This document shows, in pieces, positions 1 to 64,000 of a DNA stretch of 64,000 nt. The notes under the pieces were generated by a model that saw nothing but the letters and a program-made list of their open reading frames with translations, searched no databases and had not been told where the DNA came from. This DNA comes from Phycisphaerae bacterium. Lineage in GTDB: Bacteria > Planctomycetota > Phycisphaerae > UBA1845. Location of the stretch: positions 75,920 through 139,919 of the forward strand of contig JAGVHG010000040.1 in assembly GCA_020056715.1 (NCBI GenBank), written 5' to 3'. The position numbers and the translations under genes are program-made. Numbering within the stretch: position 1 is the first letter of the stretch; every line of letters begins with the position of its first letter.

Positions 1-341
1 GGCTCACCTCCATCGCCACGGACCCCGACGTGCCGCCCGCAGCGTCCCTCGCGCGGAAGACTCCGCCCGCGTCCGCGACACCGGGCGCACCTGCTCCGGA
101 AAAACCGGCGGTGGTGATCATCGACGCGCCGCGGAAATTACGCATGACCGGCGAGGCCACGGACGCAACCCAGCCTTTGTCCTTCGTCACCAAGCTCAAG
201 GAGAGTCAGGTGTTTCGAGAGGTGACCCTGGAGCGCTCCATCAGCTCCTCGCCCCACGGCTCAAGGACCGTGGGTCTGACCCTGGGGGAGAAAACCGAAG
301 ACGAGTCGAATTTCCGATTCGAACTGATCTGTGAGTGGTGA
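1..341 (+). CDS. PilN-like platform protein, C-terminal fragment (5' end left of window)
   Basis: The frame stays open to the window edge (first listed start is GTG at 30). Stop TGA 339-341 lies 2 nt before the ATG of the next gene. It sits directly upstream of PilO-like, PilP-like and pilin genes. Assignment is by context and by a Pro/Ala linker plus a small C-terminal domain, not by a strong motif. Confidence 0.3.
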   Translation, partial: LTSIATDPDVPPAASLARKTPPASATPGAPAPEKPAVVIIDAPRKLRMTGEATDATQPLSFVTKLKESQVFREVTLERSISSSPHGSRTVGLTLGEKTEDESNFRFELICEW

Positions 342-343
342 TA

Positions 344-916
344 ATGACACGACGCGGCAAGTTACCTCTTCTTCTGCTTGACGTTCTCGGTGCGAGCCTG
401 TTAGGGGCCGGTCTTCTGGCAGCCCTCTGGATGACTTTTTTCCACAACGAACATGCCACTACCGAGCTGCGCGACTTCACCCAGATGGTCTCTTCGGCGA
501 CCCAAAACCTTGCCGCGTTACGCTCCGCCGGGGATGAGCAGCGGGCGACGTTGAAAGAACGACAAGTGGAATTGGCGACCAGCGGACAACTTCCCGCGCA
601 AATCCCCATCGAGGAATATTTCCAAACCTTGTCTCGACTCGCCGGCCTACACCACCTCCGCGTGGTTCGCCACAATCCGTTGGGGCCGCGCAACTATCCG
701 GGCTTGCTCGAGCAACGCTACGCCTACGAGGTGATGGGGAGGGTGGCTGATCTCGCCCGGTTTCTCAGGGCCATCGAGGACGCCGAGTTCTGGGCGGACA
801 TCAGCTATCTCAAGATCGACGGCGGTAAACGTCAGGGCGGTGAACCGACCGACGAGTGTGACGCTTTGCTCACCATCAGCCTTTTCTCCGCCGCCCGTGC
901 GGAGGAGTCGGGGTGA
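344..916 (+). CDS. PilO/GspM-like inner-membrane platform protein
   Basis: Basic N-terminus, one TM helix (LPLLLLDVLGASLLGAGLLAALW), a coiled-coil stretch and a small alpha/beta C-terminal domain (YAYEVMGRVADLARFLRAIED..ISYLKI). ATG 344 is preferred over GTG 335. Confidence 0.5.
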   Translation: MTRRGKLPLLLLDVLGASLLGAGLLAALWMTFFHNEHATTELRDFTQMVSSATQNLAALRSAGDEQRATLKERQVELATSGQLPAQIPIEEYFQTLSRLAGLHHLRVVRHNPLGPRNYPGLLEQRYAYEVMGRVADLARFLRAIEDAEFWADISYLKIDGGKRQGGEPTDECDALLTISLFSAARAEESG

Positions 917-973
917 AACGATCGCGGCAACACTTAAGGGTGTTGCCGCTGTCGCGGGAGCGGATGATCCTTC

Positions 974-1504
974 ATGCAACCGTCCAAAAACAAAATCTAC
1001 ATCGCGTTCATGCTGCTCGGGGGAGCAGCTTTGGTGGTGGACCGATGCGTCTTGACCCCGAGCGTGACCATGCCCGCGAGCGTCGCGGCGTCGGTCGCGG
1101 CGACCGCCCCACCGCCGCCCACGGCGTCCGCTCCGTCTCCCGGCGCGCCGGGATTGGCCATCTTGGAGTTGCCCTTCCCGCGGGCCATCCCGGCCTGGGA
1201 TCCGCAATCCCCAATCCGCGATCTCTTCGCTCCCTTTTCGGACGACGACACGGCCGATAAGCGGCATACGCGGTCGCCGCGGGGCGCCGACGCGGGACAC
1301 GGAACCTGCGCCGGTCTTTTGAGTCAACACCACCTCGAGGCCGTGCTCGTTCAGGAAAGTCTCAAAATAGCGATCTTGGACGGTGCATGGGTGCGGATCG
1401 GCGAGTCGGTCAACGGTTGCGTCCTTACCGAGATCGTCGGCAACAAGGTCCGTTTCCTTTGTCGTGATGGTGACACATGGTTTACCCTATCATCGCGGAA
1501 CTAA
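974..1504 (+). CDS. membrane-anchored PilP/GspC-like protein
   Basis: N-terminal TM helix (IYIAFMLLGGAALVV) and an Ala/Pro-rich linker. The C-terminal beta-rich segment (AILDGAWVRIGESVNGCVLTEIVGNKVRFLCRDG) resembles PilP / GspC-HR domains. Context supports this: it follows the PilO-like gene. Confidence 0.35.
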   Translation: MQPSKNKIYIAFMLLGGAALVVDRCVLTPSVTMPASVAASVAATAPPPPTASAPSPGAPGLAILELPFPRAIPAWDPQSPIRDLFAPFSDDDTADKRHTRSPRGADAGHGTCAGLLSQHHLEAVLVQESLKIAILDGAWVRIGESVNGCVLTEIVGNKVRFLCRDGDTWFTLSSRN

Positions 1505-1619
1505 AGTAACCGCCGTGCGACCACGATAGTTGTAATGTTCGCTGTGTGCGTCTCGCCAGGCGCACGTACTCCCCAGCGGGGTCGGGCGTTGAAACAGGAA
1601 ACCAAGTGAGTAAGCGATT

Positions 1620-2108
1620 ATGAAAGTTCGATCTGGAAAACGTGCCTTCAGTCTCGTCGAGTTGGTCATCGTCGTCGTGATCATCGGGGTGATCGCGGCC
1701 ATCGCGGTTCCACGCATCAGCCGCGGCGCCAAGGGCGCCGGGGAGTCCGCCCTACGCGGCAGCTTGGCCAGTATGCGCAACGCCATCGATATGTACGCCG
1801 CGGAACACGGCGGAACGTTTCCGGGCCCCGATGACACGGAGCTCCTTCGCCAGTTGACCACGAAGACCGACGCCTTCGGCGTCGCGGGCGGCAACTTCGG
1901 ACCGTATCTGCGACGCGGCTTCCCGCCTTGTCCGGTTGGGGTCCGAGCGGGTGACACAGGCGTGATAGTAGCCGCCGCCGTGCCTGCTGTGGCCGAGGGC
2001 ACCGCGGGGAAAGGCTGGGTTTATTCTTCCGCCACCGGAGAGATCATCGTCAACTGTGACGATCCCGACGACAGCGGAGTGGTCACGAATACCTACGACA
2101 AGTATTAG
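1620..2108 (+). CDS. type IV pilin / pseudopilin (prepilin N-terminal methylation motif)
   Basis: KRAFSLVELVIVVVIIGVIAAIAVP is a class III signal peptide with Glu5 and a hydrophobic alpha1 helix. The protein is 162 aa. Confidence 0.85.
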   Translation: MKVRSGKRAFSLVELVIVVVIIGVIAAIAVPRISRGAKGAGESALRGSLASMRNAIDMYAAEHGGTFPGPDDTELLRQLTTKTDAFGVAGGNFGPYLRRGFPPCPVGVRAGDTGVIVAAAVPAVAEGTAGKGWVYSSATGEIIVNCDDPDDSGVVTNTYDKY

Positions 2109-2190
2109 CAACGGCGGCCCTATCACGCCGAAACGCGAACCGGCTTTCTCGGTCCCCGAAGTGGGAGCGCGAAAGCCGGTTTTTTCGCAC

Positions 2191-3876
2191 CTACGACGGC
2201 CCAGGCCCGTGGGTCTTGTCGCTGTCGGCCAACCGAACGTGGACCGCGGGCAGCATGACGTGAAACGTCGTACCCTCGCCGACCACGCTTTCGACCTCAA
2301 TCACCCCATTGAGTTCGCTGACGATTTTTTTCGCCGCCGCCAGACCCAGCCCCGTTCCCCCATGACCCTTGGAGGAGTGGAAAGCGTCGAAGATGCGGTC
2401 CCGTTCATCCGGTGGAATACCAGGACCGTTATCGCCGATCGAAAACATTACCCGTGCCTCCGACCCTCCCACACGCTGGGGCTGATACTTGGTGGAGATG
2501 TTCACCCGACCGCCCATGGCCGGGGCGGCCTCGATGGCGTTGAGGATTATGTTGTGGGCCACTTGTTGCATCCCCTCAGGATCCAGCGGAATCGCCGGCA
2601 TCTCCTCCAGGTCGGTGAGGATCATCACCCCGTGCTCATCTCCACGACCCTGCACGAGGGCGATCACGTCTTCGACGATCTTATTAAGCTGCGCCATCTC
2701 GATCTTCGGAGCTCGATCTTTGCTGAACGTAAGCATGTTCATCGCCAAGATGTAGATGCGATCGAGGTTGCGGCGTACCATAGCCCATCCGGATTTGATC
2801 GTCTCCACGGTCTGCCGGTTCATTCCCAGTTCGACGACTTCGGCCCCGCCCTGCATCCCTTGAACGATGTTTCGAATATGGTGGGAGAGGTAGGCGACGG
2901 CTTCGCCCGCCGCGGCCAGCCGCTCGGTCTGCACGCGAGACTCCAACAGTCGTTGATTCTCAATGGCCATGCCCGCCAATCGTCCGATGGCGACGGCCAA
3001 GCGCAGTTGTTCTTGCGTATAGGTGTGGTGCGACATCGAGCAATCGAGGTGGAAAACGCCGTGAATCTTGTCGCGGGCGGTGATCGGCACGCAGATGATG
3101 CTTCGAAGACCCAAGCGGTGGATGCTGTCTTGTTTGCTTTCCGCGGTGAAGCGGTCGTCGGTCATCGCGTTCGCGCACAGCACCCCCTCTCTGGTCTTCA
3201 AAACGTGGTTGATGATCGTCCGTGAGGTTACGATCTTCGGACGACGTGCCTTGTCTCGGCTCCGGTAGCGGACCACTTGGGGGGTGAGCTTCGATCCCTC
3301 TTCCGCGCCCATCAACAGCACCAGGTGATCCACGATCAAGTGCTCGAATAGGATATCCGCCACCCGCTCCAGGAACGCCTCGACCGACTCGATCGCCCCG
3401 ATCGCATCCGCGATCTTGTAGACCACGTTCCAGGCCACCACCGCGTCCGCCGTCTCCGGCGGTTGAAGGATGACGCTCTCCTCCGACGCGTCCACCTTGG
3501 TGAGGATCGAGGATCCACCCTTGGAGGGCGATATGTCGAAGTCCACCAGGTCGCGGATCATCTCCGGACCGCTGAACGCTTCTACATGTTCCTGTCCGGT
3601 GAACACTAATAATGTGCTGCCCACTTTGATTTGATCGCCGTGTCGCAGGAGCGTCGGACTGACCACCCGCTGTCCGTTGAGGTACGTCCCGTTGGAGCTG
3701 TTCAAATCGAGAAGCAGCCACGAGCCGTTGTTGGGGCGGATTTCCGCGTGTCGGCGTGAGGCGGTGTGGTCGGAGAGGTTAATCTGGTCGGACGATCGCC
3801 CGATGACCGCAGGCTCGTCCGGCGTTTGATACGTCCGGCCCTTATCCGGGCCTTGCAAAACATGCAGCGTAGGCAC
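2191..3876 (-). CDS. FHA-GAF sensor histidine kinase
   Basis: N-terminal FHA domain (GRSSDQINLSDHTASRRHAEI..NSSNGTYLNG), central GAF-like region, H-box LSHHIRN, and HATPase_c boxes DNGPGI and GTGLGLAAAKKIV. Confidence 0.85.
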   Translation of the reverse strand: MPTLHVLQGPDKGRTYQTPDEPAVIGRSSDQINLSDHTASRRHAEIRPNNGSWLLLDLNSSNGTYLNGQRVVSPTLLRHGDQIKVGSTLLVFTGQEHVEAFSGPEMIRDLVDFDISPSKGGSSILTKVDASEESVILQPPETADAVVAWNVVYKIADAIGAIESVEAFLERVADILFEHLIVDHLVLLMGAEEGSKLTPQVVRYRSRDKARRPKIVTSRTIINHVLKTREGVLCANAMTDDRFTAESKQDSIHRLGLRSIICVPITARDKIHGVFHLDCSMSHHTYTQEQLRLAVAIGRLAGMAIENQRLLESRVQTERLAAAGEAVAYLSHHIRNIVQGMQGGAEVVELGMNRQTVETIKSGWAMVRRNLDRIYILAMNMLTFSKDRAPKIEMAQLNKIVEDVIALVQGRGDEHGVMILTDLEEMPAIPLDPEGMQQVAHNIILNAIEAAPAMGGRVNISTKYQPQRVGGSEARVMFSIGDNGPGIPPDERDRIFDAFHSSKGHGGTGLGLAAAKKIVSELNGVIEVESVVGEGTTFHVMLPAVHVRLADSDKTHGPGPS

Positions 3877-4106
3877 GTAGAATGCTCCCGCGTGGGAATC
3901 TGCCTCAATTCGTGTTAGCCCGAACTAATCTGCACCGTTCGGGCAGCCCAACCGGGTGAACTGACGGCAGCACCAACGCCCGTGAGCGTTGGTGCGAACA
4001 TTCAGCAACACCCTTTTCTCATCCACGACGCGTAGCGAAGATCATAGCGGGTTCCTCGTCCGATGTCAATTCCCAAGCCGATGCCCTTGAACCGCTGAAC
4101 CGCTGG

Positions 4107-4135
4107 TTGACGATGCGGAGTCGTATTTCTAACAT
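4107..4135 (+). promoter_or_regulatory. candidate sigma70-type promoter for the ferritin gene
   Basis: TTGACG, 17 nt, TAACAT about 60 nt upstream of the ATG. A strong SD (GAAGGAGG) lies at about 4173-4180. Confidence 0.25.
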
Positions 4136-4194
4136 GGACTTCCGGCTTCACGCGAAACCGGTTAAGGAACCCTGGTAGAAGGAGGACTCGCAAT

Positions 4195-4692
4195 ATGATG
4201 ATTTCCACGACGATGAACGCCAAACTCAACGATCAGATCGGGGCTGAGTTCGCCGCGGCCCATGCTTATCTGGCGATGGCCTGCGATTTTGACCGAATGG
4301 CCCTCAAGGCCCTCGCCAAACGGTTTCTCAAGCAACACGACGAGGAATGCGAGCACGCCATGAAGATTTTGCACTACGTGCAAGAGGTCGGCGGGACGGT
4401 GTCGCTCGATGCCATCGCTAAACCGAAAAAGGATTACAAGAACATGGAGGCGATCGTGAGCACCGCTTTGCAAAACGAACTGGACATCACCGCCAAGATC
4501 AACGACCTGATGACCCTCGCGGAATCCGAGAAGGACTACGCCACGCGCAGCTTCTTGCAGTGGTTCGTCGACGAACAGGTGGAGGAAGTCTCCAGCATGA
4601 CCGACCTGCTCAACATCGTGAAGCTCGCCGGCGAAAACATGCTCCAGGTGGAGTCCTTGGTTCGGCATCAGATGCTCGCTGAAAAAAGCTGA
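4195..4692 (+). CDS. ftn: ferritin (non-heme, Ftn-type)
   Basis: Full-length ferritin-like four-helix pattern with ferroxidase ligands ([19 protein letters not shown]). Preceded by a strong SD. Confidence 0.9.
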
Positions 4693-4716
4693 AAAGTCGA
4701 AACGTCAAAACGTCAA
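4693..4716. repeat. tandem octamer repeat (AAAGTCGA AACGTCAA AACGTCAA)
   Basis: Period-8 A-rich repeat immediately after the ferritin stop. It is related (as reverse complement) to the TCGACTTT/TCGGCGTT units at 14869-14892. Confidence 0.6.
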
Positions 4717-4757
4717 AAAGAGTGACGGTACGCTCTACTCGAACCCACAGGTTTCCT

Positions 4758-5816
4758 ATGTCTCAAGGCGCGGTTGTTGATCTTCGAAGTGATACCGTCA
4801 CCCGACCTTCGCCGGGGATGCGCAAGGCCATGGCCGATGCCGAGGTCGGCGACGACGTCTTCGGCGACGACCCCACGGTCAATCGTTTGCAGGAGCGGGT
4901 CGCCCAACTGCTCGGCAAAGAGGCCGCGATCTATGTTGCTTCCGGCTCGATGGCCAACCAGACCGCCATTCGCTCCCAGACCCAGCCCGGCGACGAGATC
5001 ATCGCCCACGCCGACAGCCACATTTACCACTACGAAGCCGGCGCTCCGGCGGGGCTGTCTGGTTGTTCGATGCGCTTGCTCACCGGCCCGCGCGGCACGT
5101 TCGACGCCGCCGCCGTGCGCGCCGCCATCCGTCCGACCGACTCCCATTTTCCTCAGTCCGCATTGATCGTCGTTGAGAATACCCACAACCGCGGCGGGGG
5201 GACTTGCTGGTCCATCGACGAAATCGCCCGGATTCGCGGAGTTGCCGACGAGTTTCGCGTGCGGATGCACCTTGACGGGGCGAGGCTGATGAACGCCTGC
5301 GTGGCCAAGGGGCACTCGCCCACGCAATACACCAAGTATTTCGACACCGTCTCGATGTGCTTTTCCAAAGGACTGGGCGCGCCGGTCGGCTCCGCGGTGG
5401 CTGGGACCAAGGAGACCATCAAGCGCGTGCATCGTTTCCGCAAGATGTTCGGCGGCGGCATGCGCCAGGCCGGGATCATCGCCGCGGCGGCCCTGTACGC
5501 CCTCGACCATAACATCGACCGCCTCGCCGAGGACCATGCCAACGCCAAACGCCTCGCCTCGGCCATCGCCGACATGCCCGGCGTATCCATCGACGTGGAG
5601 GCCGTGGAGACGAACATCCTCTACGTCGATGTAAACGAATCCACCGGGTCGGCCAAGTCCGTTTGCGACGCCCTGCGCGAGCATCAGGTCTGGGTCATCC
5701 CCACCGCCCCGCAACGCTTCCGCGCGGTGACGCACCTCGACGTCTCCGCCGAGGCCATCGACCGCGCCATCGCCGCTCTGAAGCGCGTGCTCTCTTCCAG
5801 CGGAAACCGCGTATAA
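4758..5816 (+). CDS. ltaE: low-specificity L-threonine aldolase
   Basis: [29 protein letters not shown], with the PLP-lysine motif [14 protein letters not shown] 4758 is preferred over the ORF-track start at 4722. Confidence 0.85.
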
Positions 5817-5823
5817 TCGACCA

Positions 5824-7740
5824 ATGGCCGCTGTTGTCATTCAGGGTGTCACCAAGCAGTTCGGCACGCAGATGGTGCTGGAAAACGCCTCGTTGGAGTT
5901 GAACTCCGGGGAGACGGTGGGGCTGGTCGGGGCCAACGGCACCGGCAAGACCACACTCTTTCGACTCATCGTCCGTGAATTCGAGCCTGATCTCGGCACC
6001 ATCACCCGCGCTCGCGGCGTGGAGATCGGCTACCTCAAACAGGAACCGGCCGTCGTGCTCGACCGCACCCTGCACGAGGAAGTCGGCAGCGTCTTCGCCG
6101 ACCTTCTCGTTTTGGAGGGGAAGCTCCACGCGGTCGCGGACCAGATTGCCCACAGCCACGACGATCCCATCCTGCCGCAATTGATGGAAACGTACGATCG
6201 GATTAATACCCAGTTCATCGCGGCGGGCGGCCACACCTTCGAGACGCGACTGAATGAAATCCTCGGCGGACTCGGGTTTTCCATGTCCGACAACATCCTG
6301 CCGATGTCCGCGCTTTCCGGCGGGCAGCGCTGCCGGGCGGCGCTGGCGAAGTTGCTCCTCGAAGACAAACCGCTGTTGCTGCTCGACGAGCCGACGAACC
6401 ATCTGGACATCGACGCCGTCCGCTGGTTGGAAAAATTCCTCACCGGACATCGCGGCGGAGCGGTGGTCATCTCCCACGACCGCTATCTCCTGGACCGATT
6501 GTGCGAGCGCATTGTCGAGGTCGCCAACCGGCGGATGGCGAGTTTCCCCGGCAACTACACGAACTATGCCCAGACGAAGGCCATGCGCGAGCTTACGCAG
6601 GAGCGCGACTTTGAAAAGCACTCGGAGTTCATCACCAAGGAGCGGGCCTTCATCGCCAAACACCTCGCCGGGCAGCGCAGTCAACAGGCCAAGGGCCGGC
6701 GAACCCGGCTCGAACGGCAGCTCAAGGACGGCGAGCTGGTCACCCAGGCCCCAACCTCCAAGCGACAGGCCAAGATCGCTTTCACGACCAAGGATGCCAA
6801 AGAAGGAACCATTCTCCGCTGCGACGATTTGTCGATGGCCTACGGCGACAATCGGCTCTTCAGCGATCTTGGCTTTCAGATCGCGGGCGGCGATCGACTG
6901 GGTATCACCGGCCCCAACGGCACGGGAAAAACTACGCTGCTCAAGATTCTCCTTGGCGAAGTGACCGCCACCAGCGGTTCGTTTGAGCTCGCTCCGCGAC
7001 TTCGCGTCGGCTATTACTCGCAGGACCACGCCGGTCTCGACCCGAAGCGAACCATCGTTGACGAAATCCGCTCCGTTCGTCCGGAGTTCAGCGAACAAAA
7101 CGCCCGCTCGTTCCTCGGACGGTTCCTGTTCACCGGCAATGATGCTTTTAAGCCGCTCGGGGCGCTTTCCGGCGGTGAGCAGTCCCGCGTTCGGCTCGCG
7201 TCATTGATGCTCACCGGCCCCGATCTGCTGGTGTTGGATGAACCGACCAATCATCTCGACATTCCCTCGCGCGAGGTGCTTGAGGAAGCTCTTCGCGAGT
7301 TCAACGGCACGATCATCGCCGTCAGTCACGACCGATACTTCCTCGATCGCGTGGTCAACCGCCTGTTGGTTATTCGTCCCGAAGGGCACGCTCTCTATGA
7401 GGGCAATTACTCATTCTACATCGAACAGGTTGAGCACAAGCGTGCCGCGGACAAGGCCGCGTCCGCGCCGCCGCGAAAGAAAAAGACAAAAGGGAAATCG
7501 ACCGCCTCGGCCAAAGCGAAACCATCCCGATCGCCCTATGACCATCTTTCTCTCGGAGATTTGGAAGGACTGGTCATGAAGAAAGAGGTGCAACTGGCGG
7601 GCTTGCAGGAGAGGTTCGGTGATCCCGCCGTGTGCAAGGATCCCGAAGCCTTGGCCGAACTTCAGGAAGAGTTCGAAACCGTTTCTCAGGAACTGGCCGC
7701 TATCGATGAGGCTTGGCGGGAACGCGCCGATGCACAGTAG
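5824..7740 (+). CDS. ABC-F family ATPase (Uup/YheS-like, no TM domain)
   Basis: Two ABC cassettes: Walker A GANGTGKTT and GPNGTGKTT, signatures LSGGQRCR and LSGGEQSR. It has a Lys/Ala-rich coiled-coil C-terminus. Confidence 0.9.
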   Translation: MAAVVIQGVTKQFGTQMVLENASLELNSGETVGLVGANGTGKTTLFRLIVREFEPDLGTITRARGVEIGYLKQEPAVVLDRTLHEEVGSVFADLLVLEGKLHAVADQIAHSHDDPILPQLMETYDRINTQFIAAGGHTFETRLNEILGGLGFSMSDNILPMSALSGGQRCRAALAKLLLEDKPLLLLDEPTNHLDIDAVRWLEKFLTGHRGGAVVISHDRYLLDRLCERIVEVANRRMASFPGNYTNYAQTKAMRELTQERDFEKHSEFITKERAFIAKHLAGQRSQQAKGRRTRLERQLKDGELVTQAPTSKRQAKIAFTTKDAKEGTILRCDDLSMAYGDNRLFSDLGFQIAGGDRLGITGPNGTGKTTLLKILLGEVTATSGSFELAPRLRVGYYSQDHAGLDPKRTIVDEIRSVRPEFSEQNARSFLGRFLFTGNDAFKPLGALSGGEQSRVRLASLMLTGPDLLVLDEPTNHLDIPSREVLEEALREFNGTIIAVSHDRYFLDRVVNRLLVIRPEGHALYEGNYSFYIEQVEHKRAADKAASAPPRKKKTKGKSTASAKAKPSRSPYDHLSLGDLEGLVMKKEVQLAGLQERFGDPAVCKDPEALAELQEEFETVSQELAAIDEAWRERADAQ

Positions 7741-8671
7741 TTCCTCCTTGTCGCCCCCATCGCCGCTCGTCTTCACGCCTATCGAGCTTCCGAACGGCGT
7801 TCGCGGCGAGGTTCTCTCGGTGTGTCGGGTTCCCCGGCCTGGCCTTCCCGCGATCCTGCCCTCCGCCGACGTCTGGCGTCCGTTGTTAGCGCAGCTTGTC
7901 GCCGATCCCGCACTACTGCCGGGCTATTCGGTGCTGAAGTATTCCAAGAATGGCGAAGTTTTTCGTGCGCGATTCGGCGGAGGAGATGACCAACCACATG
8001 ACGTGGTCTGCCGGTTCAGTCGCTCCGACGGCAGGGGAGCCTCCCTTCTCAAACGACCTTCCCGCGCGCAGCGAAACCTTCGTCGCGCGGTGCGATTGCT
8101 GCACGTCGGGGTCGATACCGCCATACCCCTGGCCCGGATCGAGCGTACCACAGCCCCAAGATCATCCTGGTTGGTGACCGAGTTCGTCGCCGATGTCGTC
8201 GATCTCGATCAGATCGTTCTGACGCTTCTATCGCACCTGGATCGAAGGGCTTTGCGCAAAGTGAAGGCGGCTTTATCGGAGGCCCTTGTTGAGCTTTTCA
8301 CCCGTCTTGATGACGCTCGGCTTTATCACCGTGACCTCAAGGCCTCCAACATCCTGATCACTCACTGGGACGGCCGCGAAGGCCCGGTCGGGACGATGCT
8401 GGTCGACCTCGACGGTCTTCACCATCGCCGTTGGTGGACTGCTCGCCGGCGATGGCAGCCGCTGGTCCGCGTAGCCGCCAGCTTGCGAGATTATCCGGCA
8501 CTCTGCCGAACCGACTTCGCTCGATTTCTTCAACGATATCTCTCTCGCGTCGGCATTCCGACGGCGAACTGGAAAGCACATTATCGCCGCCTCGCCCGTA
8601 ATGCGATCGACTACGCTAGACGATCGCAGCTTCGTAAGGCGCATAAGCTCGACGGGTTCACCGGGTCTTAG
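7730..8671 (+). CDS. lipopolysaccharide-kinase (Kdo/WaaP)-family protein kinase-like protein
   Basis: Catalytic loop YHRDLKASNILI and LVDLDG. ATG 7730 overlaps the ABC-F stop. It is followed by glycosyltransferase and MsbA-like genes. Confidence 0.6.
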   Translation: MHSSSSLSPPSPLVFTPIELPNGVRGEVLSVCRVPRPGLPAILPSADVWRPLLAQLVADPALLPGYSVLKYSKNGEVFRARFGGGDDQPHDVVCRFSRSDGRGASLLKRPSRAQRNLRRAVRLLHVGVDTAIPLARIERTTAPRSSWLVTEFVADVVDLDQIVLTLLSHLDRRALRKVKAALSEALVELFTRLDDARLYHRDLKASNILITHWDGREGPVGTMLVDLDGLHHRRWWTARRRWQPLVRVAASLRDYPALCRTDFARFLQRYLSRVGIPTANWKAHYRRLARNAIDYARRSQLRKAHKLDGFTGS

Positions 8672-8731
8672 ACCAAACTTCCGTCCGCCAACTCGCAGGT
8701 CGTGGCACAGTGAGATATAATCGCCGCGCGA

Positions 8732-9757
8732 ATGTCCCTAGTCATTCTTCATGTGCTGGAGTCAATGAATCCCGACGCAGGATCGGTAGCGGTCTGCCTG
8801 GGCGGGTTGCACGATGCGTTGGCATCTCGCGGCCTGCAATCCAAGTCCGTCGCGTCGCTCGCGGACGTAACACATGCTCTCCACGGCGTGGACATCGTTC
8901 ACATCCACGGTTGGGGCTACGAACTTGCCCATCGAATCGCGGCACTCGCCTTGAGGGCCGGCAAACCGTACGTCGTAAGTCCTCACGGTTCCTTGACATT
9001 CGGTCCACACAACAGACCAACGTGGAAAAACCGCCTCCGCTTCGTGTGGCGATGTCGTCGGCTGGTTCGCGAGGCCGCATGCGTCATCGCGATCAATCCG
9101 CAAGAGGAACACGATCTCAAATCCCGGCGTATCCATCCGCGCATCCGCTTGTTGCCCTATGGATTGAGCTTCGACGAATACACTGGAACCCCATCGGGCA
9201 GAGGCGTCCATCCATCCGCGAACCGTTCTCTGTTGATGCTCGGCCCGCTTCATCCGCGCGGCGGGTGCGTCGCGTTGCTCAAGGCGATCGCCGAGATCGG
9301 ACCGGATGCCAACGGCTGGAATGTTGTCTTGGCCGGCAAGGACAACGGTGAATGGCGGAAGATGCTCGAGTCCGCCGTCCGTCGTAAGAAAAGCGAAGAT
9401 CGAGTGACCTTCGCCGAAGCCTGCACAGTGGCCCAGCAGCGCGCCCTGCTTGCCGGTGCATCGTTGGTCGCGTCGCCGGGCTTGCACATCGGCCTGTCCG
9501 TGTCGATCATGCAGGCCGTGGCGAGCGGAGTTCCGGTGATTGCCTCGACCTGTACCGCTCCACCGGGGCTTGATTGCGCCATCCAGGTGTTTGCACCGCG
9601 TCGAGAAGAGCTTCGCGAGGCTCTGCGGTCGGTCTTGAGGATACCCGACGAGTCCCGTCGCGCGATGGGCGAGAAGGCCCGCACCATGGGTCGCGCGGTG
9701 TTCGATTGGTCGGTCCTTGCGGATCAATACGTCCAGCTTTACAAGAGCATCGCCTGA
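8732..9757 (+). CDS. glycosyltransferase family 4 (GT-B fold)
   Basis: N-terminal GG..HDALASRG and HIHGW pattern. The C-terminal segment ASPGLHIGLSVSIMQAVASGVPVIAS is typical of group-1 glycosyltransferases. Confidence 0.75.
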   Translation: MSLVILHVLESMNPDAGSVAVCLGGLHDALASRGLQSKSVASLADVTHALHGVDIVHIHGWGYELAHRIAALALRAGKPYVVSPHGSLTFGPHNRPTWKNRLRFVWRCRRLVREAACVIAINPQEEHDLKSRRIHPRIRLLPYGLSFDEYTGTPSGRGVHPSANRSLLMLGPLHPRGGCVALLKAIAEIGPDANGWNVVLAGKDNGEWRKMLESAVRRKKSEDRVTFAEACTVAQQRALLAGASLVASPGLHIGLSVSIMQAVASGVPVIASTCTAPPGLDCAIQVFAPRREELREALRSVLRIPDESRRAMGEKARTMGRAVFDWSVLADQYVQLYKSIA

Positions 9758-9817
9758 ACGGATTCGTACACGAACCGCGGGTCGAAATGAACCTCCTACG
9801 TTCGTTGTCATAAACCC

Positions 9818-11962
9818 TTGATGGACCCACACATAGTCTCGCCTGACGACAGCCAAAGGGCGCCCCCGGCCCGGTTCCGGTCACGCGAGTTCTGGCGCCT
9901 CGTCGCCCTCACCAGACCCTACCGGTGGTCCTTGATCGCGGGCCTCGTCGCAACGATCGCCTTCGCGGGCCTGCACACCGTGGGAATCAGCGGCGCCTTC
10001 CCTGTTTTTCAGGTCTTATTGGAAAAAGAAGACCTGCACGGCTGGCTCAACCGCGCCATTGCGGCTCATCGTCTCGATGTCGACTTCGCGCCTGTTACCG
10101 ATGCCGACTTCGTTCGTTTCCTGAAGATACCCCATGACAGCCCCTTGCTTGTCGCCGGTGTTCGAGCGGGTGACGATCTCCGCGATGCCCGAGACCGCCC
10201 GGTCCAGGAGTTGTTGCGAGAACTTGCCGAGGTTGACGCGGAGACGCCGGTCAACGTACTTGTCGGTGGAGCGTCTGCGCTGCGCGCCGTGGAGCTTCGG
10301 CCTCGCCCGGCGGAGCTTCATTTTCGGCTACTTCGCTGGGTCGGATCGGCGCTTCCGCCCGACGCTCCGGACACCAAGCTCCGCACCCTGATCTACATCC
10401 TCATGGCCCTGGTTACCGTGGCCGTTGCCTCCAACATCTTCCGTTATGTGGGCGAGACGCTCATCGCCAGAGCGATTTTGCGTACCCTGTTCGACCTCCG
10501 CGATAGGCTCTACGTACGCACGTTGCACTTACCGATGTCCTATTTCTCCGGGGCTAAGACCGCGGACTTGGTGACGCGCTTCGTACAGGACATCCAGGAA
10601 ATCCAGCGCGGTTTAATCACCCTTTTCGGCAAGGCCGTGAGGGAACCGATGAGGGGGGTGTTTCTGATTGCCCTCGCTTTCACCCTCGATTGGCGAGTCA
10701 CCCTGACGATGGCCGGCGTTGTCCCACTGGCCGTCATTCTGTTCTGGGCCGTCGGTCGAAGCGTGAAGAACGCCAACCGAAAGCTCTTGCAAGCCTACGG
10801 GGCCATGATCGGGGCGCTGACCGCGAGTCTGCAAAGTCTTCGCGTGGTTAAGACCTACACCGCCGAGGAGCACGAACGCGCCCGGCTGGACGTCGTCGAT
10901 CGAAGAATGTTCGAGCAACAACTGCACCTCGCCAAGCTGGACGCCTTCCTAAGCCCCATGATGGAGACGATCGCCGTCCTGACGGGCAGTTTGCTGACCG
11001 TCTGGCTGGCGAGCCTGGTCCTTGACCATGCCCTTTCCACTGCGAAGTTCGCCGCCCTCGGTGTGACGCTTTCCATGCTCTTCGATCCGCTTCGCAAGTT
11101 GACCGACGTGTATGTCCGCATTCAGCGCTCCACCGCGGGCGCGGAACGTATTTTCCAGGTTCTTGACCATCCCGTGGAATCCGATCTCGCCCCCGGAGAC
11201 GTCGACGTGGCCCCGCTTGAGAAAGGGCTCGACTTCCTCAACGTCTCCTTCACTTATCCCGGCGCCACGGCGCCGGCGCTTAGCGACGTGACGCTCTCCA
11301 TCCGCCGCGGCGAGACGGTTGCCATCGTCGGCCCTAACGGCTGCGGCAAGACGACGCTGGTGAGCCTCCTTCCGCGACTGTTCGATCCGGAAAAAGGCGA
11401 AGTGCGTTACGACGGCGTCGATATCCGCCGGGCGACGCTAAACAGCCTCCGCCGACAGATCGGTTTTGTGGGTCAGGATGCGGTGATTTTCGAGGGCACG
11501 CCGGTGGAGAACATCGCTTATGGCGCCTCGCCGGTCGATCGAGGCCGCGCGGAAGACGCCGCCCGCCGGGCCTACGCCGATGAGTTCATCCGCAACATCC
11601 CAGGCGGATATGAGGCCGTCCTCGGCGAACGCGGCTCGACGCTCTCCGGCGGCCAGCGGCAACGGCTCGCCATCGCCCGTGCCATTTACCGCGACGCACC
11701 GATCCTCATCTTTGACGAGGCCACCAGTCAGATTGACACCGAGTCCGAGCAGAAGATCCAAACCGCCCTGCGCGAATTCGCCAAGGGCCGCACCACCATC
11801 ATCATCGCCCACCGCCTCAGCACCATCCAATTCGCCGATCGCATCATCGTCATGGACGCCGGGCGGATCATCGACTCCAGCTCGCATAAGGAACTGTTCG
11901 ACCGCTGCCCGCTCTATCGCACGCTCTGCGAAACGCAGTTTGTAAACGAGCGTGGAGACTAA
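9818..11962 (+). CDS. ABC exporter, fused permease/ATPase (MsbA-like) with enlarged first periplasmic loop
   Basis: Six-helix exporter TMD. Walker A GPNGCGKTT, signature LSGGQRQR, Walker B ILIFDEATS. A segment of about 125 aa lies between TM1 and TM2. Confidence 0.85.
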   Translation: MMDPHIVSPDDSQRAPPARFRSREFWRLVALTRPYRWSLIAGLVATIAFAGLHTVGISGAFPVFQVLLEKEDLHGWLNRAIAAHRLDVDFAPVTDADFVRFLKIPHDSPLLVAGVRAGDDLRDARDRPVQELLRELAEVDAETPVNVLVGGASALRAVELRPRPAELHFRLLRWVGSALPPDAPDTKLRTLIYILMALVTVAVASNIFRYVGETLIARAILRTLFDLRDRLYVRTLHLPMSYFSGAKTADLVTRFVQDIQEIQRGLITLFGKAVREPMRGVFLIALAFTLDWRVTLTMAGVVPLAVILFWAVGRSVKNANRKLLQAYGAMIGALTASLQSLRVVKTYTAEEHERARLDVVDRRMFEQQLHLAKLDAFLSPMMETIAVLTGSLLTVWLASLVLDHALSTAKFAALGVTLSMLFDPLRKLTDVYVRIQRSTAGAERIFQVLDHPVESDLAPGDVDVAPLEKGLDFLNVSFTYPGATAPALSDVTLSIRRGETVAIVGPNGCGKTTLVSLLPRLFDPEKGEVRYDGVDIRRATLNSLRRQIGFVGQDAVIFEGTPVENIAYGASPVDRGRAEDAARRAYADEFIRNIPGGYEAVLGERGSTLSGGQRQRLAIARAIYRDAPILIFDEATSQIDTESEQKIQTALREFAKGRTTIIIAHRLSTIQFADRIIVMDAGRIIDSSSHKELFDRCPLYRTLCETQFVNERGD

Positions 11963-11971
11963 CGGGCGAAA

Positions 11972-12028
11972 TCAGAGCATCGGGCGCAAGCCCGATGTCA
12001 AAACGTGTCCGTAGGCTGGCGCCTACGG
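11972..12028. repeat. two-hairpin intergenic element, copy A (TCAGAGC + ATCGGGC-GCAA-GCCCGAT + CCGTAGGC-TGGC-GCCTACGG)
   Basis: Starts 10 nt after the ABC exporter stop, between convergent genes. A second copy with compensatory stem changes lies at 55714-55770. Confidence 0.7.
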
Positions 12029-12694
12029 CTCAGACGATATCCCCTTGAATCGCGTGCGATCCTTGCCGCATTCGGGACAAACGCCCGAGACATTTCCGGT
12101 CAGGCTGTAGCCGCAGCCGACGCATAAGCCACGACGCCGCCGACGCCAACGACGGCAGGGCCCACCCACAAAAGCGGCAGACGGTGCGAGCCCAGTCACG
12201 ACGGAAAGAAACCAAAGCGGTGCCGCAGTGTTATACACCATTGAGTCCCCCAGAAGACGTCGTGTCATGGTCCCTTTCCGTTCTTCATCGGTCGGAGAAC
12301 GCCCACAGTAGGAGATTAAATGGCCTCTGTTGTATCTCTCGAACCGAAACCCTCCCATCGCGAAATGTCTTAACGTAGGTATCGAGTGCCCAACGAATAA
12401 TGGGGTTACAAAGGCAATCATGAGATCGCCTCTTGCGATCCCGATGAATATCCGGCGATCGGCGAGGAGATTGTAACGACGTGCGATAGCCGGACCGGTC
12501 GTGCAACTCGGTGGCGCTGCCGCCAGCCGCCATATAAGGAAAGCATCATCGGCACCGCACGATTTTGGAAAGCGCCATTCCCTTAGTATCTTGGCGTACG
12601 ACAAAGGGATCAACATCAAAAGCAACAGCGACAGACATGCAAGACATTTGTGTAAGGCAATGCGAATCATGTTCACATTTCCGCTAACGACCAT
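12023..12694 (-). CDS. hypothetical membrane protein with C-terminal CxxC..CxxC zinc-ribbon
   Basis: TM segments (LACLSLLLLMLIPL, LWFLSVVTGLAPSAAFV) and the C-terminal motif RRRRRGLCVGCGYSLTGNVSGVCPECG. The region looks AT-richer than its flanks by eye. The start is uncertain. Confidence 0.4.
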   Translation of the reverse strand: MVVSGNVNMIRIALHKCLACLSLLLLMLIPLSYAKILREWRFPKSCGADDAFLIWRLAAAPPSCTTGPAIARRYNLLADRRIFIGIARGDLMIAFVTPLFVGHSIPTLRHFAMGGFRFERYNRGHLISYCGRSPTDEERKGTMTRRLLGDSMVYNTAAPLWFLSVVTGLAPSAAFVGGPCRRWRRRRRGLCVGCGYSLTGNVSGVCPECGKDRTRFKGISSEP

Positions 12695-12736
12695 GCAATT
12701 ATACCGCGGGGCTAGCAGTGGGATGCAGTGGGGGGC

Positions 12737-13609
12737 CTACGCTCGCGCCTGTGCGTAGCCAATGAGTTTGTAGGCCAGTCTCGCGGCGAGGAACTCCGTG
12801 ACCGCTTGGCCGGGGATGGGCATGACCTCGGTGATGTCCGCACCGACGACGGTCTTCTCCGCCGCGACGAGCCGCAACAGGCCGGTGATTTGGTACCAAT
12901 CGAGGCCGCCGGGTTCGGGCGTGCCCGTACCCGGAGCGAACGACGGATCGAACCCGTCGATGTCGATCGTGACATAGACGGTGTCTCCCAGGGCGTTGAG
13001 CACCCGGTCCACCCAATCATCGTCCGTGTGGCACTGCCGGGCGGTGATCGGTTCGATCTTGCGGCGTTTGAGAAAGCGGTGTTCTTCGAGCGAAATGTTG
13101 CGAATACCGACGGGAACGACCGTCGCGCCGAGGTCCACGATGCGACGCATGACGCAGGCGTGGGAGTGATTGGCCCCTTCCCAGGAGTCGCGAAGGTCGA
13201 GGTGGGCGTCGATCTGCAGGACCGACAGGTTCTTGTGCTTGGTCATTACGGCACGGACCAGGCCGGAGGTAATGCTATGCTCGCCACCCAGTCCGAATAA
13301 GAATTTCCCGTCCCTAACCACGCGCTTTGCGGTCTGGAAGATGTCTTTGTGCATTGCCTCAGGGCCGGACATGTTGGGCACAAGCGGATCGAGGGTGGCC
13401 ACGCCGGCCTTGTGGCACTCCGCCTCCAGCTCTTCATCGAACAGCTCGACCTGCTGTGACGCGCGAATGATCGCCGCCGGACCCTCACGGGTTCCCGTCT
13501 GGAAGCTCGTTGTCGAATCGTAAGGAATGGGCAGAACCGCGAAGCGCGAGCGGGCGTAGTCGCTGTATCTAGCGGGAAGGCCGAGGAAATTATTCGGTTG
13601 CGATGTCAT
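12737..13609 (-). CDS. speB: agmatinase (arginase fold)
   Basis: Mn-ligand motifs GGEHS, DAHLDLRD and DIDGFDPSFAPGTGTPEPGG. ATG at 13609 (MTSQPNNF) is preferred, because the ORF-track extension runs through an upstream hairpin. Confidence 0.85.
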   Translation of the reverse strand: MTSQPNNFLGLPARYSDYARSRFAVLPIPYDSTTSFQTGTREGPAAIIRASQQVELFDEELEAECHKAGVATLDPLVPNMSGPEAMHKDIFQTAKRVVRDGKFLFGLGGEHSITSGLVRAVMTKHKNLSVLQIDAHLDLRDSWEGANHSHACVMRRIVDLGATVVPVGIRNISLEEHRFLKRRKIEPITARQCHTDDDWVDRVLNALGDTVYVTIDIDGFDPSFAPGTGTPEPGGLDWYQITGLLRLVAAEKTVVGADITEVMPIPGQAVTEFLAARLAYKLIGYAQARA

Positions 13610-13627
13610 GGGAGGAGCGGAAGGGGA

Positions 13628-13648
13628 CCACTGCTGACACAGCAGTGG
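13628..13648. repeat. intercistronic hairpin CCACTGCTG-ACA-CAGCAGTGG
   Basis: Perfect 9-bp stem about 20 nt upstream of the speB start. Near-identical hairpins lie at 46011-46028 and, more diverged, at 23709-23730. Confidence 0.6.
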
Positions 13649-13687
13649 CACACTGCCGGAAAATAATTACAAATTACGAAGCGCCTA

Positions 13688-14809
13688 TCATCCGTTTCGC
13701 TTTCGACTTTCGTTCGCCGCCTTCCGCAAGCCCTCCGTCATCTCCTCCAAGCACGTGAACAACCGCCGGTGGCGGCGTGTCTTGGATCGCACGAGGACGT
13801 ACTGGGCGATCAACGGAAAGGTGATCGAGGCACACGAATACACCACGACGTTGTTGACGTACGCATCCTTGATCTTTCCCCAGCTTCGGGCCTCGCTCGG
13901 CGTCGCTCCGGACAATCCACCCCAGTGCGGGGCGTCGGTGGTCAGTTGCAGGAAGTAGTCGTGCCCGCCCTTGGAGCGATCCATCAGTATCTGGTGGAGC
14001 GTGGGTTGAGTCTGCAAATAGAAATTCTTGGGTGATCCGCCGCCGATCTCGACCACGCCGTTGATGTCCGCGTCGCGGACAATGGCCGCTGTCTCGATGA
14101 CATCGAGCACCGGGTTGAGCATCACCGGCTTGTCGAAAAGATGCGGCACGATGAGGTTCATGCCGATCGACGAATCCCCCGGCGAGGAGGTGTAAATGGG
14201 CACGTCGAACTTGGCCGCCGCGGCCACCATCGACTTTTCCGGGTGCGGCGATTTCTCCCACAACATCTTTCCCATGTGATGGTGCAACCGGGCGGTCGAG
14301 AACGGCTTAGTGAGATCGAACCCCTGGATCAGTTCGAGCACTTTGTTGTCCGTGGCCATTAGCGTGTCTTCTTCGCCGATGAAAACATCAAAAATGCGGG
14401 CGACGCCTTCGTCGGCTAGGGCGTTGTCATCGACGTTGGCGCTGCCCTGCACCATGGGGAAGGCGTAGGCCAAGTGCAGGTCGTGGTACAGGTTGGCGCC
14501 CGTGGAGATGATGAAGTCCACGAACCCACGCTCGATCAGAGAACAGATGACCCCGCCGATTCCGATGGGCGTCATCGCCCCGGCGACGGTCAGGGCGACG
14601 GTGGCGTCGGCTTCGAGCATCCGCGCGTAGAGCTTGGCCCCTTCTGCCAGCTTGCGGCCGTTGAACCCGCTATGGGAGAAGCAATTGTCGATCAGGTCCG
14701 CGACGTTCTCGTTGCCGACAAGCCGCAACGGCTCGATCGCCGGAGCGTTGAGCAAGGCCGCGTGACCGGCGTGCTTGGCGTCTTTTTCACTATGTTGGCA
14801 AGGATGCAT
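13688..14809 (-). CDS. deoxyhypusine synthase-like protein (candidate homospermidine synthase)
   Basis: Full-length DHS-family similarity, e.g. GGGSPKNF and TTDAPHWGGLSGATPSEARSWGKI. Located between pdaD and speB. Confidence 0.8.
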   Translation of the reverse strand: MHPCQHSEKDAKHAGHAALLNAPAIEPLRLVGNENVADLIDNCFSHSGFNGRKLAEGAKLYARMLEADATVALTVAGAMTPIGIGGVICSLIERGFVDFIISTGANLYHDLHLAYAFPMVQGSANVDDNALADEGVARIFDVFIGEEDTLMATDNKVLELIQGFDLTKPFSTARLHHHMGKMLWEKSPHPEKSMVAAAAKFDVPIYTSSPGDSSIGMNLIVPHLFDKPVMLNPVLDVIETAAIVRDADINGVVEIGGGSPKNFYLQTQPTLHQILMDRSKGGHDYFLQLTTDAPHWGGLSGATPSEARSWGKIKDAYVNNVVVYSCASITFPLIAQYVLVRSKTRRHRRLFTCLEEMTEGLRKAANESRKRNG

Positions 14810-14892
14810 AACGTCAAACGCCGAAACGCCGAAACGCCGAAACCCATAAGTCTTCAGTCCGCATCATTTCGGCGTTTCGACTTTTCGGCGTT
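14810..14892. repeat. inverted octamer arrays (AACGCCGA x3 ... TCGGCGTT/TCGACTTT x3)
   Basis: Period-8 tandem units at 14817-14840 and their reverse complements at 14869-14892, separated by a spacer of about 23-28 nt. Together they fill the pdaD-DHS intercistronic gap. Confidence 0.7.
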
Positions 14893-14894
14893 TT

Positions 14895-15452
14895 TCAGTA
14901 TGGGATCAACACCGCCGCCGCTACGCACGTGGTCCACAGCCCGTTCTTGTCGCCCTCGATCGTTTGCACGACGGCCTTGGTTTTGACGACCAACCCTTGG
15001 GCTTTGTAGATGTTCTTTCGCTCGTTGTAGTCGGCGCTGGGGTCGAGGTCGATTCCCTGGGTCGTGGCCAGCATGGTGGCGGCCATGTCCTCGACATAGT
15101 CGCTGCACGCTTTTTGGGTCAAGCCGAAGCCGTGATGCTCGGAGATGTAGCCGTGTTGTTCCTTGTTGGCGGGCAAGGCCAACCCGATGCCCGCGCACGC
15201 CAGCCGGTTCGGCTCGTTGGTCCGGCACTCCGCCAGCACGCAGAAAACGATCTCGCCGGCGGCCAACTTAGCCAGCCCCTTCGCCCGTGTTGCGATCCGA
15301 CAATGCGGCGGATAGATGCTGCTTACGCGGACAAGGTTAAAACCGGCGATGCCGGCGTCGCGCAAGGCCTCTTCAAATGATTGAAGGTTGTTCCGGTGCT
15401 TGCCGGTCCCCTTCGTGAAGAACATCTCCTTGGGAACAAGATGCTCATACAA
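14895..15452 (-). CDS. pdaD: pyruvoyl-dependent arginine decarboxylase
   Basis: PdaD family-wide similarity, including FFTKGTGKH and the self-cleavage region LVRVSSIYPP. Confidence 0.85.
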   Translation of the reverse strand: MYEHLVPKEMFFTKGTGKHRNNLQSFEEALRDAGIAGFNLVRVSSIYPPHCRIATRAKGLAKLAAGEIVFCVLAECRTNEPNRLACAGIGLALPANKEQHGYISEHHGFGLTQKACSDYVEDMAATMLATTQGIDLDPSADYNERKNIYKAQGLVVKTKAVVQTIEGDKNGLWTTCVAAAVLIPY

Positions 15453-15543
15453 TGCCGGACCTCCCCGCTAAAGACCATGCCATCCGTAAACCAGCGGCGG
15501 ATTGTAGCAAATACACCGGGACCGGCAAGCCCGTTTCCTAGCC

Positions 15544-16698
15544 CTAGGGTTGGGCGAGTTCCCGGGCGATGACGATCCGTTGGATCTCGCTGGTGCCCTC
15601 GTAGATCGAGGTGATCCGGGCGTCGCGGTAGAGTTGTTCGACGCGACATTCACGGACGTAGCCCGCTCCACCGTGGACCTGGACGGCCCGGTAGGCGATG
15701 CGGTTGGCGGCCTCGGAGGCGTACAGCTTGGCCATGGAGCTTGCGCTGCGGTTTGTTTCGCCCGCGTCGACCGCGCAAGCCGCCCGCCAGACCAAGGCTT
15801 TGGCCGCTTCCAGCTCCACCGCACTGTCCGCGATCATCTCACCGATGGCCTGAAACGAACCGATCGGCCGACCGAATTGCTCCCGCTGCCGCGCATAAGC
15901 GACCATCTCGGTGAGACACGCCTTTCCGATCCCCGTCGCTTGTGCCGCGATGCCGATTCGCCCCTGGTTGAGGCTGGCGAGGCACGTTTCCAAACCTTTG
16001 CCCAGCTCACCGACGAGATGGTCGACGGGTACGAACACATCGCTGAAGTGGACAACCGCGGTTTCGCTGCCGCGGATACCCATCTTACCGTGAATCTTCG
16101 TCCGGGTGATGCCCGGCAGGCGGGCGTCGATCATGAGCGTGCAGTAGTTCTTGTCCAGCGGCAGGCCGGCGAGTCGGACAAGCGTAAACAGCCACCCCGC
16201 GCTTAGCCCGTTGGTAACCCACATCTTCTCGCCGTTGATTCTAAAGCCGCCTTCTACCTCGACCGCAGTCGTTTTGACGCTGGAAGCGTCGCTGCCCGCG
16301 CCGGCTTCGGAAATGGCAAAGGCCGCAAAGCTTCTCGGATCGCCCCATGCGGAGAGCCATCGGCTTCGCAGCGGCTCACCAACGAATCGGGCGACGATTC
16401 CTCCGACCAGGCTGTGAACCGCCAAGGTTACGCCCACCGAGGGCGACCAGACCGACAGCTCATAGATGATCGCGGCGAAGGTCCGGTACGGACAACCCAC
16501 TCCGCCCAACTCCTCGGGCACTAGTAAGTTGAGGAACCCCATTTCAGACAACTTCGGTAGGATCGCGGCCACGGAGGACTCATCCACGTCGCACGCCCGG
16601 TCGAGTGGAAGAAGCTCGGTGCGGGCGAATTCGCTCGCGGTGTGAAGGATCAGAGCTTGGTCTTCACTGAAGATGAAATCGGTTGGGGCAAGCGGCAT
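15544..16698 (-). CDS. acyl-CoA dehydrogenase
   Basis: Typical ACAD length, with motifs EAGAGSD, GEKMWVTNG and the C-terminal YEGTSEIQR. Confidence 0.9.
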   Translation of the reverse strand: MPLAPTDFIFSEDQALILHTASEFARTELLPLDRACDVDESSVAAILPKLSEMGFLNLLVPEELGGVGCPYRTFAAIIYELSVWSPSVGVTLAVHSLVGGIVARFVGEPLRSRWLSAWGDPRSFAAFAISEAGAGSDASSVKTTAVEVEGGFRINGEKMWVTNGLSAGWLFTLVRLAGLPLDKNYCTLMIDARLPGITRTKIHGKMGIRGSETAVVHFSDVFVPVDHLVGELGKGLETCLASLNQGRIGIAAQATGIGKACLTEMVAYARQREQFGRPIGSFQAIGEMIADSAVELEAAKALVWRAACAVDAGETNRSASSMAKLYASEAANRIAYRAVQVHGGAGYVRECRVEQLYRDARITSIYEGTSEIQRIVIARELAQP

Positions 16699-16752
16699 CG
16701 AAGCCGTGAGTATAGGGACTCAATCGGTTCAGTACAACGCAGAGAGGAACAG

Positions 16753-16854
16753 GCTGTAGACCGTAGACTTCAGGCTATAGGCTCTGGGATCGGGATTACC
16801 TGCGGACTACAGCCTTCAGCCTGGAGCCTACCCGTTAGGACGCGTCGGTTGCGT
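16753..16854. repeat. inverted heptamer arrays (GCTGTAG-type x5 / CTACAGC-type x4) plus GGAC-N-CGTCGGTTGCGT motif
   Basis: Left array: GCTGTAG ACCGTAG ACTTCAG GCTATAG GCTCTGG (16753-16787). A 19-nt spacer follows. Right array: CTACAGC CTTCAGC CTGGAGC CTACCCG (16807-16834). CGTCGGTTGCGT lies at 16843-16854. Confidence 0.7.
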
Positions 16855-16901
16855 AGGGCAGCGTCCCCAGGAATACGATCTGGCCCGTTACGTGCGGGGG
16901 T

Positions 16902-18914
16902 CTAATCCGGCGGCGACGGCCCGGATAGGTTCCGCTGGAACGCCTCGAAGTCGGCCAGGGTGATGTCCCCCGTTGAATCCGCGTCGAATCGCTCACAATG
17001 CCCCAACGGTCGGTCGGTGCCGAAACAGGTCTGAAACGCGGCGAGGTCGAGCAGGTCGACATCGCAGTCATCGTCAGAATCCGGCATAAGCTCGTGGTAT
17101 CCAAGCTCCCATATATGACGAGCGTCTCCATTGGAACTGTATCCCCCGAGGAGAAGTACGCACTTCCCGGCGAGCGAGTAAACCATCGAATGGTCAATGC
17201 GCTGCGAAGGTCCGTTAGTGGCTCGCTGCGACCACGAGTTGCCATCCCACTCCCAAGTATCTCCGAGGTATGGCCACACCCTATCAACGCCACCGAATAG
17301 CACCGTCACTCCTCGCTCTTCGTCGAACGCGAGCGCGTGCCCCCAACGGGGCGACGGCCCAGACGTGCTACGAAGCGTCCATTCCTGCCCGTCCCACTCC
17401 CAAGTGTCTCCGAGAGGCGACCCGTCAATATCCACTCCGCCAAACAGCACAACTCGGCCGCGACTGCGGTCGTACGCCAGCGCGTGCCCCGCGCGAGGCG
17501 GTGGACCATCCGTACTCAAAAGCCGCCATTCCGAACCGTCCCACGTCCACAAATCACTGACAAGTCCGACCTCCTGCCAACCGCTAAACAGGACGGTGAC
17601 GCCGCGATCGGAATCGAATGTCATCGCCTGTTGGTCGCGCGCGGGCGGGTTCTCGATTGTACGCTCGGTCCAAACTGAGCCGTCCCATTCCCACGTTTCC
17701 GACCGGCGGAGGTAATAGTCCTCGTAGGTGTTACCGAATAAGACGGTAACCCCGCGCACTTCATCGAAAACCATTCCAACGCTGTACGGGTATGAGGGAC
17801 CGTCTTGGGTAACTTTTCTCCACGCGTCACCGTCCCATTCCCAAGTGTTGCCCGAATAGAATACGGTGACGGCGCGCCGGCGATCATACGCTGCGTGGGG
17901 CTGACTGGACCACACCTCCCCGAAGTGCGTTTGAATCCAGACCACTCCGTCCCATTCCCATGTATCACCAACGGGATAGACTTTCGCTACTTGGGAACGC
18001 GCTCGTCCACCGAACAACACGGTGACGCCTCGCCTGCTGTCATACGCTAGTGCATGATACTCCCGTCCCGTCAGACCGGCGTCGGGACGGGACGTCCAGG
18101 AGGAACCGTCCCACTCCCAGGTGCTCTCCATGCCCGAATAGACTCCGCCGTGGGCCAAAGTGACTCCGCGCCGTTCGTCGTAGGCGAGCGCGAAAGAGCG
18201 TACATAAAAATCCAATGGAAAAACGCCATCATCTCCCGAAATCCAACTCGCGCCATCCCATTCCCATGTCTTGTAGCCCCAGTAATCGGCGCCTACGAGA
18301 ACGACCACGCCCCGTTGACTGTCGAAGACCATTCGGTACGGATAACCCGGGTCCGGCGGATCTGCATCAAGCAACGTCCAGCTTCGCCCATCCCATCCCC
18401 ACATCTGGACTGCCTGCGCACCACCGTTGTCGACTGTTCCGTAGAGAACAGTGATGCCTCGTCGCTGATCGAACGCCAGTTGGACGTCCCATAAACCGGC
18501 AGGTCCGTCGGCATCAGCACGTGTCCAACGCGCGCCGTCCCATTCCCACGTATCGCGGGCGGGGGCAGTGTCCGTATAGCCACCGAATAGGACCGTCACG
18601 CCGCGTCGGGAATCAAAGCTCATGGCGTGCTCCAATCGCGGCCCCGGACCAGCGGTTGCCCGCAACGTCCACGTTTCGCCGTCCCATTCCCAGGTGTCGT
18701 CGAACACCGGCTCACTATAGTGGTGGACACCGCCGTAAAGCACGGTAACCCCGCGGCGGCTGTCGAAGGCCATAGCATGAAGAGAGCGTGCATCCGGCGA
18801 CGACCGAATCTCCTCCCACGTCACGCAGTCCGCGCAGGGCGACGGGGCGGCAGGCAATATGGCTAGCGATAGCAAGGCAACGGTCCAGATCGCACGCAGA
18901 TTCCATGTGGCCAT
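16902..18914 (-). CDS. secreted Kelch/beta-propeller repeat protein with dockerin/EF-hand-like C-terminus
   Basis: Signal peptide MATWNLRAIWTVALLSLAILPA. At least 11 repeats carry the TWEWDG..W signature. C-terminus reads DSDDDCDVDLLDLAAFQTCF..DADSTGDITLADFEAFQ. Confidence 0.8.
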   Translation of the reverse strand: MATWNLRAIWTVALLSLAILPAAPSPCADCVTWEEIRSSPDARSLHAMAFDSRRGVTVLYGGVHHYSEPVFDDTWEWDGETWTLRATAGPGPRLEHAMSFDSRRGVTVLFGGYTDTAPARDTWEWDGARWTRADADGPAGLWDVQLAFDQRRGITVLYGTVDNGGAQAVQMWGWDGRSWTLLDADPPDPGYPYRMVFDSQRGVVVLVGADYWGYKTWEWDGASWISGDDGVFPLDFYVRSFALAYDERRGVTLAHGGVYSGMESTWEWDGSSWTSRPDAGLTGREYHALAYDSRRGVTVLFGGRARSQVAKVYPVGDTWEWDGVVWIQTHFGEVWSSQPHAAYDRRRAVTVFYSGNTWEWDGDAWRKVTQDGPSYPYSVGMVFDEVRGVTVLFGNTYEDYYLRRSETWEWDGSVWTERTIENPPARDQQAMTFDSDRGVTVLFSGWQEVGLVSDLWTWDGSEWRLLSTDGPPPRAGHALAYDRSRGRVVLFGGVDIDGSPLGDTWEWDGQEWTLRSTSGPSPRWGHALAFDEERGVTVLFGGVDRVWPYLGDTWEWDGNSWSQRATNGPSQRIDHSMVYSLAGKCVLLLGGYSSNGDARHIWELGYHELMPDSDDDCDVDLLDLAAFQTCFGTDRPLGHCERFDADSTGDITLADFEAFQRNLSGPSPPD

Positions 18915-19049
18915 AGTATGACTCCTCTGTTCGGCCGAGGTTGCCCAAAAGCAACTATCGGTCCATTAGTACAACACCGGGCACGCAACTTCGACGGAGA
19001 AAAAATATAGTTTTTTTGTGGGCGCGAGGCGGGGCAAGCAAGAGCGTGT

Positions 19050-19130
19050 CTACGGCCTATAGGCTTCAGCCTACAGCCTGTAGCCGAAAACAGCACGACC
19101 GACCTGCCAGTTGGGACACGTCGGTTGCGT
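19050..19130. repeat. heptamer array (CTACGGC CTATAGG CTTCAGC CTACAGC CTGTAGC) plus GGAC-N-CGTCGGTTGCGT motif
   Basis: Period-7 array at 19050-19084. A 12/12 identical copy of CGTCGGTTGCGT lies at 19119-19130, in the same orientation as the copy at 16843-16854. Confidence 0.7.
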
Positions 19131-19378
19131 GAGGCGGCCCCCCCGCTAGGGCCACCATTGTCGATTGTCGCTAGAGCGAGTGCGGTCGGGATGGTTGCTG
19201 GCACGGCACTTGCTACAGGGTTCCCTATACGGCCGGAGTGTGCAGAGGGGATGGCTTGCAAACCGGGCCTCGTTTTGAGGCTTGGGTGGCAGGTGCGTGC
19301 TGCGCGAACGTCACGCCCGTTGCGACGGGCGCGAGGGTTAACGGGATTCTGCGGAATCGAAATGAGGAGCAAACAGCC

Positions 19379-20518
19379 ATGCCAACGGTATTAGACAAGA
19401 AGGCCGACCTCGCCGGTCCGGGGATCGGCGACTACTCGGAGTTGGAAAAGATCCTTCCCCGCGACTACCGGTCGCTGTTGTCGCCGCGGGAAACGCAAAA
19501 GGCGATCTTCGCGGTTAAGCAGTACATCGAAGAGAACCTGTGCAAACAATTGAATCTGATGATGGTCTCGGTGCCGCTGATCGTGGACGTGGAGAGCGGG
19601 GTCAACGACATGCTGGATCGCGACGGCTCGCGCACCCCCATTCAGTTCCACATCTCCAATGACCGTGACAAACATCCAATCGACGCCCAGGTCGTGCAGG
19701 CCGCGACCAAATGGAAGCGCATGGCCCTCAAGCAATTCGGGATGAAAACAGGCGAGGGGCTTTGCACCGACATGCGCGCCGTTCGCAAGGACTACTTCCT
19801 CGACCACGATCACAGCGCCTACGTGGACCAGTGGGACTGGGAGCTGGCCGTCGACGAAAAGCAACGTAACCTGAAGTTCCTGACTCAAGTCATCGAGAAT
19901 ATCTGGAAGGTCCTCAAGGGGGCTGAGACGCACGTTCAGAAGCTGTTCCCGCAACTCAAGACGGACAAGTACCGGGATCTTCCGGATAAGCTCACGTTCC
20001 TCCACGCCGAAGAGATTCTCGAGCGCTTCCCCGACATGCCACGGAAGGCGCGGGAGACGGCCATCCTGCAGGATCACCCGGCGGTGTTCATCTACGGGAT
20101 CGGCTGGCCGCTCAAGGACGGGTATCCGCACGAGATGCGGGCCGCCGACTACGACGACTGGGTCACCGAAACCCGATCCGCGGATGGGCGACCCATGCAC
20201 GGGCTAAACGGCGATATCCTCGTCTGGAACCCGGTCACCAAACGCCGCCATGAATTGACCTCCATGGGCGTCCGCGTCAACGCCGATTCGCTGCAAAAGC
20301 AGCTCAAGATGAGCGGTCAGCTCGACTTTCTCAAGTTTCCCTATCACCAGGGCATTGTGAAGAACGAGATTCCGCTGAGCATCGGCGGCGGCATCGGGCA
20401 ATCGCGCACCTATATGCTCCTCCTCAAGAAGGCGCACCTCGGCGAGGTCAGCGTCACTGTCTGGCCGAAGGTGCTCAAGGAGATGTGCCGCAAGAAAAGC
20501 ATCCACGTGCTTGAATAA
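19379..20518 (+). CDS. asnA: aspartate-ammonia ligase (asparagine synthetase A)
   Basis: Strong AsnA motifs YVDQWDWE, LNGDILVWNP and IGGGIGQSR. ATG 19379 (MPTVLDKK) is preferred over the long ORF-track start. Confidence 0.85.
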   Translation: MPTVLDKKADLAGPGIGDYSELEKILPRDYRSLLSPRETQKAIFAVKQYIEENLCKQLNLMMVSVPLIVDVESGVNDMLDRDGSRTPIQFHISNDRDKHPIDAQVVQAATKWKRMALKQFGMKTGEGLCTDMRAVRKDYFLDHDHSAYVDQWDWELAVDEKQRNLKFLTQVIENIWKVLKGAETHVQKLFPQLKTDKYRDLPDKLTFLHAEEILERFPDMPRKARETAILQDHPAVFIYGIGWPLKDGYPHEMRAADYDDWVTETRSADGRPMHGLNGDILVWNPVTKRRHELTSMGVRVNADSLQKQLKMSGQLDFLKFPYHQGIVKNEIPLSIGGGIGQSRTYMLLLKKAHLGEVSVTVWPKVLKEMCRKKSIHVLE

Positions 20519-20596
20519 TCGCTACAAGCGGTTTGATTGTCGATTGAGGAACGATCGGCGGACTTTACAGAGCCGGAAGCGGCAGCGACCGGATTC

Positions 20597-21919
20597 TCAC
20601 GCCCGGGTTGGGTCGGCCTGATTGGAGAGACGGAAGACCAATTTCGCCCCAACCAAAAGGAGAAGGGCAAGGACCACCAATCCCCACTCTCCGACCGTCG
20701 GTATCGAAGTGTGCGGACAATCCAACTCGGAACAGGAACCCAGTTTCACCCACTCGCAGGTCGGGCAGTCGCACGCCGCTTGGGTGAGGCCGTCGGTGCA
20801 GGCCCCGAAGGGATCGTGGTCACAGCACGCCCCGGTGACGGCGTCGCACGCCACCTGTGCGCAGGTTTCGCCCTTGGTCCACTGCAGATGAGTCCCTGTG
20901 CAATCGTCCGGAAGTGAGTCGTCGGTGCAATCTGCGGTGAGAAGATGGCAGCAGGCTCCCGTCTGTCTAATGCCAAGACTGTGACCCCCGCCAGCGGCGA
21001 TGCCGATGAAATCGGCATTGGGCGCGGGGACGTTCGTCTGACCGTAGCGGTTGTCCCCCCACCCCACGATGGCCCCGTCGGCCTTGAGACCAAGACTGTG
21101 ACTGTAAGCCCCGCCTGTGGCGATGCCGATGAAATCGGCATTGGGGACAGGGATGCTGGTCTGACCGAATTCGTTGTCTCCCCACGCCACAATGGACCCG
21201 TCGGCTTTTAGACCCAAACTGTGCCCACTGCCGGCGGCGACGGCGACGAAACCAGTGTTGGGCGTGGGGACGTTGCATTGCCCATAGTTGTAGCCGCCAC
21301 ATCCCCACGCCACGATGGATCCGTCGGCCCTTAAGCCCAGACTGTGTACCGCGCCCGCGGCGATGGCCACGAACCCCGTGTTGGGCGTGGGGACGTTTGT
21401 CTGACCAAAGTCATTCCATCCCCACGCCACGATGGACCCGTCTACCTTAAGCCCGAGACTGTGCCTATAGCCCGCAGAGACGGCGACGAAACCGGTGTTG
21501 GGCGCGGGGACGTTGGTTTGACCGAAGTCATTTCTTCCCCACGCCGCGACGGACCCGTTGGCTTTGAGACCCAGACTGTGGAACCCACCTGCCGAGACGG
21601 CGATGAAGCCCGTGTTCGGGGCGGGAACGTTGGTCTGACCCTCGTAGTTGCGTCCCCATCCCACGATGGACCCGTCGGCCTTTAGGCCCAGACTGTGATA
21701 GTTGCCCGCGGCGACTGCGACGAAGCCCAAGTTGGGTAAGGCAACGTCGTTCTGGCCGTAGTCATTGTATCCCCACGCCACGATGGCACCTTGAGGCGAG
21801 TCTCCGCGAGCGATACCCGCCGGGGTCAGTGTCACGCCGACGCAAGCGAGAGCGAGGACGCAAGCCCTGCGAATTGTTCTACGACCACGGCGCGTGTTTT
21901 CTCGAATTGCCGGATTCAT
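20597..21919 (-). CDS. secreted RCC1-repeat protein with Cys-rich module and IPTL-CTERM-like C-terminal anchor
   Basis: About 8 repeats of VAWG.N..GQ.NVP.PN.GFVAV.AG..HSLGL.ADGS. A Cys-rich region follows, then IPTVGEWGLVVLALLLLVGAKLVFR at the C-terminus. ATG 21919 gives a signal-peptide-like N-terminus. Confidence 0.75.
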   Translation of the reverse strand: MNPAIRENTRRGRRTIRRACVLALACVGVTLTPAGIARGDSPQGAIVAWGYNDYGQNDVALPNLGFVAVAAGNYHSLGLKADGSIVGWGRNYEGQTNVPAPNTGFIAVSAGGFHSLGLKANGSVAAWGRNDFGQTNVPAPNTGFVAVSAGYRHSLGLKVDGSIVAWGWNDFGQTNVPTPNTGFVAIAAGAVHSLGLRADGSIVAWGCGGYNYGQCNVPTPNTGFVAVAAGSGHSLGLKADGSIVAWGDNEFGQTSIPVPNADFIGIATGGAYSHSLGLKADGAIVGWGDNRYGQTNVPAPNADFIGIAAGGGHSLGIRQTGACCHLLTADCTDDSLPDDCTGTHLQWTKGETCAQVACDAVTGACCDHDPFGACTDGLTQAACDCPTCEWVKLGSCSELDCPHTSIPTVGEWGLVVLALLLLVGAKLVFRLSNQADPTRA

Positions 21920-22030
21920 ATGCCCCTCCCAAAGATGGTCGCCGGACGCTCGGCCGTGGCGATCGAAAAGAACGAAGGCCCATTGTACTGTAGCCCGCCC
22001 TGCCGGCACAATCCCAAAACCACCTGGCCA

Positions 22031-22046
22031 AACGCCGAAACGCCGA
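22031..22046. repeat. tandem octamer AACGCCGA x2
   Basis: Same unit as at 14817-14840. Located between the transglutaminase-like and RCC1 genes. Confidence 0.55.
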
Positions 22047-22122
22047 AATAAAGCTGGTCGTGTCACTCCCGCTCCACGCTCTTATTGGCCCCGCGCTGGC
22101 TTGGGGTTCGGATCGGCGCGCG

Positions 22123-23676
22123 TTACGGTGGTTGGCCGGAATCGACTTCGAGGATGTCGATGTCGAGGCCGCCGAGTTTGGTGATGAGGGGCAGGCTGAG
22201 GTCTGCCAGTCCGGCGTTTTTCAGCGACGATACGGCGAAGGCGATGCGGGCCGGGCTGACGTCGGTTTCACGCAGGGCGGCGTCGACGTCGATCCATCGG
22301 CCGTCGATGAAAAACTGCGTCCAAAGGTGGTAGCCGAAAATGTCGTCCTGTTTGCCGAAGACGGGGACGTAGGCCAGACCGACCACGACGCGCGAGGGAA
22401 TTCCGTTTAACCGTCCCAAGGCCGCGAGCAATACGCCGTGCTCGCTACAGTCGCCCTCTTTGGTGCGCGCGACTTCGCTTGCCGTGGCGAAGCCGATGTT
22501 GAGGCTCTTGTTCTCCACGTAATTGGTGACGAAGCGGCGGAGCTTGTCGGCGAGGGCGAAAGGCTCCTTCTCGCCGTCGGCGGCCTGTTTGGCCAGCTCT
22601 ATGAGCTTGGGATCGGCGGTGTTGATCATCAAGTTGCCTTCGACGAACTCCGCCATCGAGGGATCGATTTGACCCTCACCCCTGCCCTCTCCCTGGGAGG
22701 GAGAGGGGGTTTTCCGCAGGTGAGCGACTCGTGCGACAACAAGGTCCACCGACTTGTCATTCTTGCCCACGATGCTTTGCATTTCCGTCGTCGGAAGGTC
22801 GCCGAGTTCGACGCCGGCGCTCTTCGCCGTGAGCCGATACTTGATCCGCCGAGCGGCGGCCCGGTCGATCTTGCGCTTGGCCGGAATGGTGGAAGTGTTG
22901 AAGAACTCCGGCGGGACGAAGTCGCGTAGGGCCGTTGCCTGATCGGTCGTGAGCATTTCGATATCACCCATCCCGGGAATGGGCACCCTGGCCTTGAGCG
23001 CCACGCCATTCGCGTCGACCCACGAGGCCATCTCAAACGATCCGACCGGCGACTCTAAGGACACCGTGACCTTCTGCCCTTTGGTCACCTTGGCGCCCAA
23101 ACGTAGTTCTTCCCAGTCCCCGATGGTGGTGACGGCGTTGACCGAGCCGTCGAGTCGAAGTTCAGGAGCGTAGGTAGCTAGCGTGTACTTGGTTCCCGGT
23201 TTGAAACCGCGAAGCATGCTCTCACGGTAGGTGCCCCAGGTCATCAGTGCACCTGTAGGAAAATCGAACGTCTGCGTTTGATCCATCCCATACTGCGAAG
23301 TGACGATGGTGACTTTGCCGTCTTTGACCGTGCCCTTGATAGCCGATTTCATCACGGACATGTCCATTTCGGAGCCGAAGGTGACGGGGACGCCCCCGAG
23401 CGTCTCGCTGGTATGCTGCGTCATGCCGATTTTGACGGGTTGCTCGGCCCGGCCCAAAACCATGTGAGACGTCACCCCGGTGGTGATGAGGTCGCCGTCG
23501 CGGTTCATGGTGGTGTGGGCGTAGCCGACCTTGCCCCCGGCCAAGTAGACCTCCGTCCATTCGTCGCTGAAACGACCTTGGGGCGGATTCTTCGTGTCGA
23601 TCGGCGCGGCAGCGGCACTAGCCGTGGCCATTGCCGAAATGACAATCATCGGGAAGCGTCGCAATGAGCATTTCAT
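22123..23676 (-). CDS. secreted transglutaminase-like domain protein
   Basis: Signal peptide present. Cys-His-Asp core pattern (EGDCSEHGVLLAAL, GYHLWTQFFIDGRWIDVDA). Confidence 0.75.
   Translation of the reverse strand: MKCSLRRFPMIVISAMATASAAAAPIDTKNPPQGRFSDEWTEVYLAGGKVGYAHTTMNRDGDLITTGVTSHMVLGRAEQPVKIGMTQHTSETLGGVPVTFGSEMDMSVMKSAIKGTVKDGKVTIVTSQYGMDQTQTFDFPTGALMTWGTYRESMLRGFKPGTKYTLATYAPELRLDGSVNAVTTIGDWEELRLGAKVTKGQKVTVSLESPVGSFEMASWVDANGVALKARVPIPGMGDIEMLTTDQATALRDFVPPEFFNTSTIPAKRKIDRAAARRIKYRLTAKSAGVELGDLPTTEMQSIVGKNDKSVDLVVARVAHLRKTPSPSQGEGRGEGQIDPSMAEFVEGNLMINTADPKLIELAKQAADGEKEPFALADKLRRFVTNYVENKSLNIGFATASEVARTKEGDCSEHGVLLAALGRLNGIPSRVVVGLAYVPVFGKQDDIFGYHLWTQFFIDGRWIDVDAALRETDVSPARIAFAVSSLKNAGLADLSLPLITKLGGLDIDILEVDSGQPP
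22675..22724. repeat. imperfect palindrome with perfect 9-bp core CCCTCTCCC-TGGGA-GGGAGAGGG inside a CDS
   Basis: Core stem at 22685-22707 followed by GGTTTT, with outer complementary arms CTCA/TGAG and CCTG/CAGG. It encodes PSPSQGEGRGEGQ in the transglutaminase-like protein. A similar hairpin lies at 60946-60972. Confidence 0.6.
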
Positions 23677-23708
23677 TCGTCAGTACCTTGTCTGTGTGCG
23701 TGCAAGAC

Positions 23709-23730
23709 GCCACTGCTCAAGAGCAGCGGC
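23709..23730. repeat. hairpin GCCACTGCT-CAAG-AGCAGCGGC (diverged CCACTGCTG-family copy)
   Basis: Located between the sdhB stop and the transglutaminase-like start. It has one mismatch in the stem. Confidence 0.4.
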
Positions 23731-23778
23731 ACACATCAAGAGGAGTGGCACAGCTCCACCCCATAGATCGTAACCGGG

Positions 23779-24588
23779 TTATCGTCCGAACCACTGTCGA
23801 ATCTTGTAGAGAGTGGTGTCGCGTCCGGCCTTGGCGATGGAGGTCGTCAGGGGGATGTCCTTGGGGCAGACTTTGACGCAGTTTTGGCTGTTGCCGCAAT
23901 CGACGATGCCGCCCACGCCGGTGAGCACGGCGAGTCGATCGTCGCGCTCGACGCGGGCCGTGGGATGGGCGTTGAAGAGGATGGCCTGGGAGATCGCCGC
24001 GGGGCCGATGAAGGTGGAATGGTCGTTGAACTGCGGGCAGGCCTCCACGCAGCAGCCGCAGGTCATGCACCGCGACAGCGGATAGGCCTCGTCCTGCTCC
24101 CTCGGCGATATCCTCGGCCCCGGGCCGATGTCGTGATAACCGTCCACCGCGACCCACGCCTTGATCCGCTTGAGAGCGGCGAACATGGGACTGCGATCGA
24201 CGAACAGGTCGCGCACAACCTTGAATTTGGTCATGGGGCGAAGCTCGATCCCTTCCGGCGAATCGGCGAGGAGCGAATCGACCAGGGCCGAGCACGCCTG
24301 GCGGACCCGGCCGTTGATGACCATCGTACACGCCCCGCACACCTCCTCGAGGCAACAGGAATCGTAGGCGACCGGCGTGCTGTGCTCATGCTCCGCGTTA
24401 GTCGGGTTGGCCGCGATGCGCTGAAGGACGGTGGTGACGTTCATGCCCGGCTCATAAGGAACCTCGAACGTTTCCCAATGCGAGCCGCCGCGGGGATCGG
24501 ACTGGCGGAGAACCTTGACGCTGATCTTGCGCCCGTTGCCCTCATGCGAAAGGGTATGTGTCTGGTGGATATGAGTTGTGGCGCTCAT
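23779..24588 (-). CDS. sdhB: succinate dehydrogenase/fumarate reductase iron-sulfur subunit
   Basis: Three Cys clusters: CCLEEVCGAC.., CMTCGCCVEACP and CGNSQNCVKVCP. ATG 24588 (MSATTH) is preferred, which removes the overlap with the upstream small gene. Confidence 0.9.
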   Translation of the reverse strand: MSATTHIHQTHTLSHEGNGRKISVKVLRQSDPRGGSHWETFEVPYEPGMNVTTVLQRIAANPTNAEHEHSTPVAYDSCCLEEVCGACTMVINGRVRQACSALVDSLLADSPEGIELRPMTKFKVVRDLFVDRSPMFAALKRIKAWVAVDGYHDIGPGPRISPREQDEAYPLSRCMTCGCCVEACPQFNDHSTFIGPAAISQAILFNAHPTARVERDDRLAVLTGVGGIVDCGNSQNCVKVCPKDIPLTTSIAKAGRDTTLYKIRQWFGR

Positions 24589-24595
24589 CGGGTGT

Positions 24596-24850
24596 TTACC
24601 GTTTGGGTCCTCTTCCATTACCCCCTCGCGCTTTCCGCTTTCCGTTAGCCGCGGAAATGGAGACGACATGCAGGAGGTCAATCGTCTCCGCAGACTCATC
24701 CAGCGAATACAGCGTTATCGTGCGACCGCTTGGTGACCGGGCGAGAAATTCAGGATGATGTACGCGCAAACGGCGACCGTTGGTAAGGCGCATGATGAAG
24801 GGCTTGAATGGTCTCGCGTCGTACCACTGTTTCAAACCGTCAATGGTCAT
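24596..24850 (-). CDS. small conserved hypothetical protein (84 aa), paralog of 35281-35538 and 35548-35814
   Basis: Shares PF.PF....G.....HP[ED] and DLLHVV.I...NG plus a basic tail with the two other copies. It is wedged between sdhA and sdhB with 7-9 nt gaps. Confidence 0.5.
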   Translation of the reverse strand: MTIDGLKQWYDARPFKPFIMRLTNGRRLRVHHPEFLARSPSGRTITLYSLDESAETIDLLHVVSISAANGKRKARGGNGRGPKR

Positions 24851-24859
24851 GCTAATCAC

Positions 24860-26845
24860 TTATCCGCTGACCGCCGCCGCCTGTGGTTTCCGCACCGGCG
24901 TTGCTTTAGTCATTTCTTTCCAGGTCTTCTCAATAATCTCCGCCCCCTTTAGACCATAAGTCCGCGGTCGCGGCGGAATCAAGCTCGTGTCCACGTCTTC
25001 GTAGGTGATCTCCGGTACGTCGGGTGTATGCTTGGCGATCGTCGTCTTGAGCCAGCGATCGGATTGCTCCTTGAACGCGCGGCACCACTTCTCGGCCTGC
25101 TCACGTAGTTTGACGGGGTCATCGGCGCTGGTCGGCGGAATCTCAAACGCCGGCTTGTAATGCGCCCCACGGCACTCATCACGAAGCAACGCCCCTTTCG
25201 TAATCACCCGAGCGAGCAGGATCATATCCTCCAATGCGCGGGTGAAGCTGAGATTTTGATTGGTCCAATGGGATTTATCCGACAGGGACACATTCTGGTA
25301 TCGGTCCGCGAATTCGTCGATCTTGTCCAGGCAGGCTTGGAGGTCCTTGTTGTTTCGCACGACGGTGACACATCGTGTCATCCAGTCACCCAGTTCTTGA
25401 TGGAGCTTGTAGGGGTTTTCCTCACCCTGGTTGTGAATCAACTGCTCCATCCGCTGCTGATGGAGCATGACGGCGTCGTCGAAGAGCGATGCCGGTTGAT
25501 CGGCGGCGCTGCCTTTGGCCTGCGATTTCAGCCAGTTTTCGATCGAAGGCGCCACGATCAATCCGGCGAAGATGCAGCTTAGTAGCGAATTGGCCCCCAA
25601 GCGGTTGGCCCCGTGGTATTGGTAATCCGCCTCGCCGATCACGAAGATGCCGGGCACGTTGCTTTGCTGATTGCGCGGCGAGCCGAGCACCAGTCCGCCG
25701 GTGTTGTCGTCACGCTCATAGTCCACCCATAACCCGCCCATCGAGTAGTGTACGGCCGGGAAGATTTTCATGGGCACTTCGCGGGGGTTGACGCCCCGGA
25801 ACTTCTCGTAGATTTCGAGGATGCCGTCGAGCTTCTTTTGCACCGTGGGCGGCAACTCGGTAACGTCGAGATAGACGCACATCTGTCCGGCCTCGACGCT
25901 CAACCCTTGCGTAACACAGACGTCGAAAATCTCGCGGGTGGCGATGTCGCGGGGCACGAGGTTGCCGTACTTCGGGTAACGCTCTTCGAGGAAGTAATAA
26001 CGCTCCGCCGCGGGGATGGAGAGCGGGTCGCGCGGGTCTTGCGGCTTTCGCGGGACCCAGACCCGTCCGCCCTCGCCGCGGGCGCTTTCGCTCATCAGGC
26101 GAAGCTTATCGGTGCCGGGGATCGCCGTGGGGTGGACCTGGATGAACTCGCCGTTGGCGTAGTTGACCCCGGCCTTGAAGGCCCGGCCTGCGGCACCGCC
26201 GGTGCAGATCATGGACATGGTGCTGCGGCCATAGATCAGCCCGCAGCCGCCTGTCGCCAGAACGACCGCGTCCGCCGCCAATGAGCGGATGGTCATGGCG
26301 AACATGTCCTGCACCACCGCCCCGCGGCAGTGGCCGTTGCCGTCGAGAATCGGACCGAGGAACTCCCAGTATTCGAACTTCTCGACCAGTCCGTCCGCTT
26401 CCCACCGGCGAACCTGCTCGTCGAGGGCGTAAATCAGTTGTTGACCCGTCGTGGCGCCGGCGAAGGCCGTACGCTTGAACAGTGTTCCGCCGAAGCGCCG
26501 TTGATCGAGCAAGCCCTCCGGAGTGCGATTGAAAGGGACTCCGAGCCGGTCAAGCAGGTTGACGATCCTCGGACCCCAATCGCACATCTCCTTGACCAGC
26601 GGTTGGTGTTGAAGGAAATCGCCGCCGTAGACGGAGTCGTCGAGGTGCAACCATTCGCTATCGCCCTCTTGCCGCGTCAGATCGTTGACGGAGTTGATCC
26701 CGCCTTGGGCGCATACGCTATGCGATCTTTTCACCGGGACCATGCTGATGAGGTAGACGTGGACGCCGGCCTCGGCGAGCTTCATGGTCGCGGAGAGTCC
26801 CGCAAGCCCGCCTCCCACGACGATTACGTGTTGTTTCTTCGCCAT
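24860..26845 (-). CDS. sdhA: succinate dehydrogenase/fumarate reductase flavoprotein subunit
   Basis: FAD-binding VVGGGLAGL, FIQVHPTA and SESARGEGGRV. 661 aa. Confidence 0.95.
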   Translation of the reverse strand: MAKKQHVIVVGGGLAGLSATMKLAEAGVHVYLISMVPVKRSHSVCAQGGINSVNDLTRQEGDSEWLHLDDSVYGGDFLQHQPLVKEMCDWGPRIVNLLDRLGVPFNRTPEGLLDQRRFGGTLFKRTAFAGATTGQQLIYALDEQVRRWEADGLVEKFEYWEFLGPILDGNGHCRGAVVQDMFAMTIRSLAADAVVLATGGCGLIYGRSTMSMICTGGAAGRAFKAGVNYANGEFIQVHPTAIPGTDKLRLMSESARGEGGRVWVPRKPQDPRDPLSIPAAERYYFLEERYPKYGNLVPRDIATREIFDVCVTQGLSVEAGQMCVYLDVTELPPTVQKKLDGILEIYEKFRGVNPREVPMKIFPAVHYSMGGLWVDYERDDNTGGLVLGSPRNQQSNVPGIFVIGEADYQYHGANRLGANSLLSCIFAGLIVAPSIENWLKSQAKGSAADQPASLFDDAVMLHQQRMEQLIHNQGEENPYKLHQELGDWMTRCVTVVRNNKDLQACLDKIDEFADRYQNVSLSDKSHWTNQNLSFTRALEDMILLARVITKGALLRDECRGAHYKPAFEIPPTSADDPVKLREQAEKWCRAFKEQSDRWLKTTIAKHTPDVPEITYEDVDTSLIPPRPRTYGLKGAEIIEKTWKEMTKATPVRKPQAAAVSG

Positions 26846-26882
26846 GATTCTGTGGGACCGACTTTTCAGCCGGTCAACAATC

Positions 26883-27644
26883 TCACCGATCGCGCGTCGC
26901 CGCGGTCACCGAGTGCCCCGTTTTCTGCGCCGTACCTTCCGTCACGTTCAAGGCTCGAAACCCGTTCAACGCTCCCAAGCCCGCCAACGATAGCACTATA
27001 CCGAGGGCAGCGCAAACGTACCCGGCAGCTTGTTGCGATCGCGGGCGGATGGTGATGCCCCAGGTAATCAACGAGGTCCAAATTCCGTTGGCCAGGTGAT
27101 AGACGGCGGAGAGAACGCCGATGGCGTAAATCGGAGCGATCCACCAGGCGGCCTGGATCGTCGCCGCCGTGGTCGTTGCAGCCAAAGCTCCGCCCGATTC
27201 GTCGTACAGGCGGAAACGGCCCCCCCCCGCCCATTCGCCGAACCAGTGCATCTGCCATACATGGTAGAAGATAAACACGAATGCGATGATGCCGGTCGCA
27301 CGTTGGAGCATGTAGCGGATGTTGCTCCCGTAACGGTATTGTTGGGCGTTGGATTGACACGTGAAGATGATCACAAAGCCGAGCAAGGCATGAAACAGAA
27401 GGGGAAGGAAGATCCCCACGATCTCGACCGGCGCCAGCAGCGGGCCGAGGGAGTGGATACGCTCGACCGACCGTTGAAACTCCGACCCCACGGGTCCGGG
27501 GGCGAGCACCATCGCGTTGATCGACAGGTGGACGACGAGGAAGACGCCGACCGGCACCAGCCCGGTGAGCGAGTGCAGGCGTCGAATCAGAAAGTAGTAC
27601 TTATCGGCAGGCGATTCCGCCGCTTGGTGCTCGTGCTCAGCCAC
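26883..27644 (-). CDS. sdhC: succinate dehydrogenase cytochrome b subunit (single large anchor, B. subtilis type)
   Basis: Multi-pass membrane protein with conserved His residues, immediately upstream of sdhA. No separate sdhD is present. Confidence 0.75.
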   Translation of the reverse strand: MAEHEHQAAESPADKYYFLIRRLHSLTGLVPVGVFLVVHLSINAMVLAPGPVGSEFQRSVERIHSLGPLLAPVEIVGIFLPLLFHALLGFVIIFTCQSNAQQYRYGSNIRYMLQRATGIIAFVFIFYHVWQMHWFGEWAGGGRFRLYDESGGALAATTTAATIQAAWWIAPIYAIGVLSAVYHLANGIWTSLITWGITIRPRSQQAAGYVCAALGIVLSLAGLGALNGFRALNVTEGTAQKTGHSVTAATRDR

Positions 27645-27777
27645 GAACGCCTCCCATTTCCCGACCTGCTCACCGACACGGTCATGTCGGTCGAACGGGC
27701 CTCAATCATCAAGGGCGCGGATTATAGTAACCAAGAATGTCAACGCAAGCCCAGGTTGAGCGGGGTGCGGTGGTGGG

Positions 27778-28290
27778 TTACCCGACCGCAATCTGCACCA
27801 CGAGTAGGACCATTGCTGCGGCGGCGCTGCCCAGCGCGCATCCAAATAAGAATCCACCGGGTGTGAACGGCGATTGCTTTTGTTTTCGCTGCCGCATCGG
27901 CTGGAACGACGCCCGCAGCGGACGAATGACGGAATCCCGCCGCGGCTCATCGGCGACTTCGACGGCGGTGGATCGTTCATCGGTCTGGTCCGGCGGTGCA
28001 TTCTCGCGGGCCGTACCGGCTGCGATCAACGGTAGTTCAAGTTGTCGCTGGGTCGGCGCGTCCTGATCTTCGCTGATGAACGCGGCCGAGGGGAGGAACT
28101 CGCTGCGGCCGCGAATCGGAATATACCGCTCGGGCCGACCGGAGTCGGGATCGGGATAGAGATACTCGTCAATCATTTGCTGGGCGTACATTCGCGTGAC
28201 CCGATTCAGGTCGCGTGTCCGTCGCGCTTTGCCCGCAAGTCCGTTGTATCGCGTGTCTTCCATGGATCGACCTCCGTGCCGATTCGGCAT
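27778..28290 (-). CDS. hypothetical C-terminally anchored protein
   Basis: C-terminal TM helix (GGFLFGCALGSAAAAMVLLVVQIAV). The start is uncertain (28290, 28263 or 28425). The longer ORF-track version overlaps folE. Confidence 0.3.
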   Translation of the reverse strand: MPNRHGGRSMEDTRYNGLAGKARRTRDLNRVTRMYAQQMIDEYLYPDPDSGRPERYIPIRGRSEFLPSAAFISEDQDAPTQRQLELPLIAAGTARENAPPDQTDERSTAVEVADEPRRDSVIRPLRASFQPMRQRKQKQSPFTPGGFLFGCALGSAAAAMVLLVVQIAVG

Positions 28291-28465
28291 GTTGAACTTC
28301 CCCGACAACACCTGGATTATATCGTCCCGGCGGATGAAAAACGACAAGGGAAACCGGTACCACGAATCGCAAAAGTGAAACTGGGCTATCTGGGCCACTC
28401 GTGTCTGGCTGTAGACTTTGACCATGCCGTTCCCGGATCGTACGATCGTCGGTACGGGGAGATGT

Positions 28466-29020
28466 ATGGATTTAGAACGGATCGAGCGGGCGGTGAGGGA
28501 AATCCTCCTCGCGATCGGCGAGAACGTCGATCGCGAGGGGCTGCGAGGTACGCCGAACCGGGTCGCGCGGATGTACCAAGAGCTTTTCAACGGCCTCTGT
28601 AAGGAGCCGGCGGAGAACCTCACCACGGCCTTCACCGAGGTCTACGACGAGCTTGTGGTACTGCGTGACATTTCGTTCAACTCCATGTGCGAGCATCATC
28701 TGATGCCCTTCGAGGGCAAGGCTCATGTTGCCTACCTACCGGATGGCCAAGTGATCGGAATCTCCAAGCTCGCCCGCGTGGTGGACGATTTCGCCCATCG
28801 GCCTCAGGTGCAGGAGCGACTCACTTCACAGATCGCCGATCTGCTAATGGAGAAGCTCCTGGCCAAAGGCGTCGCGGTGGTGATCCACGCAACGCACACC
28901 TGCATGACCTGCCGCGGGATCAAGAAGTCCGGCAGCATCATGGTTACTTCCGCGGTGCGCGGACTCTGCAAGAGCGACGCCCGCACCCGCAGCGAAGTGA
29001 TGTCGTTGTTGCACAGCTAG
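28466..29020 (+). CDS. folE: GTP cyclohydrolase I
   Basis: [21 protein letters not shown] and [21 protein letters not shown] 28466 (MDLERIE) is preferred. Confidence 0.9.
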
Positions 29021-29029
29021 AATCGAAGT

Positions 29030-30016
29030 CTACTGACGCTCGTTCAGTCCCGCCTCGCGGAGGATTCCGCTCGCCGTGGCCCAGGTGAGCCAGTTCTCGC
29101 ACCAATAAACCAAATTCTTCCATCGTCCATAAGGGGCGTAAACCCGTTCGATTTGCTTGTTCGTCGGTCTGCGGCCGTTGGTGTGCAATTGGGACACGTG
29201 GGCGACCGTGGCGCTGTCGATGGAGAGCCGGTCATGGCGCCCGAGGAATCCCAGCAGATAATGCGCGCTCGACGGGCCGATGCCATGAATGGAGCGTAAC
29301 AGTGCCAAGAGATCGTCACTGCTAACGGCGGGGTCTGCTGCCATCGTGTCGAGTGATTCCGGGGCGAATCGGCCATCACATACCGCGTGACAGAAGGCGA
29401 GGATCGATTCCGTACGATAGCCGAGACGACAGACCTCGTTGAGATACCGTTCGCCGGCGCGGAGGATTTCGCGCGGGCTAGGCCAGGCGGTCAGGTTGCG
29501 GAAGTGCGGCATGTACGGGCCGAGCTGCGCGATACGATTGATCATTTTCACCGCTTGCGTCCAATTCACGTTCGTCGCGCAGAGCGCCTTGATGATGTTC
29601 TCCGTCATCGAGGCCGAGCGAATCAGGCGACCTCCGCCGATCCGCGGGATCGCGCTGAGTCGTGGATGCTGGGCGCATAACTCGTAGAACTCGGACAGGT
29701 CGCGATCCAACCCCAGGGTCACCCGGAGACGATCGCCAGTCCGCTGAAGTACGCCGTCGTCGAGGTCACCGCCATCCACCGTTACCGCGAGCTTGGGTGC
29801 TCGGCGACCGTGGTCATTCTCGACGACCGAGACGCGATAGGGACGATCTCCGTTATATTCAATGGTCTGGAAGCATCGTCCCCCTTCGGACCAGTTCATC
29901 GGAGCGCATTCATGCCAGCCGTGGCTAAGCACCGTCGCCTTCAGCGAAAACCCTGGAGGCACTTTCAATTTTAACGATCCTGCATTCATCACGGCGCACT
30001 CCTGTATCGTTTGCAC
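29030..30016 (-). CDS. HhH-GPD superfamily DNA glycosylase (AlkA/Ogg-like)
   Basis: Helix-hairpin-helix LLRSIHGIGPSSAHYLLGFLG followed by a conserved Asp (LSIDSAT). Confidence 0.6.
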   Translation of the reverse strand: MQTIQECAVMNAGSLKLKVPPGFSLKATVLSHGWHECAPMNWSEGGRCFQTIEYNGDRPYRVSVVENDHGRRAPKLAVTVDGGDLDDGVLQRTGDRLRVTLGLDRDLSEFYELCAQHPRLSAIPRIGGGRLIRSASMTENIIKALCATNVNWTQAVKMINRIAQLGPYMPHFRNLTAWPSPREILRAGERYLNEVCRLGYRTESILAFCHAVCDGRFAPESLDTMAADPAVSSDDLLALLRSIHGIGPSSAHYLLGFLGRHDRLSIDSATVAHVSQLHTNGRRPTNKQIERVYAPYGRWKNLVYWCENWLTWATASGILREAGLNERQ

Positions 30017-30143
30017 ATCTCGTAGGTTCGGCGAGAGTTAGGGTAGTTGCAACTGCCCTATCACCCGCCGACCGCAAAGGCGGCCCCTCAAGAAGGACAC
30101 GCAACATGTCAGTAATTCTGTCAAATGTACATAAGCTCACGCG

Positions 30144-30190
30144 CCACATAGACTTGTGTTATGTTTCTCGAATCATACAAGATATAGTGT
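30144..30190. promoter_or_regulatory. candidate tandem NrdR boxes
   Basis: CCACATAGACTTGTGT (30144-30159) and ATACAAGATATAGTGT (30175-30190) have centres 31 bp apart. The second matches about 13/16 of the ACACAATATATTGTGT-type consensus as I remember it. It lies just upstream of the nrdJ promoter. Confidence 0.45.
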
Positions 30191-30196
30191 TTTTGT

Positions 30197-30225
30197 TTGA
30201 CAACCGCCGATAAGTAGTGTACAAT
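30197..30225 (+). promoter_or_regulatory. near-consensus sigma70-type promoter of nrdJ
   Basis: TTGACA, 17 nt, TACAAT. A palindromic ACAATTGT overlaps the -10 element. Confidence 0.55.
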
Positions 30226-30408
30226 TGTGTTTGCCCTTAAAGATGCTGCTCAGTAGCCAAGGGCCGCAGAGTCTGGCCTATGCGGCGATTTTCCTGCAAG
30301 TGGTTCGAGGTGGGTTGAGCAGGTGGCGTTAGGGCTGTTTGTCAGACGGGTGTGAACGAAACACAATCATTTGCCCGGCGAAAACGCCGGTGGAGGCGTG
30401 GCGGCTTT

Positions 30409-33006
30409 ATGGCGGAAGCGGTGATATCGGGATGCGGTTTGTGTGTTACGGATGACACGCGGAAGTCGAATCTTGGGTTCTCTGAAAACGCGCAGCGAGT
30501 CCTTCGGGCGCGGTATCTAAAGAAGGACGAGCAGGGTCGTCATACGGAAACGGCCACGGAATTGTTTCGGCGGGTTGCTAGGGCGGTTGCCGAAGCCGAA
30601 ACGTCGTATAGCGCCGATCCGGCGATTCGCAGCGAGTGGGAGGCCCGCTTTTATGAGCTGATGGTGAGCCGACGGTTCATGCCCAACAGCCCGACGTTGA
30701 TGAACGCCGGGCGGGAGATGGGCATGTTGAGCGCTTGTTTTGTGCTCCCGGTCCGCGACAGCATCGGCGAGATTTTCGACTCCATCAAGCACACCGCCCT
30801 TATCCAGAAAGCCGGTGGCGGAACCGGCTTCGCTTTCGACGAGCTACGCCCCACCGGCGATTATATTAGTAGTTCCGGCGGGACCACCAGCGGTCCGATC
30901 TCCTTCTGGCGGGCCTTCAGCGAGGCGACCAACGCCATCCAACAAGGCGCGTTCCGCCGTGGGGCCAACATGGGGATGATGAACATTCATCACCCCGATA
31001 TCTTAAAGTTCCTCCACGCCAAGGAGGATCTCACTCAATTCACGAATTACAACATCTCCGTGAAGGTGAACGACGAGTGGATGGAGGCGTTTCTCAAGGA
31101 GCCGAATGGTCCGCACGTGGTGAAGAACCCGCGAACAGGTCGGACGTATTTGCTGCCCAAGGCCCTGAACATCTGGAAAGACGACCTTCGGTCGCTCACC
31201 GAGATCAAAGCCGGCGAGTTGATTCCGGCCGGCGAGTTCTACTCGCGTCAAGACATCTGGGACATCATCCTGAAGAACGCCCACCGTACCGGCGAACCCG
31301 GCGTGGTCTATATCGACCGGATCAACGAGTTCAACCCCACCCCGCACATCGGTCGGATCGAGGCGACGAACCCCTGCGGCGAGCAGCCGCTCTTGCCGTA
31401 TGAAGCGTGTAACCTCGGCAGCATCAACCTGGCCGAGTTTGTTCACGAGGATCCAAGGAGCGCGGCAACCGTCGACTGGGACGCCCTGCGGGAAACCATT
31501 CACGAAAGCACGCGGTACCTCGACGACATCATTGACGTCAACAAATATCCCCTTGCGGAGATCGACGCGATTTGCAAGGCCAATCGCAAGATCGGCCTGG
31601 GAGTCATGGGCTTCGCCGACGCCCTTTACAAACTGGGCGTGGCCTATGACAGCGCCGAGGGCGTGGAATGGGGCGAACGTTTCATGAAGTTCGTGGACGA
31701 CGAGTCGCACCATTACAGCGAAAAACTAGCCAAAGAGCGGGGTGCGTTTCCGAACTGGAAGGGGAGCATTTACGACACGAAATATCACCGTCCGATGCGC
31801 AATGCGACGTGTACCACGGTGGCGCCGACCGGGACGATCAGCATCATTGCCGGTTGCACCGGCGGCATTGAGCCGCTCTACAGTCTGGCCTTTTTCCGCA
31901 ACGTGCTGAAGGGCCAGAACGAGGGGCAAGCCCCCATGGTCGAAATAAATCCGATCTTTGAGGCCGTTGCGCGGCGGGAAGGTTTCCTTAGCGAGGGTTT
32001 GATGGAGCGGGTTGCCACGGAGGGCACCCTCGCTAATGCTGCGGACGTATCGGATGAGGTCAAGCGTGTGTTTGTGTGCGCGCATGACGTGGCCCCGGCG
32101 TGGCACATGCGGATGCAAGCCGCTTTCCAAAAACATTGCGATGCGTCGATTTCCAAGACCATCAACTTCCCCGAGACGGCGACGGTTGAGGACGTGTCGG
32201 TTATCTATCGCCTGGCATACGACATGCGCTGCAAGGGTGTGACCGTCTATCGCAACGGGTGCCGCCAGCATCAGCCGATGGCGCTCAAGAGTAGCGATAA
32301 AGTGCATGCGGCCGCGACCGCCGTGGTCGAAGAGATCGAAGCGGCGGAGCACAAGCCGCTCGAGCCGGCAACCTTGCCGGAAATCAGCAGCGGTATTCGC
32401 GTCCGGCAGCTTACTCCCTTCGGCAACATGCACATCAACATCACCGTGGATGCGCGGACGGATCGGGAGATGGAAGTGTTCGCCCAGCTTGGAAAAGGCG
32501 GCGACCTGGCCAATAGCGATCTGGAGGCGATCTGCCGCATGATCAGCTTGTGGTTACGTTCCGGCGGCACGCTGAAACATGTCGTCGATCAACTTCACTC
32601 GATTGGATCCTGCCTGCAAGTTTCAACCAAAGAAGGCAAGATCATGAGCCTTGGCGACGGGTTGGCCCGTGGTCTGAAACGCTATTTGGAGGCCAAGCGA
32701 GAGTGTGGTCTCAAGCCTTTGCTCTTGGGCGAAGCGACTATCGACGCTTCGGGTCGACCGCACCGGATCAAGGGAAAGGGGTCAAATGGGAACGGAAACG
32801 GCCACGGTAATGGTCACCGGGTAGGCGATACCGCGGTTGAGGTTGTGGTGGAACGGCTCGGCAACCCAGCGCCGTCACGATTCGAGGCTCACGGAATACA
32901 GTGGCAGCAAACGCAATATAAGGTACGCTGCCCAGATTGCCAGGGTGAGCTTAGGTTTAGCGAAGGATGCATGACATGCGATGGGTGTGGGTTCTCTAAA
33001 TGTTAA
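30409..33006 (+). CDS. nrdJ: class II (adenosylcobalamin-dependent) ribonucleotide reductase
   Basis: Family-wide similarity including TNPCGEQPL and the C-terminal CPDC..CMTCDGCG cysteine tail. ATG 30409 is preferred over GTG 30352. Confidence 0.9.
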   Translation: MAEAVISGCGLCVTDDTRKSNLGFSENAQRVLRARYLKKDEQGRHTETATELFRRVARAVAEAETSYSADPAIRSEWEARFYELMVSRRFMPNSPTLMNAGREMGMLSACFVLPVRDSIGEIFDSIKHTALIQKAGGGTGFAFDELRPTGDYISSSGGTTSGPISFWRAFSEATNAIQQGAFRRGANMGMMNIHHPDILKFLHAKEDLTQFTNYNISVKVNDEWMEAFLKEPNGPHVVKNPRTGRTYLLPKALNIWKDDLRSLTEIKAGELIPAGEFYSRQDIWDIILKNAHRTGEPGVVYIDRINEFNPTPHIGRIEATNPCGEQPLLPYEACNLGSINLAEFVHEDPRSAATVDWDALRETIHESTRYLDDIIDVNKYPLAEIDAICKANRKIGLGVMGFADALYKLGVAYDSAEGVEWGERFMKFVDDESHHYSEKLAKERGAFPNWKGSIYDTKYHRPMRNATCTTVAPTGTISIIAGCTGGIEPLYSLAFFRNVLKGQNEGQAPMVEINPIFEAVARREGFLSEGLMERVATEGTLANAADVSDEVKRVFVCAHDVAPAWHMRMQAAFQKHCDASISKTINFPETATVEDVSVIYRLAYDMRCKGVTVYRNGCRQHQPMALKSSDKVHAAATAVVEEIEAAEHKPLEPATLPEISSGIRVRQLTPFGNMHINITVDARTDREMEVFAQLGKGGDLANSDLEAICRMISLWLRSGGTLKHVVDQLHSIGSCLQVSTKEGKIMSLGDGLARGLKRYLEAKRECGLKPLLLGEATIDASGRPHRIKGKGSNGNGNGHGNGHRVGDTAVEVVVERLGNPAPSRFEAHGIQWQQTQYKVRCPDCQGELRFSEGCMTCDGCGFSKC

Positions 33007-33115
33007 CAACAATGTAATGTCCGGTAAGATTGTTATTTTTATGCAGATTTTCTTGTTGGAACGGGTATAATTGTGTTGACAAACGAAAGCTCGCACGTAC
33101 ATTCTGCCGATAGAA

Positions 33116-33217
33116 ATGGCGCGTGGGTACGAAGCACCACCCATTGAACAAAGCGCGAATTCGGACGTAGAGAAGATTATCTGGGAGGTCGACGCAACGG
33201 TCGAGAATAACGAGTAG
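33116..33217 (+). CDS. candidate 33-aa small ORF or sRNA body (MARGYEAPPIEQSANSDVEKIIWEVDATVENNE)
   Basis: ATG-to-TAG ORF below the ORF-track cutoff. It lies between a TTGACA-16-TACATT promoter-like site (33076-33103) and a strong intrinsic terminator (33240-33283). No convincing SD. Confidence 0.2.
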   Translation: MARGYEAPPIEQSANSDVEKIIWEVDATVENNE

Positions 33218-33239
33218 TATCAGGCTTCTTTCCCCTCCG

Positions 33240-33283
33240 GAAAGCACCGTTTCGCCTTCGGGTGAGCGGTGCTTTCTTTTTTA
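33240..33283 (+). terminator. rho-independent terminator
   Basis: GAAAGCACCG..(inner CGCC-TTCG-GGTG)..CGGTGCTTTC followed by TTTTTT. The outer stem is 10 bp. Confidence 0.8.
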
Positions 33284-33329
33284 CGACCATTTTCGCGGAA
33301 TCTCCGCTTTTTGGCCGTATCACCCCCTG

Positions 33330-33357
33330 TTGCATGCTGGCGGTTCGCCGTTATACT
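33330..33357 (+). promoter_or_regulatory. candidate promoter of the rpsP-trmD-rplS operon
   Basis: TTGCAT, 16 nt, TATACT. GGGAGG SD lies about 7 nt before the rpsP ATG. Confidence 0.45.
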
Positions 33358-33440
33358 GGCTTGGCTCAGGCTTGGTTACGTTCGCGTAAGCAGGTAGGAT
33401 GTAAGGCAAGAAATGTTGGTCTCGACAGTGGGAGGACGCG

Positions 33441-33701
33441 ATGTCCGTCCGGATTAAACTCAAAAAAGTGGGTCGCCGACACCGTCCGTCGTATCGGTTG
33501 ACGGCCGTCGATCGTCGACGCTCGCGCGACAGTAAAGTCATCGAGGAACTCGGGAGCTATAATCCCGTGCATCCTCGTGAAGACCAGCAAGTCGCTCTCA
33601 ATCGCGAGCGGATCGAGTACTGGCTCGGCGTCGGGGCGCTGCCCACCGACACGGTGCGGCGGCTGTTGCAGAAGGCTGGAATCATTGGGGAGTCAGCGTA
33701 G
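33441..33701 (+). CDS. rpsP: 30S ribosomal protein S16
   Basis: MSVRIKLKKVGRRHRPSYRLTAVD..GSYNP. Confidence 0.95.
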   Translation: MSVRIKLKKVGRRHRPSYRLTAVDRRRSRDSKVIEELGSYNPVHPREDQQVALNRERIEYWLGVGALPTDTVRRLLQKAGIIGESA

Positions 33702-33719
33702 AGTTGGGTAGCAACCGTC

Positions 33720-34421
33720 ATGCGGATCGATGTATTGACACTCTTCCCGGAGGTGTTCGAGCCGTACGTTGCGTCCAGCATCGTCGGCCGGGCCGTTGCG
33801 CAGGGGATTGTCTCGATCCGGTGTACGAGCTTCCGCGACTTCGCCAGTGACCGACATCGCAGCGTAGACGACCGCCCGTTCGGCGGCGGGCCGGGCATGG
33901 TGCTCATGTGCGGCCCGGTGTTTGACGCACTGGAGCACGTCGAGGCGCAAAGCGAAACGAAACCCCTTCGGATTCTCCTGACCCCCCAAGGCGAGAAGCT
34001 AACACAAAGCGTGGTCGCGGAGCTTGCCAAAGCGCCGCGGTTGGTGCTATTGTGCGGGCATTACGAGGGGTTTGACGAGCGGATCCGCACCGGGATCGCG
34101 GCGCGAGAGATTTCGATCGGGGATTATGTCCTGTCCGGCGGCGAGCCGGCGGCGATGGTTTTGATCGACGCGGTGGTGCGTCTGCTGCCTGGGGCGTTGG
34201 GCGACGAAGCTTCGGCGGCGGATGAATCGTTTACTGCCGGGACGCTGGAGTATCCGCAGTTCACTCGGCCTCGCGAGTTTCGCGGCATGGAAGTCCCGGA
34301 GGTGTTGTTGTCCGGCGATCACGGCAAGATCGCCGCGTGGCGGCGAGAGCAATCGCTGGAACGTACGTTGGAGCGCCGGCCTGATTTGCTCGAGGCGCGG
34401 CAGTACATGGCCTTAGATTAA
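33720..34421 (+). CDS. trmD: tRNA (guanine37-N1)-methyltransferase
   Basis: [13 protein letters not shown].., [12 protein letters not shown] and [10 protein letters not shown]. Confidence 0.95.
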
Positions 34422-34445
34422 TTTCGTAGAACGTGGAGTGGTGCG

Positions 34446-34844
34446 ATGAGTCAGCAATTGATGAACCTAGTGGAGAAGCCGTATTTGAAGGCCTCACCGC
34501 CCGAGTTCCACGTCGGCGACACGGTGGATGTGCAGTGTCGGATCGTGGAGGGCGAGAAGGAGCGTATTCAGATATTCAACGGAATTGTCATCGCCCATCA
34601 GGGGCGGGGGATCAACGAAACCTTCACCGTCCGGCGGATCGTGGGCAACGAAGGCGTGGAGCGAAAGTATTTGGTCCATTCGCCGGGCGTGGTGGATATA
34701 AAAGTACGGCGCCGCGGACGGGTGCGTCGTGCGAAGCTGTACTACCTCCGCCAAAGGATCGGAAAGGCCCGCAAGCTGCGTGAACTTCGCATCCATCACA
34801 AGAAGGCTGCGGAACCTGCTGTCTTGGCGACGTCGGCCGTCTAG
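34446..34844 (+). CDS. rplS: 50S ribosomal protein L19
   Basis: GDTVDVQCRIVEGEKERIQIFNG..TFTVRR..GVERKY..HSP. Confidence 0.95.
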   Translation: MSQQLMNLVEKPYLKASPPEFHVGDTVDVQCRIVEGEKERIQIFNGIVIAHQGRGINETFTVRRIVGNEGVERKYLVHSPGVVDIKVRRRGRVRRAKLYYLRQRIGKARKLRELRIHHKKAAEPAVLATSAV

Positions 34845-34857
34845 CGGGCACCTCGCG

Positions 34858-35211
34858 TTGGGTCGCCAAGGCGAGCGGGCCGCAGCCCGGTATCTGCGGC
34901 GACGCCGCTATCGCATCCTCGTCCGTAACTACCGATGCATTGCAGGTGAGATTGACCTCATCGCGTCGCAAGCGGCTACCATCGTTTTCGTCGAAGTGAA
35001 GACGCGCCAACCGGACGAAGGTCAGGGCGACCGGTTGCCCGTACACAGCGAACAACGCGGTCGAATCGGGCGAGCGGCCCGATACTTTATGACCCACCCC
35101 GCGGCGGCCGATCGTCCTTACCGATTCGATGTCATCTCTGTGGCATTCTCAAGCCACGGAAAACCGCAGATTGAACACTATGAGGATGCATTTCAACCGG
35201 GTCGTTCCTAA
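34858..35211 (+). CDS. yraN: YraN-family (UPF0102) endonuclease-like protein
   Basis: GRQGERAAARYL..GEIDLIA...VFVEVKTR. There is no in-frame ATG after the rplS stop, so the TTG at 34858 is proposed as the start. The start is uncertain. Confidence 0.65.
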   Translation: MGRQGERAAARYLRRRRYRILVRNYRCIAGEIDLIASQAATIVFVEVKTRQPDEGQGDRLPVHSEQRGRIGRAARYFMTHPAAADRPYRFDVISVAFSSHGKPQIEHYEDAFQPGRS

Positions 35212-35280
35212 CTCCGTGCATCCCGCTCCCTGCTGAGTACCCATTGATGTCGTAGGGATGTGCAGATATGATCGTAGAAT

Positions 35281-35538
35281 ATGAACCCTGAAACTCTACG
35301 TGAACAGGTTCGCAAGCGGCCATTCGAGGCATTTCGTGTCTATCTGTCCGATGGATCGCACTATGACATTCGCCATCCCGAGATGATCGCTATTACCCGC
35401 CGCGACGTGGCCATCGCCATCGGTCCGGGCAATGACGAACTTCCCGATAGACTCGCAACGTGTGATCCCCTACACATCGTGCGGGTCGAACCCCTCAACG
35501 GAAGGGCCGCTCGGCAGCAACATTCACGGCGCAAATAA
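35281..35538 (+). CDS. small conserved hypothetical protein (85 aa), paralog family
   Basis: RPFEAFRVYLSDGSHYDIRHPE...CDPLHIVRVEPLNG plus a basic tail. It is a tandem duplicate of the next gene. Confidence 0.5.
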   Translation: MNPETLREQVRKRPFEAFRVYLSDGSHYDIRHPEMIAITRRDVAIAIGPGNDELPDRLATCDPLHIVRVEPLNGRAARQQHSRRK

Positions 35539-35547
35539 GGCGCGTAT

Positions 35548-35814
35548 ATGCGGTTCAACGAATTGTACAATGTGTTGCACAAGGTTCCGTTTAGCCCTTT
35601 TCGGATTCAATTTACAAACGGGCAATCGTATGTGATCCGGCATCCCGACTTTGCTTGGTTGAAACGCACAAGCATCCTCATCGGCTTGGCTTCCGGCCAC
35701 GATGACATCCCAGATGACCACACCGAGTGCGACCTTCTCCATGTAGTGGCCATTGAACCCGCGAATGGATCGCGACGCCGCAACGGGGCACGCCCAAAGA
35801 AACGTCCACGTTAG
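35548..35814 (+). CDS. small conserved hypothetical protein (88 aa), paralog family
   Basis: VPFSPFRIQFTNGQSYVIRHPD...CDLLHVVAIEPANG plus a basic tail. It starts 9 nt after the previous copy. Confidence 0.5.
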   Translation: MRFNELYNVLHKVPFSPFRIQFTNGQSYVIRHPDFAWLKRTSILIGLASGHDDIPDDHTECDLLHVVAIEPANGSRRRNGARPKKRPR

Positions 35815-35847
35815 TCTGTCCAGGAATACGCCACGTCGGAAACAGCG

Positions 35848-36624
35848 ATGGGTCTGATCGACTCTCATGCTCACCTGACGTACCCGGAGTTCGAGGGGCG
35901 GATGGAGGACGTGCTTACGCGTTGCACTGAGGCCTGTGTCGACCGGGTCATCACCATCGGAACAAGCCTGTCCGATGCGCGGAAGGCGATCGAGTTAGCG
36001 GAGCGATACCCAACTCGCATCCATACCGCAGTCGGTTTCCACCCCCATGAGGCTGACAAGGTTACCGAAGCTGATATCGCGGCGATGGCCGACCTGTGGG
36101 ATCACGGACAGGTCGTAGCGTTCGGCGAGATGGGGCTGGATTACCATTACGATTTAGCCGATCGCGGGAACCAGAAAAGAGTGTTTGTCCGGCAACTCGA
36201 GCTTGCGTTGGGCCGTGGGAAACCGCTCATCATTCACTGCCGCGAGGCCCTCGAAGACGCAGTCCCGATGCTTGTTGAATACGGGTTTGCGAATCAATCG
36301 GTGGTTTTCCATTGCTTCACGGGAACGAAAGCGGAGGCCGACCGAATCGCCCAACAGGGGTGGAGAATCTCGTTCACGGGTATCGTCACCTTCCCCAAGT
36401 CCGGCGAATTGCAGGAGATCGCCAAGAGGTACCCATTGGATCAATTGATGGTGGAGACGGACTCGCCGTATCTCTCGCCGGTACCGGTGCGCGGGCGTCG
36501 TCCGAATGAGCCGGCGCACGTCGCGCATGTCGCACGGTTCCTGGCCGACCTACGCGATGTTCCGTATCCGGAACTGGTCGAACAGACGTCCGCGAATACG
36601 AAGCTCTTCTTCGGTCTGCGGTAG
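35848..36624 (+). CDS. tatD: TatD-family metal-dependent hydrolase
   Basis: LIDSHAHL, GEMGLDYHY, IIHCR and ETDSPYL. Confidence 0.9.
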   Translation: MGLIDSHAHLTYPEFEGRMEDVLTRCTEACVDRVITIGTSLSDARKAIELAERYPTRIHTAVGFHPHEADKVTEADIAAMADLWDHGQVVAFGEMGLDYHYDLADRGNQKRVFVRQLELALGRGKPLIIHCREALEDAVPMLVEYGFANQSVVFHCFTGTKAEADRIAQQGWRISFTGIVTFPKSGELQEIAKRYPLDQLMVETDSPYLSPVPVRGRRPNEPAHVAHVARFLADLRDVPYPELVEQTSANTKLFFGLR

Positions 36625-36638
36625 CGACGGCTACGTTA

Positions 36639-37250
36639 TCAAATGTTCTCGACGAACAGGGCCTTGCCGCGTTGGGTGCGCATGTTGGTTCGAACGGCCT
36701 CGGCCACGCGGTCCGCGTCGTCGATGCCCTCGATCACCACCAGCCGATCGGACACGTCGGTCGAGAGCAACGACACCGTCCCCAACCCGAATACGCGATC
36801 GATCAGCGTCTTTTCCAATCGAACGTCATCGACGCGGATCAGTTCGGTCTGGTCAATCGTCTGACTGAGGATGCCGCGCTCGATGAAGAGCCGTTGCGAG
36901 GTCAGTCGGTAGCGACGACTGATAATGCGTAGAAAAACGGGAATAATGAAGATCAACCCGGAAACGAAGACACCGCCCAGAACTATCCAGATCACCCCTG
37001 GCAATTCGAACCACTTTCTGGCGGATGCGAGCCAACCGATCAGGGCTGCGAAGAGAACATTGGCGACGATCCACAAACTAACCCGACCGGCGTAATGCTT
37101 CCAGCTTGTTCGCCCGGTCCACAATTCGGTTTCCGGTGGTCCGGGCTGGGCGGTTGCTGCCGCGCCGGCTTCCGGTGCGAGCTTCGATGATGGGGTTTCT
37201 GAAGGGATTACGGTTTCCATGCGATCACTCCTCTGGGCTGGAAAGATCAT
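36639..37250 (-). CDS. membrane protein with bacterial PH (bPH_2/YdbS-like) domain
   Basis: Two TM helices followed by RRYRLTSQRLFIERGILSQTIDQTELIRVDDVRL..GLGTV. Confidence 0.65.
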   Translation of the reverse strand: MIFPAQRSDRMETVIPSETPSSKLAPEAGAAATAQPGPPETELWTGRTSWKHYAGRVSLWIVANVLFAALIGWLASARKWFELPGVIWIVLGGVFVSGLIFIIPVFLRIISRRYRLTSQRLFIERGILSQTIDQTELIRVDDVRLEKTLIDRVFGLGTVSLLSTDVSDRLVVIEGIDDADRVAEAVRTNMRTQRGKALFVENI

Positions 37251-37308
37251 AGCGGATCAAGCGTGGGCTTGCACCATACTGGTTACTTTGCTCGACCGGT
37301 GGGGTAGG

Positions 37309-37983
37309 ATGCCTCCGATGATCGTCACCATCGATGGACCGGCCGGGTCGGGGAAGTCCACAGCCGCCCGAAAGCTCGCGGCCCGGTTAGAGATCGCCTA
37401 CCTCGACACCGGGGCCATGTACCGCGCGATCGCCCACGAAGCTCTGCAGAGGGGCATCGATTTCAGCAACGAGCAAGCCGTCCTCGAGGTCGCCCGGTCC
37501 ATCCGCCTCGAACTGGACTGCGGACCCACACACACCCGTGTCCGCGTTAATGGCCACGACGTGAGCGAGGTGATCCGAACCATGGCCGTGAACGCCGTAA
37601 TGTCGCAGGTTGCTCGGAATCAAGCCGTCCGCAAACTTCTTGTTGAGGACCAACGTCGGGTCGGCGAGCGCCTTGGTTCGTTCGTCACCGAAGGCCGCGA
37701 CCAGGGTAGCGTGGTCTTCCCCAAGGCTGACATCAAGTTTGTGCTCCAAGCAACACTACAACGTCGGAGCGAACGGCGTTACCAAGAGCTTGCCGCCGAC
37801 GGCGAGAGCGTACAAATTACAGAGGTGATGGATAATCTTGCCGCACGCGACCAAGTCGACGCCAAGCAATGGGAGCCGTTGCTCACCTCGGATGCCGTGA
37901 TCGTTATTGATACCACACAGATGACCATCATCGAAGTTGTGGATCTTATGGAAGAATGTCTGCGGGCTTCGTTACACCGCTAA
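37309..37983 (+). CDS. cmk: cytidylate kinase
   Basis: IVTIDGPAGSGKST.., YLDTGAMYRA and GRDQGSVVFP. ATG 37309 is preferred. Confidence 0.9.
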   Translation: MPPMIVTIDGPAGSGKSTAARKLAARLEIAYLDTGAMYRAIAHEALQRGIDFSNEQAVLEVARSIRLELDCGPTHTRVRVNGHDVSEVIRTMAVNAVMSQVARNQAVRKLLVEDQRRVGERLGSFVTEGRDQGSVVFPKADIKFVLQATLQRRSERRYQELAADGESVQITEVMDNLAARDQVDAKQWEPLLTSDAVIVIDTTQMTIIEVVDLMEECLRASLHR

Positions 37984-38176
37984 GCCGTCGTCTGCCTACC
38001 ACCGCGAACCGCAATCATTGGTCGGTATTCTGTGTACAAGTTCTCATGCGCGCGTAGGTATGCGTGCGATTTGACCGAAAATAGGGATGTGGATACCGTA
38101 GAATGGGCGGAAAGCGTGGTTTTTCTAGGACGTTCACACCCACTCCGTGCCAGGCATGTTCGTTGGGAAGTCGTTG

Positions 38177-39376
38177 ATGCCCAGTTTTAGTTACAAGGCG
38201 GTTAGCAACGCTGGAAAACACGTCGCGGGTGTGTTGACGGCGGAGAACTACCTCGTCGCCCTGCGCATGCTGGATGAACAAGCACTCTACCCCATCCACG
38301 TGGCCGAAGGGGTGGAGGCGGGCGGGCTGTCGTTCGGTCGTCGGCGAAGGGTTAAGTCGTCGCACCTGACTACCTTTTATAGCCAACTGGCCGATCTGTT
38401 GAAGGCCGGCGTGCCCATGATGCGGGCATTGGATGTGCTGTCCGGCCAGGGTTCGCAGGGCGCTATGGCGATGATGGTCAAGGAGTTGCGCGAGGACGTG
38501 GCCGGTGGTATGTCGCTGGGCGACGCCATGGCGAAACATCCCCGCGTCTTCTCGCCGTTGCACTCCTCCATGACCCGTGCGGGCGAGCAGGGCGGCTTCC
38601 TCGAAGACGTGTTGCACCGCATCGCCATCTTCTGCGAAAAGCAGGATGAGCTACGCAACAAGGTAGTGGGGGCGATGATCTACCCCGCGATCCTGGTCCT
38701 AGCGGGGAGCGGCGTGGTGTTGTTGCTGCTCACGGTGGTGGTGCCCAAGCTCCGGGAGCATCTGCGGCCGGAGACTTTCAACGTTCTGACGAAGGCGGTG
38801 TTTGGGCTTTGCGATCTGCTACGCGACCACTGGATGGCCTTGCTTATGCTCGCGTTCGCGATTCTCTTCGGGTTAACGACGTGGGTGAAGACGGCGGCCG
38901 GTCGTCGAGTATACGAGCGTTTCAAGCTCCGTGCCCCGGTGATGGGCAAGATCGTGACCATGGTCGCCATCTGCCGGTTCTGTCGGATTCTCGGAACGAT
39001 GCTGCACAACGGCGTGCCGATCCTCCAAGCCTTGAAGATTTCCAAGGACTCCGCCGGCAACAGCATTCTCGCCAAGGCGATAGAGGAGGCGGCGGACAGC
39101 GTGAAGAAAGGGGCGGCCCTCTCGGCGCCGCTGCGGGAGTCGGGGCTTTTCCCGCTGACCGTTCTGGACATGATCGCGGTGGCGGAGGAGAGCAATAATC
39201 TAGAGACGGTGCTGGTGCAGATTGCGGATACGAACGAGGCCCGGACGGCACGAGCGATCGACCTGGGCGTGCGGGTCCTCGAACCGGTGTTGTTGGTGAT
39301 GATGGCCATGGTGGTGTTTTGCATCGCGGTGGCGTTGCTGCTGCCCATCTTGACGATGGGATCCGCGGTGAGATGA
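38177..39376 (+). CDS. gspF: type II secretion / type IV pilus platform protein F
   Basis: FSYKAVSNAGK N-terminus and duplicated T2SSF repeats with 3 TM segments. ATG 38177 is preferred. Confidence 0.9.
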   Translation: MPSFSYKAVSNAGKHVAGVLTAENYLVALRMLDEQALYPIHVAEGVEAGGLSFGRRRRVKSSHLTTFYSQLADLLKAGVPMMRALDVLSGQGSQGAMAMMVKELREDVAGGMSLGDAMAKHPRVFSPLHSSMTRAGEQGGFLEDVLHRIAIFCEKQDELRNKVVGAMIYPAILVLAGSGVVLLLLTVVVPKLREHLRPETFNVLTKAVFGLCDLLRDHWMALLMLAFAILFGLTTWVKTAAGRRVYERFKLRAPVMGKIVTMVAICRFCRILGTMLHNGVPILQALKISKDSAGNSILAKAIEEAADSVKKGAALSAPLRESGLFPLTVLDMIAVAEESNNLETVLVQIADTNEARTARAIDLGVRVLEPVLLVMMAMVVFCIAVALLLPILTMGSAVR

Positions 39377-39382
39377 GATCAG

Positions 39383-39417
39383 GCTATAGGTTGTAGGCTG
39401 TAGGCATTAGGCAATAC
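39383..39417. repeat. heptamer array GCTATAG GTTGTAG GCTGTAG GCATTAG GCAATAC
   Basis: Period-7 repeat in the gspF-gspG spacer. Same unit family as 16753-16787. Confidence 0.65.
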
Positions 39418-39434
39418 TTGAGAGGAACAGTTCT

Positions 39435-39899
39435 ATGCGAAGAAAAGTGTATCGAAGGCGATCGGCGTTTACGTTGATCGAGGTGTTGCTGGTGGCGGGC
39501 ATCCTGGCGGTGCTGGCGGCCTTTATTGTCCCGAACCTGTTCGGACAGGCAACCAAGGCGAAGATCGACATCGCCAAGGCGGCGGTGCTGCGCAACGGCT
39601 CTATTGCCAAGGCGTTGGATATGTACAAGTTCGACATGGTCAAATTCCCTGAAACGAACGAGGGGCTGGCGGCCCTTTTCCAGCCCAAGGAAAAAAAGAA
39701 GGACGAAGAGCGCTACAACGGGCCGTACATGGAAGGGGTCTTCGAGCAACTCAAGGATCCGTGGGGCAACCCCTATGAGTATCGCTCCCCCGGGGAGATC
39801 AACGAGGACTTCTACGACCTGTGGAGCCGAGGCCCGGATGGCAAGGACGACGGCGGCAAGGAAGGAAGCGACGACATCGTGAACTGGGTTAGGAAGTAG
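39435..39899 (+). CDS. gspG: type II secretion major pseudopilin G
   Basis: RRSAFTLIEVLLVAGILAVLAAFIVPN prepilin motif. GspG core present (DMYKFDMVKFP..EGL.AL, DPWGNPYEYRSPGE, DLWSRGPDGKD). Confidence 0.9.
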   Translation: MRRKVYRRRSAFTLIEVLLVAGILAVLAAFIVPNLFGQATKAKIDIAKAAVLRNGSIAKALDMYKFDMVKFPETNEGLAALFQPKEKKKDEERYNGPYMEGVFEQLKDPWGNPYEYRSPGEINEDFYDLWSRGPDGKDDGGKEGSDDIVNWVRK

Positions 39900-39911
39900 G
39901 AGTATGACGTG

Positions 39912-40011
39912 GATTGTCAATTGCCAATTGCCGATTGCCAATTAAAAAACGCAAGTCCACGCGCGTTCCTATTTGGCAATTGGCCCGCCTTCGGCGGGGC
40001 AATTGGCAATG
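39912..40011. repeat. inverted heptamer arrays (GATTGTC AATTGCC AATTGCC GATTGCC AATTAAA ... GGCAATT..GGCAATT GGCAATG) around GC hairpins
   Basis: The left array (39912-39946) and reverse-complement units (39975-39981, 39998-40011) flank the CCCGCC-TTCG-GGCGGG hairpin (about 39984-39998). The element fills the gspG-gspH gap. Confidence 0.7.
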
Positions 40012-40013
40012 AC

Positions 40014-40775
40014 ATGCCGCAAAAGTCGCCCGCCTTCACGCTCTTGGAAGTGACGTTGGCGATCGGGCTGCTGGTCGTCATCAGCGCCATCGCCATCCCC
40101 AATTTTGTTGGTCAAATCGAGCGCGAGGAATTGCCGGGTTCGGGGCGACAGCTTCGCTCGTTGCTGGCCCTGGCCCGGGCGAACGCCTCGTTCGAGGGGA
40201 AGCGCTATCGGATCCGTTTTCCCAAGGAGAAGGAGAAGGAGAAAGACGCACTGGGGGGCGATCAGCAACCGCTGATCGAGCGTGAGGATGATCCCATTCG
40301 CAACCCGGAGGTGTTCCACGAAGTGACGGCCCCCTGGGCCTTCGGAAAAACGCTGTTGGGGAAGGTGTGGTGCGTGGAGGTACGGCTGGGGCGGCCTACC
40401 ATCGAGGACCTTCGCGTGCGGCGCGAGAAGATTACGGAGGTCTCGGACGAACTGCTTCGCTCTCCGGAGAATTTTGAACCGGAATACCCACCATTGTACA
40501 TCGAGCCGGACGGCAGCTCCGAGTGGGCGACGTTTACACTGACCAACGCGCCGCGGGGCACGAAAATCGACGAATTGGAAGACCACCCGCGTATCGACCT
40601 GATTGTGGAAGGGACGACGGGTTTGGCATGGATGCAGCGTCCGTTCTACGACGAGGAGTTGGACCTGTTCGAGGAGAAGGGTTGGCCGGCGGTGCTGCGC
40701 CAGGACTTCCTCGATCCGCGGGTGCTGACTGAAAACGACGTTCTCGAACTGCGTGAGATTACGATCCGGCCATGA
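40014..40775 (+). CDS. minor pseudopilin (GspH-like)
   Basis: SPAFTLLEVTLAIGLLVVISAIAIPNF prepilin motif. ATG 40014 is preferred, because the ORF-track extension runs through the repeat element. Confidence 0.6.
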   Translation: MPQKSPAFTLLEVTLAIGLLVVISAIAIPNFVGQIEREELPGSGRQLRSLLALARANASFEGKRYRIRFPKEKEKEKDALGGDQQPLIEREDDPIRNPEVFHEVTAPWAFGKTLLGKVWCVEVRLGRPTIEDLRVRREKITEVSDELLRSPENFEPEYPPLYIEPDGSSEWATFTLTNAPRGTKIDELEDHPRIDLIVEGTTGLAWMQRPFYDEELDLFEEKGWPAVLRQDFLDPRVLTENDVLELREITIRP

Positions 40776-41479
40776 AAGCGAGTCGACGCGGATATGTTCT
40801 TCTCGAGACCGTCATCGCCACGGGCCTACTGATCGTGGGGCTGGCGGTGCTCGGAGGGCAGATTCAGGACTCGGACACGGCGATTCGGAATATGCGTCTA
40901 CGTCTTCGGGCCATGACGCTCGCTGAGCAGCAGCTCGCCGAGTTGGATCTCGGGTTGGTCGAGCTGGACTCGGTAGACGAGGTGCAGGAAGGTGACTTCG
41001 GGCCTCGCTATCCGGACTTCGGCTGGCGATTGATCACTGAGCCTACGGCGATCGAGGGTTTGTACCGCTTCACCGTGGAAGTTCTTTACCTTGTGCGCAT
41101 GGACGCCTACCAAGAGGATGATTTCGACTACCAGGCGGCGGATACGCTTTTCACCACTTATGCCTTTCGCCCCGCGCCGCAGTCGCTCGATCTGGGTACG
41201 GACTTCGGACTGAAAGACGACCAACTTGAGAAAGTCAGTCAAAAGCTCAGCGATGCCGGCGTTCCCGGCTTGACCGCGCAATCCTTCGATCCCGCGATCC
41301 TTGCCAAATTGGACTTCGAGCAGATGGTCCAAGTTCTTCCGGTGATCCTCGACGCGCTTGGAATGGAACTCGGCGATCTGAAGGCGTTGATCCCGCCAGA
41401 AGTCCTGGAGGAGCTTAAGAAGAGCGGCATCCTCGACGAATTGGACGGGGCCAAAAAGCCCGAGGGGGAGGGCGGTTGA
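40772..41479 (+). CDS. minor pseudopilin (GspI-like)
   Basis: RRGYVLLETVIATGLLIVGLAVL prepilin motif. ATGA overlap with the upstream gene. Confidence 0.55.
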   Translation: MKASRRGYVLLETVIATGLLIVGLAVLGGQIQDSDTAIRNMRLRLRAMTLAEQQLAELDLGLVELDSVDEVQEGDFGPRYPDFGWRLITEPTAIEGLYRFTVEVLYLVRMDAYQEDDFDYQAADTLFTTYAFRPAPQSLDLGTDFGLKDDQLEKVSQKLSDAGVPGLTAQSFDPAILAKLDFEQMVQVLPVILDALGMELGDLKALIPPEVLEELKKSGILDELDGAKKPEGEGG

Positions 41480-41493
41480 GGAACCGAACAACG

Positions 41494-42468
41494 ATGCAAC
41501 ATCGCCCCTTTACGCAACGACGCGGCGTGACACTGCTGGAAATCCTCCTGGCTATGAGTCTCCTGGTGACGCTCACCTCGATGACCTACTGGTTCTATTC
41601 ATCGTCGATGGAGACGAATCAGAGGGGGACGATGGAAGCGGACAAGCTGCGGCTGGCGCGGGTGGTGTTGGACCGCATTACGACGGAGATTCGACAGGCA
41701 AGCTCCACTACGGCCGAGGACCGGATGGGCATCCGCGGCGAAAAGGAGAGCATCGCCATCTCCACGCTTCGCGTCCCCACCAAGGAGCTGTCCAAGAAGC
41801 ATTCGTCGCGAACCGCTCCGCCGCCGGCGGAGTTCGACCTGGTCGCAGTGCAATACAAGATCGCCCGTCACCCGGACATCCTGCATGACGACGGGTACGA
41901 AATGCCGCTTGGACTAGCACGAGTCGAGGTGCTGATCCCGCGAGCGGTGGCTCCTGGAGAAGCCGATACGGGTCAGACTGAGCAGCCCGCCGAGGGATCA
42001 ACGGACGGCGCGGCGCCGCCGGAAAAGGTGTTGTTGGATGAACTTTTCTCGGAGGAAGGAACCGGTGACAAGGATGTGTCATTGGGACCGGACATTAACT
42101 GGGAGGAGCTTTATGCCCCCGAAATACGGTTTCTTCGATTCTGCTACTACGACGGCTACAAGTGGTGGGACGACTGGCAGGTCGCGGGAGAGAACCCGCT
42201 GCCGCAACTCGTGCAGATCACCATCGGGTTCGAGTCGCATCCGCCGTGCGGCGAGGAGTTCGGGCAGGACAAGCTCAACGAGGAGTTTTGTGAGTGCCTG
42301 AACAAAGATCCGGTGGATTGTGAGCCGCTGCCCAAGGACCAGTATTCAACCGTCGTGCGCGTCACCGGGGCCGATCCGCTCTTTCGTTCCCGCGTCAGCC
42401 GCGAGAGTCAATCGGTGATCGACCAGATGGCGACAACTAAGGCCGAAGACAAAGGCGAGGAGCCGTAG
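41494..42468 (+). CDS. minor pseudopilin (GspJ-like)
   Basis: RRGVTLLEILLAMSLLVTLTSM prepilin motif. ATG 41494 or TTG 41476. Confidence 0.55.
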   Translation: MQHRPFTQRRGVTLLEILLAMSLLVTLTSMTYWFYSSSMETNQRGTMEADKLRLARVVLDRITTEIRQASSTTAEDRMGIRGEKESIAISTLRVPTKELSKKHSSRTAPPPAEFDLVAVQYKIARHPDILHDDGYEMPLGLARVEVLIPRAVAPGEADTGQTEQPAEGSTDGAAPPEKVLLDELFSEEGTGDKDVSLGPDINWEELYAPEIRFLRFCYYDGYKWWDDWQVAGENPLPQLVQITIGFESHPPCGEEFGQDKLNEEFCECLNKDPVDCEPLPKDQYSTVVRVTGADPLFRSRVSRESQSVIDQMATTKAEDKGEEP

Positions 42469-44406
42469 ATGGCTAGGCGCGCTCGTGCGGTCATCCTGCC
42501 GGTGGTCTTGTTTGTGCTCCTACTGTTGGGGCTGCTGGGGGCGATGTTCTCGTTTCGTATTCATGCGGACGTGTCCGCGACGCGAGTAATGGGTGACCGG
42601 CTGCAAACGCGCCTCGCGGCCGAGGCGGGCGTCGAGGCCGTGAAGTTGTTGCTTCGGACCGCCCGCTTCGATCGCACCCAGTGGTACAATAACCCCGTTG
42701 CATTCCACCGTATCTTGGTCTGGGCCTACGGGGCGGACCGTTCCACGGCCGGGACCAACGAAGAGTTCAAGGACACCAAGGCCTTTCGATTCAGCATTGT
42801 GGCCGACGATCCTACCGATGATGAGCGCTACATTCGCTTTGGCATCACTGACGAGGCATCCAAGCTCAACCTGAACACCGCCACCGATAGTCAGTTGCTC
42901 AAGTTCGTCGAAACGGTCGTCGGACAAGGGGAGGATAACGATCTCAACCCGCGGGCGATCGTGGACGCAATCATTGACTGGCGCGACGCCGATTCCAAGC
43001 CGACGGGTGAGGCCGGTGACACGGAGGAGGCGTACTATCGCGCGCTCGACAAACCGTATCGCGTCAAGAACGGGCCGTTTTCCACCGTCGAAGAGTTGCT
43101 GTTGGTCAAAGGCATTACCGGACAGGTGCTCTTCGGCGAGGACTTCGATCGCAACGGTCTGCTGACTCCCAATGAAGACGACGGCGACAAGTCATTCCCG
43201 CCGGACAACCAGGATGGGATCCTCAACCGCGGGCTTTTCCCCTATCTGACGGTCATGTCGTACGACAACAACACCAGCAACGACAACCGCCCACGGGTCT
43301 TCCTGTTCAGCGACGAGGCCACGCTCAAGAAAGAACTAGAACCGGTCTTTCCGGATGAACCAGACATCGTCAACTTCATCGTAGCCGTGACCAGGACCGG
43401 ACCCGGCGTCCCGGGGCCGGGAGGAAAACCGCCTGGGCCCCAGCAGCCGAAGCAGCCGAAAACTGGTACCGGAGTTACGCCCGGTCCACAGGAACCGGGC
43501 GCGAACCCGCCCGTCCAGCCGCCACCCGGAACTCCCGGCGGAGGCAAGGGCGGCAAGAAACCCCCGACCGCACCAGTTCCCTCCGGCGGTCCTACACCGC
43601 CGAAGATTCCCCCACCCGTTGGTAAGCAAACGAATAGTATGAAGCAGAAGAACCTGGGCAGCCCTCCCAGTCCTGGAAATCCGCGCGGTTCCGTAGTGGA
43701 CGAGGGCAAGGGCGGCAAGCCGCAGCCACCGGGCCGGACCGACCCGGTACCAAGCGATCCTACGCCGGCAGCGCCTACGACGCCAGTCGGCAGCGAAGTG
43801 GTACCAGGTGGGGAGGAAGGCGGCGAAGGAGGAGAAAAACCGACCGGGGGTGCGGAAAGCGGTGATGGTGGAACCGCGGCCACGCCGATTCGATCACCAG
43901 CGTCGCTGCTTCGCCCGCGCAAGGTTGGAACGGCACAGGAGGAGCCGAGTCCGCTGACGGTCGATCGCCTGCCGTTATTGATGGACCAGTTGTCGACTCG
44001 GCGGCCGGCGGAGCGGCGTATTCCGGGCCTTATCAATGTTAATACGGCCCCTCGGCAGGTGTTGGAATGCCTCGGAGAACTGAATGGGGAGCAGATTCAA
44101 AGCATCCTCGCACTTCGAGAGACGCTGGATGCGGAGACGTTGTCGACGCCGGCGTGGCTGGTGACGGCAGGGGCGGTCGACGTAGAGACGTTCGACAAGA
44201 TCGCCACGAATCTTACCTCGCGGGGTCAACAATTTTCTATTGAATCTTTGGGCTACGGAGATCATATTGGTATGGTCACGCGGCTGCAGGTGGTGGTGGA
44301 TATGGTGGGACCTATCGCACAAACGATCTATTACCGCGACCTGAGCTATCTGGGCGGCAGCTACCCGATCCGCGAAGAAGATAAGGAGCAGGTCCGTGGC
44401 CGGTAG
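42469..44406 (+). CDS. gspK: GspK-like pseudopilus tip protein with ~170-aa Pro/Gly-rich insertion
   Basis: Hydrophobic N-terminus without Glu5. Motifs ITDEASKLNLNTA, IIDWRDAD, PFSTVEELLLVKGIT and INVNTAPRQVL (HhH). Insertion at about 43396-43900. Confidence 0.7.
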   Translation: MARRARAVILPVVLFVLLLLGLLGAMFSFRIHADVSATRVMGDRLQTRLAAEAGVEAVKLLLRTARFDRTQWYNNPVAFHRILVWAYGADRSTAGTNEEFKDTKAFRFSIVADDPTDDERYIRFGITDEASKLNLNTATDSQLLKFVETVVGQGEDNDLNPRAIVDAIIDWRDADSKPTGEAGDTEEAYYRALDKPYRVKNGPFSTVEELLLVKGITGQVLFGEDFDRNGLLTPNEDDGDKSFPPDNQDGILNRGLFPYLTVMSYDNNTSNDNRPRVFLFSDEATLKKELEPVFPDEPDIVNFIVAVTRTGPGVPGPGGKPPGPQQPKQPKTGTGVTPGPQEPGANPPVQPPPGTPGGGKGGKKPPTAPVPSGGPTPPKIPPPVGKQTNSMKQKNLGSPPSPGNPRGSVVDEGKGGKPQPPGRTDPVPSDPTPAAPTTPVGSEVVPGGEEGGEGGEKPTGGAESGDGGTAATPIRSPASLLRPRKVGTAQEEPSPLTVDRLPLLMDQLSTRRPAERRIPGLINVNTAPRQVLECLGELNGEQIQSILALRETLDAETLSTPAWLVTAGAVDVETFDKIATNLTSRGQQFSIESLGYGDHIGMVTRLQVVVDMVGPIAQTIYYRDLSYLGGSYPIREEDKEQVRGR

Positions 44407-46006
44407 ACCGCCGCCGAAAAAGATCGTGGCCGTCGACTGGGACACGCGTACGCTGCGGATCGTCCATGCCCTGCTCGGCAAACGCGGGGTGAAAATCGAC
44501 CGTTTGCTTTCGGCGCCGATTCCTACGGACCTTGATCTTGCGAACCCTGAACTATTGGGGCGACACATCCGGCGAGTGCTGGACCAGGAAGGGATCCAAA
44601 CCAAGCACGCGACCGTCGACATCCCCCGCGATCAAGCCATTCTCAAGACGCTGTCGCTTCCGGCGCTTTCACCGGACGAGTTGGCGGGGATGGTGGGAAT
44701 CCAGATTGCCAAGGAGCTGCCGTTTCCGGCGAGCGAAGCAGTGATCGACTTTGCGGTTCCGCCGTTCGCGGCTTCGGCAACGACATCGGAAGTGTTGGTG
44801 GCCGCGGTGCGCCGCGAGGTCGTGCAACAATACGAAACCACGTTCGAGGTGGCGGGTCTGAAACTGGACCGTGTGGGGCTTCGCCCCTATGCGAACACGG
44901 TGGCGGTTTGCGAATTGCTTAAACATGCCTTGCCGGAACGGGTGATGTTCATCGACGTGCGGCCTTCGCTGACGGAAATCGATGTCATCCACAACGGATC
45001 GTTGACCTTCTCGCGGGCGGCGTCGGTGATGGTCTCTCAGGAGGCGCGGGGTCACGGCGAGCGGCCGCGCTTTTCGATCGTGCGCGAGAGCGGCACGAGC
45101 GAGGCGCACGTGCCGATGGACTTGGACGCCGAAACGCCGCACCACCTCGGTGACACCGAGGCCATGATTCATTCGTTGGTGGTGGAGGTGACGCGTTCGA
45201 TCGAGGCCTATCGGGCCAACGACGCCGGGGCAACCATCGACCACGTGGTCATCGCGGGCGACCTCGGGGTGGAGGAGACGCTGGCGGAAGCGATTCAGAA
45301 ACGACTCGGTATCACGACGGAACTGTACAACCCGGCGGCATCGTTCGGTTGGGAACCGGACGAAGGGGCGGGAGCATCGGCGTTCGCTTCCACGTTGGGG
45401 CTAGTGGTGGGGCACTCCTACGACCGGGCGCTACACTTCGATTTTTTACACCCCAAAAAACGCGTCTCGCAGACTCAGGAGCGGTTGAAAAAGGCGCCGC
45501 TGGTGGCGGCGGTGGCGGTGTTGTTCGTCGCGGCGGGAGGAATTGCCTTCGCCAAGTTCACCGCACCCGCCCGGAAGACCTTAGCGAGGATCGAGAGTTC
45601 GATCCAAGAGCTGGAGGACAAACGCGCCGACCACAAGAAATTCTTGGAGGTGATGGAACGAATCCGCGATTTCGACGCAGAGCAACATGTTTGGGTCGAC
45701 GTGCTGTACGACGTTCTCTACGTTCTCCCGACCAACGAGGAACTGGTGATCAACAATATAGAAATGAACCAGTCGGAGGGCCGGTTGGTGCTCAAGACCA
45801 AGACCAAGAACCGCGACACGGCTACGACCGCGGTGCGAAAGCTCGACGAGTTCCGACGAGAGGGGAAAGACCGCCCGCGGTTCAAGACGAGCATCGGCCC
45901 GCAGACGGAAAAAAAGGGCGAGAAATATGCGTATGTGCAGGACTTGCGGATTGCCCTGCTTCGGGATGACGCGGTGAAGAAGGGATCGGCGAAGTCCAAA
46001 AACTGA
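44396..46006 (+). CDS. PilM-PilN fusion (GspL-like cytoplasmic actin-like domain + TM + periplasmic domain)
   Basis: N-terminal domain of about 360 aa with PilM-like layout (IVAVDWDTRTLRIV.., IAGDLG). TM helix LVAAVAVLFVAAGGIAFA at about 45490-45560, followed by a PilN-like coiled-coil and alpha/beta domain. GTG start overlaps gspK by 11 nt. Confidence 0.6.
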   Translation: MAGRPPPKKIVAVDWDTRTLRIVHALLGKRGVKIDRLLSAPIPTDLDLANPELLGRHIRRVLDQEGIQTKHATVDIPRDQAILKTLSLPALSPDELAGMVGIQIAKELPFPASEAVIDFAVPPFAASATTSEVLVAAVRREVVQQYETTFEVAGLKLDRVGLRPYANTVAVCELLKHALPERVMFIDVRPSLTEIDVIHNGSLTFSRAASVMVSQEARGHGERPRFSIVRESGTSEAHVPMDLDAETPHHLGDTEAMIHSLVVEVTRSIEAYRANDAGATIDHVVIAGDLGVEETLAEAIQKRLGITTELYNPAASFGWEPDEGAGASAFASTLGLVVGHSYDRALHFDFLHPKKRVSQTQERLKKAPLVAAVAVLFVAAGGIAFAKFTAPARKTLARIESSIQELEDKRADHKKFLEVMERIRDFDAEQHVWVDVLYDVLYVLPTNEELVINNIEMNQSEGRLVLKTKTKNRDTATTAVRKLDEFRREGKDRPRFKTSIGPQTEKKGEKYAYVQDLRIALLRDDAVKKGSAKSKN

Positions 46007-46010
46007 AACC

Positions 46011-46028
46011 CACTGCTGACCAGCAGTG
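46011..46028. repeat. intercistronic hairpin CACTGCT-GACC-AGCAGTG
   Basis: Lies 13 nt upstream of ATG 46041. Near-identical to 13628-13648. Confidence 0.55.
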
Positions 46029-46040
46029 ACAGACGAAGTT

Positions 46041-47582
46041 ATGGATCGACGTACGAAAATCCTGGTAAGCGCGTTCGCCGTACTGGTCGGCGCGGGGTTG
46101 GTCCGCGGGGTCGTCTATCCCACCTGGATTCAGCCGTTACTGACGATCGACGAGCGGATCGTGGAACGTCAGAAGGTGTTGGATGTGCTGGAGGCGCAAG
46201 AGTCGGCCGTGCAACAGGCGCGGCACGAGTACAAGGCATTGGTTGCGCGAGTCGGCTCGTTCGACGTGAGTAAGGTCGAAACTGAGGTGCGCGATCGGCT
46301 CAATCACCTGATCGAGAGGCACCATTTGCAGGATGCGGCGGTGTCTCCCAGTCGGCCCGTGGAGGACCGTAAGACGGGCCTGTGGTCGACGTCGATTTCG
46401 GTGTCAGCGACCGGTACTTTGGAGTCGACCATCACGTTCTTGAAGGACCTCGCGGAGCTTCCCTACGTCGCGCGGGTCGGGAACCCGGTGCTGTCACCGG
46501 TGGGTGGCGGGCGAAAAGGCCCCAAACAAGACCTCCTCAGCCTGCGGGTTCCCGTGGACTTGCTGGTCCTGCCGCAAAACCGGGTGGCGGGTAGCATCCA
46601 GGTAGCGGAACTGACGCATCCCGATACGTACATTCGTCACCAGGGTCGCGAATACGCTCAGATTTGGAACCGTAAGCCGTTCTCGGAATACGTACCGCCG
46701 ATTCCGCTAAGGGCGACGGTGGCGCGAACCGTGAACGTGGAAAAGGGCCAGCCGGCCACACTCGAAGGGGCGGTGAGCGGCGGAGACGGCGAGTACACCA
46801 TCCGCTGGTCGCCGTCGGAGGGATTGAGCGATCCGACGTCGCTGCGTCCGACGGTGGATACCAGCAAAGCGGAAACGAAAACATACACCCTCACCGTCAC
46901 GGACGGCAGCGGTGGAACGTCCGAGGCCGTAGCGATGGTCACGGTGCGCGAGCCGCGGCCCGAGCCTGTGGCGGTGGTGAAACCACCAGAGCCTGTCCCC
47001 CCGCCGCCGCCGCCGGGTCCCAAGCGTTGGCCCGACGGGCGGAATATGACCATCGCCATGGCCTTATTGCGTACTTTGGGTCCGGAGCGGTTGGACGAGT
47101 TCATGGTATACAACAAACAATCCAAGCAGACCAACTATTACAAGGTCGGCGATGAATTCGACGGAGGAGAATTGGTTTTTGTGCATCAGCGCGGCGGGGT
47201 TGTGCGTAGAAATGAGGACTACTACGTGTATCCGATCGGGGCGAGCCTCGATCAACCCGTGGAAGCGAAGGCCGCCGACGACTATCCGGAGTTGAAGTCC
47301 GCGGCGGACAAGATTCGCGAGATTCGTGAGGCGCGGCAAAAGGCGATGCCCGCGCCGCCGGCAGCGCCCGAGGCACAGCCGCCGCCGACCGAGGCACCGG
47401 TGGAGAGCGGGCGGAAGATCGAGGATGCCAAGACCGAGCCGGAGCTGGAAGTGAAGCCCGCGGAAGACGCGAATGCTAAACCGGCTGAACCGGCGAGCGC
47501 GGATGAGAAACCGGCGGAGTCCAAGACGGCCAAGCCGAAGCGTCGCCCGAGTAGGCCCGTGACGCCGAAGAAACAGCCGTAG
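46041..47582 (+). CDS. PilO/GspM-like - Ig/PKD-like - PilP/GspC-HR-like fusion protein with Pro/Ala/Lys-rich tail
   Basis: TM helix (ILVSAFAVLVGAGLV), coiled coil and a PilO-like domain (ISVSATGTLESTITFLKDLAELPYV). An Ig-like module follows (EKGQPATLEGAVSGGDGEYTIRWSP..TYTLTVTDGSGG), then a beta domain (YYKVGDEFDGGELVFVHQRGGVVRRNEDYYVYPIG). Confidence 0.5.
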   Translation: MDRRTKILVSAFAVLVGAGLVRGVVYPTWIQPLLTIDERIVERQKVLDVLEAQESAVQQARHEYKALVARVGSFDVSKVETEVRDRLNHLIERHHLQDAAVSPSRPVEDRKTGLWSTSISVSATGTLESTITFLKDLAELPYVARVGNPVLSPVGGGRKGPKQDLLSLRVPVDLLVLPQNRVAGSIQVAELTHPDTYIRHQGREYAQIWNRKPFSEYVPPIPLRATVARTVNVEKGQPATLEGAVSGGDGEYTIRWSPSEGLSDPTSLRPTVDTSKAETKTYTLTVTDGSGGTSEAVAMVTVREPRPEPVAVVKPPEPVPPPPPPGPKRWPDGRNMTIAMALLRTLGPERLDEFMVYNKQSKQTNYYKVGDEFDGGELVFVHQRGGVVRRNEDYYVYPIGASLDQPVEAKAADDYPELKSAADKIREIREARQKAMPAPPAAPEAQPPPTEAPVESGRKIEDAKTEPELEVKPAEDANAKPAEPASADEKPAESKTAKPKRRPSRPVTPKKQP

Positions 47583-47621
47583 CCGGGCCGAGATGGCGAG
47601 CCAAGCAGAAGGAACCTAAAA

Positions 47622-50600
47622 ATGAAACACAGACCGATCCGACGAACACGACGCCCCTTGGGGGTTGCAATTCTGTATTTGGCCGTGCTGGGGTCCGTCG
47701 GGAGCATGCCCTTCGCGCTTGCGCAGGTTCCCACCCAACCCGCCCAACCCACTCCACAGCCCGCGACTAAGGGACGTCGAACGAGCAACATAAAACCGCC
47801 TGTCCAGCCGCAACAAACGGACGAGCCAAAGACCGCGCCTGACGCCGAGGTGGAGACGCCCAAGGAGGCAGAGACCGCGCAACCGCAGACCCCGCCGCAA
47901 CCGATCCCACCACGCCCCGTGCGTCCGACGCCAGGCAAAGGGGTCGAACCGAGCGACGCAGCTGTCAAACCGACAATGCCGGAAGGCGCTCTTGATCCCG
48001 CTCGCGGCGCGGTCGCGCAACCACAGCCACAGCCAACAGCGGAAGCCCCGAAGAAACCCGATGAATCCGAAGTGGACCCGGCCAAGCGGGTGGAAGAGGC
48101 GCGTAAGGCAGCCGCGGATCGCGCCGCTGCGCGGCGTGCTCGCACCGGACAAGGTACGGACGCGACGGGTAGACCAATTGCGGGTCAGCCCGCCACGGGT
48201 GCGACGGGCTTACCTTCGGGAGCGGGTTCTATGCCGGTCATGCCGCCGTCGGGGGAGACGATGGGGGAGGTTCCGCCGGACGGCGAGCCGTCGACGACGC
48301 TCAACATCGCTCCGGCGGAAAGCGACGTGCCGCCGGAAGCGAGGATGTACGGATTCAGCATCAAGGACGGTACCTACGAACAGCTCATTGCGGGGTTCGC
48401 CCGGCAGACGGGGCTGGGCGTGATCGGCGATGCGCCCAAGGATGGGAAGGTGACGTTCGTTACTACAGAGACATTGACTTTCGATCAAACGCTCGCTCGG
48501 GTTCAGATGCTACTGTTCAAGTACAAGCCGCACGAGCCGTATTGGATCGTGCGCAACGAGACAAACCTGGAGGTCAGCAAGGTCAACGATATTTACCGCG
48601 TCCTTCCGCGGAACCGGATGTTTCGGAACTTGGACGACTACCGCGCTGCCAACCTATCAAGTGACGAGCTGGCATTGGTAGTGTATACGCCCAAGAGCGG
48701 TTCGATCGCCGCTTTGAAGCAAGTTCGGGACTGGCTGCCGGATTATGTGCGGGTGACGCCACTCGATGAGCAAAACAGCGTCACCATCTTCGCTCTGGTG
48801 AGCGACATCGAGAAATATCTCTGGTTGCTGGACTGGATCAGCGGAGCGCGCACGGACCCGCGGACGCTCACGAAGATCGAGGTCCGTCACCTCTTGGCAA
48901 GCGAGGCGCTCAACCGGATGCGACAATTGATGGACATCGAGGGGGCGCCGCAGGGTAGGCCGCAGACGGCGGTTCCGAAGCGCGCTGCGCGGGAGCCGAG
49001 CGCCTTGGACACCATGCCCGAGCCGCCCGTAACGGTGATCGCCGACGACGCCCAGGGGATCCTCCTGGTGCGGGCGATGCAGGACAAGATCGACGAGATC
49101 AAGCTGCTTCTGCCCTTCATCGACGTGGACCTGTCGACACAGTCACCGGCGCCTGTGATCGTAAAGCTGCAATACGTGGACGCGAATGATATGATCGCCA
49201 CGCTGCAGCAAATCCTGTCCGCGTCGTCGACGCCGCCGGGGACGCCTACGCCGCCCAGGGCGAAGAAGGGAAAAAAGGGCCTTCCCACGCCCGCGGGGAC
49301 GGCGCCTATGGGCGCATCGGGTACAGCTACAGCTCCGGAGAGCATCACGCTTCTGCCTCACCCCTCCGACAACGCGATCATAGTGCTCGCCGACGAAGAG
49401 GGGGTGGCGCGGGTCCGTGAGTTGGTCACGCTTTTCGACGTGTCCACGACGATGGACCCGATACGGCTTCCGTTGTCCCACGCGGACGCGAATGAAGTGC
49501 TCAATACCATTACGGCCGTGTTGGGAGCGGCTAACCCCAAAGGGAAGCCGGCCCTCGACCGGTTTACCGTGGTCGTCGATCCCGCCGGGGATGCGGTGTG
49601 GTTCAGAGGCGGCGACAAGGACCTCGCCAGGGTGAAGGGCTTGATCGAGACGATCGACGTCGCGGGGGAGCCGGTGTCGCTCCGGGTGGTGATGTTGAAG
49701 TACCAGCAGCCGACGTTCGTATCGAACATGCTGCGAGAGTTCGAGGGGACCAACTCGGCGTCCCCGACGCCGGCGCCGGCGGGGAGAAAACCAAAGAGCA
49801 AACGGGCCGTGTCGGTTCAGACTTCGAAGTTCACTCCGGACGATACGACGAACAGGTTGTTCATTATTTGTACGGAGGACGATTGGGCGCGGTACCAGCC
49901 GCTGATTGCGCAGCTCGACCGGCCGGCGGATGACGGGGAGGTGTTCGTTCGCCTGCCGCTTCAGCACGCCGAGCCGAACACGGCCATCGACCGTCTTGTA
50001 GCGATGCTCGGTGACGGGGAGAGCGTGCGGTTCATCCCCAGCGAGGGGAGCATCCTCGTGGTGGGAGCGAAGCCTCAGCAGATCGAACGCATCAAGGTGT
50101 TTATCGCCGAAGTGGACAAGCCGTCGCATGTGGAGCAGCGGACGTTCGAGATTCGGCACGCCAATCCGGCGGACATCAAGTCGGCGATCGAGAGTCTGAT
50201 CGCGGACATGCCGGTGAAGGCCCCACGACGGCCAAGGAAGGGCGACGCCGGTAAAAGTGGGGTAGCGACGGAGGCGACTGTGACGGACCAGTTGACCATC
50301 GTCCAACTCGGCCAACGGCTTGTGGTCCAGACCACGCCGGCGCGGATGGAGCAGGTTGCGGCGTTGATTGCCGAGTTCGACGTCGAGGAGGCGAAGACGG
50401 AACTGAAAGTGTACGCCGACTTCCCGCCGGGTACGAATATTGAGTCCATCTCCGATACGGTTTCGTCAGTGTTCACGGCGACTGGACGAGGCTCCAAGCG
50501 GGGAAACAAGGACGTCGCGGCGGTGGAGGGGCCGAAGTTCATCCCCCAGCCGGCGTCCGGCAAACTCGTGGTGATCGCCGATCCGTCGGTGTTCCCGGAA

Positions 50601-53600
50601 ATCGAGCGGCTCCTGAACGTGCTGCGGCGTGAGGTAGAGGCGAGGCCGACGATCGTGGCGTTCGTGGAGGTCAAGCACGCCGACCCCGCGGATTTGGTGG
50701 AAAGCATCAAGCCGCTGCTGGATATCAAGATTCGCGGGCTGGTGGAGTCGGGGGAACTGGACGAGGCCGGTGAAGAGGGCGTGGCCGCGCCGAAGATGCC
50801 CAAACGTCGGTCGGCACCCTCTCAAACCTCCAGCGACCGTTATCACCTTTCGCCCGATTCGCGGAACCACCGGATCGTGATTGCGGCGCCGCAGGTTGTC
50901 GTCGATCAAGCGAAGGCGCTGATTGCCCAGTTCGACACCCCGGGCGAAAAGCCTGTCTTCAAGACGGTGGAACTGGCCAACGCGGCGCCGGACGAAATGG
51001 TCCGCGCGGTCAAGGAGATGATGGGCAGGCCGGTGGCACGCAAGGCTGTGAGCACGGGCAAGGGGAAAGCGCCGGTCATGCCGGCCGTGGATTTAGGCGG
51101 CGGAAGCGAAGGGCTGTCGGTCGTCGAGGCGCCGGGTGGCGGCGCGGTGATCCTGCACGGGCAGGCGGCGGAGGTCGCTCAGGCCGAGGATTGGATCAAG
51201 CAACTCGACGCGATGTCCACGCGAGGGCGGACCATCAAGGTTTACGAGATCAAAAAGGCGGACATGGCCAAGCTGTTCGACCTGGTGGTGAACGTAGTCG
51301 GCAGTTCGTCGCCGGCGATGGGCGGTAAGGGCGTGCCGCAAATGCCGCATAGGTCCGCGGGCAAAGGTGCGGACACAAAAGAAAAAGACATTGAGGAGGA
51401 GTTCACCACAAGCAAGACGTTCTCCGGGGCGGACTTGTACATCCAGGCCGATTTGATCGGGAAGACGATGTTGGTTGCCGCGACGCCCTCAAAGGTTGCG
51501 GAGATAGACGACATTGTCGCTCGCTTGGACAAGGGCACGGAGGAGGCGATCGGCAGGGTCATCGGGGCGGACAAGCCGACGCCGAAGTTGATGTACGACC
51601 TGAAGGAGGCCGACGCCATCGACGCGAAATATGCCCTGCGGGACGCGTTCGAGACCATGTGGGAGCCGCGCGATGAGCTTCCCCAGGTGGATGGCTTCGG
51701 GAGCGTGTTGATCGTGCGCTATCCGCACGATGAGCGCTTCGACGAAATCCAGGAATTCATCCGCAAGTACGCGGACAAGCCCGATCCGGAGAAGACCAAG
51801 ATCGTGGCTAAGTCCTTCCCGGCCCCGGCTGGACTCAGGGCTGAGGAAGCGGCGGCTTGGATCAAAATAAATCACCCGGAGATCGTGGTGGACTTGGTGG
51901 ACAAAACGCCCGGTAGCGACAAGCCGTACGAAATCGAACAGATTCGGCCGCTTGCACCCAAGAAAGCCAATCCTTGCGTGTTGCCGGGCGCTTTTCTCCG
52001 GGCGACGGACGCCCTGCTGGGAAGCATCGTCGGTCAGTCTCCACCGCAAAACGGTGCGGGAGGCCAGCCCGAAGCCCAACCATTACCTGAGGAGGAAGCG
52101 ACCGAGGATGAGCCGGAGGAGGAAGTCGCACCCATCCCCACCGGCGATGACATGATTCGGCGAGCGATCACGCCGATCGTTCCTCGGAAGAGCAAGAAGA
52201 CCACTGAGCCCCAAGCCGACGACAAGAGTAAGACGAGTGACAAGTCGAGTGACAAGCCGGGCGAAAAAGCGGACGACAAGAAAGGGCTGACGGGAGAGCG
52301 GATCGAAATCGAATACAACAACGTGGCCGGTGTGTTCGTGGTCAAGGGGCAAGCCGGCGACGTCAAAGAGGTTGATGATTGGCTCGATGAACTCAAAGAA
52401 GGGATTGAGGACTTCCCAGTCAAACCCGACATTCGCATCTTCCGCGTGCGGTACATCGACGTGGACTTGGCGCAGGACATCTTGGAGGAGATGTTCAACG
52501 CCACGAAGCAGCAAACGGCAATGCTGCAACAACAACAGCAGGCCGCGATGCGGGCACAGCAGCAGTTGCAGCAGCGCCAGGGACAGCAGGGACAGCAACC
52601 GGGGGCCAAGGGTCAGCCAGGCGACCAAGCAGGCCCCGGCGCTCCCGGCGCTCCGGGCGGTCGAAACGCGCAGCCGCAAGCGATCCAAGCGCAGCTGGCG
52701 CCGCCGCAGCTTCCCCAGGCGGGCGTACGCATCTATCCCAACCGGCGCGATCGCACTTTGATCCTGCGCGCCGAGACCAGCCAGTATCCGCAGATCGAAG
52801 AACTCCTCGCCACGATCGATCAGCCCAAGCCCATCGACAGCTTCATGCGGACCTATCCGCTCAAGAACCTCAACGCCGCCGAAGTGGAAGAAATCCTGCG
52901 GGAAATGCTGGGGATCGGCAAGGAAGGCGCTCGTCCCAAGGCCGGGGCCGCTCGGACTCCAGGCGTACCGGGTGCACCGGGCGCGTCGGCCGCTCCGGCG
53001 GATCAACTTCCGCAGACGATTTTACAGGAGACGGTCTCCGGGGCGTCACAATTAGGCGTCGATCCTGCGGACATCAAGCTGTTCAGCAGCGAGGTGTCCA
53101 ATACGGTGATGGCCATGGCCCCGAAAAAGGCGTTGGATTTCATCGGGGAGTTAATCAACAAGCTGGAAAGCGAGGACATCCCGCAACGAACCACTAAGTA
53201 CTACGAGTTGAAGCACGCGGACGTAGAAGACGCGGCGGCGTATCTGGAGAGTCACTTCGAGGAGGCGTCGGGGCCGCGTAAAACGCGAAAAGGCGGCGGG
53301 GATGCCGCGGCCGCAGGCCCGGGCGGAAAATCCCTCAACACTCCGAGCTTCGTGCCCTATCCGCGATTGAACTTTCTGACGGTCCAAGCGACGGCGGCGC
53401 AGATCGAAGAGATCGACAAGATCGTCGAACGGATCGACGTGAGCGGGGGTACGGACAAATGGGAGGACGTGGCATTGGCCCACGCCGACGCCAAACTGGT
53501 CGCGGATACGCTGACGAAGATGTTCACCGACAAGAGCGGAGGGGGTACTGTTCCGTCGAAGGCGACGTCCAAGGGCGCGGCCATCCCCAAGTTTATCGGC

Positions 53601-55712
53601 GAGGAGGGCGGCGGGATCGTTTTGTTCAGCGCCCCACCGAGCCTGCGCGAGCAAATCCTGACGACCATTGCCAAGCTCGAAGAGCAATACAAAGAGACGC
53701 GCACCCCGCGAATTATCGAGCTAAAAAACGCCAAGCCCAGCGCCCTGGCGGAGGCGATTGAGAAGGCCTACGACGCGAAAAAAGCGGGAGGTAAGTCGGG
53801 CGGATCGACCCCCGCGCGATTTACGGTGACGGCGCATGATTCGTCCAAGCGGTTATTTGTGATCGCCGATGACGAAACTTTCAAGGAAGTCGAGGCTTTG
53901 GCGAGACTGCTGGATGACAAGCCGGGTACGATCGGGGTGGAGTTTCGGATTTATCCGCTAAAGTTCGCCAGCGCCAAGACCGTTCACGCGCAGATGACCA
54001 AGCTGCTGAAAGACTACCTGTCGCGGTTGGGTCAGGATGCCAATAAGATTGAGGCGTTCAGCGTCGAGCCGGAAGAATCGTCCAACTCGCTCATCGTGCT
54101 CGGCGGTCCCACGGTGTTCGGTTTCCTGGAGGAGAACCTTCGGAAGATCGACACGCCGGAGATGAAGACGAGCCTGCCGGCATCGCTGATTGTCCCCCTG
54201 AGCAACGCGAACGCCGCGGAAGTAGCGGGGAATATCCAAAAGCTGTACGCCGGGAAGGAGCAACCGCTGGGAGTGACCGCGCCGCAAGTGGAGGCGAACC
54301 CGTCGACGAACACGCTCATCGTGCGCGGCACCCAGTCCCAGATCAACGAGATCAAGAAGGACATCATCGACCCGCTGGAAGCGCAAGACAAGCTCGCCAG
54401 ACAGGTGCAGGTCAAGCCGATTAAGTTGAAGTTCGCCGACCCCGCCGGGGCCGCGGAGGTGATCAACAAGCTCTTCCGTTCCGAAGGCAAGAACGCCCGC
54501 GATCAGGTGCAGGCGTCAGCGGATTTCACCTCCAATTCGGTGGTCGTGGCGGCCTCGCCGGAGAACTTCAAACGCATCGAGGATTTGATCGCCCAGATCG
54601 ACAGCGCCGAGACAAGTCAACAGGACGTCCACGTGGTGGAGATCAAGCACGCCGACGCCTCGTCCGTGGCACAGACCTTGACCGAAATCTTCGTCCGCGC
54701 GGCGGCAAAACAGATGGGCAATCAAGCGCCGCCGATCACCATCTCGGCGGTGGCGGGATCGCGGGCGCTGCTCATTAAGTGCAAGACCGACGACTTCGCC
54801 CGCATCAAGGAGACGATCAAGGAGCTGGACAACGAGGACGTCGGCACCGGCGGCGAAGTCCGCGTGGTGACGCTCCTCTACGGAGACGCCAACGAAATCT
54901 CACAAGCGATGGAAAAGTATCTGACCAACTCCGGGGCGGCTGGCGGTCGCGGACCTCGGTTGATGGGCGACGCTCGGATTAGCTCTATGCCGCAGAGCAA
55001 TAGCGTGATGATCAGCGCCGCCAAGGAGGAGGTCGAGCGCTTGGTCGAGATCGCGCACGGGATGGATGTGGCCGGCGAAAAGGGCAGCGTCCCGCAGATC
55101 ATTCCGCTGAAGTACGCAAATGTTGGTATGATCCTTCCCAGCGTGCAGGAGGTGTTCACGGAGACGCGAGGCGGCGGTCGGCGGAATCAGCCCGCGCCGG
55201 TGATCGTGGCCGACGAGGGCAGCAATGCGTTGATCGTGCGGGCTTCCCAGACGGACCTGGCCGCGATCCAGGGGATCGTCACCCAGTTGGACACCGAGGA
55301 CAAGAAAGATAAGACTCCGTTCCGCATTATTAAGGTAGCGGCGGGAATCAACGTGACGGATCTGGCGGAGCAGGTGGAGACGACATTGAACGAAACCTCG
55401 CGGTCCCAGGCCGGTTCGGGGCGCGGGGCGCAGGTTCGGAGCGTCGCGGTGACGCCGAACGTGCGGACGAATAGCCTTGTCGTGTCGGGGTACGCGGCTA
55501 TGTTCGATCAGGCCGAGGCCCTGGTTCGCAAGCTCGAGGAGATGGGTCCGGTGGGCAATCGAGTGACGGCCGTCGTTCCGCTCAAGAGGACCAAGGTCGA
55601 TGAAATCCAACGGCTCATTGACCAGTTGACGCAACAGCCCGGCGGGACGGGTGATTCACGGCGCGGCGGCAGTCGTCCGCGGCCGACGAGTCGCCCGCGA
55701 TCGGGACCGTGA
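47622..55712 (+). CDS. giant secreted secretin-N-repeat protein (N0-like + ~25 N1-type modules, no secretin beta-barrel)
   Basis: Signal peptide (..GSMPFALA-QV) and a Pro/Gln-rich linker. N0/STN-like domain at aa 243-318. Repeated modules then carry the signature h.LK.A.A..h...L..hh ... D.(R)TN.LhV.A......I..LI..LD, e.g. VEIKHADASSVAQTLTEIF..SRALLIKCKTDDFARIKETIKELD. The protein ends without a barrel domain. Confidence 0.75.
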   Translation: MKHRPIRRTRRPLGVAILYLAVLGSVGSMPFALAQVPTQPAQPTPQPATKGRRTSNIKPPVQPQQTDEPKTAPDAEVETPKEAETAQPQTPPQPIPPRPVRPTPGKGVEPSDAAVKPTMPEGALDPARGAVAQPQPQPTAEAPKKPDESEVDPAKRVEEARKAAADRAAARRARTGQGTDATGRPIAGQPATGATGLPSGAGSMPVMPPSGETMGEVPPDGEPSTTLNIAPAESDVPPEARMYGFSIKDGTYEQLIAGFARQTGLGVIGDAPKDGKVTFVTTETLTFDQTLARVQMLLFKYKPHEPYWIVRNETNLEVSKVNDIYRVLPRNRMFRNLDDYRAANLSSDELALVVYTPKSGSIAALKQVRDWLPDYVRVTPLDEQNSVTIFALVSDIEKYLWLLDWISGARTDPRTLTKIEVRHLLASEALNRMRQLMDIEGAPQGRPQTAVPKRAAREPSALDTMPEPPVTVIADDAQGILLVRAMQDKIDEIKLLLPFIDVDLSTQSPAPVIVKLQYVDANDMIATLQQILSASSTPPGTPTPPRAKKGKKGLPTPAGTAPMGASGTATAPESITLLPHPSDNAIIVLADEEGVARVRELVTLFDVSTTMDPIRLPLSHADANEVLNTITAVLGAANPKGKPALDRFTVVVDPAGDAVWFRGGDKDLARVKGLIETIDVAGEPVSLRVVMLKYQQPTFVSNMLREFEGTNSASPTPAPAGRKPKSKRAVSVQTSKFTPDDTTNRLFIICTEDDWARYQPLIAQLDRPADDGEVFVRLPLQHAEPNTAIDRLVAMLGDGESVRFIPSEGSILVVGAKPQQIERIKVFIAEVDKPSHVEQRTFEIRHANPADIKSAIESLIADMPVKAPRRPRKGDAGKSGVATEATVTDQLTIVQLGQRLVVQTTPARMEQVAALIAEFDVEEAKTELKVYADFPPGTNIESISDTVSSVFTATGRGSKRGNKDVAAVEGPKFIPQPASGKLVVIADPSVFPEIERLLNVLRREVEARPTIVAFVEVKHADPADLVESIKPLLDIKIRGLVESGELDEAGEEGVAAPKMPKRRSAPSQTSSDRYHLSPDSRNHRIVIAAPQVVVDQAKALIAQFDTPGEKPVFKTVELANAAPDEMVRAVKEMMGRPVARKAVSTGKGKAPVMPAVDLGGGSEGLSVVEAPGGGAVILHGQAAEVAQAEDWIKQLDAMSTRGRTIKVYEIKKADMAKLFDLVVNVVGSSSPAMGGKGVPQMPHRSAGKGADTKEKDIEEEFTTSKTFSGADLYIQADLIGKTMLVAATPSKVAEIDDIVARLDKGTEEAIGRVIGADKPTPKLMYDLKEADAIDAKYALRDAFETMWEPRDELPQVDGFGSVLIVRYPHDERFDEIQEFIRKYADKPDPEKTKIVAKSFPAPAGLRAEEAAAWIKINHPEIVVDLVDKTPGSDKPYEIEQIRPLAPKKANPCVLPGAFLRATDALLGSIVGQSPPQNGAGGQPEAQPLPEEEATEDEPEEEVAPIPTGDDMIRRAITPIVPRKSKKTTEPQADDKSKTSDKSSDKPGEKADDKKGLTGERIEIEYNNVAGVFVVKGQAGDVKEVDDWLDELKEGIEDFPVKPDIRIFRVRYIDVDLAQDILEEMFNATKQQTAMLQQQQQAAMRAQQQLQQRQGQQGQQPGAKGQPGDQAGPGAPGAPGGRNAQPQAIQAQLAPPQLPQAGVRIYPNRRDRTLILRAETSQYPQIEELLATIDQPKPIDSFMRTYPLKNLNAAEVEEILREMLGIGKEGARPKAGAARTPGVPGAPGASAAPADQLPQTILQETVSGASQLGVDPADIKLFSSEVSNTVMAMAPKKALDFIGELINKLESEDIPQRTTKYYELKHADVEDAAAYLESHFEEASGPRKTRKGGGDAAAAGPGGKSLNTPSFVPYPRLNFLTVQATAAQIEEIDKIVERIDVSGGTDKWEDVALAHADAKLVADTLTKMFTDKSGGGTVPSKATSKGAAIPKFIGEEGGGIVLFSAPPSLREQILTTIAKLEEQYKETRTPRIIELKNAKPSALAEAIEKAYDAKKAGGKSGGSTPARFTVTAHDSSKRLFVIADDETFKEVEALARLLDDKPGTIGVEFRIYPLKFASAKTVHAQMTKLLKDYLSRLGQDANKIEAFSVEPEESSNSLIVLGGPTVFGFLEENLRKIDTPEMKTSLPASLIVPLSNANAAEVAGNIQKLYAGKEQPLGVTAPQVEANPSTNTLIVRGTQSQINEIKKDIIDPLEAQDKLARQVQVKPIKLKFADPAGAAEVINKLFRSEGKNARDQVQASADFTSNSVVVAASPENFKRIEDLIAQIDSAETSQQDVHVVEIKHADASSVAQTLTEIFVRAAAKQMGNQAPPITISAVAGSRALLIKCKTDDFARIKETIKELDNEDVGTGGEVRVVTLLYGDANEISQAMEKYLTNSGAAGGRGPRLMGDARISSMPQSNSVMISAAKEEVERLVEIAHGMDVAGEKGSVPQIIPLKYANVGMILPSVQEVFTETRGGGRRNQPAPVIVADEGSNALIVRASQTDLAAIQGIVTQLDTEDKKDKTPFRIIKVAAGINVTDLAEQVETTLNETSRSQAGSGRGAQVRSVAVTPNVRTNSLVVSGYAAMFDQAEALVRKLEEMGPVGNRVTAVVPLKRTKVDEIQRLIDQLTQQPGGTGDSRRGGSRPRPTSRPRSGP

Positions 55713-55713
55713 G

Positions 55714-55770
55714 TCAGAGCGCCGGGCACAAGCCCGGTGACCGTGTTTGTCCGCAGGCTTGCGCCTGCGG
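55714..55770. repeat. two-hairpin intergenic element, copy B (TCAGAGC + CCGGGC-ACAA-GCCCGG + CCGCAGGC-TTGC-GCCTGCGG)
   Basis: Starts 2 nt after the giant gene stop. It aligns with 11972-12028 and carries paired (compensatory) stem substitutions. Confidence 0.7.
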
Positions 55771-55822
55771 CTCGGCGGGGCGGACTGTGTGGAAGGACCG
55801 GGCCATGGATGGGTTCCGGTGA

Positions 55823-58800
55823 GTGGAGGCAATGGTGATGAGGATGAACGGACAAACGAGGACGGGATGCGTCGGCCGGTGGCGATGGATATTCGCCGTG
55901 GGCGTCTTCGCGGCGAGTTTGTTGTTGGTGGACGGCTCGGCGAGAGGTCAGGCCGAGCGCAGTTCCGAACAAGCGCAAACGCAACAGCCGCCGAGCCCGC
56001 CGGCCCCACAACGCAAGGGTGCAGTGCAGCCGTCGCAACCTGCGCAACGCCCACAGCAACCACGCGGACAAAAACCGCCGGCACAGCCCGATCGGATCAG
56101 CGAGCTGGTGCGCGGACTCGACCCCGCGGTCTTGGCGCAGCTCGCCGGGGCGGAGGTGACGGCCGAGGTGGTCGGCGACCAAGTGATTTTGCAAGGCCCG
56201 GAGGAAGCGGTGAAGGCGATCGAACTGCTCATCCGAGCGCTGGAGGTCGAAAGCGAGTCGAAAGCGAAAGTCCTGCAGGTGGTCCAAGTCACGGAGCGTG
56301 ACGCCGTGGAGATCGCTCGGACCGTCCAACAGGCGGTGCGCGATGCGTTGGGATTCGCAGCGCAAAAACAGGAGGATAAGATCTCCGTCACCGCACTGTC
56401 ATCGAACATTCTATTGATAGCGGCGTCGCCGAAAGAAATCGACCAGGTGATCGACATCATCGAGCAGGTCGACGCGATTCCCGATCCGTTGGGCAAGGTG
56501 GAGTTGATGCGCTTCGACGTCGTGCATCGCAAGGCGGGCGACGTGGCCAAGGAATTGGAGAAGATCATCACCCAACTTCGCGTCGCCGCTGGGCAGAAAA
56601 AGGACCAGGGGAAGCTGCAAATCATTCCCAACAACTCCAACAACACCATTACCGTCACCGCCCGCGAAACCGAGCGCGAGAAGATCCAGGCCCTTATCGA
56701 GAATATCGACGTGGAGCCGAAAAAGGGCTGGGGCGAAATTCGCCTGACCATCTTCCCGTTGCTTCATTCCAAAGCGAGCGATCTCCAGAAAGTCATCCAG
56801 GATTTGATCAAATCGGAGGCCAAGGCGGACAAGGACGCCGTACAGGAGATGATCCAGCGCCTGCGCATAAGCAAGGCCGACGCGACCGGCAAGATGACCG
56901 ACCTTGCACCGATCGATCTTCAGCGCCAATTGCGGATCATCTCTGACACGGGCACGAACAGCTTGATCGTGGCGACGATCGAGGAGAACGTCGAGCCTAT
57001 GGGCGAGTTGATCCGCCTGCTCGACGGCGTGCCGCTCGCGGAGGAGTTCGCGGTCAAGCTGTTTCCCCTTCGCTTCGCCGACGCGGAGACGGTCAACAAA
57101 GTGCTCAAGGAGATGTTCGATTCCGGCAAGAAGCTGCCTGAGGACCCCAACGGCGGCGGAAAGGGCGGCGTCCCCACGGGTTCCGAGGGGCACGCCCTGG
57201 TATACAACGTAGGTCTGGCCACGGACTTGCGCACCAACACGTTGATCGTCTCCGGTCGCCCCGAGCAGTTGGGGCTGGTGGAGACGGTCGTCGGTGAACT
57301 GGACCGCCCCGCGACGGCCCTGAAGTTCCCCTTGCGGCTGATTCCCTTGGAGTACAACGACGCGACCGGGTTTGGGAAGATGGTGACGGAGTTGTTCGAC
57401 CAACGGATGAAGACGGTCGAGGCTACGAACGCGGGCAAGTCCGCCGCGGAACGCGAGCGCATCTTTCTCAGCGTGGACCTCCGCACCAACTCCTTGATCG
57501 TTTCGGCCTCGGAGGAGAACTTCAACGAGATTGTCGCCATCGCCCGGCAGTTGGATACGAAGCCGGCGAAGCTGTTCGACCAAATCCGAATCGTGCCGCT
57601 AGCCAGACTCACCGCCAAGGACATGAAGACCAAGATCGAGGACTTGTGGAAGCGCAAGGCCGATCTGCGCAAGGAGGGCAAGCTGCTCGAGGATCTGCCC
57701 ATCGTGGCCTTCGATGAACGCAGCAACTCGCTCGTGGTCGCCTCCAACCGCGAGGACTTCGACGAAATCCTGCGACTGGTGACTCTGCTCGAGGCCCAGC
57801 CGCTGATCGAAGATATCCGGCTGTTCAAGTTGGAGTTTGCCGACGCGGCCGTCCTTTCGGGGATGTTGGACGAGTTGTTCAAGGGTCTCGCTGGTCAATC
57901 GGAATCCTTCAAGGCGCCCACGATCATTCCCGACTCGCGAAGCAACGCGTTGGTCGTGGCGGGCGCCCGCGACGCGACGGAGCGCGTGGCCGAGGTGGTT
58001 CAACGGCTGGACGTGGAGGCCGGACCGCTCACCGCGGTTTTCAAGGTGTATCCCCTGAAGAACGGCTCGGCCAATCAGCTTGCCCAGCGGATGCAAAAGC
58101 TGTTTGACTCCCGTAAGGAGGGCGAAAAGACCGACCGGACGCCGGTGGTGATTCTGTCGGAGGAGTCGTCCAATAGCCTGGTGGTCAGCGCCTCGCGCGA
58201 CGATCATGACGTGATCGACGGCCTAATCGATCTGCTGGACAAACCGTCGAGTCTTGCCCAGCAATTCGAGATCTTCCCGCTGAAGATGTCCAAGGCCAAG
58301 ACGGTGGCGGAAAAGCTGGACAGCCTCTTCAAAGCACAGGGCGAGGGAACGACGGGTCGGGCGGATGCCATCGCCACGCAGGCCGACGAGCGGACCAACT
58401 CGATCATCGTGTGGGCGTCGCCCTCGCAAATGGCCAACATCGGCGAGGTCATCGCCAAGCTCGACACCTCCACGCCGGCCGTGGAGATGATGATTAAGGT
58501 TATCCAACTCAAGCAGGCGCTAGCGACGGATTTCGCCAAACTGCTCGAGGAGACGCTGATTGGCGACAAGTCCGGCGGCGATGAGGAGCGTGCGGTCATC
58601 GTGTCGTTTCTGGAAAAAAACCCGAACGGCAAGGAAATCCTACGCAAGTTGTTGCGCCAGGACATCCGCATCAAGCCCGACCCTCGGACCAACTCCGTGA
58701 TGGTCATGGCCCCGGCGGACAGTATGTCGATGCTGGAGGCGATGATACTTGACTTCGACCGCATCCGCCCGGTGACCTCCGAAATCCGCCTGTTTCCGCT

Positions 58801-60379
58801 CATTAACAGTGACGCGAAGACCATGGTGGAACAGCTCACGGAACTGTTTAAGGCCGAAGGAGGGACTAAAGAGGGCGAGGCGAAAAGCCAACTGGTGTTC
58901 GGCGCCGCGGCCGAGGGATTGGACCTTGCGAGCGTCGGCCAAGAGCTGCGCTTCGCCGCCGATACCCGCACCAACACGCTCATTGCGGCGGGAGCACAAG
59001 TATACCTGCGGATGGTCGAGGACCTGGTGCGCTATCTGGATTCGCAGGAGGCCGAGGAGCGGGTGAACGAGGTGTACCAAGCCAAGTTCCGCCCCGCTTC
59101 CGACCTCGCCACCGCAGTCCAGGGGTTCATCAAGCAGGAGGTTGACGTGATCGGCGAGGCCGCGGACACGGAGGCGAAGACGAGGAAACAAGAACGACAA
59201 GTGTCCGTCGAAAGCGTAGGAAAGGAAGAGAAGGGGAGCAGCAGTTTGCTGGTGGGGACTAGTCGCCGCGCGTATCAGCGGACGATGGACATGATCCAGT
59301 CCCTCGATCGACCCGAACCGCAGGTCATGATCTCCGTACTGATCGCCGAAGTGTCGCTGACCGGCGGCGTAGACTTGGGGATCGAGTTCGCCGGACAAGA
59401 CCTGACCTTCTCCAAGAAGGCCGTGGTCGGCCCCAACGGCATCGTGCAAGGCAGCGACTTCGACTTCGTCGGCGGCACGGACCTCGGGGCCGCCGGTCTG
59501 GGTTTGGGGGGGTTCAACTTCACTATCACCGGCGAGGACTTCAGTTTCCTCTTGCGGGCCTTGCAACAAGACAGCCGGCTCGAGGTGCTGTCGCGCCCGG
59601 TCCTCATGGTTCGCAACGGCGAAGAGGGCAAGATCACCATCGCCGACAAGGTGCCCATTGTGGCGTCCACGAACCTCAATCCGACCGGTCAAACACAATC
59701 GACCATCGGTCGGGAGGACGTGGGCATCATCCTGACCGCAACGCCGCACATCAGCCCGGACGGTTACGTCACCATTAAGATGAAGCAGGAGATATCGAGC
59801 ATCGGCGCCAACGTCCAACTGACCGAGGGGGTCGCTTCGCCGATTTTCTCCACCCGCGAGGTGGAGACCAATGTGACCATCCGCGACGGGGAGACGGTGG
59901 TGATCGGCGGGCTGATCCAGTCGAGCGATGGACAAACTGAGAACAAGGTCCCCATTCTGGGGGACATTCCGTGGCTTGGCGTGTTGTTCCGCACCACTTC
60001 AGCCACCACCCGCAGGACGGAGCTTATGGTGGTTCTAACCGTCGACATCCTACGCACCGACGAGGACGTGAAGCAGATGTCGGTGGAGCAGCGCGACAAG
60101 TTCTTGCTCCCCGACACCATCCGGCAAAGTCCGTTGATGGAAGGTCTGCGGATCACGCCGCAGGAACAGGCCCTTGGACCGAAGGAGGACCGCGCGTCCG
60201 CCAAGGTGCCCCCGCCCGGTCCGGCGATCGAACCGCGACGCGAGGATCGCGATCTCTATGGACCGCGTCCCAAGACCTATGGGCCGGTGATCACTCGCCC
60301 GACCTCGACGAGCACGACGCAGGGCCCGGTTTACGGCCCCAACATCGCCCGCAACAAGGATTCGGTCGCCCACCCATGA
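55823..60379 (+). CDS. gspD: secretin (GspD/PilQ family) with 12 N-type modules plus a leading half-module
   Basis: Signal peptide. 12 Secretin_N-like modules. C-terminal secretin domain at about 59315-60053 (VLIAEVSL.., LEVLSRPVLMVRNGEEGKITI, PILGDIPWLGVLFR, ELMVVLT). ATGs at 55832/55838/55844 are more likely starts than GTG 55823. Confidence 0.9.
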   Translation: MEAMVMRMNGQTRTGCVGRWRWIFAVGVFAASLLLVDGSARGQAERSSEQAQTQQPPSPPAPQRKGAVQPSQPAQRPQQPRGQKPPAQPDRISELVRGLDPAVLAQLAGAEVTAEVVGDQVILQGPEEAVKAIELLIRALEVESESKAKVLQVVQVTERDAVEIARTVQQAVRDALGFAAQKQEDKISVTALSSNILLIAASPKEIDQVIDIIEQVDAIPDPLGKVELMRFDVVHRKAGDVAKELEKIITQLRVAAGQKKDQGKLQIIPNNSNNTITVTARETEREKIQALIENIDVEPKKGWGEIRLTIFPLLHSKASDLQKVIQDLIKSEAKADKDAVQEMIQRLRISKADATGKMTDLAPIDLQRQLRIISDTGTNSLIVATIEENVEPMGELIRLLDGVPLAEEFAVKLFPLRFADAETVNKVLKEMFDSGKKLPEDPNGGGKGGVPTGSEGHALVYNVGLATDLRTNTLIVSGRPEQLGLVETVVGELDRPATALKFPLRLIPLEYNDATGFGKMVTELFDQRMKTVEATNAGKSAAERERIFLSVDLRTNSLIVSASEENFNEIVAIARQLDTKPAKLFDQIRIVPLARLTAKDMKTKIEDLWKRKADLRKEGKLLEDLPIVAFDERSNSLVVASNREDFDEILRLVTLLEAQPLIEDIRLFKLEFADAAVLSGMLDELFKGLAGQSESFKAPTIIPDSRSNALVVAGARDATERVAEVVQRLDVEAGPLTAVFKVYPLKNGSANQLAQRMQKLFDSRKEGEKTDRTPVVILSEESSNSLVVSASRDDHDVIDGLIDLLDKPSSLAQQFEIFPLKMSKAKTVAEKLDSLFKAQGEGTTGRADAIATQADERTNSIIVWASPSQMANIGEVIAKLDTSTPAVEMMIKVIQLKQALATDFAKLLEETLIGDKSGGDEERAVIVSFLEKNPNGKEILRKLLRQDIRIKPDPRTNSVMVMAPADSMSMLEAMILDFDRIRPVTSEIRLFPLINSDAKTMVEQLTELFKAEGGTKEGEAKSQLVFGAAAEGLDLASVGQELRFAADTRTNTLIAAGAQVYLRMVEDLVRYLDSQEAEERVNEVYQAKFRPASDLATAVQGFIKQEVDVIGEAADTEAKTRKQERQVSVESVGKEEKGSSSLLVGTSRRAYQRTMDMIQSLDRPEPQVMISVLIAEVSLTGGVDLGIEFAGQDLTFSKKAVVGPNGIVQGSDFDFVGGTDLGAAGLGLGGFNFTITGEDFSFLLRALQQDSRLEVLSRPVLMVRNGEEGKITIADKVPIVASTNLNPTGQTQSTIGREDVGIILTATPHISPDGYVTIKMKQEISSIGANVQLTEGVASPIFSTREVETNVTIRDGETVVIGGLIQSSDGQTENKVPILGDIPWLGVLFRTTSATTRRTELMVVLTVDILRTDEDVKQMSVEQRDKFLLPDTIRQSPLMEGLRITPQEQALGPKEDRASAKVPPPGPAIEPRREDRDLYGPRPKTYGPVITRPTSTSTTQGPVYGPNIARNKDSVAHP

Positions 60380-60930
60380 CCACCGTCCAGGCGATGATAC
60401 GGCGAAGGTTTCGGTCGGTGGCGACATGCTTGGGCGTGTTCGCCTTGGTCACCGGCGGATGCCGTTCTTTGGGTAGGACGGACGCAAGCTCACCGCCGTC
60501 GTCGTCGCGCCCCATCCGCTCGGGCGACATTCACGGCGTGGTTTGTCTGTTCGATCAAAAGCCGTGGATCAGCGTCGATGCCGCGGGAGATCCCGATCCG
60601 GAGGGCATCCGCTATCGTGTCTTTCTCGACCCCGGCAAAGGTAAATGCGTTCTACGTGAAGGTTCGTTTCGTATTGAGATGTATCTGATCGATCGCACGG
60701 ACTCCGGCGATACTGAGCGTACGCTGGTGAGCGATTGGAATTATCCGACGAGCGAGCTTGGAACCGTTCTTTCCAAGATTCTCGGCAAAGGCTATCACCT
60801 TCAACTGCGCTGGGCGAAGAAAGACACCGCCGGGCACGAGATCGAAGTGGTCACGCAGTTCATCGATCGATACGGCAACACCACGCGGTCGCCGACCAAG
60901 CGACTCCGCGTGCCGAAGTATTCGTCCTGA
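60376..60930 (+). CDS. lipoprotein, candidate pilotin/secretin accessory
   Basis: Lipobox-like LVTGGC after a basic/hydrophobic signal. Its ATG overlaps the secretin TGA (ATGA). The longer ORF-track version is an artefactual extension. Confidence 0.45.
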   Translation: MTTVQAMIRRRFRSVATCLGVFALVTGGCRSLGRTDASSPPSSSRPIRSGDIHGVVCLFDQKPWISVDAAGDPDPEGIRYRVFLDPGKGKCVLREGSFRIEMYLIDRTDSGDTERTLVSDWNYPTSELGTVLSKILGKGYHLQLRWAKKDTAGHEIEVVTQFIDRYGNTTRSPTKRLRVPKYSS

Positions 60931-60940
60931 AAGCGTGTAC

Positions 60941-60972
60941 AAAAACTCCTCTCCCCCTTATGGGGAGAGGGG
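60941..60972 (-). terminator. intrinsic terminator for the isc operon (hairpin CCTCTCCCC-loop-GGGGAGAGG + T-run on minus strand)
   Basis: 9-11 bp GC stem at 60946-60972 followed, on the minus strand, by TTTTT (complement of 60941-60945). It lies 16 nt after the iscX stop, between convergent genes. Confidence 0.6.
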
Positions 60973-60987
60973 TTCCTAGACACACTT

Positions 60988-61203
60988 TCAGGCATGTTCT
61001 TCTTTCCACTCTTCGAGCCAGGCCATCTGGATCGCCTCAAGTTTGCCCTCGGTGGAGGTCTTGGGGTCGTCGGTGAAGTTCTCCAATTCGCAAACCCATT
61101 CGTGTAGTTGGGTGAAGCGTACCGTGAGCGGGTCGAGATCAGGGAAACGCTCATAGAGCAGAATGCCGATGTCCTCGGCGTCATTCCACGTCAATTCGGT
61201 CAT
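60988..61203 (-). CDS. iscX: Fe-S cluster assembly protein IscX
   Basis: MTELTWNDAEDIGILLYERFPDLDPLTVRFTQLHEWVCELENFTDDP matches the IscX/YfhJ pattern. ATG 61203 is preferred. Confidence 0.8.
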   Translation of the reverse strand: MTELTWNDAEDIGILLYERFPDLDPLTVRFTQLHEWVCELENFTDDPKTSTEGKLEAIQMAWLEEWKEEHA

Positions 61204-61222
61204 GGCAACTCCGATGCTTATG

Positions 61223-61336
61223 AATGAAGAATGCTGAATTCGGAATGCGGAATGGTTGTCACCCATTCGCGGCTCAGCCCTGCCCTGAGCCGCGAAGGGA
61301 TGACACCGTGCATTCCGCATTCACAATTCCGCATTG
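61223..61336. repeat. inverted heptamer arrays (AATGAAG AATGCTG AATTCGG AATGCGG AATGGTT ... CCGCATT CACAATT CCGCATT) around an 11-bp GC hairpin
   Basis: The central hairpin TCGCGGCTCAG-CCCTGCC-CTGAGCCGCGA (about 61268-61296) is flanked by period-7 arrays in opposite orientation. The element fills the fdx-iscX gap. Confidence 0.7.
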
Positions 61337-61345
61337 ATACGGCCC

Positions 61346-61753
61346 TTAATGCCCTTCTTGCACGAGATTGCGGTTCCATTCGGGGATCTCGACGACCACG
61401 TGGGCGGTGCCGTCGGGGACGCATTGGCAGGCGAGGCGACTGCTGGGTTTGATGGCCGGGGCGTTTTCGAGTTGGTCCTCTTCTTCTTCAATGGCCTCGT
61501 TGATGGTTTTCAGGCCTTCCTTGACATAGACATGGCACGTCGAGCACGCACATACCCCGCCGCAAGCGTGGTCGATCGCGATGCCGTTGCCCAGGGCGAT
61601 GTCCAGAATGCTTCCCGGCAACCCGTTGTGCTCGTAGGGGAACTTTTCCGGATCGACCTCGATGGTGATGTTCATCGGCAAGTACGTGATCTTGTATTTG
61701 GTCGTCGGCACGGCTACTTCGGGCTGTTGGATGTAGGGATTGACGCCGCCCAT
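61346..61753 (-). CDS. fdx: [2Fe-2S] ferredoxin (ISC-type, adrenodoxin-like)
   Basis: Cys ligands in ACGGVCACSTCHV and RLACQ. ATG at 61753 lies 1 nt after the hscA stop. The ORF-track GTG at 61864 would overlap hscA by about 110 nt. Confidence 0.85.
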   Translation of the reverse strand: MGGVNPYIQQPEVAVPTTKYKITYLPMNITIEVDPEKFPYEHNGLPGSILDIALGNGIAIDHACGGVCACSTCHVYVKEGLKTINEAIEEEEDQLENAPAIKPSSRLACQCVPDGTAHVVVEIPEWNRNLVQEGH

Positions 61754-61754
61754 G

Positions 61755-63686
61755 CTAGGTCTCCACACTTCGTAGGGTGGGTTGTCCGAACCCACCACGG
61801 TTGTTTTCGCGGGTCTCTTGACCAATCTTGCACGCTGGCTCTTGTCCTGCGGCCCCGTCATCACTACTCAGAGACGCCGTGATGGCCAGTTCGGCCAGGG
61901 GGATGGTCATGCGGTTGAACGCTTCACGGCGTTCGTTGAGGACGTGCGGATCAGTGCATTGTTTCGCAAGTTCGAGCAAACCCCGGATTTCGGCGACCAG
62001 AGCATCTCGCCCCGACACGTCGAGTAGTTGCCCATAACGCTCAACCATCTGCTCGGCCTTGTGGAGGTCGAACTCCAGCGTCGTGCGGACGTCGATCAAG
62101 TGATGGGCGGCCATGTCCTCGCGGGCGTGCTGAAGCGCTTCGGCTTGCATTCGTTTGACTTCGTCGCGGGTCAGGCCGTGGGAAGGGATGATTTGCACGC
62201 TCGCCGTCTGCGCGCTGCGACGCTCGGTGGCGGAGACGTTGAGGATTCCGTTTTGATCGATCAGAAACGTCACGTCGATCTTGGGAATCCCCGCGGGCAT
62301 CGGCGGAACGCCCTGCAACTCGAAGACGCCCAGCGATCGGCAATCCTTGACCAGTTCTCGTTCGCCTTGCAGGACGTTGATCTTCACGTTCGTCTGGCCG
62401 TCCTTAAAGGTGGTGAATGTTTCGGACGCACGGCACGGAACACGGGTGTTCGCGGGGATCAGTTTTCCCATCGCTCCGCCGAGGGTCTCGATCCCCAGTG
62501 ACAGAGGGGTGACATCTAACAGCAGAATGTCGCGCTGAACGCCGGCGAGAAGAGAGGCCTGGACCCCGGCGCCGAGGGCCACGACCTGTTCGGGATTGAG
62601 GGCCGTGTACGGTTGCCGCTGGAACACCTCCGCGACGCGTCGGCGGACAAAGGGCACTCGCGTCGAACCGCCGACCAAGACGACCTGTTGGATATTTTCG
62701 GGAGTCAGCTTGGCGGTTTTCATGGCCCGCGAGCAGGCCTCGATTGTCCGGTCGACGAGCGGTGCGATCATGGTTTCGAACTCGCCCCGCGTGACCGAGC
62801 GGCGATAGACCCGGCCTGCGCCGATGGCGATCTCCACGGGGGCTGAATCGCGGTCACTCAGGCGAATCTTGATATTTTCCGAGAGCGTCCGAAGCTGTTG
62901 CTTGATAGACGGCGTAGTGATGTCGATGCCGAACTGTTCGCGGATTTCACGAGTGAAAAGGTCGATCAGTGTGTGATCGAAGTCATCCCCGCCCAGGTGC
63001 GTGTCGCCGTTGGTGGCGAGAACCTCGAACACACCGTCCTCCAGGCGGAGGATGGAGATATCGAACGTGCCGCCGCCGAGATCGTAGACCGCGATGGTTG
63101 CGTGCTCGGTACGATCGAGTCCGTAGGCGAGGGCGGCGGCCGTCGGTTCGTTGATGATGCGCACCACGTCCAACCCTGCGATCTGGCCCGCGTCGCGCGT
63201 CGCCTGACGTTGGGCGTCGTCGAATTGCGCGGGGACGGTGATGACCGCCTTGGTCACAGGGCATCCGAAATGGCGCTCCGCGCGCATCTTGAGTTCGCGC
63301 AGGATCATGGCGCTGATTTCCGGCGGGGTGTAGCACTTATCGCCGATCATCACGGTCGCCACGTCGCGCCCGTCCTCTTGGCTGCGGCGCTCAATAGAAT
63401 AAGGCAGGCGGCTAAGGTCGTCGGTTAAGTCCGCAACGCCCATGCCCATCAATCGCTTAATCGAGTAGACGGTGGTCGCGGGTCGCTCTACGGCGTGGGC
63501 GCGAGCTTCGCTGCCGATTTGCGCAACCCGCCCGGCGTCGTCAAAAGCAACTACCGACGGAAGCAATACGTCGTCTTCCCCGGCGGGCCCGGCAATCAGA
63601 TGCGGCCCGGCCTCGTCGGCGTACGCGACCAACGAGTTCGTCGTGCCCAAGTCGATGCCGATGATGATGTCGTGGTCGTCAGTCAT
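61755..63686 (-). CDS. hscA: Fe-S cluster assembly chaperone HscA (Hsp70 family)
   Basis: [36 protein letters not shown] 63686 is preferred. Confidence 0.9.
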
Positions 63687-64000
63687 TGGTGGTTCTCGCC
63701 GATGCCGCAAACGGATCGACGGCAAGCTCCGCCAGCAGATTGTCGTAGTACTTCATCGAGTTCAACAACTTACGCAGCACTCTGCGTCTCGGCTCGTCGA
63801 GATCGGCGGCTGATTCCGCGAGGACGGCGATCTGCCGCAGTGTATCTTGTCGTCGGGCGGCGATGGACTCACTATGGCGCCGCAGTGCGTCGTCGTCGCC
63901 GGTGGTCCTGGCCTGGTCAATCTCCTCCCGGAGCATCATCACGTCGGCAAGGAAATCACCCGGCACCTCGCGCATCTCGGCCGCGCTCGGTCCGCCCGCA
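63679..64000 (-). CDS. hscB: co-chaperone HscB, C-terminal fragment (5' end right of window)
   Basis: The frame is open to the window edge. Helical C-terminal domain (..[16 protein letters not shown]..). Its stop overlaps the hscA start (ATGACTGA). Position upstream of hscA-fdx-iscX supports the call. Confidence 0.55.

What the first reader, a model, noticed from the sequence alone, without database searches (positions are those of the whole stretch)
47622..55712. 2,696-aa secreted protein: N0-like domain plus about 25 tandem secretin-N modules and no beta-barrel
After a signal peptide and a Pro/Gln-rich linker of about 200 aa comes an N0/STN-like domain (aa 243-318, nt 48348-48575). By hand I then count about 24-26 consecutive modules with the secretin N1-N3 signature: beta-alpha h.LK.A.A..h...L..hh, a variable loop, then D..TN.LhV.A......I..LI..LD. 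The protein ends in a basic tail without any secretin/pore domain. Canonical GspD has N0 plus three such modules, and PilQ has even fewer. Several loops are long and low-complexity, for example a Gln-rich tract at about 52503-52722 and an acidic/basic linker at about 52029-52287. Suppose the modules oligomerise into stacked rings as in known secretins, at a few nm per ring. The product could then line a periplasmic conduit many tens of nm long. That would fit a cell with an enlarged periplasm, but this is inference. A link to planctomycetal envelope structures such as crateriform pits is pure speculation.
Basis: partly seen in the sequence, partly recalled or inferred. Interest (0 to 1): 0.9.

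Follow-up and report, generated by a model that had tools for sequence, protein, structure and literature searches.

The report
Split giant secretin, inner half
This 2,696-residue protein is the inner half of an outer-membrane secretion channel that has been split into two adjacent genes and carries about 38 stacked-ring modules instead of the usual three to six, so it may build an exceptionally long tunnel across the cell envelope of Phycisphaerae bacteria.

Summary
ORF 47622-55712 encodes a signal peptide, a Pro/Gln linker and a true N0 domain (AlphaFold plus Foldseek). These are followed by 25 Secretin_N modules, a conserved terminal half-module and a basic tail. There is no pore.

The next gene (55823/55838-60379) is a real secretin. 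It has its own signal peptide, the complementary second half of a module, 12 further modules and the PF00263 pore. Both genes sit at the end of a T2SS-like operon (GspF, G, three pseudopilins, K, PilM/L-like).

The pair is conserved in all 14 Phycisphaerae metagenome-assembled genomes (MAGs) recovered, and about 70 orthologues exist. Both genes are under purifying selection (dN/dS about 0.15-0.2).

Related Phycisphaerales carry one 3,500-4,700-aa GspD with 30-46 modules in the same operon slot. In those proteins the module homologous to the break point is intact and has a Gly/Arg-rich loop. A sister clade has a single ORF with an internal signal-peptide-like segment at that loop.

So this is a secretin split inside one N-module. 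I infer, but have not shown, that the two chains re-join at the split module. I also infer that the rings stack into a conduit of roughly 100-200 nm. I found no published description. The link to crateriform pits remains untested.

The parts
38147..39376 (+). GspF-like inner-membrane platform protein, first gene of the operon
   Evidence: Pfam T2SSF E=3e-56. NCBIfam GspF 337 bits, below the 424 cutoff.
39435..39899 (+). GspG-type major pseudopilin
   Evidence: Pfam T2SSG and N_methyl. NCBIfam TIGR01710 118 bits, above the 88.85 cutoff.
39909..42468 (+). Three minor pseudopilin-like genes (39909-40775, 40772-41479, 41476-42468)
   Evidence: Weak N_methyl, XpsH, XpsI and GspJ matches. Same three genes in orthologous loci L001, L017 and L018.
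42469..44406 (+). GspK-like minor pseudopilin (645 aa)
   Evidence: Pfam T2SSK_1st E=1e-12. NCBIfam T2SS_GspK 88 bits, below cutoff.
44396..46006 (+). PilM/GspL-like bitopic protein: cytoplasmic actin-like domain, one transmembrane (TM) helix, periplasmic domain
   Evidence: Pfam PilM_2 E=2e-29. NCBIfam pilM and the Amuc_1101 family. TM segment read from the translation.
46026..47582 (+). 518-aa bitopic protein: N-terminal TM helix, weak GspM-like region, PKD/Ig domain, Pro-rich linker, C-terminal beta-rich domain. Candidate partner of the N0 domain.
   Evidence: Weak PKD/Big_9 matches. T2SSM E=0.07. Sequence. The partner role is inference only.
47622..55712 (+). Protein A, 2,696 aa: inner part of the split secretin (the finding)
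47622..47723 (+). A signal peptide (aa 1-34, cleavage after ALA)
   Evidence: Read from the sequence. The N-terminus is conserved in orthologues P0002-P0006. Not run through a predictor.
47724..48359 (+). Pro/Gln/Ala-rich, poorly conserved linker (aa 35-246)
   Evidence: Mean identity to orthologues 0.21, gap fraction 0.39.
48360..48602 (+). N0 domain (aa 247-327)
   Evidence: AlphaFold pLDDT 86. Foldseek hits GspD/XcpQ/PulD N0-N1 at E about 1e-6. Most conserved part of A, identity 0.68.
48666..48848 (+). N1-like module (aa 349-409)
   Evidence: beta-alpha-beta-beta-alpha in the AlphaFold model. Identity 0.64.
48876..55538 (+). 24 consecutive Secretin_N modules (aa 419-2639) joined by linkers of about 8-13 residues
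   Evidence: Own module HMM. Pfam, 20 stretches. Per-module table.
51819..52397 (+). Module 12, with an acidic then basic insertion of about 130 aa in the alpha1-beta2 loop
52437..52823 (+). Module 13, with a Gln/Gly/Pro-rich alpha1-beta2 loop
55572..55637 (+). C-terminal half-module: beta1-alpha1 only (aa 2651-2672, VTAVVPLKRTKVDEIQRLIDQLTQQ)
   Evidence: Matches module HMM positions 1-41. Conserved without gaps in about 65 orthologues.
55638..55709 (+). Arg/Ser/Gly/Pro-rich basic tail (aa 2673-2696)
   Evidence: Present in essentially all A-type orthologues. Corresponds to the Gly/Arg-rich loop of the intact module in fused relatives.
55823..60379 (+). Protein B, the pore-bearing outer part of the split secretin. 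1,518 aa from GTG 55823; more likely 1,513 aa from ATG 55838, which has GGAGG 8 nt upstream.
   Evidence: Pfam Secretin_N x11 plus Secretin E=4e-47. NCBIfam GspD 551 bits, above the 351 cutoff. Start-site reasoning.
56087..56248 (+). B N-terminal half-module: two short helices then beta2-beta3-alpha2. It follows B's own signal peptide and a Pro/Gln linker.
   Evidence: Matches module HMM positions 23/24-71 only. The same holds in 13 orthologous loci (all those that retain the downstream B ORF) and in most of 120 B orthologues.
56279..59311 (+). 12 complete Secretin_N modules of B
59558..60055 (+). Secretin beta-barrel pore domain of B (aa 1246-1411)
   Evidence: Pfam PF00263 E=4e-47.
60376..60930 (+). 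184-aa putative lipoprotein, translationally coupled to B (ATGA overlap). Candidate pilotin.
   Evidence: Sequence. Syntenic small gene after the secretin in L001, L017 and L018. No family match. The role is inference.

Best explanation
Protein A is the inner-membrane-proximal portion of a giant GspD-type secretin encoded by two adjacent genes. The system is a T2SS-like (type IV filament) machine of an uncultured Phycisphaerae planctomycete.

Shown:
- A has a signal peptide, a linker, N0, 25 Secretin_N modules, beta1-alpha1 of a 26th module and a basic tail.
- The next gene, B, has its own signal peptide, beta2-beta3-alpha2 of a module, 12 modules and the secretin pore.
- Single-gene relatives in the same operon slot have 30-46 modules plus the pore.
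- Those relatives have an intact module, with a long Gly/Arg-rich alpha1-beta2 loop, at the site homologous to the break.
- The split state is derived, conserved and under purifying selection.

Inferred:
- Both chains are exported by Sec.
- B multimerises into the outer-membrane pore, with 12.5 N-rings hanging below it.
- A multimerises with the same symmetry and stacks beneath B.
- The two are held in register by non-covalent completion of the split module: A donates beta1-alpha1 to B's beta2-beta3-alpha2.
- A's N0 ring docks on the inner-membrane platform, as GspD N0 docks on GspC.
- The result would be a continuous periplasmic conduit of about 38 rings. At 3-5 nm per ring this is roughly 100-200 nm. 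A GspG-type pseudopilus or fibre, or its cargo, would travel through it.
For: Architecture of A and B:
- Searches give the domain content. N0 is confirmed by structure.
- The T2SS-like operon is shown.

Conservation of the pair:
- All 14 Phycisphaerae/Planctomycetota MAG loci found by scanning for the A C-terminus carry an A-type ORF. In the 13 whose contig continues downstream, a B-type secretin ORF follows directly.
- Synteny holds at 72% identity.
- About 35 A/B pairs share contigs, judged by matching contig lengths.

Half-modules:
- A's C-terminus matches HMM positions 1-41. B's first module matches positions 23/24-71.
- The same holds in 13 loci and in most of 120 B orthologues.
- A's half-module and tail are conserved in about 65 orthologues.
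- The two halves spliced together give a full-length 1-71 HMM match of 30.8 bits.

Fused relatives:
- Proteins of 3,500-4,700 aa with 30-46 modules plus pore exist.
- They occupy the same operon slot.
- A spliced A-end/B-start query aligns continuously across the junction. The best HSP lies at B-like distances from the C-terminus.
- The homologous site is an intact module with a Gly/Arg-rich loop in 6 proteins.
- It carries a basic tail plus an internal signal-like hydrophobic segment in 7 proteins.

Evolution and selection:
- A neighbour-joining (NJ) tree of the pore region puts the split clade as monophyletic, the internal-signal class as its sister, and the intact forms outside.
- dN/dS is 0.16-0.22 for A and 0.14-0.16 for B.

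Geometry:
- Inter-module linkers are about 8-13 residues. Modules are conserved one-to-one across orthologues with few gaps. Both fit a fixed-length rod.
- Precedent: the six N-rings of Thermus PilQ span a wide periplasm as a channel about 35 nm long (PMC5745081; PMC4463427).
Against: - Oligomerisation, ring stacking and A-B contact were not shown.
- The AlphaFold run on an A-end/B-start chimera was only moderately confident (mean pLDDT 66, pTM 0.39; half-modules pLDDT about 56-78). No coordinates were available, so strand pairing across the split could not be verified.
- B has two conserved short helices before beta2. These could substitute for alpha1, leaving A's helix without an obvious place.
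- A's modules do not map one-to-one onto modules of the fused proteins. Only B's last 3-4 modules do. Orthology of the inner arrays therefore rests on synteny and the junction region.
- A conduit of 100-200 nm is far longer than any characterised secretin. I know of no data on periplasm width in these uncultured organisms.
- No GspE ATPase or prepilin peptidase lies in the window.
Confidence: 0.7

Rival explanations
1. A is an accessory periplasmic spacer or tether, not part of a closed channel. Its modules would be beads on a string, or a sleeve around something else. It would link the inner-membrane platform to the secretin, or set the distance between membranes, without forming stacked rings that line a conduit.
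For: - No direct evidence for ring formation.
- Several alpha1-beta2 loops are long and low-complexity.
- A's modules are not collinear with those of fused secretins.
- In other secretins the N-terminal rings are often disordered or flexible (PMC5745081).
Against: - In fused relatives the same kind of array is covalently continuous with the pore.
- N0 sits at the distal end, as in every secretin.
- Linkers between modules are short and uniform.
- The break lies inside a module rather than between domains.
Confidence: 0.17
2. A is a decaying or non-functional remnant of a disrupted giant secretin gene, or an assembly or frameshift artefact. B would be the working secretin.
For: - The two ORFs look like one gene cut in the middle of a domain.
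- Public gene calls for A are inconsistent, at 2,493 and 2,578 aa.
Against: - dN/dS is 0.16-0.22 over 2,650 codons.
- About 70 orthologues with conserved architecture extend down to 28% identity.
- The terminal half-module and tail are conserved.
- B has its own conserved signal peptide and ribosome-binding site.
- The arrangement occurs in 14 independent MAG loci.
Confidence: 0.02
3. A is a secreted or surface-exposed repeat protein, for example a substrate of the adjacent machine or an adhesin, that merely reuses the Secretin_N fold.
For: - Large, repetitive, signal-peptide-bearing proteins with low-complexity linkers are typical of planctomycete surface proteins (own knowledge).
- The basic tail could be a sorting or anchoring signal.
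Against: - A has a bona fide N0 domain, which in secretins contacts the inner-membrane platform.
- It is homologous and syntenic to the N-terminal part of single-gene secretins.
- It has no adhesin, enzymatic or sorting domains.
Confidence: 0.04

Closest known systems
T2SS secretin GspD / PulD / XcpQ (TIGR02517; PDB 3ezj, 5ngi, 6hcg)
   Same: - N0 fold followed by beta-alpha-beta-beta-alpha N-modules.
- Operon with GspF, G, K and an L-like gene.
- B has the PF00263 pore and passes the GspD equivalog cutoff.
- A's N0-N1 model superposes on GspD/XcpQ/PulD N0-N1.
   Different: - Canonical GspD is one polypeptide of about 650-750 aa with N0 plus three N-modules.
- Here there are about 38 modules, divided between two polypeptides each with its own signal peptide.
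- The break lies inside a module.
- A alone has no pore.
Thermus thermophilus PilQ (N0-N5, six stacked rings; PMC5745081, PMC4463427)
   Same: Extra N-type rings extend the secretin channel to about 35 nm across an unusually wide periplasm. This is the best precedent for more modules giving a longer conduit.
   Different: - PilQ has six rings in one 757-aa chain and belongs to a type IVa pilus system.
- The present system has about six times as many modules, T2SS-type pseudopilins and two chains.
Single-gene giant GspD of Phycisphaerales MAGs (e.g. P0107 4,305 aa, P0077 4,681 aa, P0081 3,729 aa; database entries only)
   Same: - Same operon position.
- N0 annotated in some (PF21305).
- 30-46 Secretin_N modules plus pore.
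- In six of them (e.g. P0077, P0081, P0096), an intact module with a Gly/Arg-rich loop at the site homologous to the A/B break.
   Different: - One ORF, with no internal stop.
- Only about 21-25% identity to A.
- Inner modules are not one-to-one with A's.
- I found no publication on them.
Single-ORF relatives with an internal signal-peptide-like segment (P0075, P0079, P0080, P0085, P0087, P0090, P0113)
   Same: - Sister clade of the split secretins.
- Same operon slot.
- Same beta1-alpha1 plus basic tail, then a hydrophobic A/L-rich segment ending in AxA-like motifs, then beta2-beta3-alpha2.
   Different: No stop codon between the two parts. Whether they yield one chain or two, by internal cleavage or internal initiation, is unknown.
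Secretin-associated scaffolds such as GspB/OutB or the DR_1364 belt of Deinococcus (PMC9239104, PMC10828601)
   Same: Separate polypeptides that extend or brace the periplasmic part of a secretin.
   Different: These are unrelated folds that bind alongside the secretin. A is itself made of secretin N0/N modules and is homologous to the N-terminal part of a secretin.

Membership tests
Secretin (GspD-type, Pfam PF00263 / TIGR02517) | C-terminal secretin beta-barrel pore domain | tested here: not met
   No PF00263 match in A. The TIGR02517 hit of A covers only model positions of the N-domains, matched repeatedly. The pore is in the adjacent protein B, PF00263 E=4e-47.
Secretin (GspD-type) | N-terminal N0 domain | tested here: met
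   AlphaFold model of aa 236-420, pLDDT 86. Foldseek top hits are XcpQ/GspD/PulD N0-N1, E about 1e-6. Sequence profiles alone were only marginal, E about 0.13 to PDB GspD N0.
Secretin (GspD-type) | One or more Secretin_N (N1-N3 type) modules after N0 | tested here: met
   PF03958 E=1.8e-177, 20 stretches. 24 modules plus a half by own HMM, and an N1-like module in the model.
Secretin (GspD-type) | Sec signal peptide | tested here: inconclusive
   A typical n-h-c region with ALA|Q is visible in the translation and conserved in orthologues. No signal-peptide predictor was available.
Secretin (GspD-type) | Homo-oligomerisation (12-15-mer) into stacked rings | not testable with these tools
   Only single-chain AlphaFold was available. 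No multimer prediction or coordinates.
Type II secretion system locus | Co-located GspF, GspG, minor pseudopilins GspH/I/J/K and a GspL/M-type assembly platform | tested here: met
   Only GspG and B pass NCBIfam cutoffs. F, K and PilM-like are clear but sub-threshold.
Type II secretion system locus | GspE ATPase and prepilin peptidase GspO | tested here: not met
   No T2SSE or peptidase_A24 match among the large ORFs of the window that were scanned. They may lie elsewhere in the genome.
Type IVa pilus secretin PilQ | AMIN domains and a PilQ-type secretin (TIGR02515) | tested here: not met
   No AMIN match. TIGR02515 is below cutoff for both A (97 vs 284 bits) and B (258 vs 284 bits).
Split (two-gene) giant secretin of Phycisphaerae (proposed here) | Pore-less N0 plus multi-module protein ending in beta1-alpha1 and a basic tail. 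It is followed directly by a secretin gene starting with a signal peptide and beta2-beta3-alpha2. | tested here: met
   Window. Orthologous loci.

The most novel reading that the evidence does not exclude
A secretin channel is built from two different polypeptides that are joined in the periplasm by non-covalent completion of a split N-domain. Together they stack about 38 rings into a trans-envelope conduit 100-200 nm long. This would be the longest secretion or pilus conduit known. It is a candidate molecular basis for envelope-spanning structures in Phycisphaerae with enlarged periplasm. The conserved Gly/Arg-rich loop or tail at the split site would mark a functional level of the stack, such as a cell-wall contact or an assembly checkpoint.
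Probability: 0.35. Interest if true: 0.85.

Novelty: new variant of a known kind. Interest (0 to 1): 0.72.

Why it matters
Secretins are among the best-studied outer-membrane machines. The accepted picture is one polypeptide with N0 plus a handful of N-rings. [quoted passage not shown]

A lineage-wide family with 30-50 N-modules changes the expected size range by nearly an order of magnitude. So does a derived form in which the protein is cut inside one module into two separately exported chains.

This raises concrete questions:
- How are two ring stacks registered?
- How does a pseudopilus or fibre work over more than 100 nm?
- What sets periplasm width in Planctomycetota?

It also offers a natural experiment. 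Module number varies between species and could be correlated with envelope dimensions by cryo-ET. The fused, internal-signal and split series is a clean example of gene fission within a domain. Finally, it gives a specific, testable gene candidate for large envelope-spanning complexes in planctomycetes, whose molecular identities are unknown.

Tried and rejected
   - An unpaired alignment was unusable because MAFFT placed the A-only rows on B's modules.
   - The run finally accepted had alignment depth only for the B part. It gave a modest model without coordinates. It neither proves nor disproves complementation.

2. Module-by-module best-match mapping of A+B onto four fused giants showed collinearity only for B's last 3-4 modules, plus one consecutive pair. 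One-to-one orthology of A's modules with fused proteins is therefore rejected.

3. Sequence-profile detection of N0 was marginal (PDB profile search E about 0.13; Pfam TcpQ weak). Structure was needed.

4. The first alignment for the genome scan was too diverse to yield a search pattern.

5. The two GC-rich hairpins in the A-B intergenic region are not better than shuffles (z -0.68). I make no regulatory claim.

6. The C-terminal domain of the 518-aa neighbour resembles GspC-HR/PilP by eye, but no HMM supports this.

7. Exact look-up of the NCBI gene call P0001 found no contig. Cluster look-ups gave no cultured organism.

8. Six literature searches found no description of giant or split planctomycete secretins. 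The Omnitrophota giant-gene preprint is unrelated.

9. The pseudogene or artefact reading is rejected on dN/dS and conservation.
Full report
**Observation**

The ORF at 47622-55712 (+) is real and uninterrupted, with an ATG start and 2,696 codons. Pfam assigns Secretin_N (PF03958) at E=1.8e-177 with 20 individually significant stretches and finds no secretin pore domain.

I built a module HMM by iterating from one repeat against the protein itself. It finds 24 modules between aa 419 and 2639. It also finds a last match at aa 2651-2695 that covers only model positions 1-41, which is beta1-alpha1.

An AlphaFold model of aa 236-420 was built with an alignment of 28 orthologues (pLDDT 86, pTM 0.78). 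It shows a beta-alpha-beta-beta-alpha-beta-beta domain at aa 247-327, followed by a beta-alpha-beta-beta-alpha module at aa 349-409. Foldseek against the PDB returns the N0-N1(-N2) structures of XcpQ (5ngi, 4ec5, 4e9j, 5mp2), ETEC GspD (3ezj, 3oss) and PulD (6hcg, TMq 0.57). T3SS secretins, PilQ N0 and DotD follow.

The signal peptide was judged by eye only.

The next ORF starts at GTG 55823. More probably it starts at ATG 55838, which has GGAGG 8 nt upstream and matches 1,513-aa database members. It runs to 60379 and is a bona fide secretin.
- Pfam finds 11 Secretin_N stretches plus PF00263 at E=4e-47.
- NCBIfam GspD scores 551 bits against a cutoff of 351.
- My HMM finds 13 module matches.

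Upstream and co-directional are GspF, GspG (above NCBIfam cutoff), three minor-pseudopilin-like genes and a GspK-like gene. A PilM-type protein with a TM helix and a periplasmic domain (GspL-like) and a 518-aa bitopic protein follow. A 184-aa putative lipoprotein overlaps the secretin's stop codon.

The finding is therefore the penultimate large gene of a T2SS-like operon. No GspE ATPase or prepilin peptidase lies in the window.

**The two proteins are two halves of one secretin**

- A carries the N0 domain. B has none.
- B's first module matches only HMM positions 23/24-71, which is beta2-beta3-alpha2. It comes after B's own signal peptide and a Pro/Gln linker.
- A ends with beta1-alpha1. Spliced together, the two halves give a full-length 1-71 match of 30.8 bits, at the low end of the 28-66-bit range of the complete modules.

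The arrangement is conserved.
- A search of 5.8 billion proteins returned about 74 pore-less A-type proteins. They are 2,300-3,500 aa with 18-33 modules, and where named they come from Phycisphaerae or Planctomycetota MAGs.
- Essentially all end in the same beta1-alpha1 (consensus ..TRIv.v.N...deIQRLIDQLT..) followed by an Arg/Ser/Gly/Pro tail.
- A scan of one genome per species found 14 loci, all Phycisphaerae or Planctomycetota MAGs. Each has an A-type ORF. In the 13 whose contig continues downstream, it is followed within 4-200 nt by a B-type ORF.
- In each of those 13, B's first module is the second half only. It is preceded by a conserved motif, DRIsELlk.lDP..L.rL.GA.
- Among 120 B orthologues, 67 show 12 full modules plus a detectable half. 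A further 42 show 12 module matches, in most of which the half falls below threshold. A subclade has 16-17.

Synteny of the whole operon holds at 72% identity. dN/dS against four orthologues is 0.16-0.22 for A and 0.14-0.16 for B. This excludes a pseudogene or an assembly artefact.

**Single-gene relatives and the origin of the split**

The same protein search returned about 45 proteins of 3,500-4,700 aa with 30-46 Secretin_N modules and a pore. Some have a Pfam GspD-N0 hit. Sources annotate them as 'type II secretion system protein D' of Phycisphaerales. A plus B gives 37.5 modules and 4,209-4,214 residues, which is inside that range.

P0107 (4,305 aa) and P0075 (4,461 aa) sit in exactly the operon slot occupied by A+B: GspF-G-three pseudopilins-K-PilM-like-one more gene-[secretin]-small gene.

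Module-by-module matching shows one-to-one correspondence only for B's last 3-4 modules. However, a query made by splicing A's end to B's half-module aligns continuously across the junction. Its top HSP is clearly separated from the other repeat registers, for example 190 against 96 bits in P0075.

A profile of A's C-terminal region locates the homologous site at about 1,450-1,860 residues from the C-terminus of these proteins. B is about 1,515 residues. Three states are seen there.
- **Intact.** Six proteins (P0077, P0081, P0082, P0091, P0093, P0096) have an intact module whose alpha1-beta2 loop is a Gly/Arg/Ser-rich stretch of 25-45 residues.
- **Internal signal.** Seven proteins (P0075, P0079, P0080, P0085, P0087, P0090, P0113) have a single ORF. 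After beta1-alpha1 comes the same kind of basic tract. Then comes a hydrophobic, signal-peptide-like segment (e.g. ...RRGPAMAQFAPRYAPLATALLSLAIAQAAPPP...), then a linker and beta2-beta3-alpha2. The DNA of P0075's locus confirms there is no stop.
- **Split.** This is the two-gene state of the window.

A neighbour-joining tree of the last three modules plus the pore was midpoint-rooted. It makes the split proteins monophyletic, the internal-signal class their sister, and all intact forms the outgroup.

The most economical reading is fission of an ancestral giant GspD within the alpha1-beta2 loop of the module about 13 positions from the pore. An internal export signal would have arisen before, or together with, the stop codon. 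The tree is a simple distance tree, so the direction of change is likely rather than proven.

**How it probably works**

Shown:
- the domain architecture of both proteins;
- the operon;
- the homology and position-equivalence to single-chain giant secretins;
- the conservation of both half-modules and of the basic tail;
- short, uniform inter-module linkers of about 8-13 residues;
- a near one-to-one conservation of A's modules among orthologues, with gap fractions mostly below 0.1. N0 and N1 are the most conserved parts at 0.68 and 0.64 identity, against 0.35-0.55 for the other modules (0.29 for module 12, which carries the long insertion).

Inferred from what is established for GspD, PulD and Thermus PilQ:
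- B forms the outer-membrane pore with its N-rings below.
- A forms rings of the same symmetry stacked under B.
- A's N0 ring engages the inner-membrane platform.
- The conserved half-modules complete one another in trans and so register the two stacks.

For scale, the Thermus PilQ channel (secretin plus six rings) is about 35 nm long (PMC4463427). [quoted passage not shown] At 3-5 nm per ring, about 38 rings would give very roughly 100-200 nm. That figure is an extrapolation, not a result.

The AlphaFold run on an A-end/B-start chimera predicted A's terminal segment as a seven-residue beta-strand plus helix. It predicted B's start as helix-helix-strand-strand-helix. Confidence was modest and I had no access to coordinates. 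It is weakly compatible with complementation and no more.

**Rivals**

- *Pseudogene or artefact.* Effectively excluded.
- *Secreted substrate or adhesin.* This reading does not fit the N0 domain and the homology to secretin N-termini.
- *Non-channel spacer or tether.* This is the serious alternative. It accepts the same gene-level conclusion but denies ring stacking. I cannot exclude it without multimer modelling or imaging.

**Comparison with the known, and novelty**

As a fold and a system, this is a secretin of the T2SS/type IV filament kind.

As a family member, A alone fails the defining pore criterion. It is best described as the N-terminal subunit of a two-chain secretin.

Six full-text searches found nothing on planctomycete secretins with tens of N-domains or on split secretins. 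The Boedeker et al. paper on planctomycete cell biology describes crateriform structures that connect the outer and cytoplasmic membranes and carry 12-nm fibres. It gives them no molecular identity, and it studied Planctomycetia (PMC5394234).

Databases label these proteins generically as 'secretin N-terminal domain-containing protein' or 'type II secretion system protein D'. I therefore rate this a new variant of a known kind. The giant single-chain forms are themselves apparently undescribed.

Subscription-only literature could not be searched.

**Verdict**

The object is the inner half of a conserved, split, giant GspD-type secretin. The long-conduit and split-domain-docking mechanisms are well-motivated inferences awaiting multimer modelling and cryo-ET.

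Noticed in passing
window 60376-60930 (+): A 184-aa ORF overlaps the secretin's stop codon (ATGA). Its N-terminus is lipoprotein-like (..ALVTGGC..). A small gene occupies the same position after the secretin in L001, L017 and L018. It matches no family and could be a pilotin-type assembly factor.
   Followed up: partly
window 46026-47582 (+): A 518-aa protein sits between the PilM/L-like gene and A. It has an N-terminal TM helix, a weak GspM-like region (E 0.07), a PKD/Ig domain and a Pro-rich linker. Its C-terminal beta-rich domain looks like GspC-HR/PilP by eye but has no HMM support. It is a possible N0-binding partner.
   Followed up: partly
P0075 residues about 2706-2850 (locus L018, about nt 17100-17550); also P0079, P0080, P0085, P0087, P0090, P0113: These are single-ORF giant secretins that carry an internal signal-peptide-like hydrophobic segment, ending in AxA-like motifs, inside an N-module loop. 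Whether they are cleaved, internally initiated or left intact is unknown. An internal export signal in a periplasmic protein is odd in itself.
   Followed up: partly
window 55638-55709, and the homologous loops in fused relatives: A Gly/Arg/Ser/Pro-rich disordered tract is conserved at this one level of the module stack. It occurs in the split, internal-signal and intact forms. Its function is unexplained; it might contact the cell wall or an acidic loop.
   Followed up: partly
window 47622 vs public gene calls (P0001 2,493 aa; P0241 2,578 aa); window 55823 vs 55838: Public annotations of A start at internal Met codons and lose the signal peptide. Orthologues support ATG 47622. B's GTG 55823 start is probably wrong by 15 nt, because ATG 55838 has a GGAGG 8 nt upstream.
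   Followed up: yes
window 55713-55822: Two GC-rich hairpins without a T-run lie between A and B. Their folding energy is not better than shuffled sequence (z -0.68).
   Followed up: yes
window 51819-52397: Module 12 of A carries an insertion of about 130 aa with a strongly acidic stretch, followed by a Lys/Ser/Asp-rich stretch and a lone Cys. It is the least conserved module, with identity 0.29.
   Followed up: no
window 20597-22066 (-) and 16902-18914 (-): An RCC1-repeat protein with an IPTL-CTERM sorting motif and a Kelch-repeat protein lie here. Both are eukaryote-like beta-propeller proteins.
   Followed up: no
window 13688-14809 (-): A deoxyhypusine synthase homologue (Pfam DS, E=5e-74).
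   Followed up: no
window 61755-63725 (-): An Hsp70 family protein lies here. In the syntenic locus L001 the corresponding gene lies within an Fe-S cluster assembly (isc/hsc) gene set, so it is probably HscA rather than DnaK.
   Followed up: no

What the first reader, a model, noticed from the sequence alone, without database searches (positions are those of the whole stretch)
55557..56248. Module split across two genes: the giant protein ends in half an N module and the secretin begins with the complementary half
The last structured segment of the 2,696-aa protein (RVTAVVPLKRTKVDEIQRLIDQLT, nt 55557-55637) has only the beta1-alpha1 half of a module, followed by a short basic/Pro tail and a stop. 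The first structured segment of the secretin, after its signal peptide and Pro/Gln linker, is AEVTAEVVGDQVILQGPEEAVKAIELLIRALE (nt about 56144-56248). This looks like the missing beta2-beta3-alpha2 half. The break falls where other modules carry long variable loops. The 110-nt gap between the genes holds a repeat element also found at 11972-12028. N0 is at the start of gene 1 and the barrel at the end of gene 2. Together they therefore read like one secretin (N0 + about 38 modules + barrel) split into two polypeptides. I can see two explanations: gene fission at a loop, or a designed split-domain handshake that joins two stacked assemblies.
Basis: inference. Interest (0 to 1): 0.85.

Follow-up and report, generated by a model that had tools for sequence, protein, structure and literature searches.

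The report
Giant secretin split into two genes
A huge outer-membrane secretion channel that related bacteria encode as one gene of 4,000-5,000 codons is here encoded by two adjacent genes, cut inside one small repeated domain, so the two proteins probably join by rebuilding that domain.

Summary
Gene 1 (47622-55712, 2,696 aa) ends in a strand-helix half module plus an Arg/Pro-rich tail. Gene 2 (about 55838-60379, a GspD-type secretin) begins, after its signal peptide and a Pro/Gln linker, with a strand-strand-helix half module.

- **Conserved split.** Eight further Phycisphaerae/Planctomycetota loci show the same split, and 39 protein-cluster representatives end the same way.
- **Fused relatives exist.** Syntenic loci in other Phycisphaerae carry one continuous ORF (4,904 and 4,066 aa, no in-frame stop). 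In it the two halves lie in the same order, separated by a 70-500 aa insert.
- **Intact module in more distant relatives.** More distant giant secretins have this module intact, with a 20-50 aa basic loop, about 14 modules upstream of the barrel.
- **Fission is well supported.** One secretin was therefore cut in a loop. Split secretins form one clade (84% bootstrap).
- **Re-pairing is inferred, not shown.** Both halves keep normal module-level conservation. In an AlphaFold model of a joined construct the gene-1 strand pairs into a sheet, and gene 2's half module gains about 25 pLDDT points over gene 2 alone.
- **The intergenic hairpin repeat is real but incidental.** Relatives lack it.

The nearest precedent is the split RhcC1/RhcC2 secretin of rhizobial type III systems. 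I rate this a new variant of a known kind.

The parts
47622..55712 (+). Gene 1: 2,696-aa periplasmic ring-stack protein. It has a signal peptide, a low-complexity region, an N0-like domain, 23 complete Secretin_N modules and a terminal half module. It has no secretin barrel.
   Evidence: ORF and translation. Pfam Secretin_N 1.8e-177 and no PF00263. NCBIfam TIGR02517 GspD 444 bits, through N-domain repeats only. Module map.
48345..48605 (+). N0-like domain of gene 1 (aa 242-328).
   Evidence: Conserved in gene-1-type and fused homologues. The profile's top nine PDB hits are all secretin N0 domains (PilQ 4ar0 E=0.015; XcpQ E=0.075; LspD), so support is weak but consistent.
55539..55631 (+). First half (strand 1 and helix 1) of the split module: EMGPVGNRVTAVVPLKRTKVDEIQRLIDQLT (gene 1 aa 2640-2670).
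   Evidence: Conserved in 9 split loci and 39 cluster representatives. In fused ORFs it is followed by the second half. AlphaFold chimera: strand 8-14 and helix 20-31, pLDDT about 75. First-half profile 4.5-6.4 bits, with 0 of 200 shuffles reaching it.
55632..55712 (+). Gly/Ser/Arg/Pro-rich basic tail of gene 1 and its TGA stop. The tail is the remnant of the basic loop of the ancestral module.
   Evidence: All gene-1-type proteins end in an Arg-rich tail. Intact outgroup modules have a 20-50 aa Arg/Gly/Ser-rich loop at this position. The four stops I read (window, L008-L010) are all TGA.
55714..55776 (+). Double-hairpin repeat element in the intergenic gap, with a second copy at 11972-12035. 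It looks REP-like and is incidental to the split.
   Evidence: Two copies against 0 expected. Two 8-bp stems with compensatory differences. No Rfam family. Absent from the junctions of 8 related loci.
55838..60379 (+). Gene 2: GspD-type secretin. It has a signal peptide, a Pro/Gln linker, a half module, 13 complete modules and the secretin barrel. It has no N0 domain.
   Evidence: Pfam PF00263 4.1e-47 at aa 1246-1411 and Secretin_N 8.9e-111. TIGR02517 551.6 bits against a cut-off of 351; the match starts at profile position 113, after N0. Start codon inferred from relatives and the GGAGG spacing.
55838..55954 (+). Signal peptide of gene 2 (MRMNGQTRTGCVGRWRWIFAVGVFAASLLLVDGSARGQA). It lies at the position of the hydrophobic segment in fused relatives.
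   Evidence: The n-h-c organisation was read from the sequence. All gene-2-type homologues have such a segment. Fused orthologues have a hydrophobic segment at the same position.
56090..56245 (+). Two short helices (aa 90-109) and the second half (strand 2, strand 3, helix 2) of the split module: AEVTAEVVGDQVILQGPEEAVKAIELLIRALE (aa 110-141).
   Evidence: Second-half profile i-E 2.7e-4. Conserved in all split loci. AlphaFold: strands 87-91 and 94-100 and helix 101-121, with pLDDT 76-82 in the chimera against about 53 when gene 2 is folded alone.
59558..60055 (+). Secretin (outer-membrane barrel and gate) domain of gene 2.
   Evidence: PF00263 at aa 1246-1411.
60376..60930 (+). Conserved lipoprotein of about 184 aa (lipobox LVTGGC). 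Its ATG overlaps the gene-2 stop (ATGA). It may be a pilotin-like partner.
   Evidence: Homologues follow the secretin in fused loci L006 and L007 and split loci L008-L010, with BLASTP E from 9e-50 to 2e-10. No Pfam or NCBIfam family for the window's copy.

Best explanation
**What it is.** Genes 1 and 2 together are one GspD-type secretin of a type II secretion-like machine. The cluster order is GspF, GspG, three minor pseudopilin-like genes, GspK, a PilM/GspL-like gene, a 518-aa bitopic protein, gene 1, gene 2 and a lipoprotein. The host is a Phycisphaerae planctomycete.

**Ancestral form.** In this class the secretin is a single giant chain of 3,000-5,500 aa with up to about 55 stacked N-type modules between N0 and the barrel.

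**The cut.** In the window's lineage the gene was cut in the loop between helix 1 and strand 2 of the module that lies 14 modules before the barrel.
- The upstream product keeps N0, 23 modules, strand 1 and helix 1, and the basic part of the loop.
- The downstream product has its own Sec signal peptide, then strand 2, strand 3 and helix 2, 13 modules and the barrel.

**Shown.** The fission itself, its position in a loop, its age and its conservation.

**Inferred.** After separate export, the gene-1 strand-helix packs onto the gene-2 strand-strand-helix in each protomer. This would rebuild one strand-helix-strand-strand-helix module. It would tie the gene-1 ring stack, which is proximal to the inner membrane, non-covalently to the gene-2 ring stack and barrel. 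The assembled conduit would then equal that of relatives with a single chain.

**Sub-confidences.** Fission of one secretin at a module loop, about 0.9. Re-pairing of the halves in trans, about 0.6.
For: **Fused orthologues**
- P0019 (4,904 aa; L006) and P0033 (4,066 aa; L007) translate without any in-frame stop.
- They sit in the same synteny: GspK, PilM_2, an unknown gene homologous to the window's 518-aa ORF, the secretin, then the homologous lipoprotein.
- In them and in eight other fused proteins inspected, the tail-type half module is followed 70-250 aa later by the gene-2-type half module, with about 1,500 aa remaining.
- Fused ORFs recur on several independent contigs.

**Intact ancestral state**
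- In 13 of 18 outgroup and 12 of 13 subfamily giant secretins, the best match to the tail profile lies 1,070-1,515 aa before the secretin domain.
- Between 9 and 18 module second halves lie in between; the window's gene 2 has 14.
- In outgroups this module is complete, with a 20-50 aa Arg/Gly/Ser-rich loop.

**Phylogeny**
- Split secretins form one clade in 168 of 200 bootstraps.
- That clade lies inside a subfamily separated from the outgroups in 200 of 200 bootstraps. All outgroups are single-chain.

**Conservation of the split**
- Nine loci down to about 27-33% identity.
- 39 gene-1-type representatives.
- Both halves keep module-typical conservation at hydrophobic positions.

**Structure**
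- In the chimera (gene 1 aa 2640-2696 joined to gene 2 aa 84-300) DSSP assigns a strand to RVTAVVP. A strand call requires a pairing partner.
- The secondary-structure order equals that of the two complete modules downstream, and the gene-1 piece has pLDDT about 75.
- Gene 2 folded alone drops to about 53 in strands 2-3, against 76-82 in the chimera. Downstream modules change by only about 5-8 points.
- Foldseek's best matches for the chimera are type II secretins, with the top alignments about 268 columns long (N-terminal domain region).

**Signal peptides**
- Both proteins have signal-peptide-like N-termini, read from the sequence.
Against: - No direct evidence of contact exists. The structure tool returns no coordinates or PAE. 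The chimera is an artificial single chain, which AlphaFold is biased to close into a familiar fold. The alignment had only 15 rows and overall pLDDT was 70.7.
- The halves are not more conserved than ordinary modules.
- Covariation could not be tested with nine pairs.
- The tail helix scores better against helix-2 profiles than against helix-1 profiles.
- Fused subfamily members carry a basic stretch and then a hydrophobic, signal-peptide-like segment. In 7 of the 10 fused proteins inspected a rare Trp follows the basic stretch. In the one locus whose DNA I read at that residue (L006) its codon is TGG, one step from the TGA stop used in split loci. This could mean the fused forms descend from split ones.
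- The branching order among the split clade and the fused clades is unresolved: 66 of 200 and 31 of 200 bootstraps.
Confidence: 0.6

Rival explanations
1. Fission without a handshake. The gene was split, but the two half modules are leftovers that do not pair. Genes 1 and 2 would associate, if at all, through ring-on-ring stacking or other partners, or gene 1 would act as a separate periplasmic scaffold.
For: The halves are no better conserved than ordinary modules. The two helices before strand 2 of gene 2 are lost in distant split loci. The AlphaFold evidence comes from an artificial fusion with moderate confidence.
Against: Unpaired half domains with exposed hydrophobic faces would be expected to decay or be trimmed. 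Instead both persist, with conserved hydrophobic patterns, across a clade diverged to about 27-33% identity and in 39 representatives. Gene 2's half module loses about 25 pLDDT points without the gene-1 piece.
Confidence: 0.25
2. The history runs the other way within the subfamily. The two-gene state, with a true signal peptide on gene 2, arose at the base of the subfamily. The 'fused' ORFs are secondary re-fusions by loss of the stop codon, with the old spacer and signal peptide now read in frame. The window would then keep the older state of its subfamily. This concerns history, not present function, and is compatible with the handshake.
For: All ten fused proteins inspected have a basic stretch and then a hydrophobic segment at the junction, with an A-x-A-type site in several (for example MPILIMQLALGTAVAQ-TP). 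One has a complete Met-initiated signal-peptide-like sequence (MRNNTMLASCLALAVLAQA). Seven of ten have a Trp just after the basic stretch, in proteins where Trp is about 0.4% of residues. In L006 the codon is TGG, one step from the TGA stop used in split loci. In L007 the spacer-like stretch begins with GAA and looks relatively AT-rich by eye; I did not measure its composition.
Against: It needs one fission plus two to four independent fusions, against a single fission. The hydrophobic segment and the GDAxWTxxRRYD motif are conserved among proteins that fall in different 50%-identity clusters, which argues for a function rather than a relic. Outgroups clearly show the intact module as the deepest state.
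Confidence: 0.3
3. Artefact or pseudogene. A sequencing or assembly error or a recent nonsense or frameshift mutation broke one gene, and the two-gene reading has no biological meaning.
For: The two genes are in different frames and 110-125 nt apart, which is what a frameshift plus drift might give.
Against: The same end (half module, Arg-rich tail, stop) and the same beginning (signal peptide, linker, half module) recur in eight other loci from independent assemblies. They also recur in dozens of metagenomic proteins, including one 95% identical to the window's. Gene 2 has a full signal peptide and a ribosome-binding-like GGAGG. Intergenic gaps range from 27 to 579 nt.
Confidence: 0.02

Closest known systems
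Type II secretion system secretin GspD (PulD/EpsD/XcpQ; TIGR02517, PF00263 + PF03958)
   Same: Gene 2 passes the GspD equivalog cut-off (551.6 bits against 351). It has the C-terminal secretin domain preceded by Secretin_N modules. The modelled modules superpose best on EpsD, ExeD, GspD and PulD. The neighbouring genes are GspF, GspG, GspK and pseudopilin-like genes.
   Different: Canonical GspD is one chain of about 650-750 aa with N0 and three N modules (my own knowledge of the family). Here there are about 37 modules. N0 is on a different polypeptide from the barrel, and one module is divided between the two. No GspE ATPase was identified among the ORFs I scanned; the whole window was not scanned.
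Split secretin gene of rhizobial-type (Rhc) type III secretion systems: RhcC1/NolW + RhcC2, and HrcIIC1 + HrcIIC2 in Pseudomonas syringae
   Same: A secretin is encoded by two ORFs, one for the N-terminal part and one for the C-terminal part, and this is conserved in a family of systems. Its functional meaning is stated to be unknown (PMC3574062).
   Different: It belongs to a type III rather than a type II-like system. Those two genes are separated by other genes or lie in different segments, whereas here they are adjacent and co-oriented. Those secretins are of normal size. I did not test whether their cut falls inside a domain.
Single-chain giant secretins of Phycisphaerae, annotated only as 'secretin N-terminal domain-containing protein'
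   Same: Same family and gene order. N0, 24-56 module second halves by my profile and a barrel in one ORF of 3,000-5,500 aa. The junction module is intact or carries a long insert.
   Different: They are one polypeptide. The window's lineage has the same parts in two polypeptides.
Multi-ring PilQ secretin of Thermus thermophilus (recalled from the literature, not tested here)
   Same: A secretin whose extra N-terminal domains form additional stacked periplasmic rings to span a wide periplasm.
   Different: It has about six rings in one chain, belongs to a type IV pilus system and is not split.

Membership tests
GspD-type secretin (TIGR02517 / PF00263 + PF03958) | C-terminal secretin domain (PF00263) | tested here: met
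   Gene 2 aa 1246-1411, E = 4.1e-47. Absent from gene 1.
GspD-type secretin (TIGR02517 / PF00263 + PF03958) | Score above the curated equivalog cut-off | tested here: met
   Gene 2 scores 551.6 bits against 351.35, covering profile positions 113-600. Gene 1 scores 444.2 bits, but only through 13 repeated N-domain stretches.
GspD-type secretin (TIGR02517 / PF00263 + PF03958) | N0 domain at the N-terminus of the same chain as the barrel | tested here: not met
   The gene-2 match starts after N0. An N0-like domain is found only in gene 1, at aa 242-328, with weak PDB support (E = 0.015-0.7, all hits N0 domains). The feature is met only if the two genes are taken together.
GspD-type secretin (TIGR02517 / PF00263 + PF03958) | Encoded with other type II secretion genes | tested here: met
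   GspF, GspG, three pseudopilin-like ORFs, GspK and a PilM/GspL-like gene lie directly upstream. No GspE ATPase among the ORFs I scanned.
GspD-type secretin (TIGR02517 / PF00263 + PF03958) | Forms a 12-15-mer outer-membrane pore | not testable with these tools
   Needs biochemistry or cryo-EM.
Split secretin genes (RhcC1/RhcC2 type) | N-terminal and C-terminal parts of a secretin are encoded by separate, conserved ORFs | tested here: met
   Nine loci and 39 + 10 cluster representatives.
Split secretin genes (RhcC1/RhcC2 type) | Belongs to a Rhc-type type III secretion cluster | tested here: not met
   The neighbourhood is type II/pseudopilin-like, not type III. The resemblance is therefore an analogy, not membership.
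Naturally split domain reassembling in trans | Homologues exist in which the two pieces form one contiguous domain | tested here: met
   Fused ORFs and intact outgroup modules.
Naturally split domain reassembling in trans | Both pieces stay under constraint after the split | tested here: met
   Module-typical conservation across nine loci, with hydrophobic positions kept.
Naturally split domain reassembling in trans | The pieces physically associate to form the domain | tested here: inconclusive
   In the single-chain chimera model the gene-1 strand is paired, and the gene-2 half module rises from pLDDT about 53 to 76-82. No coordinates, PAE or multimer model were available.

The most novel reading that the evidence does not exclude
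In this subfamily the conduit may always be built from two separately exported pieces joined by a split N module, whether or not the genes are fused. The conserved basic stretch, hydrophobic helix and AVAQ-TP site inside the 'fused' ORFs would act as an internal export or processing signal, either by internal initiation or by cleavage. Lineages would then toggle between one-gene and two-gene encoding by single stop-codon changes (TGA to TGG and back) without changing the assembled machine. The split module would be a dedicated, reusable non-covalent connector that lets ring stacks, by my estimate over 100 nm long, be assembled from manageable parts across the enlarged planctomycete periplasm.
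Probability: 0.2. Interest if true: 0.8.

Novelty: new variant of a known kind. Interest (0 to 1): 0.6.

Why it matters
**A clean natural experiment.** Secretins are usually treated as single-chain ring formers. Here the same giant conduit exists in three states in one bacterial class:
- with an intact module;
- with a long insert in that module;
- cut into two genes at that insert.

**What it could teach.**
- If the halves re-pair, this is a natural split-domain connector between two stacked oligomeric rings. That bears on how very long periplasmic conduits are exported and assembled.
- It would also give a testable design for joining ring assemblies.

**Scale of the family.** Phycisphaerae encode secretins with up to about 55 ring modules, which I did not find described in the searchable literature. 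At about 3 nm per ring (my estimate from known GspD structures), such a conduit would be 100 nm or more long. That points to an unusual envelope-spanning machine worth imaging.

Tried and rejected
- **Stop codon read as Trp.** I suspected the fused ORFs were gene-calling artefacts with TGA read as Trp, because a Trp follows the basic stretch. This is rejected: in L006 the codon is TGG, all 21 Trp codons are TGG, and the ORF has no in-frame stop under table 11.
- **Tail-only profile search.** A search of the 5.8-billion-protein set with the tail profile returned only three fragments and missed known members.
- **MAFFT misalignment.** MAFFT repeatedly aligned gene-2 N-termini onto the last gene-1 module. 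A shorter construct was needed.
- **Half-profile test.** Scoring first-half and second-half profiles against the two termini does not discriminate cleanly. The tail helix scores higher with the helix-2 profile.
- **Narrow half-module HMMs.** They were too weak to map the junction in the more distant fused proteins.
- **BLAST of outgroup modules.** Outgroup 'intact' modules hit other complete modules of genes 1 and 2 better than the halves. Positional equivalence therefore had to be argued from distance to the barrel.
- **N0 checks.** A single-sequence PDB search and Pfam gave nothing.
- **Searches of the gap.** Rfam and the sigma-70 promoter scan found nothing relevant there.
- **Internal ribosome-binding sites.** Looking before the internal Met of fused ORFs was uninformative.
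- **Covariation.** It was not attempted, because only nine pairs were available.
- **Literature.** Searches found nothing on giant planctomycetal secretins.

Full report
**1. What is in the window**

The + strand carries a type II secretion-like cluster. In order it holds:
- GspF (38147-39376);
- the major pseudopilin GspG (39435-39899);
- three ORFs with prepilin-like N-termini (39909-42468);
- GspK (42469-44406);
- a PilM/GspL-like protein (44396-46006);
- a 518-aa protein with one N-terminal hydrophobic helix (46026-47582).

Gene 1 and gene 2 follow. Gene 1 (47622-55712) encodes 2,696 aa and gene 2 (ORF from 55823, likely start ATG 55838, to 60379) about 1,513 aa. Pfam finds only Secretin_N repeats in gene 1. 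In gene 2 it finds Secretin_N repeats plus the secretin domain PF00263 at aa 1246-1411. NCBIfam places gene 2 above the GspD equivalog cut-off, and the match starts after the N0 part of the model. A lipoprotein gene of about 184 aa starts at 60376, overlapping the gene-2 stop.

**2. The observation**

I built a profile of the second half of the module (strand 2, strand 3, helix 2) from the window's own repeats. It maps 23 complete modules in gene 1 and 13 in gene 2.

After the last complete module, gene 1 continues with EMGPVGN-RVTAVVPLK-RTK-VDEIQRLIDQLT (aa 2640-2670, nt 55539-55631). It then ends in a 26-residue Gly/Ser/Arg/Pro tail and TGA.

Gene 2 has four parts at its N-terminus:
- a signal-peptide-like N-terminus;
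- a Pro/Gln linker;
- two short helices;
- AEVTAEVVGDQVILQGPEEAVKAIELLIRALE (aa 110-141, nt 56150-56245), which matches the second-half profile (i-E 2.7e-4).

The intergenic repeat is also real. There are two copies of a 26-nt core where none is expected by chance, each forming two 8-bp hairpins with compensatory differences. It is not in Rfam. The junctions of eight related loci lack it, so it is incidental.

The N0 assignment for gene-1 aa 242-328 has weak but consistent support. A profile of this region from homologues has nine top PDB hits, all secretin N0 domains, with a best E of 0.015.

**3. One caveat on the half-module labels**

Profiles of first and second halves built from the window's 26 cleanest modules do not separate the two readings of the tail. 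Its helix (VDEIQRLIDQLT) looks as much like a helix 2 as a helix 1: 8.3 against 4.5 bits.

Three things support the strand-1/helix-1 label:
- its position directly after the helix 2 of the preceding module;
- the PLK-turn-helix signature shared with other first halves;
- above all, the homologues described next.

**4. The split is conserved**

A scan of one genome per species found five related loci in Phycisphaerae/Planctomycetota assemblies, at 62-82% identity. All five have the two-gene arrangement, the same half-module end with a basic tail, and the same signal peptide, linker and half-module beginning.

Three more distant split loci (gene 2 at 27-33% identity) show the same. Their stops are TGA and their gaps are 140-579 nt.

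In a search of 1.84 billion cluster representatives, 39 proteins end in this half module followed by an Arg-rich tail. One metagenomic protein 95% identical to the window's ends at the same residue. An assembly error or recent pseudogene is excluded.

**5. Relatives with one ORF exist**

The same search returned many secretins of 3,000-5,500 aa with the barrel at the C-terminus. In about twenty of them, which form one subfamily with the window's gene 2, the pattern is this:
- the best match to the gene-1 tail is internal;
- in the ten I inspected, a gene-2-type half module follows 70-250 aa later (gaps reach about 500 aa in other members);
- about 1,500 aa remain, which is the size of gene 2.

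I fetched the DNA for two of them. P0019 (4,904 aa) and P0033 (4,066 aa) are uninterrupted ORFs under the standard code. Their neighbours match the window's. Upstream lie GspK, PilM_2 and a homologue of the 518-aa ORF; downstream lies the homologous lipoprotein. Several fused proteins were seen on multiple independent contigs.

**6. The deepest state is an intact module**

In 13 of 18 outgroup giant secretins, the best tail-like match lies 1,070-1,515 aa before the secretin domain. Between 10 and 18 module second halves lie in between, against 14 in gene 2.

There the module is complete. It reads ...EKMKPxxG-tlRIIqLen-vDPxevqkAIdQLfgg, then a 20-50 aa Gly/Ser/Arg-rich loop, then vxTsVLxxqrs-iLVnAs-eEDFexIxkLaxaLDe. 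The Arg-rich tail of gene 1 is thus what is left of an ancestrally basic loop.

**7. Phylogeny**

I built a neighbour-joining tree of the secretin domain plus the 350 residues before it.
- All split secretins form one clade (168 of 200 bootstraps).
- That clade lies within a subfamily separated from all other giant secretins (200 of 200).
- The other subfamily members and all outgroups are single-chain.
- The order among the split clade and the fused clades is unresolved (31-66 of 200).

The simplest history is one fission. A fission at the base of the subfamily followed by re-fusions is not excluded (see section 9).

**8. Do the halves re-pair?**

Across nine split loci both halves keep the conservation typical of other modules, including the hydrophobic positions. 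They are not unusually conserved.

I folded a chimera of gene-1 aa 2640-2696 joined to gene-2 aa 84-300, so the natural tail serves as the linker. It used an unpaired alignment of 15 rows.
- The gene-1 strand is assigned as strand by DSSP, so it is paired in the model.
- The element order is strand, helix, disordered linker, two short helices, strand, strand, helix. This equals that of the two complete modules that follow.
- The gene-1 piece has pLDDT about 75.

Gene 2 folded alone, with the same gene-2 alignment rows, drops to about 53 in strands 2-3, against 76-82 in the chimera. Later modules change by 5-8 points. Foldseek's best matches for the chimera are type II secretins, with the top alignments about 268 columns long.

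This is compatible with complementation but it is not proof. The tool gives no coordinates or PAE, and a single-chain construct favours closure.

**9. An unexplained feature of the fused relatives**

All ten fused proteins I inspected carry, at the junction, a basic stretch followed by a hydrophobic segment of 13-20 residues. It often has an A-x-A-type site, as in MPILIMQLALGTAVAQ-TP. One carries MRNNTMLASCLALAVLAQA, which reads like a complete signal peptide. This is the position of gene 2's signal peptide.

Seven of the ten have a Trp just after the basic stretch, although Trp is about 0.4% of these proteins. In L006 it is TGG, one transition from the TGA that ends gene 1 in split loci. Two readings fit:
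- the fused forms arose from split ones by stop loss;
- the ancestor already had an internal hydrophobic segment that later served as gene 2's signal peptide.

The segment and a GDAxWTxxRRYD motif are conserved between proteins that fall in different 50%-identity clusters, which suggests a function. I could not decide between these readings.

**10. Comparison with what is known**

The proteins are GspD-type by domain content, curated score and gene context. No single chain has both N0 and the barrel.

A split secretin gene is a known peculiarity of rhizobial-type type III systems (rhcC1/nolW and rhcC2; hrcIIC1 and hrcIIC2), whose significance is stated to be unknown (PMC3574062). That is a different secretion system, with non-adjacent genes and normal-sized secretins.

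I found no paper on planctomycetal giant secretins or on a secretin cut inside an N domain. The library is incomplete, so this is not proof of absence. In NCBI these proteins are named only 'secretin N-terminal domain-containing protein [Phycisphaerae bacterium]'.

**11. Verdict**

The main interpretation, one secretin divided inside a module at a loop, is supported by fused and intact homologues. The handshake is the most likely functional consequence (about 0.6) but is untested. The intergenic repeat is irrelevant. I rate this a new variant of a known kind and moderately to highly interesting. It is a rare, well-documented case of gene fission inside a small domain of a ring-forming machine, with natural one-gene and two-gene versions available for experiments.

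Noticed in passing
Loci L006 (P0019 aa about 3145-3215) and L007 (P0033 aa about 2385-2450); also P0047, P0029, P0149, P0152, P0157, P0080, P0112, P0121: Fused single-ORF orthologues carry, between the two half modules, a basic stretch and then a signal-peptide-like hydrophobic segment. In one clade it follows a conserved GDAxWTxxRRYD motif, for example MPILIMQLALGTAVAQ-TP. Its role inside an exported chain of 4,000-5,000 aa is unexplained. It could be an internal start, a processing site, or a relic of a former gene boundary.
   Followed up: partly
window 60376-60930 (+): A conserved lipoprotein of about 184 aa (lipobox LVTGGC) starts with an ATG overlapping the secretin's stop (ATGA). Homologues follow the secretin in both fused and split loci. 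No Pfam or NCBIfam family matches the window's copy. It may be a pilotin-like partner.
   Followed up: partly
Proteins P0018-P0160, for example P0052 (5,277 aa, 56 module second halves) and P0024 (5,532 aa, 55): The four proteins that carry a source name are all from Phycisphaerae. The search returned a large, diverse family of single-chain giant secretins (3,000-5,500 aa) with 24-56 module second halves by my profile. I did not find them described in the searchable literature.
   Followed up: partly
window 55714-55776 and 11972-12035 (+): A REP-like element of two 8-bp GC-rich hairpins sits 2 and 10 nt after the stop codons of two unrelated + strand genes. The two copies differ by compensatory changes. 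It has no Rfam match and is absent from related loci.
   Followed up: partly
window 46026-47582 (+): A 518-aa protein with one N-terminal hydrophobic helix and no Pfam or NCBIfam family. It is conserved directly upstream of the secretin in fused loci (BLASTP E = 5e-19 and 4e-10). It may be the inner-membrane partner (GspC/GspM-like) of the N0 end.
   Followed up: partly
window 51774-52820 (gene 1 aa about 1385-1733): One module of gene 1 carries an insert of about 250 aa with acidic, Lys/Ser-rich and poly-Gln stretches. It is the largest loop in either protein.
   Followed up: no
window 20977-21813 and 17231-18697: Two sets of direct repeats lie inside long minus-strand ORFs (20597-22066 and 16902-18914). 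One has 117-123-nt units in 4-6 copies. The other has a 30-nt motif (…CCGTCCCATTCCCA…) nine times at spacings of 117-291 nt. They probably encode repeat proteins.
   Followed up: no
window 14807-14902; also 4679-4710 and 22030-22054: A 36-nt inverted repeat made of AAACGCCGAAACGCCGAAA-type units, with related arms elsewhere in the window. It may be another dispersed palindromic element.
   Followed up: no

What the first reader, a model, noticed from the sequence alone, without database searches (positions are those of the whole stretch)
55823..60379. Secretin with 12 N modules (about 1,160 aa) ahead of a canonical pore domain, plus a Pro-rich C-terminal tail
The C-terminal region (about 59315-60053) carries unmistakable secretin motifs (LEVLSRPVLMVRNGEEGKITI, PILGDIPWLGVLFR, ELMVVLT). 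It is preceded by 12 complete N1-type modules, compared with 3 in GspD. A tail of about 108 aa rich in Pro/Arg/Thr follows the barrel (nt about 60054-60376). By position this could be an S-domain-like pilotin or peptidoglycan contact.
Basis: partly seen in the sequence, partly recalled or inferred. Interest (0 to 1): 0.65.

Follow-up and report, generated by a model that had tools for sequence, protein, structure and literature searches.

The report
Split giant secretin of a planctomycete
The 12-module secretin is real, but it is only the outer-membrane half of a two-gene giant secretin (about 34 ring-forming modules in all) in an uncultured Phycisphaerae-type bacterium, far more modules than in any secretin studied so far.

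Summary
ORF 55823-60379 (1,518 aa) has a signal peptide, 12 Secretin_N modules, a canonical secretin pore and a 107-aa tail.

It is not a stand-alone secretin. It lacks the N0 domain and starts with a partial module (β2-β3-α2). The gene just upstream (47622-55712, 2,696 aa) has its own signal peptide, a secretin-type N0-N1-N2 N-terminus (fold match to XcpQ/GspD), 21 further N1 modules, no pore, and a terminal half-module (β1-α1).

In related Phycisphaerae the same type II secretion (T2SS)-like operon (GspF, GspG, minor pseudopilins, GspK, PilM-like, X) carries one secretin gene of 3,400-4,700 aa with 34-48 modules at that position. So the window pair is the split form of a mega-secretin.

The design is standard in its clade: 104 of 120 homologues have exactly 12 modules. 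I found no paper describing it.

The tail is not plain low-complexity sequence. It carries a conserved triple-YGP block. A conserved lipoprotein-like gene (60376-60930) overlaps the secretin's stop codon and is a candidate pilotin.

Most likely the two proteins stack into one very long periplasmic conduit. Docking through the two complementary half-modules is predicted, not shown.

The parts
55823..60379 (+). Secretin gene (1,518 aa): the pore-forming, outer-membrane half of the split mega-secretin
   Evidence: ORF. Pfam Secretin_N x12 plus Secretin. TIGR02517 GspD 551.5 bits against a cutoff of 351.35, best stretch aa 937-1420 on model positions 113-600.
55823..55951 (+). Signal peptide region (aa 1-43; the true start may be one of the in-frame ATGs a few codons downstream)
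   Evidence: Basic n-region plus hydrophobic core WIFAVGVFAASLLLV, then ARG/Q. 91 of 107 full-length homologues have a signal-peptide-like N-terminus by a crude hydrophobicity/charge test.
55952..56098 (+). Pro/Gln-rich linker (aa 44-92)
   Evidence: 12 Pro and 12 Gln in 49 residues.
56099..56260 (+). N-terminal helix plus partial N1 module (β2-β3-α2; aa ~93-146); no N0 domain
   Evidence: Matches only model positions 37-79 of the module HMM. Conserved in 113 homologues. Column conservation is 0.63 against 0.65-0.73 for neighbouring full modules.
56261..59317 (+). Twelve complete N1-type (Secretin_N) modules (aa 147-1165)
   Evidence: Modules 10, 11 and 12 are positional orthologues of the last three modules of single-chain forms in 42, 33 and 37 of 43 proteins.
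59318..60055 (+). Secretin pore (β-barrel) domain (aa 1166-1411)
   Evidence: PF00263 at aa 1246-1411, E 4.1e-47. Aligned to the end of TIGR02517.
60056..60376 (+). C-terminal tail (aa 1412-1518): conserved ~45-aa segment, variable Pro-rich spacer, conserved triple-YGP block
   Evidence: Alignment of 71 family tails. All 71 have at least 2 YGP motifs. Consensus YGPKPKTYGP.I.RP..T.T.....VYGP.IAR.
47622..55712 (+). Pore-less partner (2,696 aa): the inner, N0-bearing half of the mega-secretin
   Evidence: Pfam Secretin_N in 18 stretches (E 1.8e-177) and no PF00263. 21 full modules with the family HMM. About 75 homologous clusters of 2,300-3,545 aa, all pore-less.
48324..49151 (+). Secretin-type N0-N1-N2 array at the N-terminus of the partner (aa 235-510)
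   Evidence: AF2 model, pLDDT 77. Foldseek hits: XcpQ N0-N1-N2 5mp2 E 1e-10, GspD 3ezj E 5e-9, isolated GspD N0 4jtm TM 0.76 and rmsd 3.5 Å. A sequence-only PDB search found nothing.
55554..55709 (+). C-terminal half-module (β1-α1, aa 2645-2672) plus basic Gly/Ser/Arg tail of the partner
   Evidence: Matches model positions 3-42 only. Consensus ..T.I....N....IQRLIDQLT conserved in 70 homologues. Joined to the secretin's partial module it gives one full-length module hit of 27.9 bits. AF2 on the two halves gives pLDDT ~84 and 81-87.
60376..60930 (+). Lipoprotein-like gene (184 aa); candidate pilotin or partner of the tail
   Evidence: ATGA overlap with the secretin stop. N-terminus ...CLGVFALVTGGC. 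Conserved directly after the secretin in L005 (70%), L003 (54%), L004 (57%) and L006 (34-36%). No Pfam or NCBIfam hit.
38147..47582 (+). Rest of the T2SS-like operon: GspF (38147-39376), GspG (39435-39899), H-like (39909-40775), I-like (40772-41479), J-like (41476-42468), GspK-like (42469-44406), PilM/GspL-like (44396-46006), bitopic 518-aa protein (46026-47582)
   Evidence: Pfam. NCBIfam: GspG equivalog 118.4 bits against a cutoff of 88.85. Gene gaps of -11 to +58 nt. Same gene order in L006 and L007.

Best explanation
ORF 55823-60379 is the outer-membrane half of a secretin that this lineage encodes as two adjacent genes. The window is from an uncultured Phycisphaerae-type planctomycete.

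Shown:
- The pore protein has a signal peptide, a partial N1 module, 12 N1 modules, a secretin barrel and a motif-bearing tail. It has no N0.
- The upstream protein has a signal peptide, N0-N1-N2, 21 full N1 modules in total and a terminal half-module. It has no pore.
- Relatives have one gene with N0, 34-48 modules and a pore at the same place in the same T2SS-like operon.

Inferred:
- Both proteins are exported by Sec and multimerise.
- Their N1 modules stack as rings, as in GspD and PilQ.
- The partner's ring stack sits under the secretin's, giving one continuous conduit of about 34-35 rings. At about 3 nm per ring this is of order 100 nm, and the secretin's own 12 rings are about 35-40 nm.
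- N0 lies at the inner-membrane end, where it can meet the assembly platform (the PilM/GspL-like protein and the 518-aa bitopic protein).
- The conduit lets a GspG-type pseudopilus machine work across the enlarged planctomycetal periplasm.

More speculative: the two chains are joined because the partner's C-terminal β1-α1 completes the secretin's N-terminal β2-β3-α2 into one N1 fold.

The triple-YGP tail, near the inner leaflet of the outer membrane, is proposed to bind the translationally coupled lipoprotein, which would act as a pilotin or belt.
For: Domain content of both ORFs.

N0 fold on the partner only, with no N0 hit on the pore protein.

Synteny: L006 and L007/L008 have GspF, GspG, three minor pseudopilins, GspK, PilM and X, followed by one secretin gene of 4,461 or 4,305 aa where the window has two genes.

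Length and module count: 2,696 + 1,518 = 4,214 aa and 33 full modules plus one split module, against 3,365-4,681 aa and 34-48 modules in single-chain forms.

Colinearity: the secretin aligns to the last ~1,330 aa of every single-chain form (25-31% identity, 282-534 bits). There are junction-spanning HSPs near the diagonal, and the N0 region aligns to the N-terminus.

The split is conserved, not accidental. About 75 partner clusters and at least 120 secretin clusters exist, with the same gene pair in L002, L003 and L005. Both usually have their own signal peptides.

Half-modules: they cover complementary HMM ranges. The joined halves give one full hit of 27.9 bits, against 12-14 bits each alone and ~0 for shuffles. 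Both are conserved like ordinary modules. AF2 folds the pair with pLDDT ~84 and 81-87 and pTM 0.57, and the partner's β1 is modelled as a strand whose only possible partners are the secretin's strands. Structural neighbours include secretin N domains over 105-112 columns, which spans both halves.

P0195 carries the same two halves in one chain, separated by the basic tail, a signal-peptide-like stretch and a Pro-rich linker.

T2SS assignment: GspG equivalog passes, and GspK-type domains are present.
Against: No experiment or multimer model supports stacking of the two proteins. Stoichiometry is unknown.

The complementation model came from an unpaired alignment of a fold AF2 knows well. Foldseek matches of the composite are not significant (E 0.2-1.2).

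MAFFT aligned the secretin's own N-terminal helix onto the partner's α1. The secretin's partial module may therefore already have an α1-like helix and lack only β1.

The half-modules are no more conserved than ordinary modules, so there is no special interface signal.

The split module could not be placed against a single orthologous module in single-chain forms.

A tube of ~100 nm is an extrapolation. Modules could fold back, form concentric sleeves or be flexibly spaced.

No GspE ATPase is in the window. The substrate is unknown. Whether this organism's periplasm is wide is not known.
Confidence: 0.72

Rival explanations
1. Stand-alone long secretin. The 1,518-aa protein forms a complete 12-ring secretin by itself. 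The upstream 2,696-aa protein is an independent periplasmic component, for example a GspC-like adaptor, an outer sleeve or an envelope spacer, and not an axial extension of the same channel.
For: The two proteins are separately exported. Deinococcus shows that secretins can be surrounded by extra ring-forming subunits and can act as envelope spacers (PMC10828601). The half-module complementation is only weakly supported.
Against: N0, the normal N-terminal domain of a T2SS secretin, is on the partner and missing from the pore protein. Relatives fuse both parts colinearly in one chain at the same operon position. In those relatives the partner's modules must lie axially below the 12 pore-proximal ones.
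Confidence: 0.15
2. The architecture is as in the best explanation, but the machine extrudes a surface fibre (a type IV-pilus-like filament) or takes up DNA or polymers, and does not secrete folded proteins.
For: The platform protein is PilM-like, close to the PilM subfamily cutoff (125.6 against 133), and resembles the Amuc_1101 pilus family. GspF also scores well on PilC models. Thermus PilQ, the known multi-ring secretin, serves pili and DNA uptake (PMC5745081). Secretins of the GspD family can also export slime polymers (PMC12475490 abstract).
Against: The major pilin passes the GspG equivalog cutoff and fails the pilin models. A GspK-type minor pseudopilin is present. The secretin scores below the PilQ cutoff (257.9 against 284.35) and has no AMIN domain hit. 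No retraction ATPase is in the window.
Confidence: 0.25
3. The split is an artefact or a pseudogene: one mega-secretin gene broken by a sequencing error or a recent mutation.
For: The two ORFs are adjacent on the same strand, 110 nt apart and in different frames. P0195 shows that a one-ORF version of the same junction exists.
Against: The split form occurs in about 75 partner clusters and at least 120 secretin clusters from many independent assemblies, at 55-100% identity. Conserved termini flank the break. The downstream half has a signal peptide of its own. Conservation is ordinary throughout.
Confidence: 0.02

Closest known systems
T2SS secretin GspD / PulD / XcpQ (TIGR02517; structures 3ezj, 5mp2, 6hcg, 5wq8)
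   Same: Same pore domain and the same N1-type modules, with an N3-like module abutting the barrel. It sits in an operon with GspF, GspG, minor pseudopilins and GspK. The partner's N-terminus has the GspD/XcpQ N0-N1-N2 fold.
   Different: GspD has N0 plus 3 modules in one ~650-aa chain. Here there are 12 modules on the pore protein and N0 plus 21 more on a second protein. There is no N0 on the pore chain. The tail is a YGP-motif extension, not a recognisable S-domain.
Thermus thermophilus PilQ (PMC5745081)
   Same: A secretin whose periplasmic part is lengthened by extra βαββα ring modules so that it spans an unusually wide periplasm. This is the best functional analogy.
   Different: [quoted passage not shown] It serves type IV pili and DNA uptake. 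Here there are 12 rings on one chain and about 34 in the pair, in a T2SS-type operon, and nothing has been studied experimentally.
Deinococcus radiodurans T2SS (DR_0774 with DR_0940 cap and DR_1364 belt; PMC10828601)
   Same: A precedent for a secretin part that is normally a GspD domain being encoded as a separate subunit. Also a precedent for a non-canonical lipoprotein replacing a classical pilotin, and for the secretin acting as an envelope-spanning spacer.
   Different: There the separate part is the extracellular cap, not the periplasmic N-domain stack. The secretin keeps the canonical N0-N3.
Single-chain mega-secretins of Phycisphaerae MAGs (e.g. P0197 4,681 aa, P0204 4,426 aa, P0227 4,305 aa; auto-annotated 'type II secretion system protein D')
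   Same: Same operon, same position, N0 at the N-terminus, pore at the C-terminus, and 34-48 N1 modules. The last ~1,330 aa are colinear with the window secretin.
   Different: One polypeptide instead of two. Only 20-31% identical. Most lack the YGP tail and the homologous downstream lipoprotein. I found no publication describing them.
T3SS basal body (SctC secretin plus SctD/SctJ rings)
   Same: Different proteins, each built of ring-forming α/β modules, stack into one continuous trans-periplasmic channel. InvG N0-N1 is among the fold hits.
   Different: The inner rings there are unrelated inner-membrane proteins with a different motif order. Here both partners are made of the same secretin N1 module and derive from, or fuse into, a single secretin.

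Membership tests
Secretin superfamily (PF00263-containing outer-membrane channels) | C-terminal secretin β-barrel domain | tested here: met
   PF00263 at aa 1246-1411, E 4.1e-47, 160 bits against a cutoff of 27.5.
Secretin superfamily (PF00263-containing outer-membrane channels) | One or more N1-type (PF03958) modules directly N-terminal of the barrel | tested here: met
   12 stretches, E 8.9e-111. Module 12 ends at aa 1165, next to the barrel.
Secretin superfamily (PF00263-containing outer-membrane channels) | Sec signal peptide (periplasmic export) | tested here: met
   Basic n-region plus hydrophobic core, read from the sequence. A heuristic test is positive in 91 of 107 homologues. No dedicated predictor was run.
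Secretin superfamily (PF00263-containing outer-membrane channels) | Assembly into a 12-15-mer ring in the outer membrane | not testable with these tools
   No multimer prediction or experiment was available.
T2SS secretin GspD (NCBIfam TIGR02517, equivalog) | Whole-protein HMM score above the curated cutoff | tested here: met
   551.5 bits against 351.35, best stretch aa 937-1420 on model positions 113-600. Caveat: repeats inflate the score. The pore-less partner also passes, with 444.2 bits from 13 stretches.
T2SS secretin GspD (NCBIfam TIGR02517, equivalog) | N0 domain at the N-terminus of the same polypeptide (contact to GspC and the platform) | tested here: not met
   No N0/STN family hit at E<=1. 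The N-terminus is a partial N1 module. The N0 fold is on the upstream protein.
T2SS secretin GspD (NCBIfam TIGR02517, equivalog) | N0-N1-N2-N3 architecture (three N1-type modules) | tested here: not met
   12 full modules plus one partial.
T2SS secretin GspD (NCBIfam TIGR02517, equivalog) | Encoded with T2SS core genes (GspE, F, G, H-K, L, M, C) | tested here: inconclusive
   GspF, GspG (equivalog passes), H/I/J-like pseudopilins, GspK-like and PilM/GspL-like genes are present. GspE is not in the window. The GspC and GspM equivalents are unidentified; the 518-aa bitopic protein has no family hit.
T2SS secretin GspD (NCBIfam TIGR02517, equivalog) | C-terminal S-domain binding a pilotin lipoprotein | tested here: inconclusive
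   A conserved tail and a conserved, translationally coupled lipoprotein-like gene are present. Neither resembles known S-domains or pilotins by sequence. Binding was not tested.
Type IV pilus secretin PilQ (NCBIfam TIGR02515) | HMM score above cutoff; AMIN domain(s) at the N-terminus | tested here: not met
   257.9 bits against a cutoff of 284.35. No AMIN hit in Pfam.
Single-chain Phycisphaerae mega-secretins (unnamed; database entries only) | N0, 34 or more N1 modules and a pore in one polypeptide at the end of the GspF-to-PilM operon | tested here: not met
   Operon position and content match, but here the content is divided between two polypeptides, each with its own signal peptide.

The most novel reading that the evidence does not exclude
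The two proteins are locked head-to-tail by reconstituting one N1 domain from halves carried on different chains. The resulting tube of about 35 stacked rings (of order 100 nm and roughly 7 MDa if 15-meric) would be by far the longest secretin channel known. It would have evolved, together with single-chain versions of up to ~48 modules, to carry a type II secretion pseudopilus machine across the enlarged planctomycetal periplasm. Secretin length would then act as a molecular ruler of periplasm width.
Probability: 0.3. Interest if true: 0.85.

Novelty: new variant of a known kind. Interest (0 to 1): 0.7.

Why it matters
Studied secretins have 2-6 periplasmic rings. Six rings in Thermus PilQ were called exceptional (PMC5745081). 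A clade in which 12 rings on the pore chain is the norm changes the known range of this machine: about 34 in the two-gene form and up to ~48 in one chain.

It gives a concrete, testable link between envelope geometry and secretion-system architecture in Planctomycetota, whose cell plan has long been debated. Cryo-ET should show long tubes under outer-membrane pores.

The split and fused forms are a natural experiment on how ring stacks are joined.

It also exposes an annotation pitfall. A pore-less protein passes the GspD equivalog threshold purely through repeated N domains.

Tried and rejected
- Sequence-only PDB search of the partner's N-terminal region found nothing relevant. The fold-level search was needed.
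- A second split-type junction inside the partner (aa ~1395-1606) was not supported by the module HMM (2.2 bits).
- The positional-orthology test for the split module was inconclusive. Only the three pore-proximal modules map cleanly onto single-chain forms.
- An unpaired alignment with flanking modules was misaligned by MAFFT because of the repeats, and I discarded it (A3). A first minimal alignment also misplaced the secretin's N-helix (A4). The trimmed version A5 was used.
- Extra conservation of the half-modules, as an interface signal, was not found.
- A 12-module block duplication (partner block 2 against the secretin's 12 modules) gave no diagonal signal, so the equal count looks coincidental.
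- The 110-nt spacer between the two genes folds no better than shuffles (z -0.69). There is no promoter-like site. One terminator-like hit lies inside the signal-peptide coding region and is probably chance.
- Seven full-text literature searches found no description of planctomycetal giant or split secretins. The only Planctomycetota genomics paper that mentions secretin does so in passing. Subscription journals are not covered.
- A cluster look-up found only MAG sources and automatic names, and no cultured host.
- The genome-contig scan gave five loci, all Phycisphaerae or Planctomycetota MAGs.

Full report
**1. Observation**

The window has an uninterrupted + strand ORF at 55823-60379 encoding 1,518 aa.

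- Pfam reports Secretin_N (PF03958) in 12 stretches (E 8.9e-111) and one Secretin pore domain at aa 1246-1411 (E 4.1e-47).
- NCBIfam's GspD equivalog model scores 551.5 bits against a cutoff of 351.35. Its best stretch (aa 937-1420) covers model positions 113-600. The PilQ, SctC and MshL models stay below their cutoffs.
- An HMM built from eight of the window's own modules recovered all twelve, including the four not used for training.
- A family-trained HMM places them at aa 147-1165 with linkers of 0-4 residues.
- The tail after the barrel is 107 aa, with 15% Pro, 9% Arg and 8% Thr.

**2.

The secretin has no N0 domain. After the signal peptide and a Pro/Gln-rich linker, it begins with a partial module that matches only the second half (β2-β3-α2) of the module model.

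The ORF immediately upstream (47622-55712, 2,696 aa) is built of the same modules.

- Pfam finds 18 Secretin_N stretches (E 1.8e-177) and no pore. The family HMM finds 21 full modules.
- It has its own signal peptide and a long Pro-rich region.
- An AF2 model of aa 235-510 (pLDDT 77) matches the N0-N1-N2 region of XcpQ (5mp2, E 1e-10), GspD (3ezj, E 5e-9), PulD and InvG.
- The isolated GspD N0 domain 4jtm superposes with TM 0.76 and rmsd 3.5 Å.

So the secretin's normal N-terminus is on the upstream protein and its C-terminus is on the downstream one.

**3. Context**

Both genes close a tightly packed operon (gaps -11 to +58 nt before the partner gene, then +39 and +110):

- GspF
- GspG (equivalog cutoff passed)
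- H-, I- and J-like pseudopilins
- a 645-aa GspK-like protein
- a PilM/GspL-like protein
- a 518-aa bitopic protein without family hits

These assignments rest. No GspE is in the window.

**4. Relatives**

- The secretin has at least 120 homologous clusters (55-100% identity, 1,240-1,843 aa). All come from Planctomycetota or Phycisphaerae metagenome assemblies. 104 of the 120 have exactly 12 full modules, and seven (~1,830 aa) have 16.
- The partner has about 75 pore-less homologous clusters of 2,300-3,545 aa.
- The gene pair recurs in L002, L003 and L005.
- More distant hits to the partner are single polypeptides of 3,365-4,681 aa that carry many Secretin_N domains plus the pore, and in some cases N0. 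They have 34-48 modules.
- In L006 and L007/L008 the operon order is identical to the window. One such gene (4,461 or 4,305 aa) sits where the window has two.
- The window secretin aligns colinearly with the last ~1,330 aa of every single-chain form (25-31% identity). Junction-spanning HSPs lie near the main diagonal, and the N0 region aligns with the N-terminus.
- Its modules 10, 11 and 12 are the best match to the third-last, second-last and last modules of 42, 33 and 37 of 43 single-chain proteins.
- The pair totals 4,214 aa, with 33 full modules plus one split module. This falls within the single-chain range.

I conclude that the window encodes the split form of a mega-secretin. The tight, closely related split clade nested among more divergent single-chain forms suggests fission. 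The direction was not tested.

**5. The break point**

The partner ends in a first-half module (β1-α1, aa 2645-2672) plus a basic Gly/Ser/Arg tail, conserved in 70 homologues. The secretin's partial module is conserved in 113 homologues.

- Joined in silico, the halves give one full-length module hit (27.9 bits, model positions 2-79). Each half alone gives 12-14 bits on its own half. Wrong orders give two partial hits, and shuffles score ~0.
- Both halves are conserved about as well as neighbouring full modules (0.49 against 0.53-0.61, and 0.63 against 0.65-0.73). They are maintained, but not unusually constrained.
- AF2 on a minimal construct of the two halves, with an unpaired block alignment, gives strand-helix for the partner part (pLDDT ~84), a disordered linker, and helix-helix-strand-strand-helix for the secretin part (pLDDT 76-87). 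pTM is 0.57.
- Its structural neighbours are KH-like folds and secretin N domains (EscC 3gr5, XcpQ 4ec5, GspD 3oss and 3ezj; rmsd 3.5-4.0 Å over 105-112 columns). The E-values of 0.2-1.2 are not significant.
- P0195 (uninterrupted ORF in L006) contains the same two halves in one chain. They are separated by the basic tail, a signal-peptide-like stretch and a Pro-rich linker.

Split-domain complementation is thus a coherent prediction with modest support. As a caveat, MAFFT aligned the secretin's own N-terminal helix onto the partner's α1, so perhaps only β1 is donated.

**6. The tail and a candidate pilotin**

The tail has three parts:

- a conserved ~45-aa segment (DILRTDEDVR.MS.EQRDKF.LPDSIRQSPLMEGLRI)
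- a variable Pro-rich spacer
- a conserved block YGPKPKTYGP.I.RP…VYGP.IAR

All 71 aligned tails carry at least two YGP motifs.

A 184-aa gene (60376-60930) starts with an ATGA overlap on the secretin's stop codon and has a lipoprotein-like N-terminus. It is conserved in that position in L003, L004, L005 and L006.

L007, whose single-chain secretin lacks the YGP block, has a different lipobox-bearing gene there.

It is not a test of binding.

**7. Mechanism**

Shown: the domain composition, the division of N0 and pore between two exported proteins, the operon, and equivalence to single-chain relatives.

Inferred from established secretin structures: N1 modules form stacked rings under the barrel, and N0 contacts the inner-membrane platform. 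The pair would then form one conduit of ~34-35 rings. At roughly 3 nm per ring (my estimate from GspD and PilQ structures) this is about 100 nm, of which the pore protein contributes ~35-40 nm.

The closest functional precedent is Thermus PilQ. [quoted passage not shown] Deinococcus shows that a GspD part can be a separate subunit and that a non-canonical lipoprotein can replace a pilotin (PMC10828601).

The substrate (folded proteins or a fibre) remains open.

**8. Novelty**

This is a member of the secretin superfamily. It does not meet two defining features of canonical GspD: N0 on the same chain, and the N0-N3 architecture.

Database entries exist under automatic names. Seven full-text searches found no description.

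I rate it a new variant of a known kind, of clear interest to secretion-system and planctomycete cell biologists.

Noticed in passing
window 47622-55712 (+): A 2,696-aa pore-less protein made of N0 plus 21 Secretin_N modules, directly upstream of the reported secretin. It turned out to be the other half of the same machine.
   Followed up: yes
window 60376-60930 (+): A 184-aa lipoprotein-like gene whose ATG overlaps the secretin stop codon (ATGA). It is conserved after the secretin in four related loci and has no family hit. It is a candidate pilotin or belt protein.
   Followed up: partly
window 51540-52418 (+) (partner aa 1307-1599): A ~290-aa stretch without recognisable modules. It contains an amphipathic/hydrophobic segment (CVLPGAFLRATDALLGSIVGQ) followed by an acidic and then a Lys/Ser-rich low-complexity run. 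P0195 has an equivalent gap (aa 1097-1266), while most single-chain forms do not. My idea that it is a second split-type junction was not supported.
   Followed up: partly
L006 about 18200-18400 (P0195 aa ~2735-2800): A 4,461-aa single ORF keeps, at the position of the window's gene boundary, the basic tail, a signal-peptide-like stretch (MAQFAPRYAPLATALLSLAIAQA) and a Pro-rich linker. It is either a pre-fission state or a re-fusion by stop-codon loss. An assembly error is not excluded, because there is only one contig.
   Followed up: partly
window 47622-55712 (+), annotation issue: The pore-less partner passes NCBIfam's GspD 'equivalog' cutoff (444 against 351 bits) only by summing 13 repeated N-domain matches. 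Public records accordingly name such proteins 'type II secretion system protein D'.
   Followed up: yes
window 39909-44406 (+): The minor pseudopilins are all much larger than usual: H-like 288 aa, I-like 235 aa, J-like 330 aa and GspK-like 645 aa. The same holds in L006 and L007. This may scale with the long conduit.
   Followed up: no
P0010, P0011, P0014, P0015, P0018, P0020, P0030; locus L002 7280-12778: A sub-clade of the secretin family has 16 instead of 12 full modules (~1,830 aa). It is still paired with a pore-less partner.
   Followed up: partly
window 20597-22066 (-): An RCC1-repeat protein with an IPTL-CTERM sorting motif (Pfam PF18203). It is unrelated to the operon.
   Followed up: no
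window 60988-63725 (-): Genes of an Fe-S cluster assembly (isc/hsc-type) cluster lie downstream on the opposite strand and mark the end of the secretion operon. IscX-like (60988-61320) and HscA/Hsp70 (61755-63725) have Pfam hits. The ORF at 61346-61864 looks ferredoxin-like by eye only and was not scanned.
   Followed up: no
window 55891-55918 (+): A terminator-like hairpin with a T-run lies inside the secretin's signal-peptide coding region. One such hit was found against 0.3 expected from shuffles, so it is probably chance.
   Followed up: no
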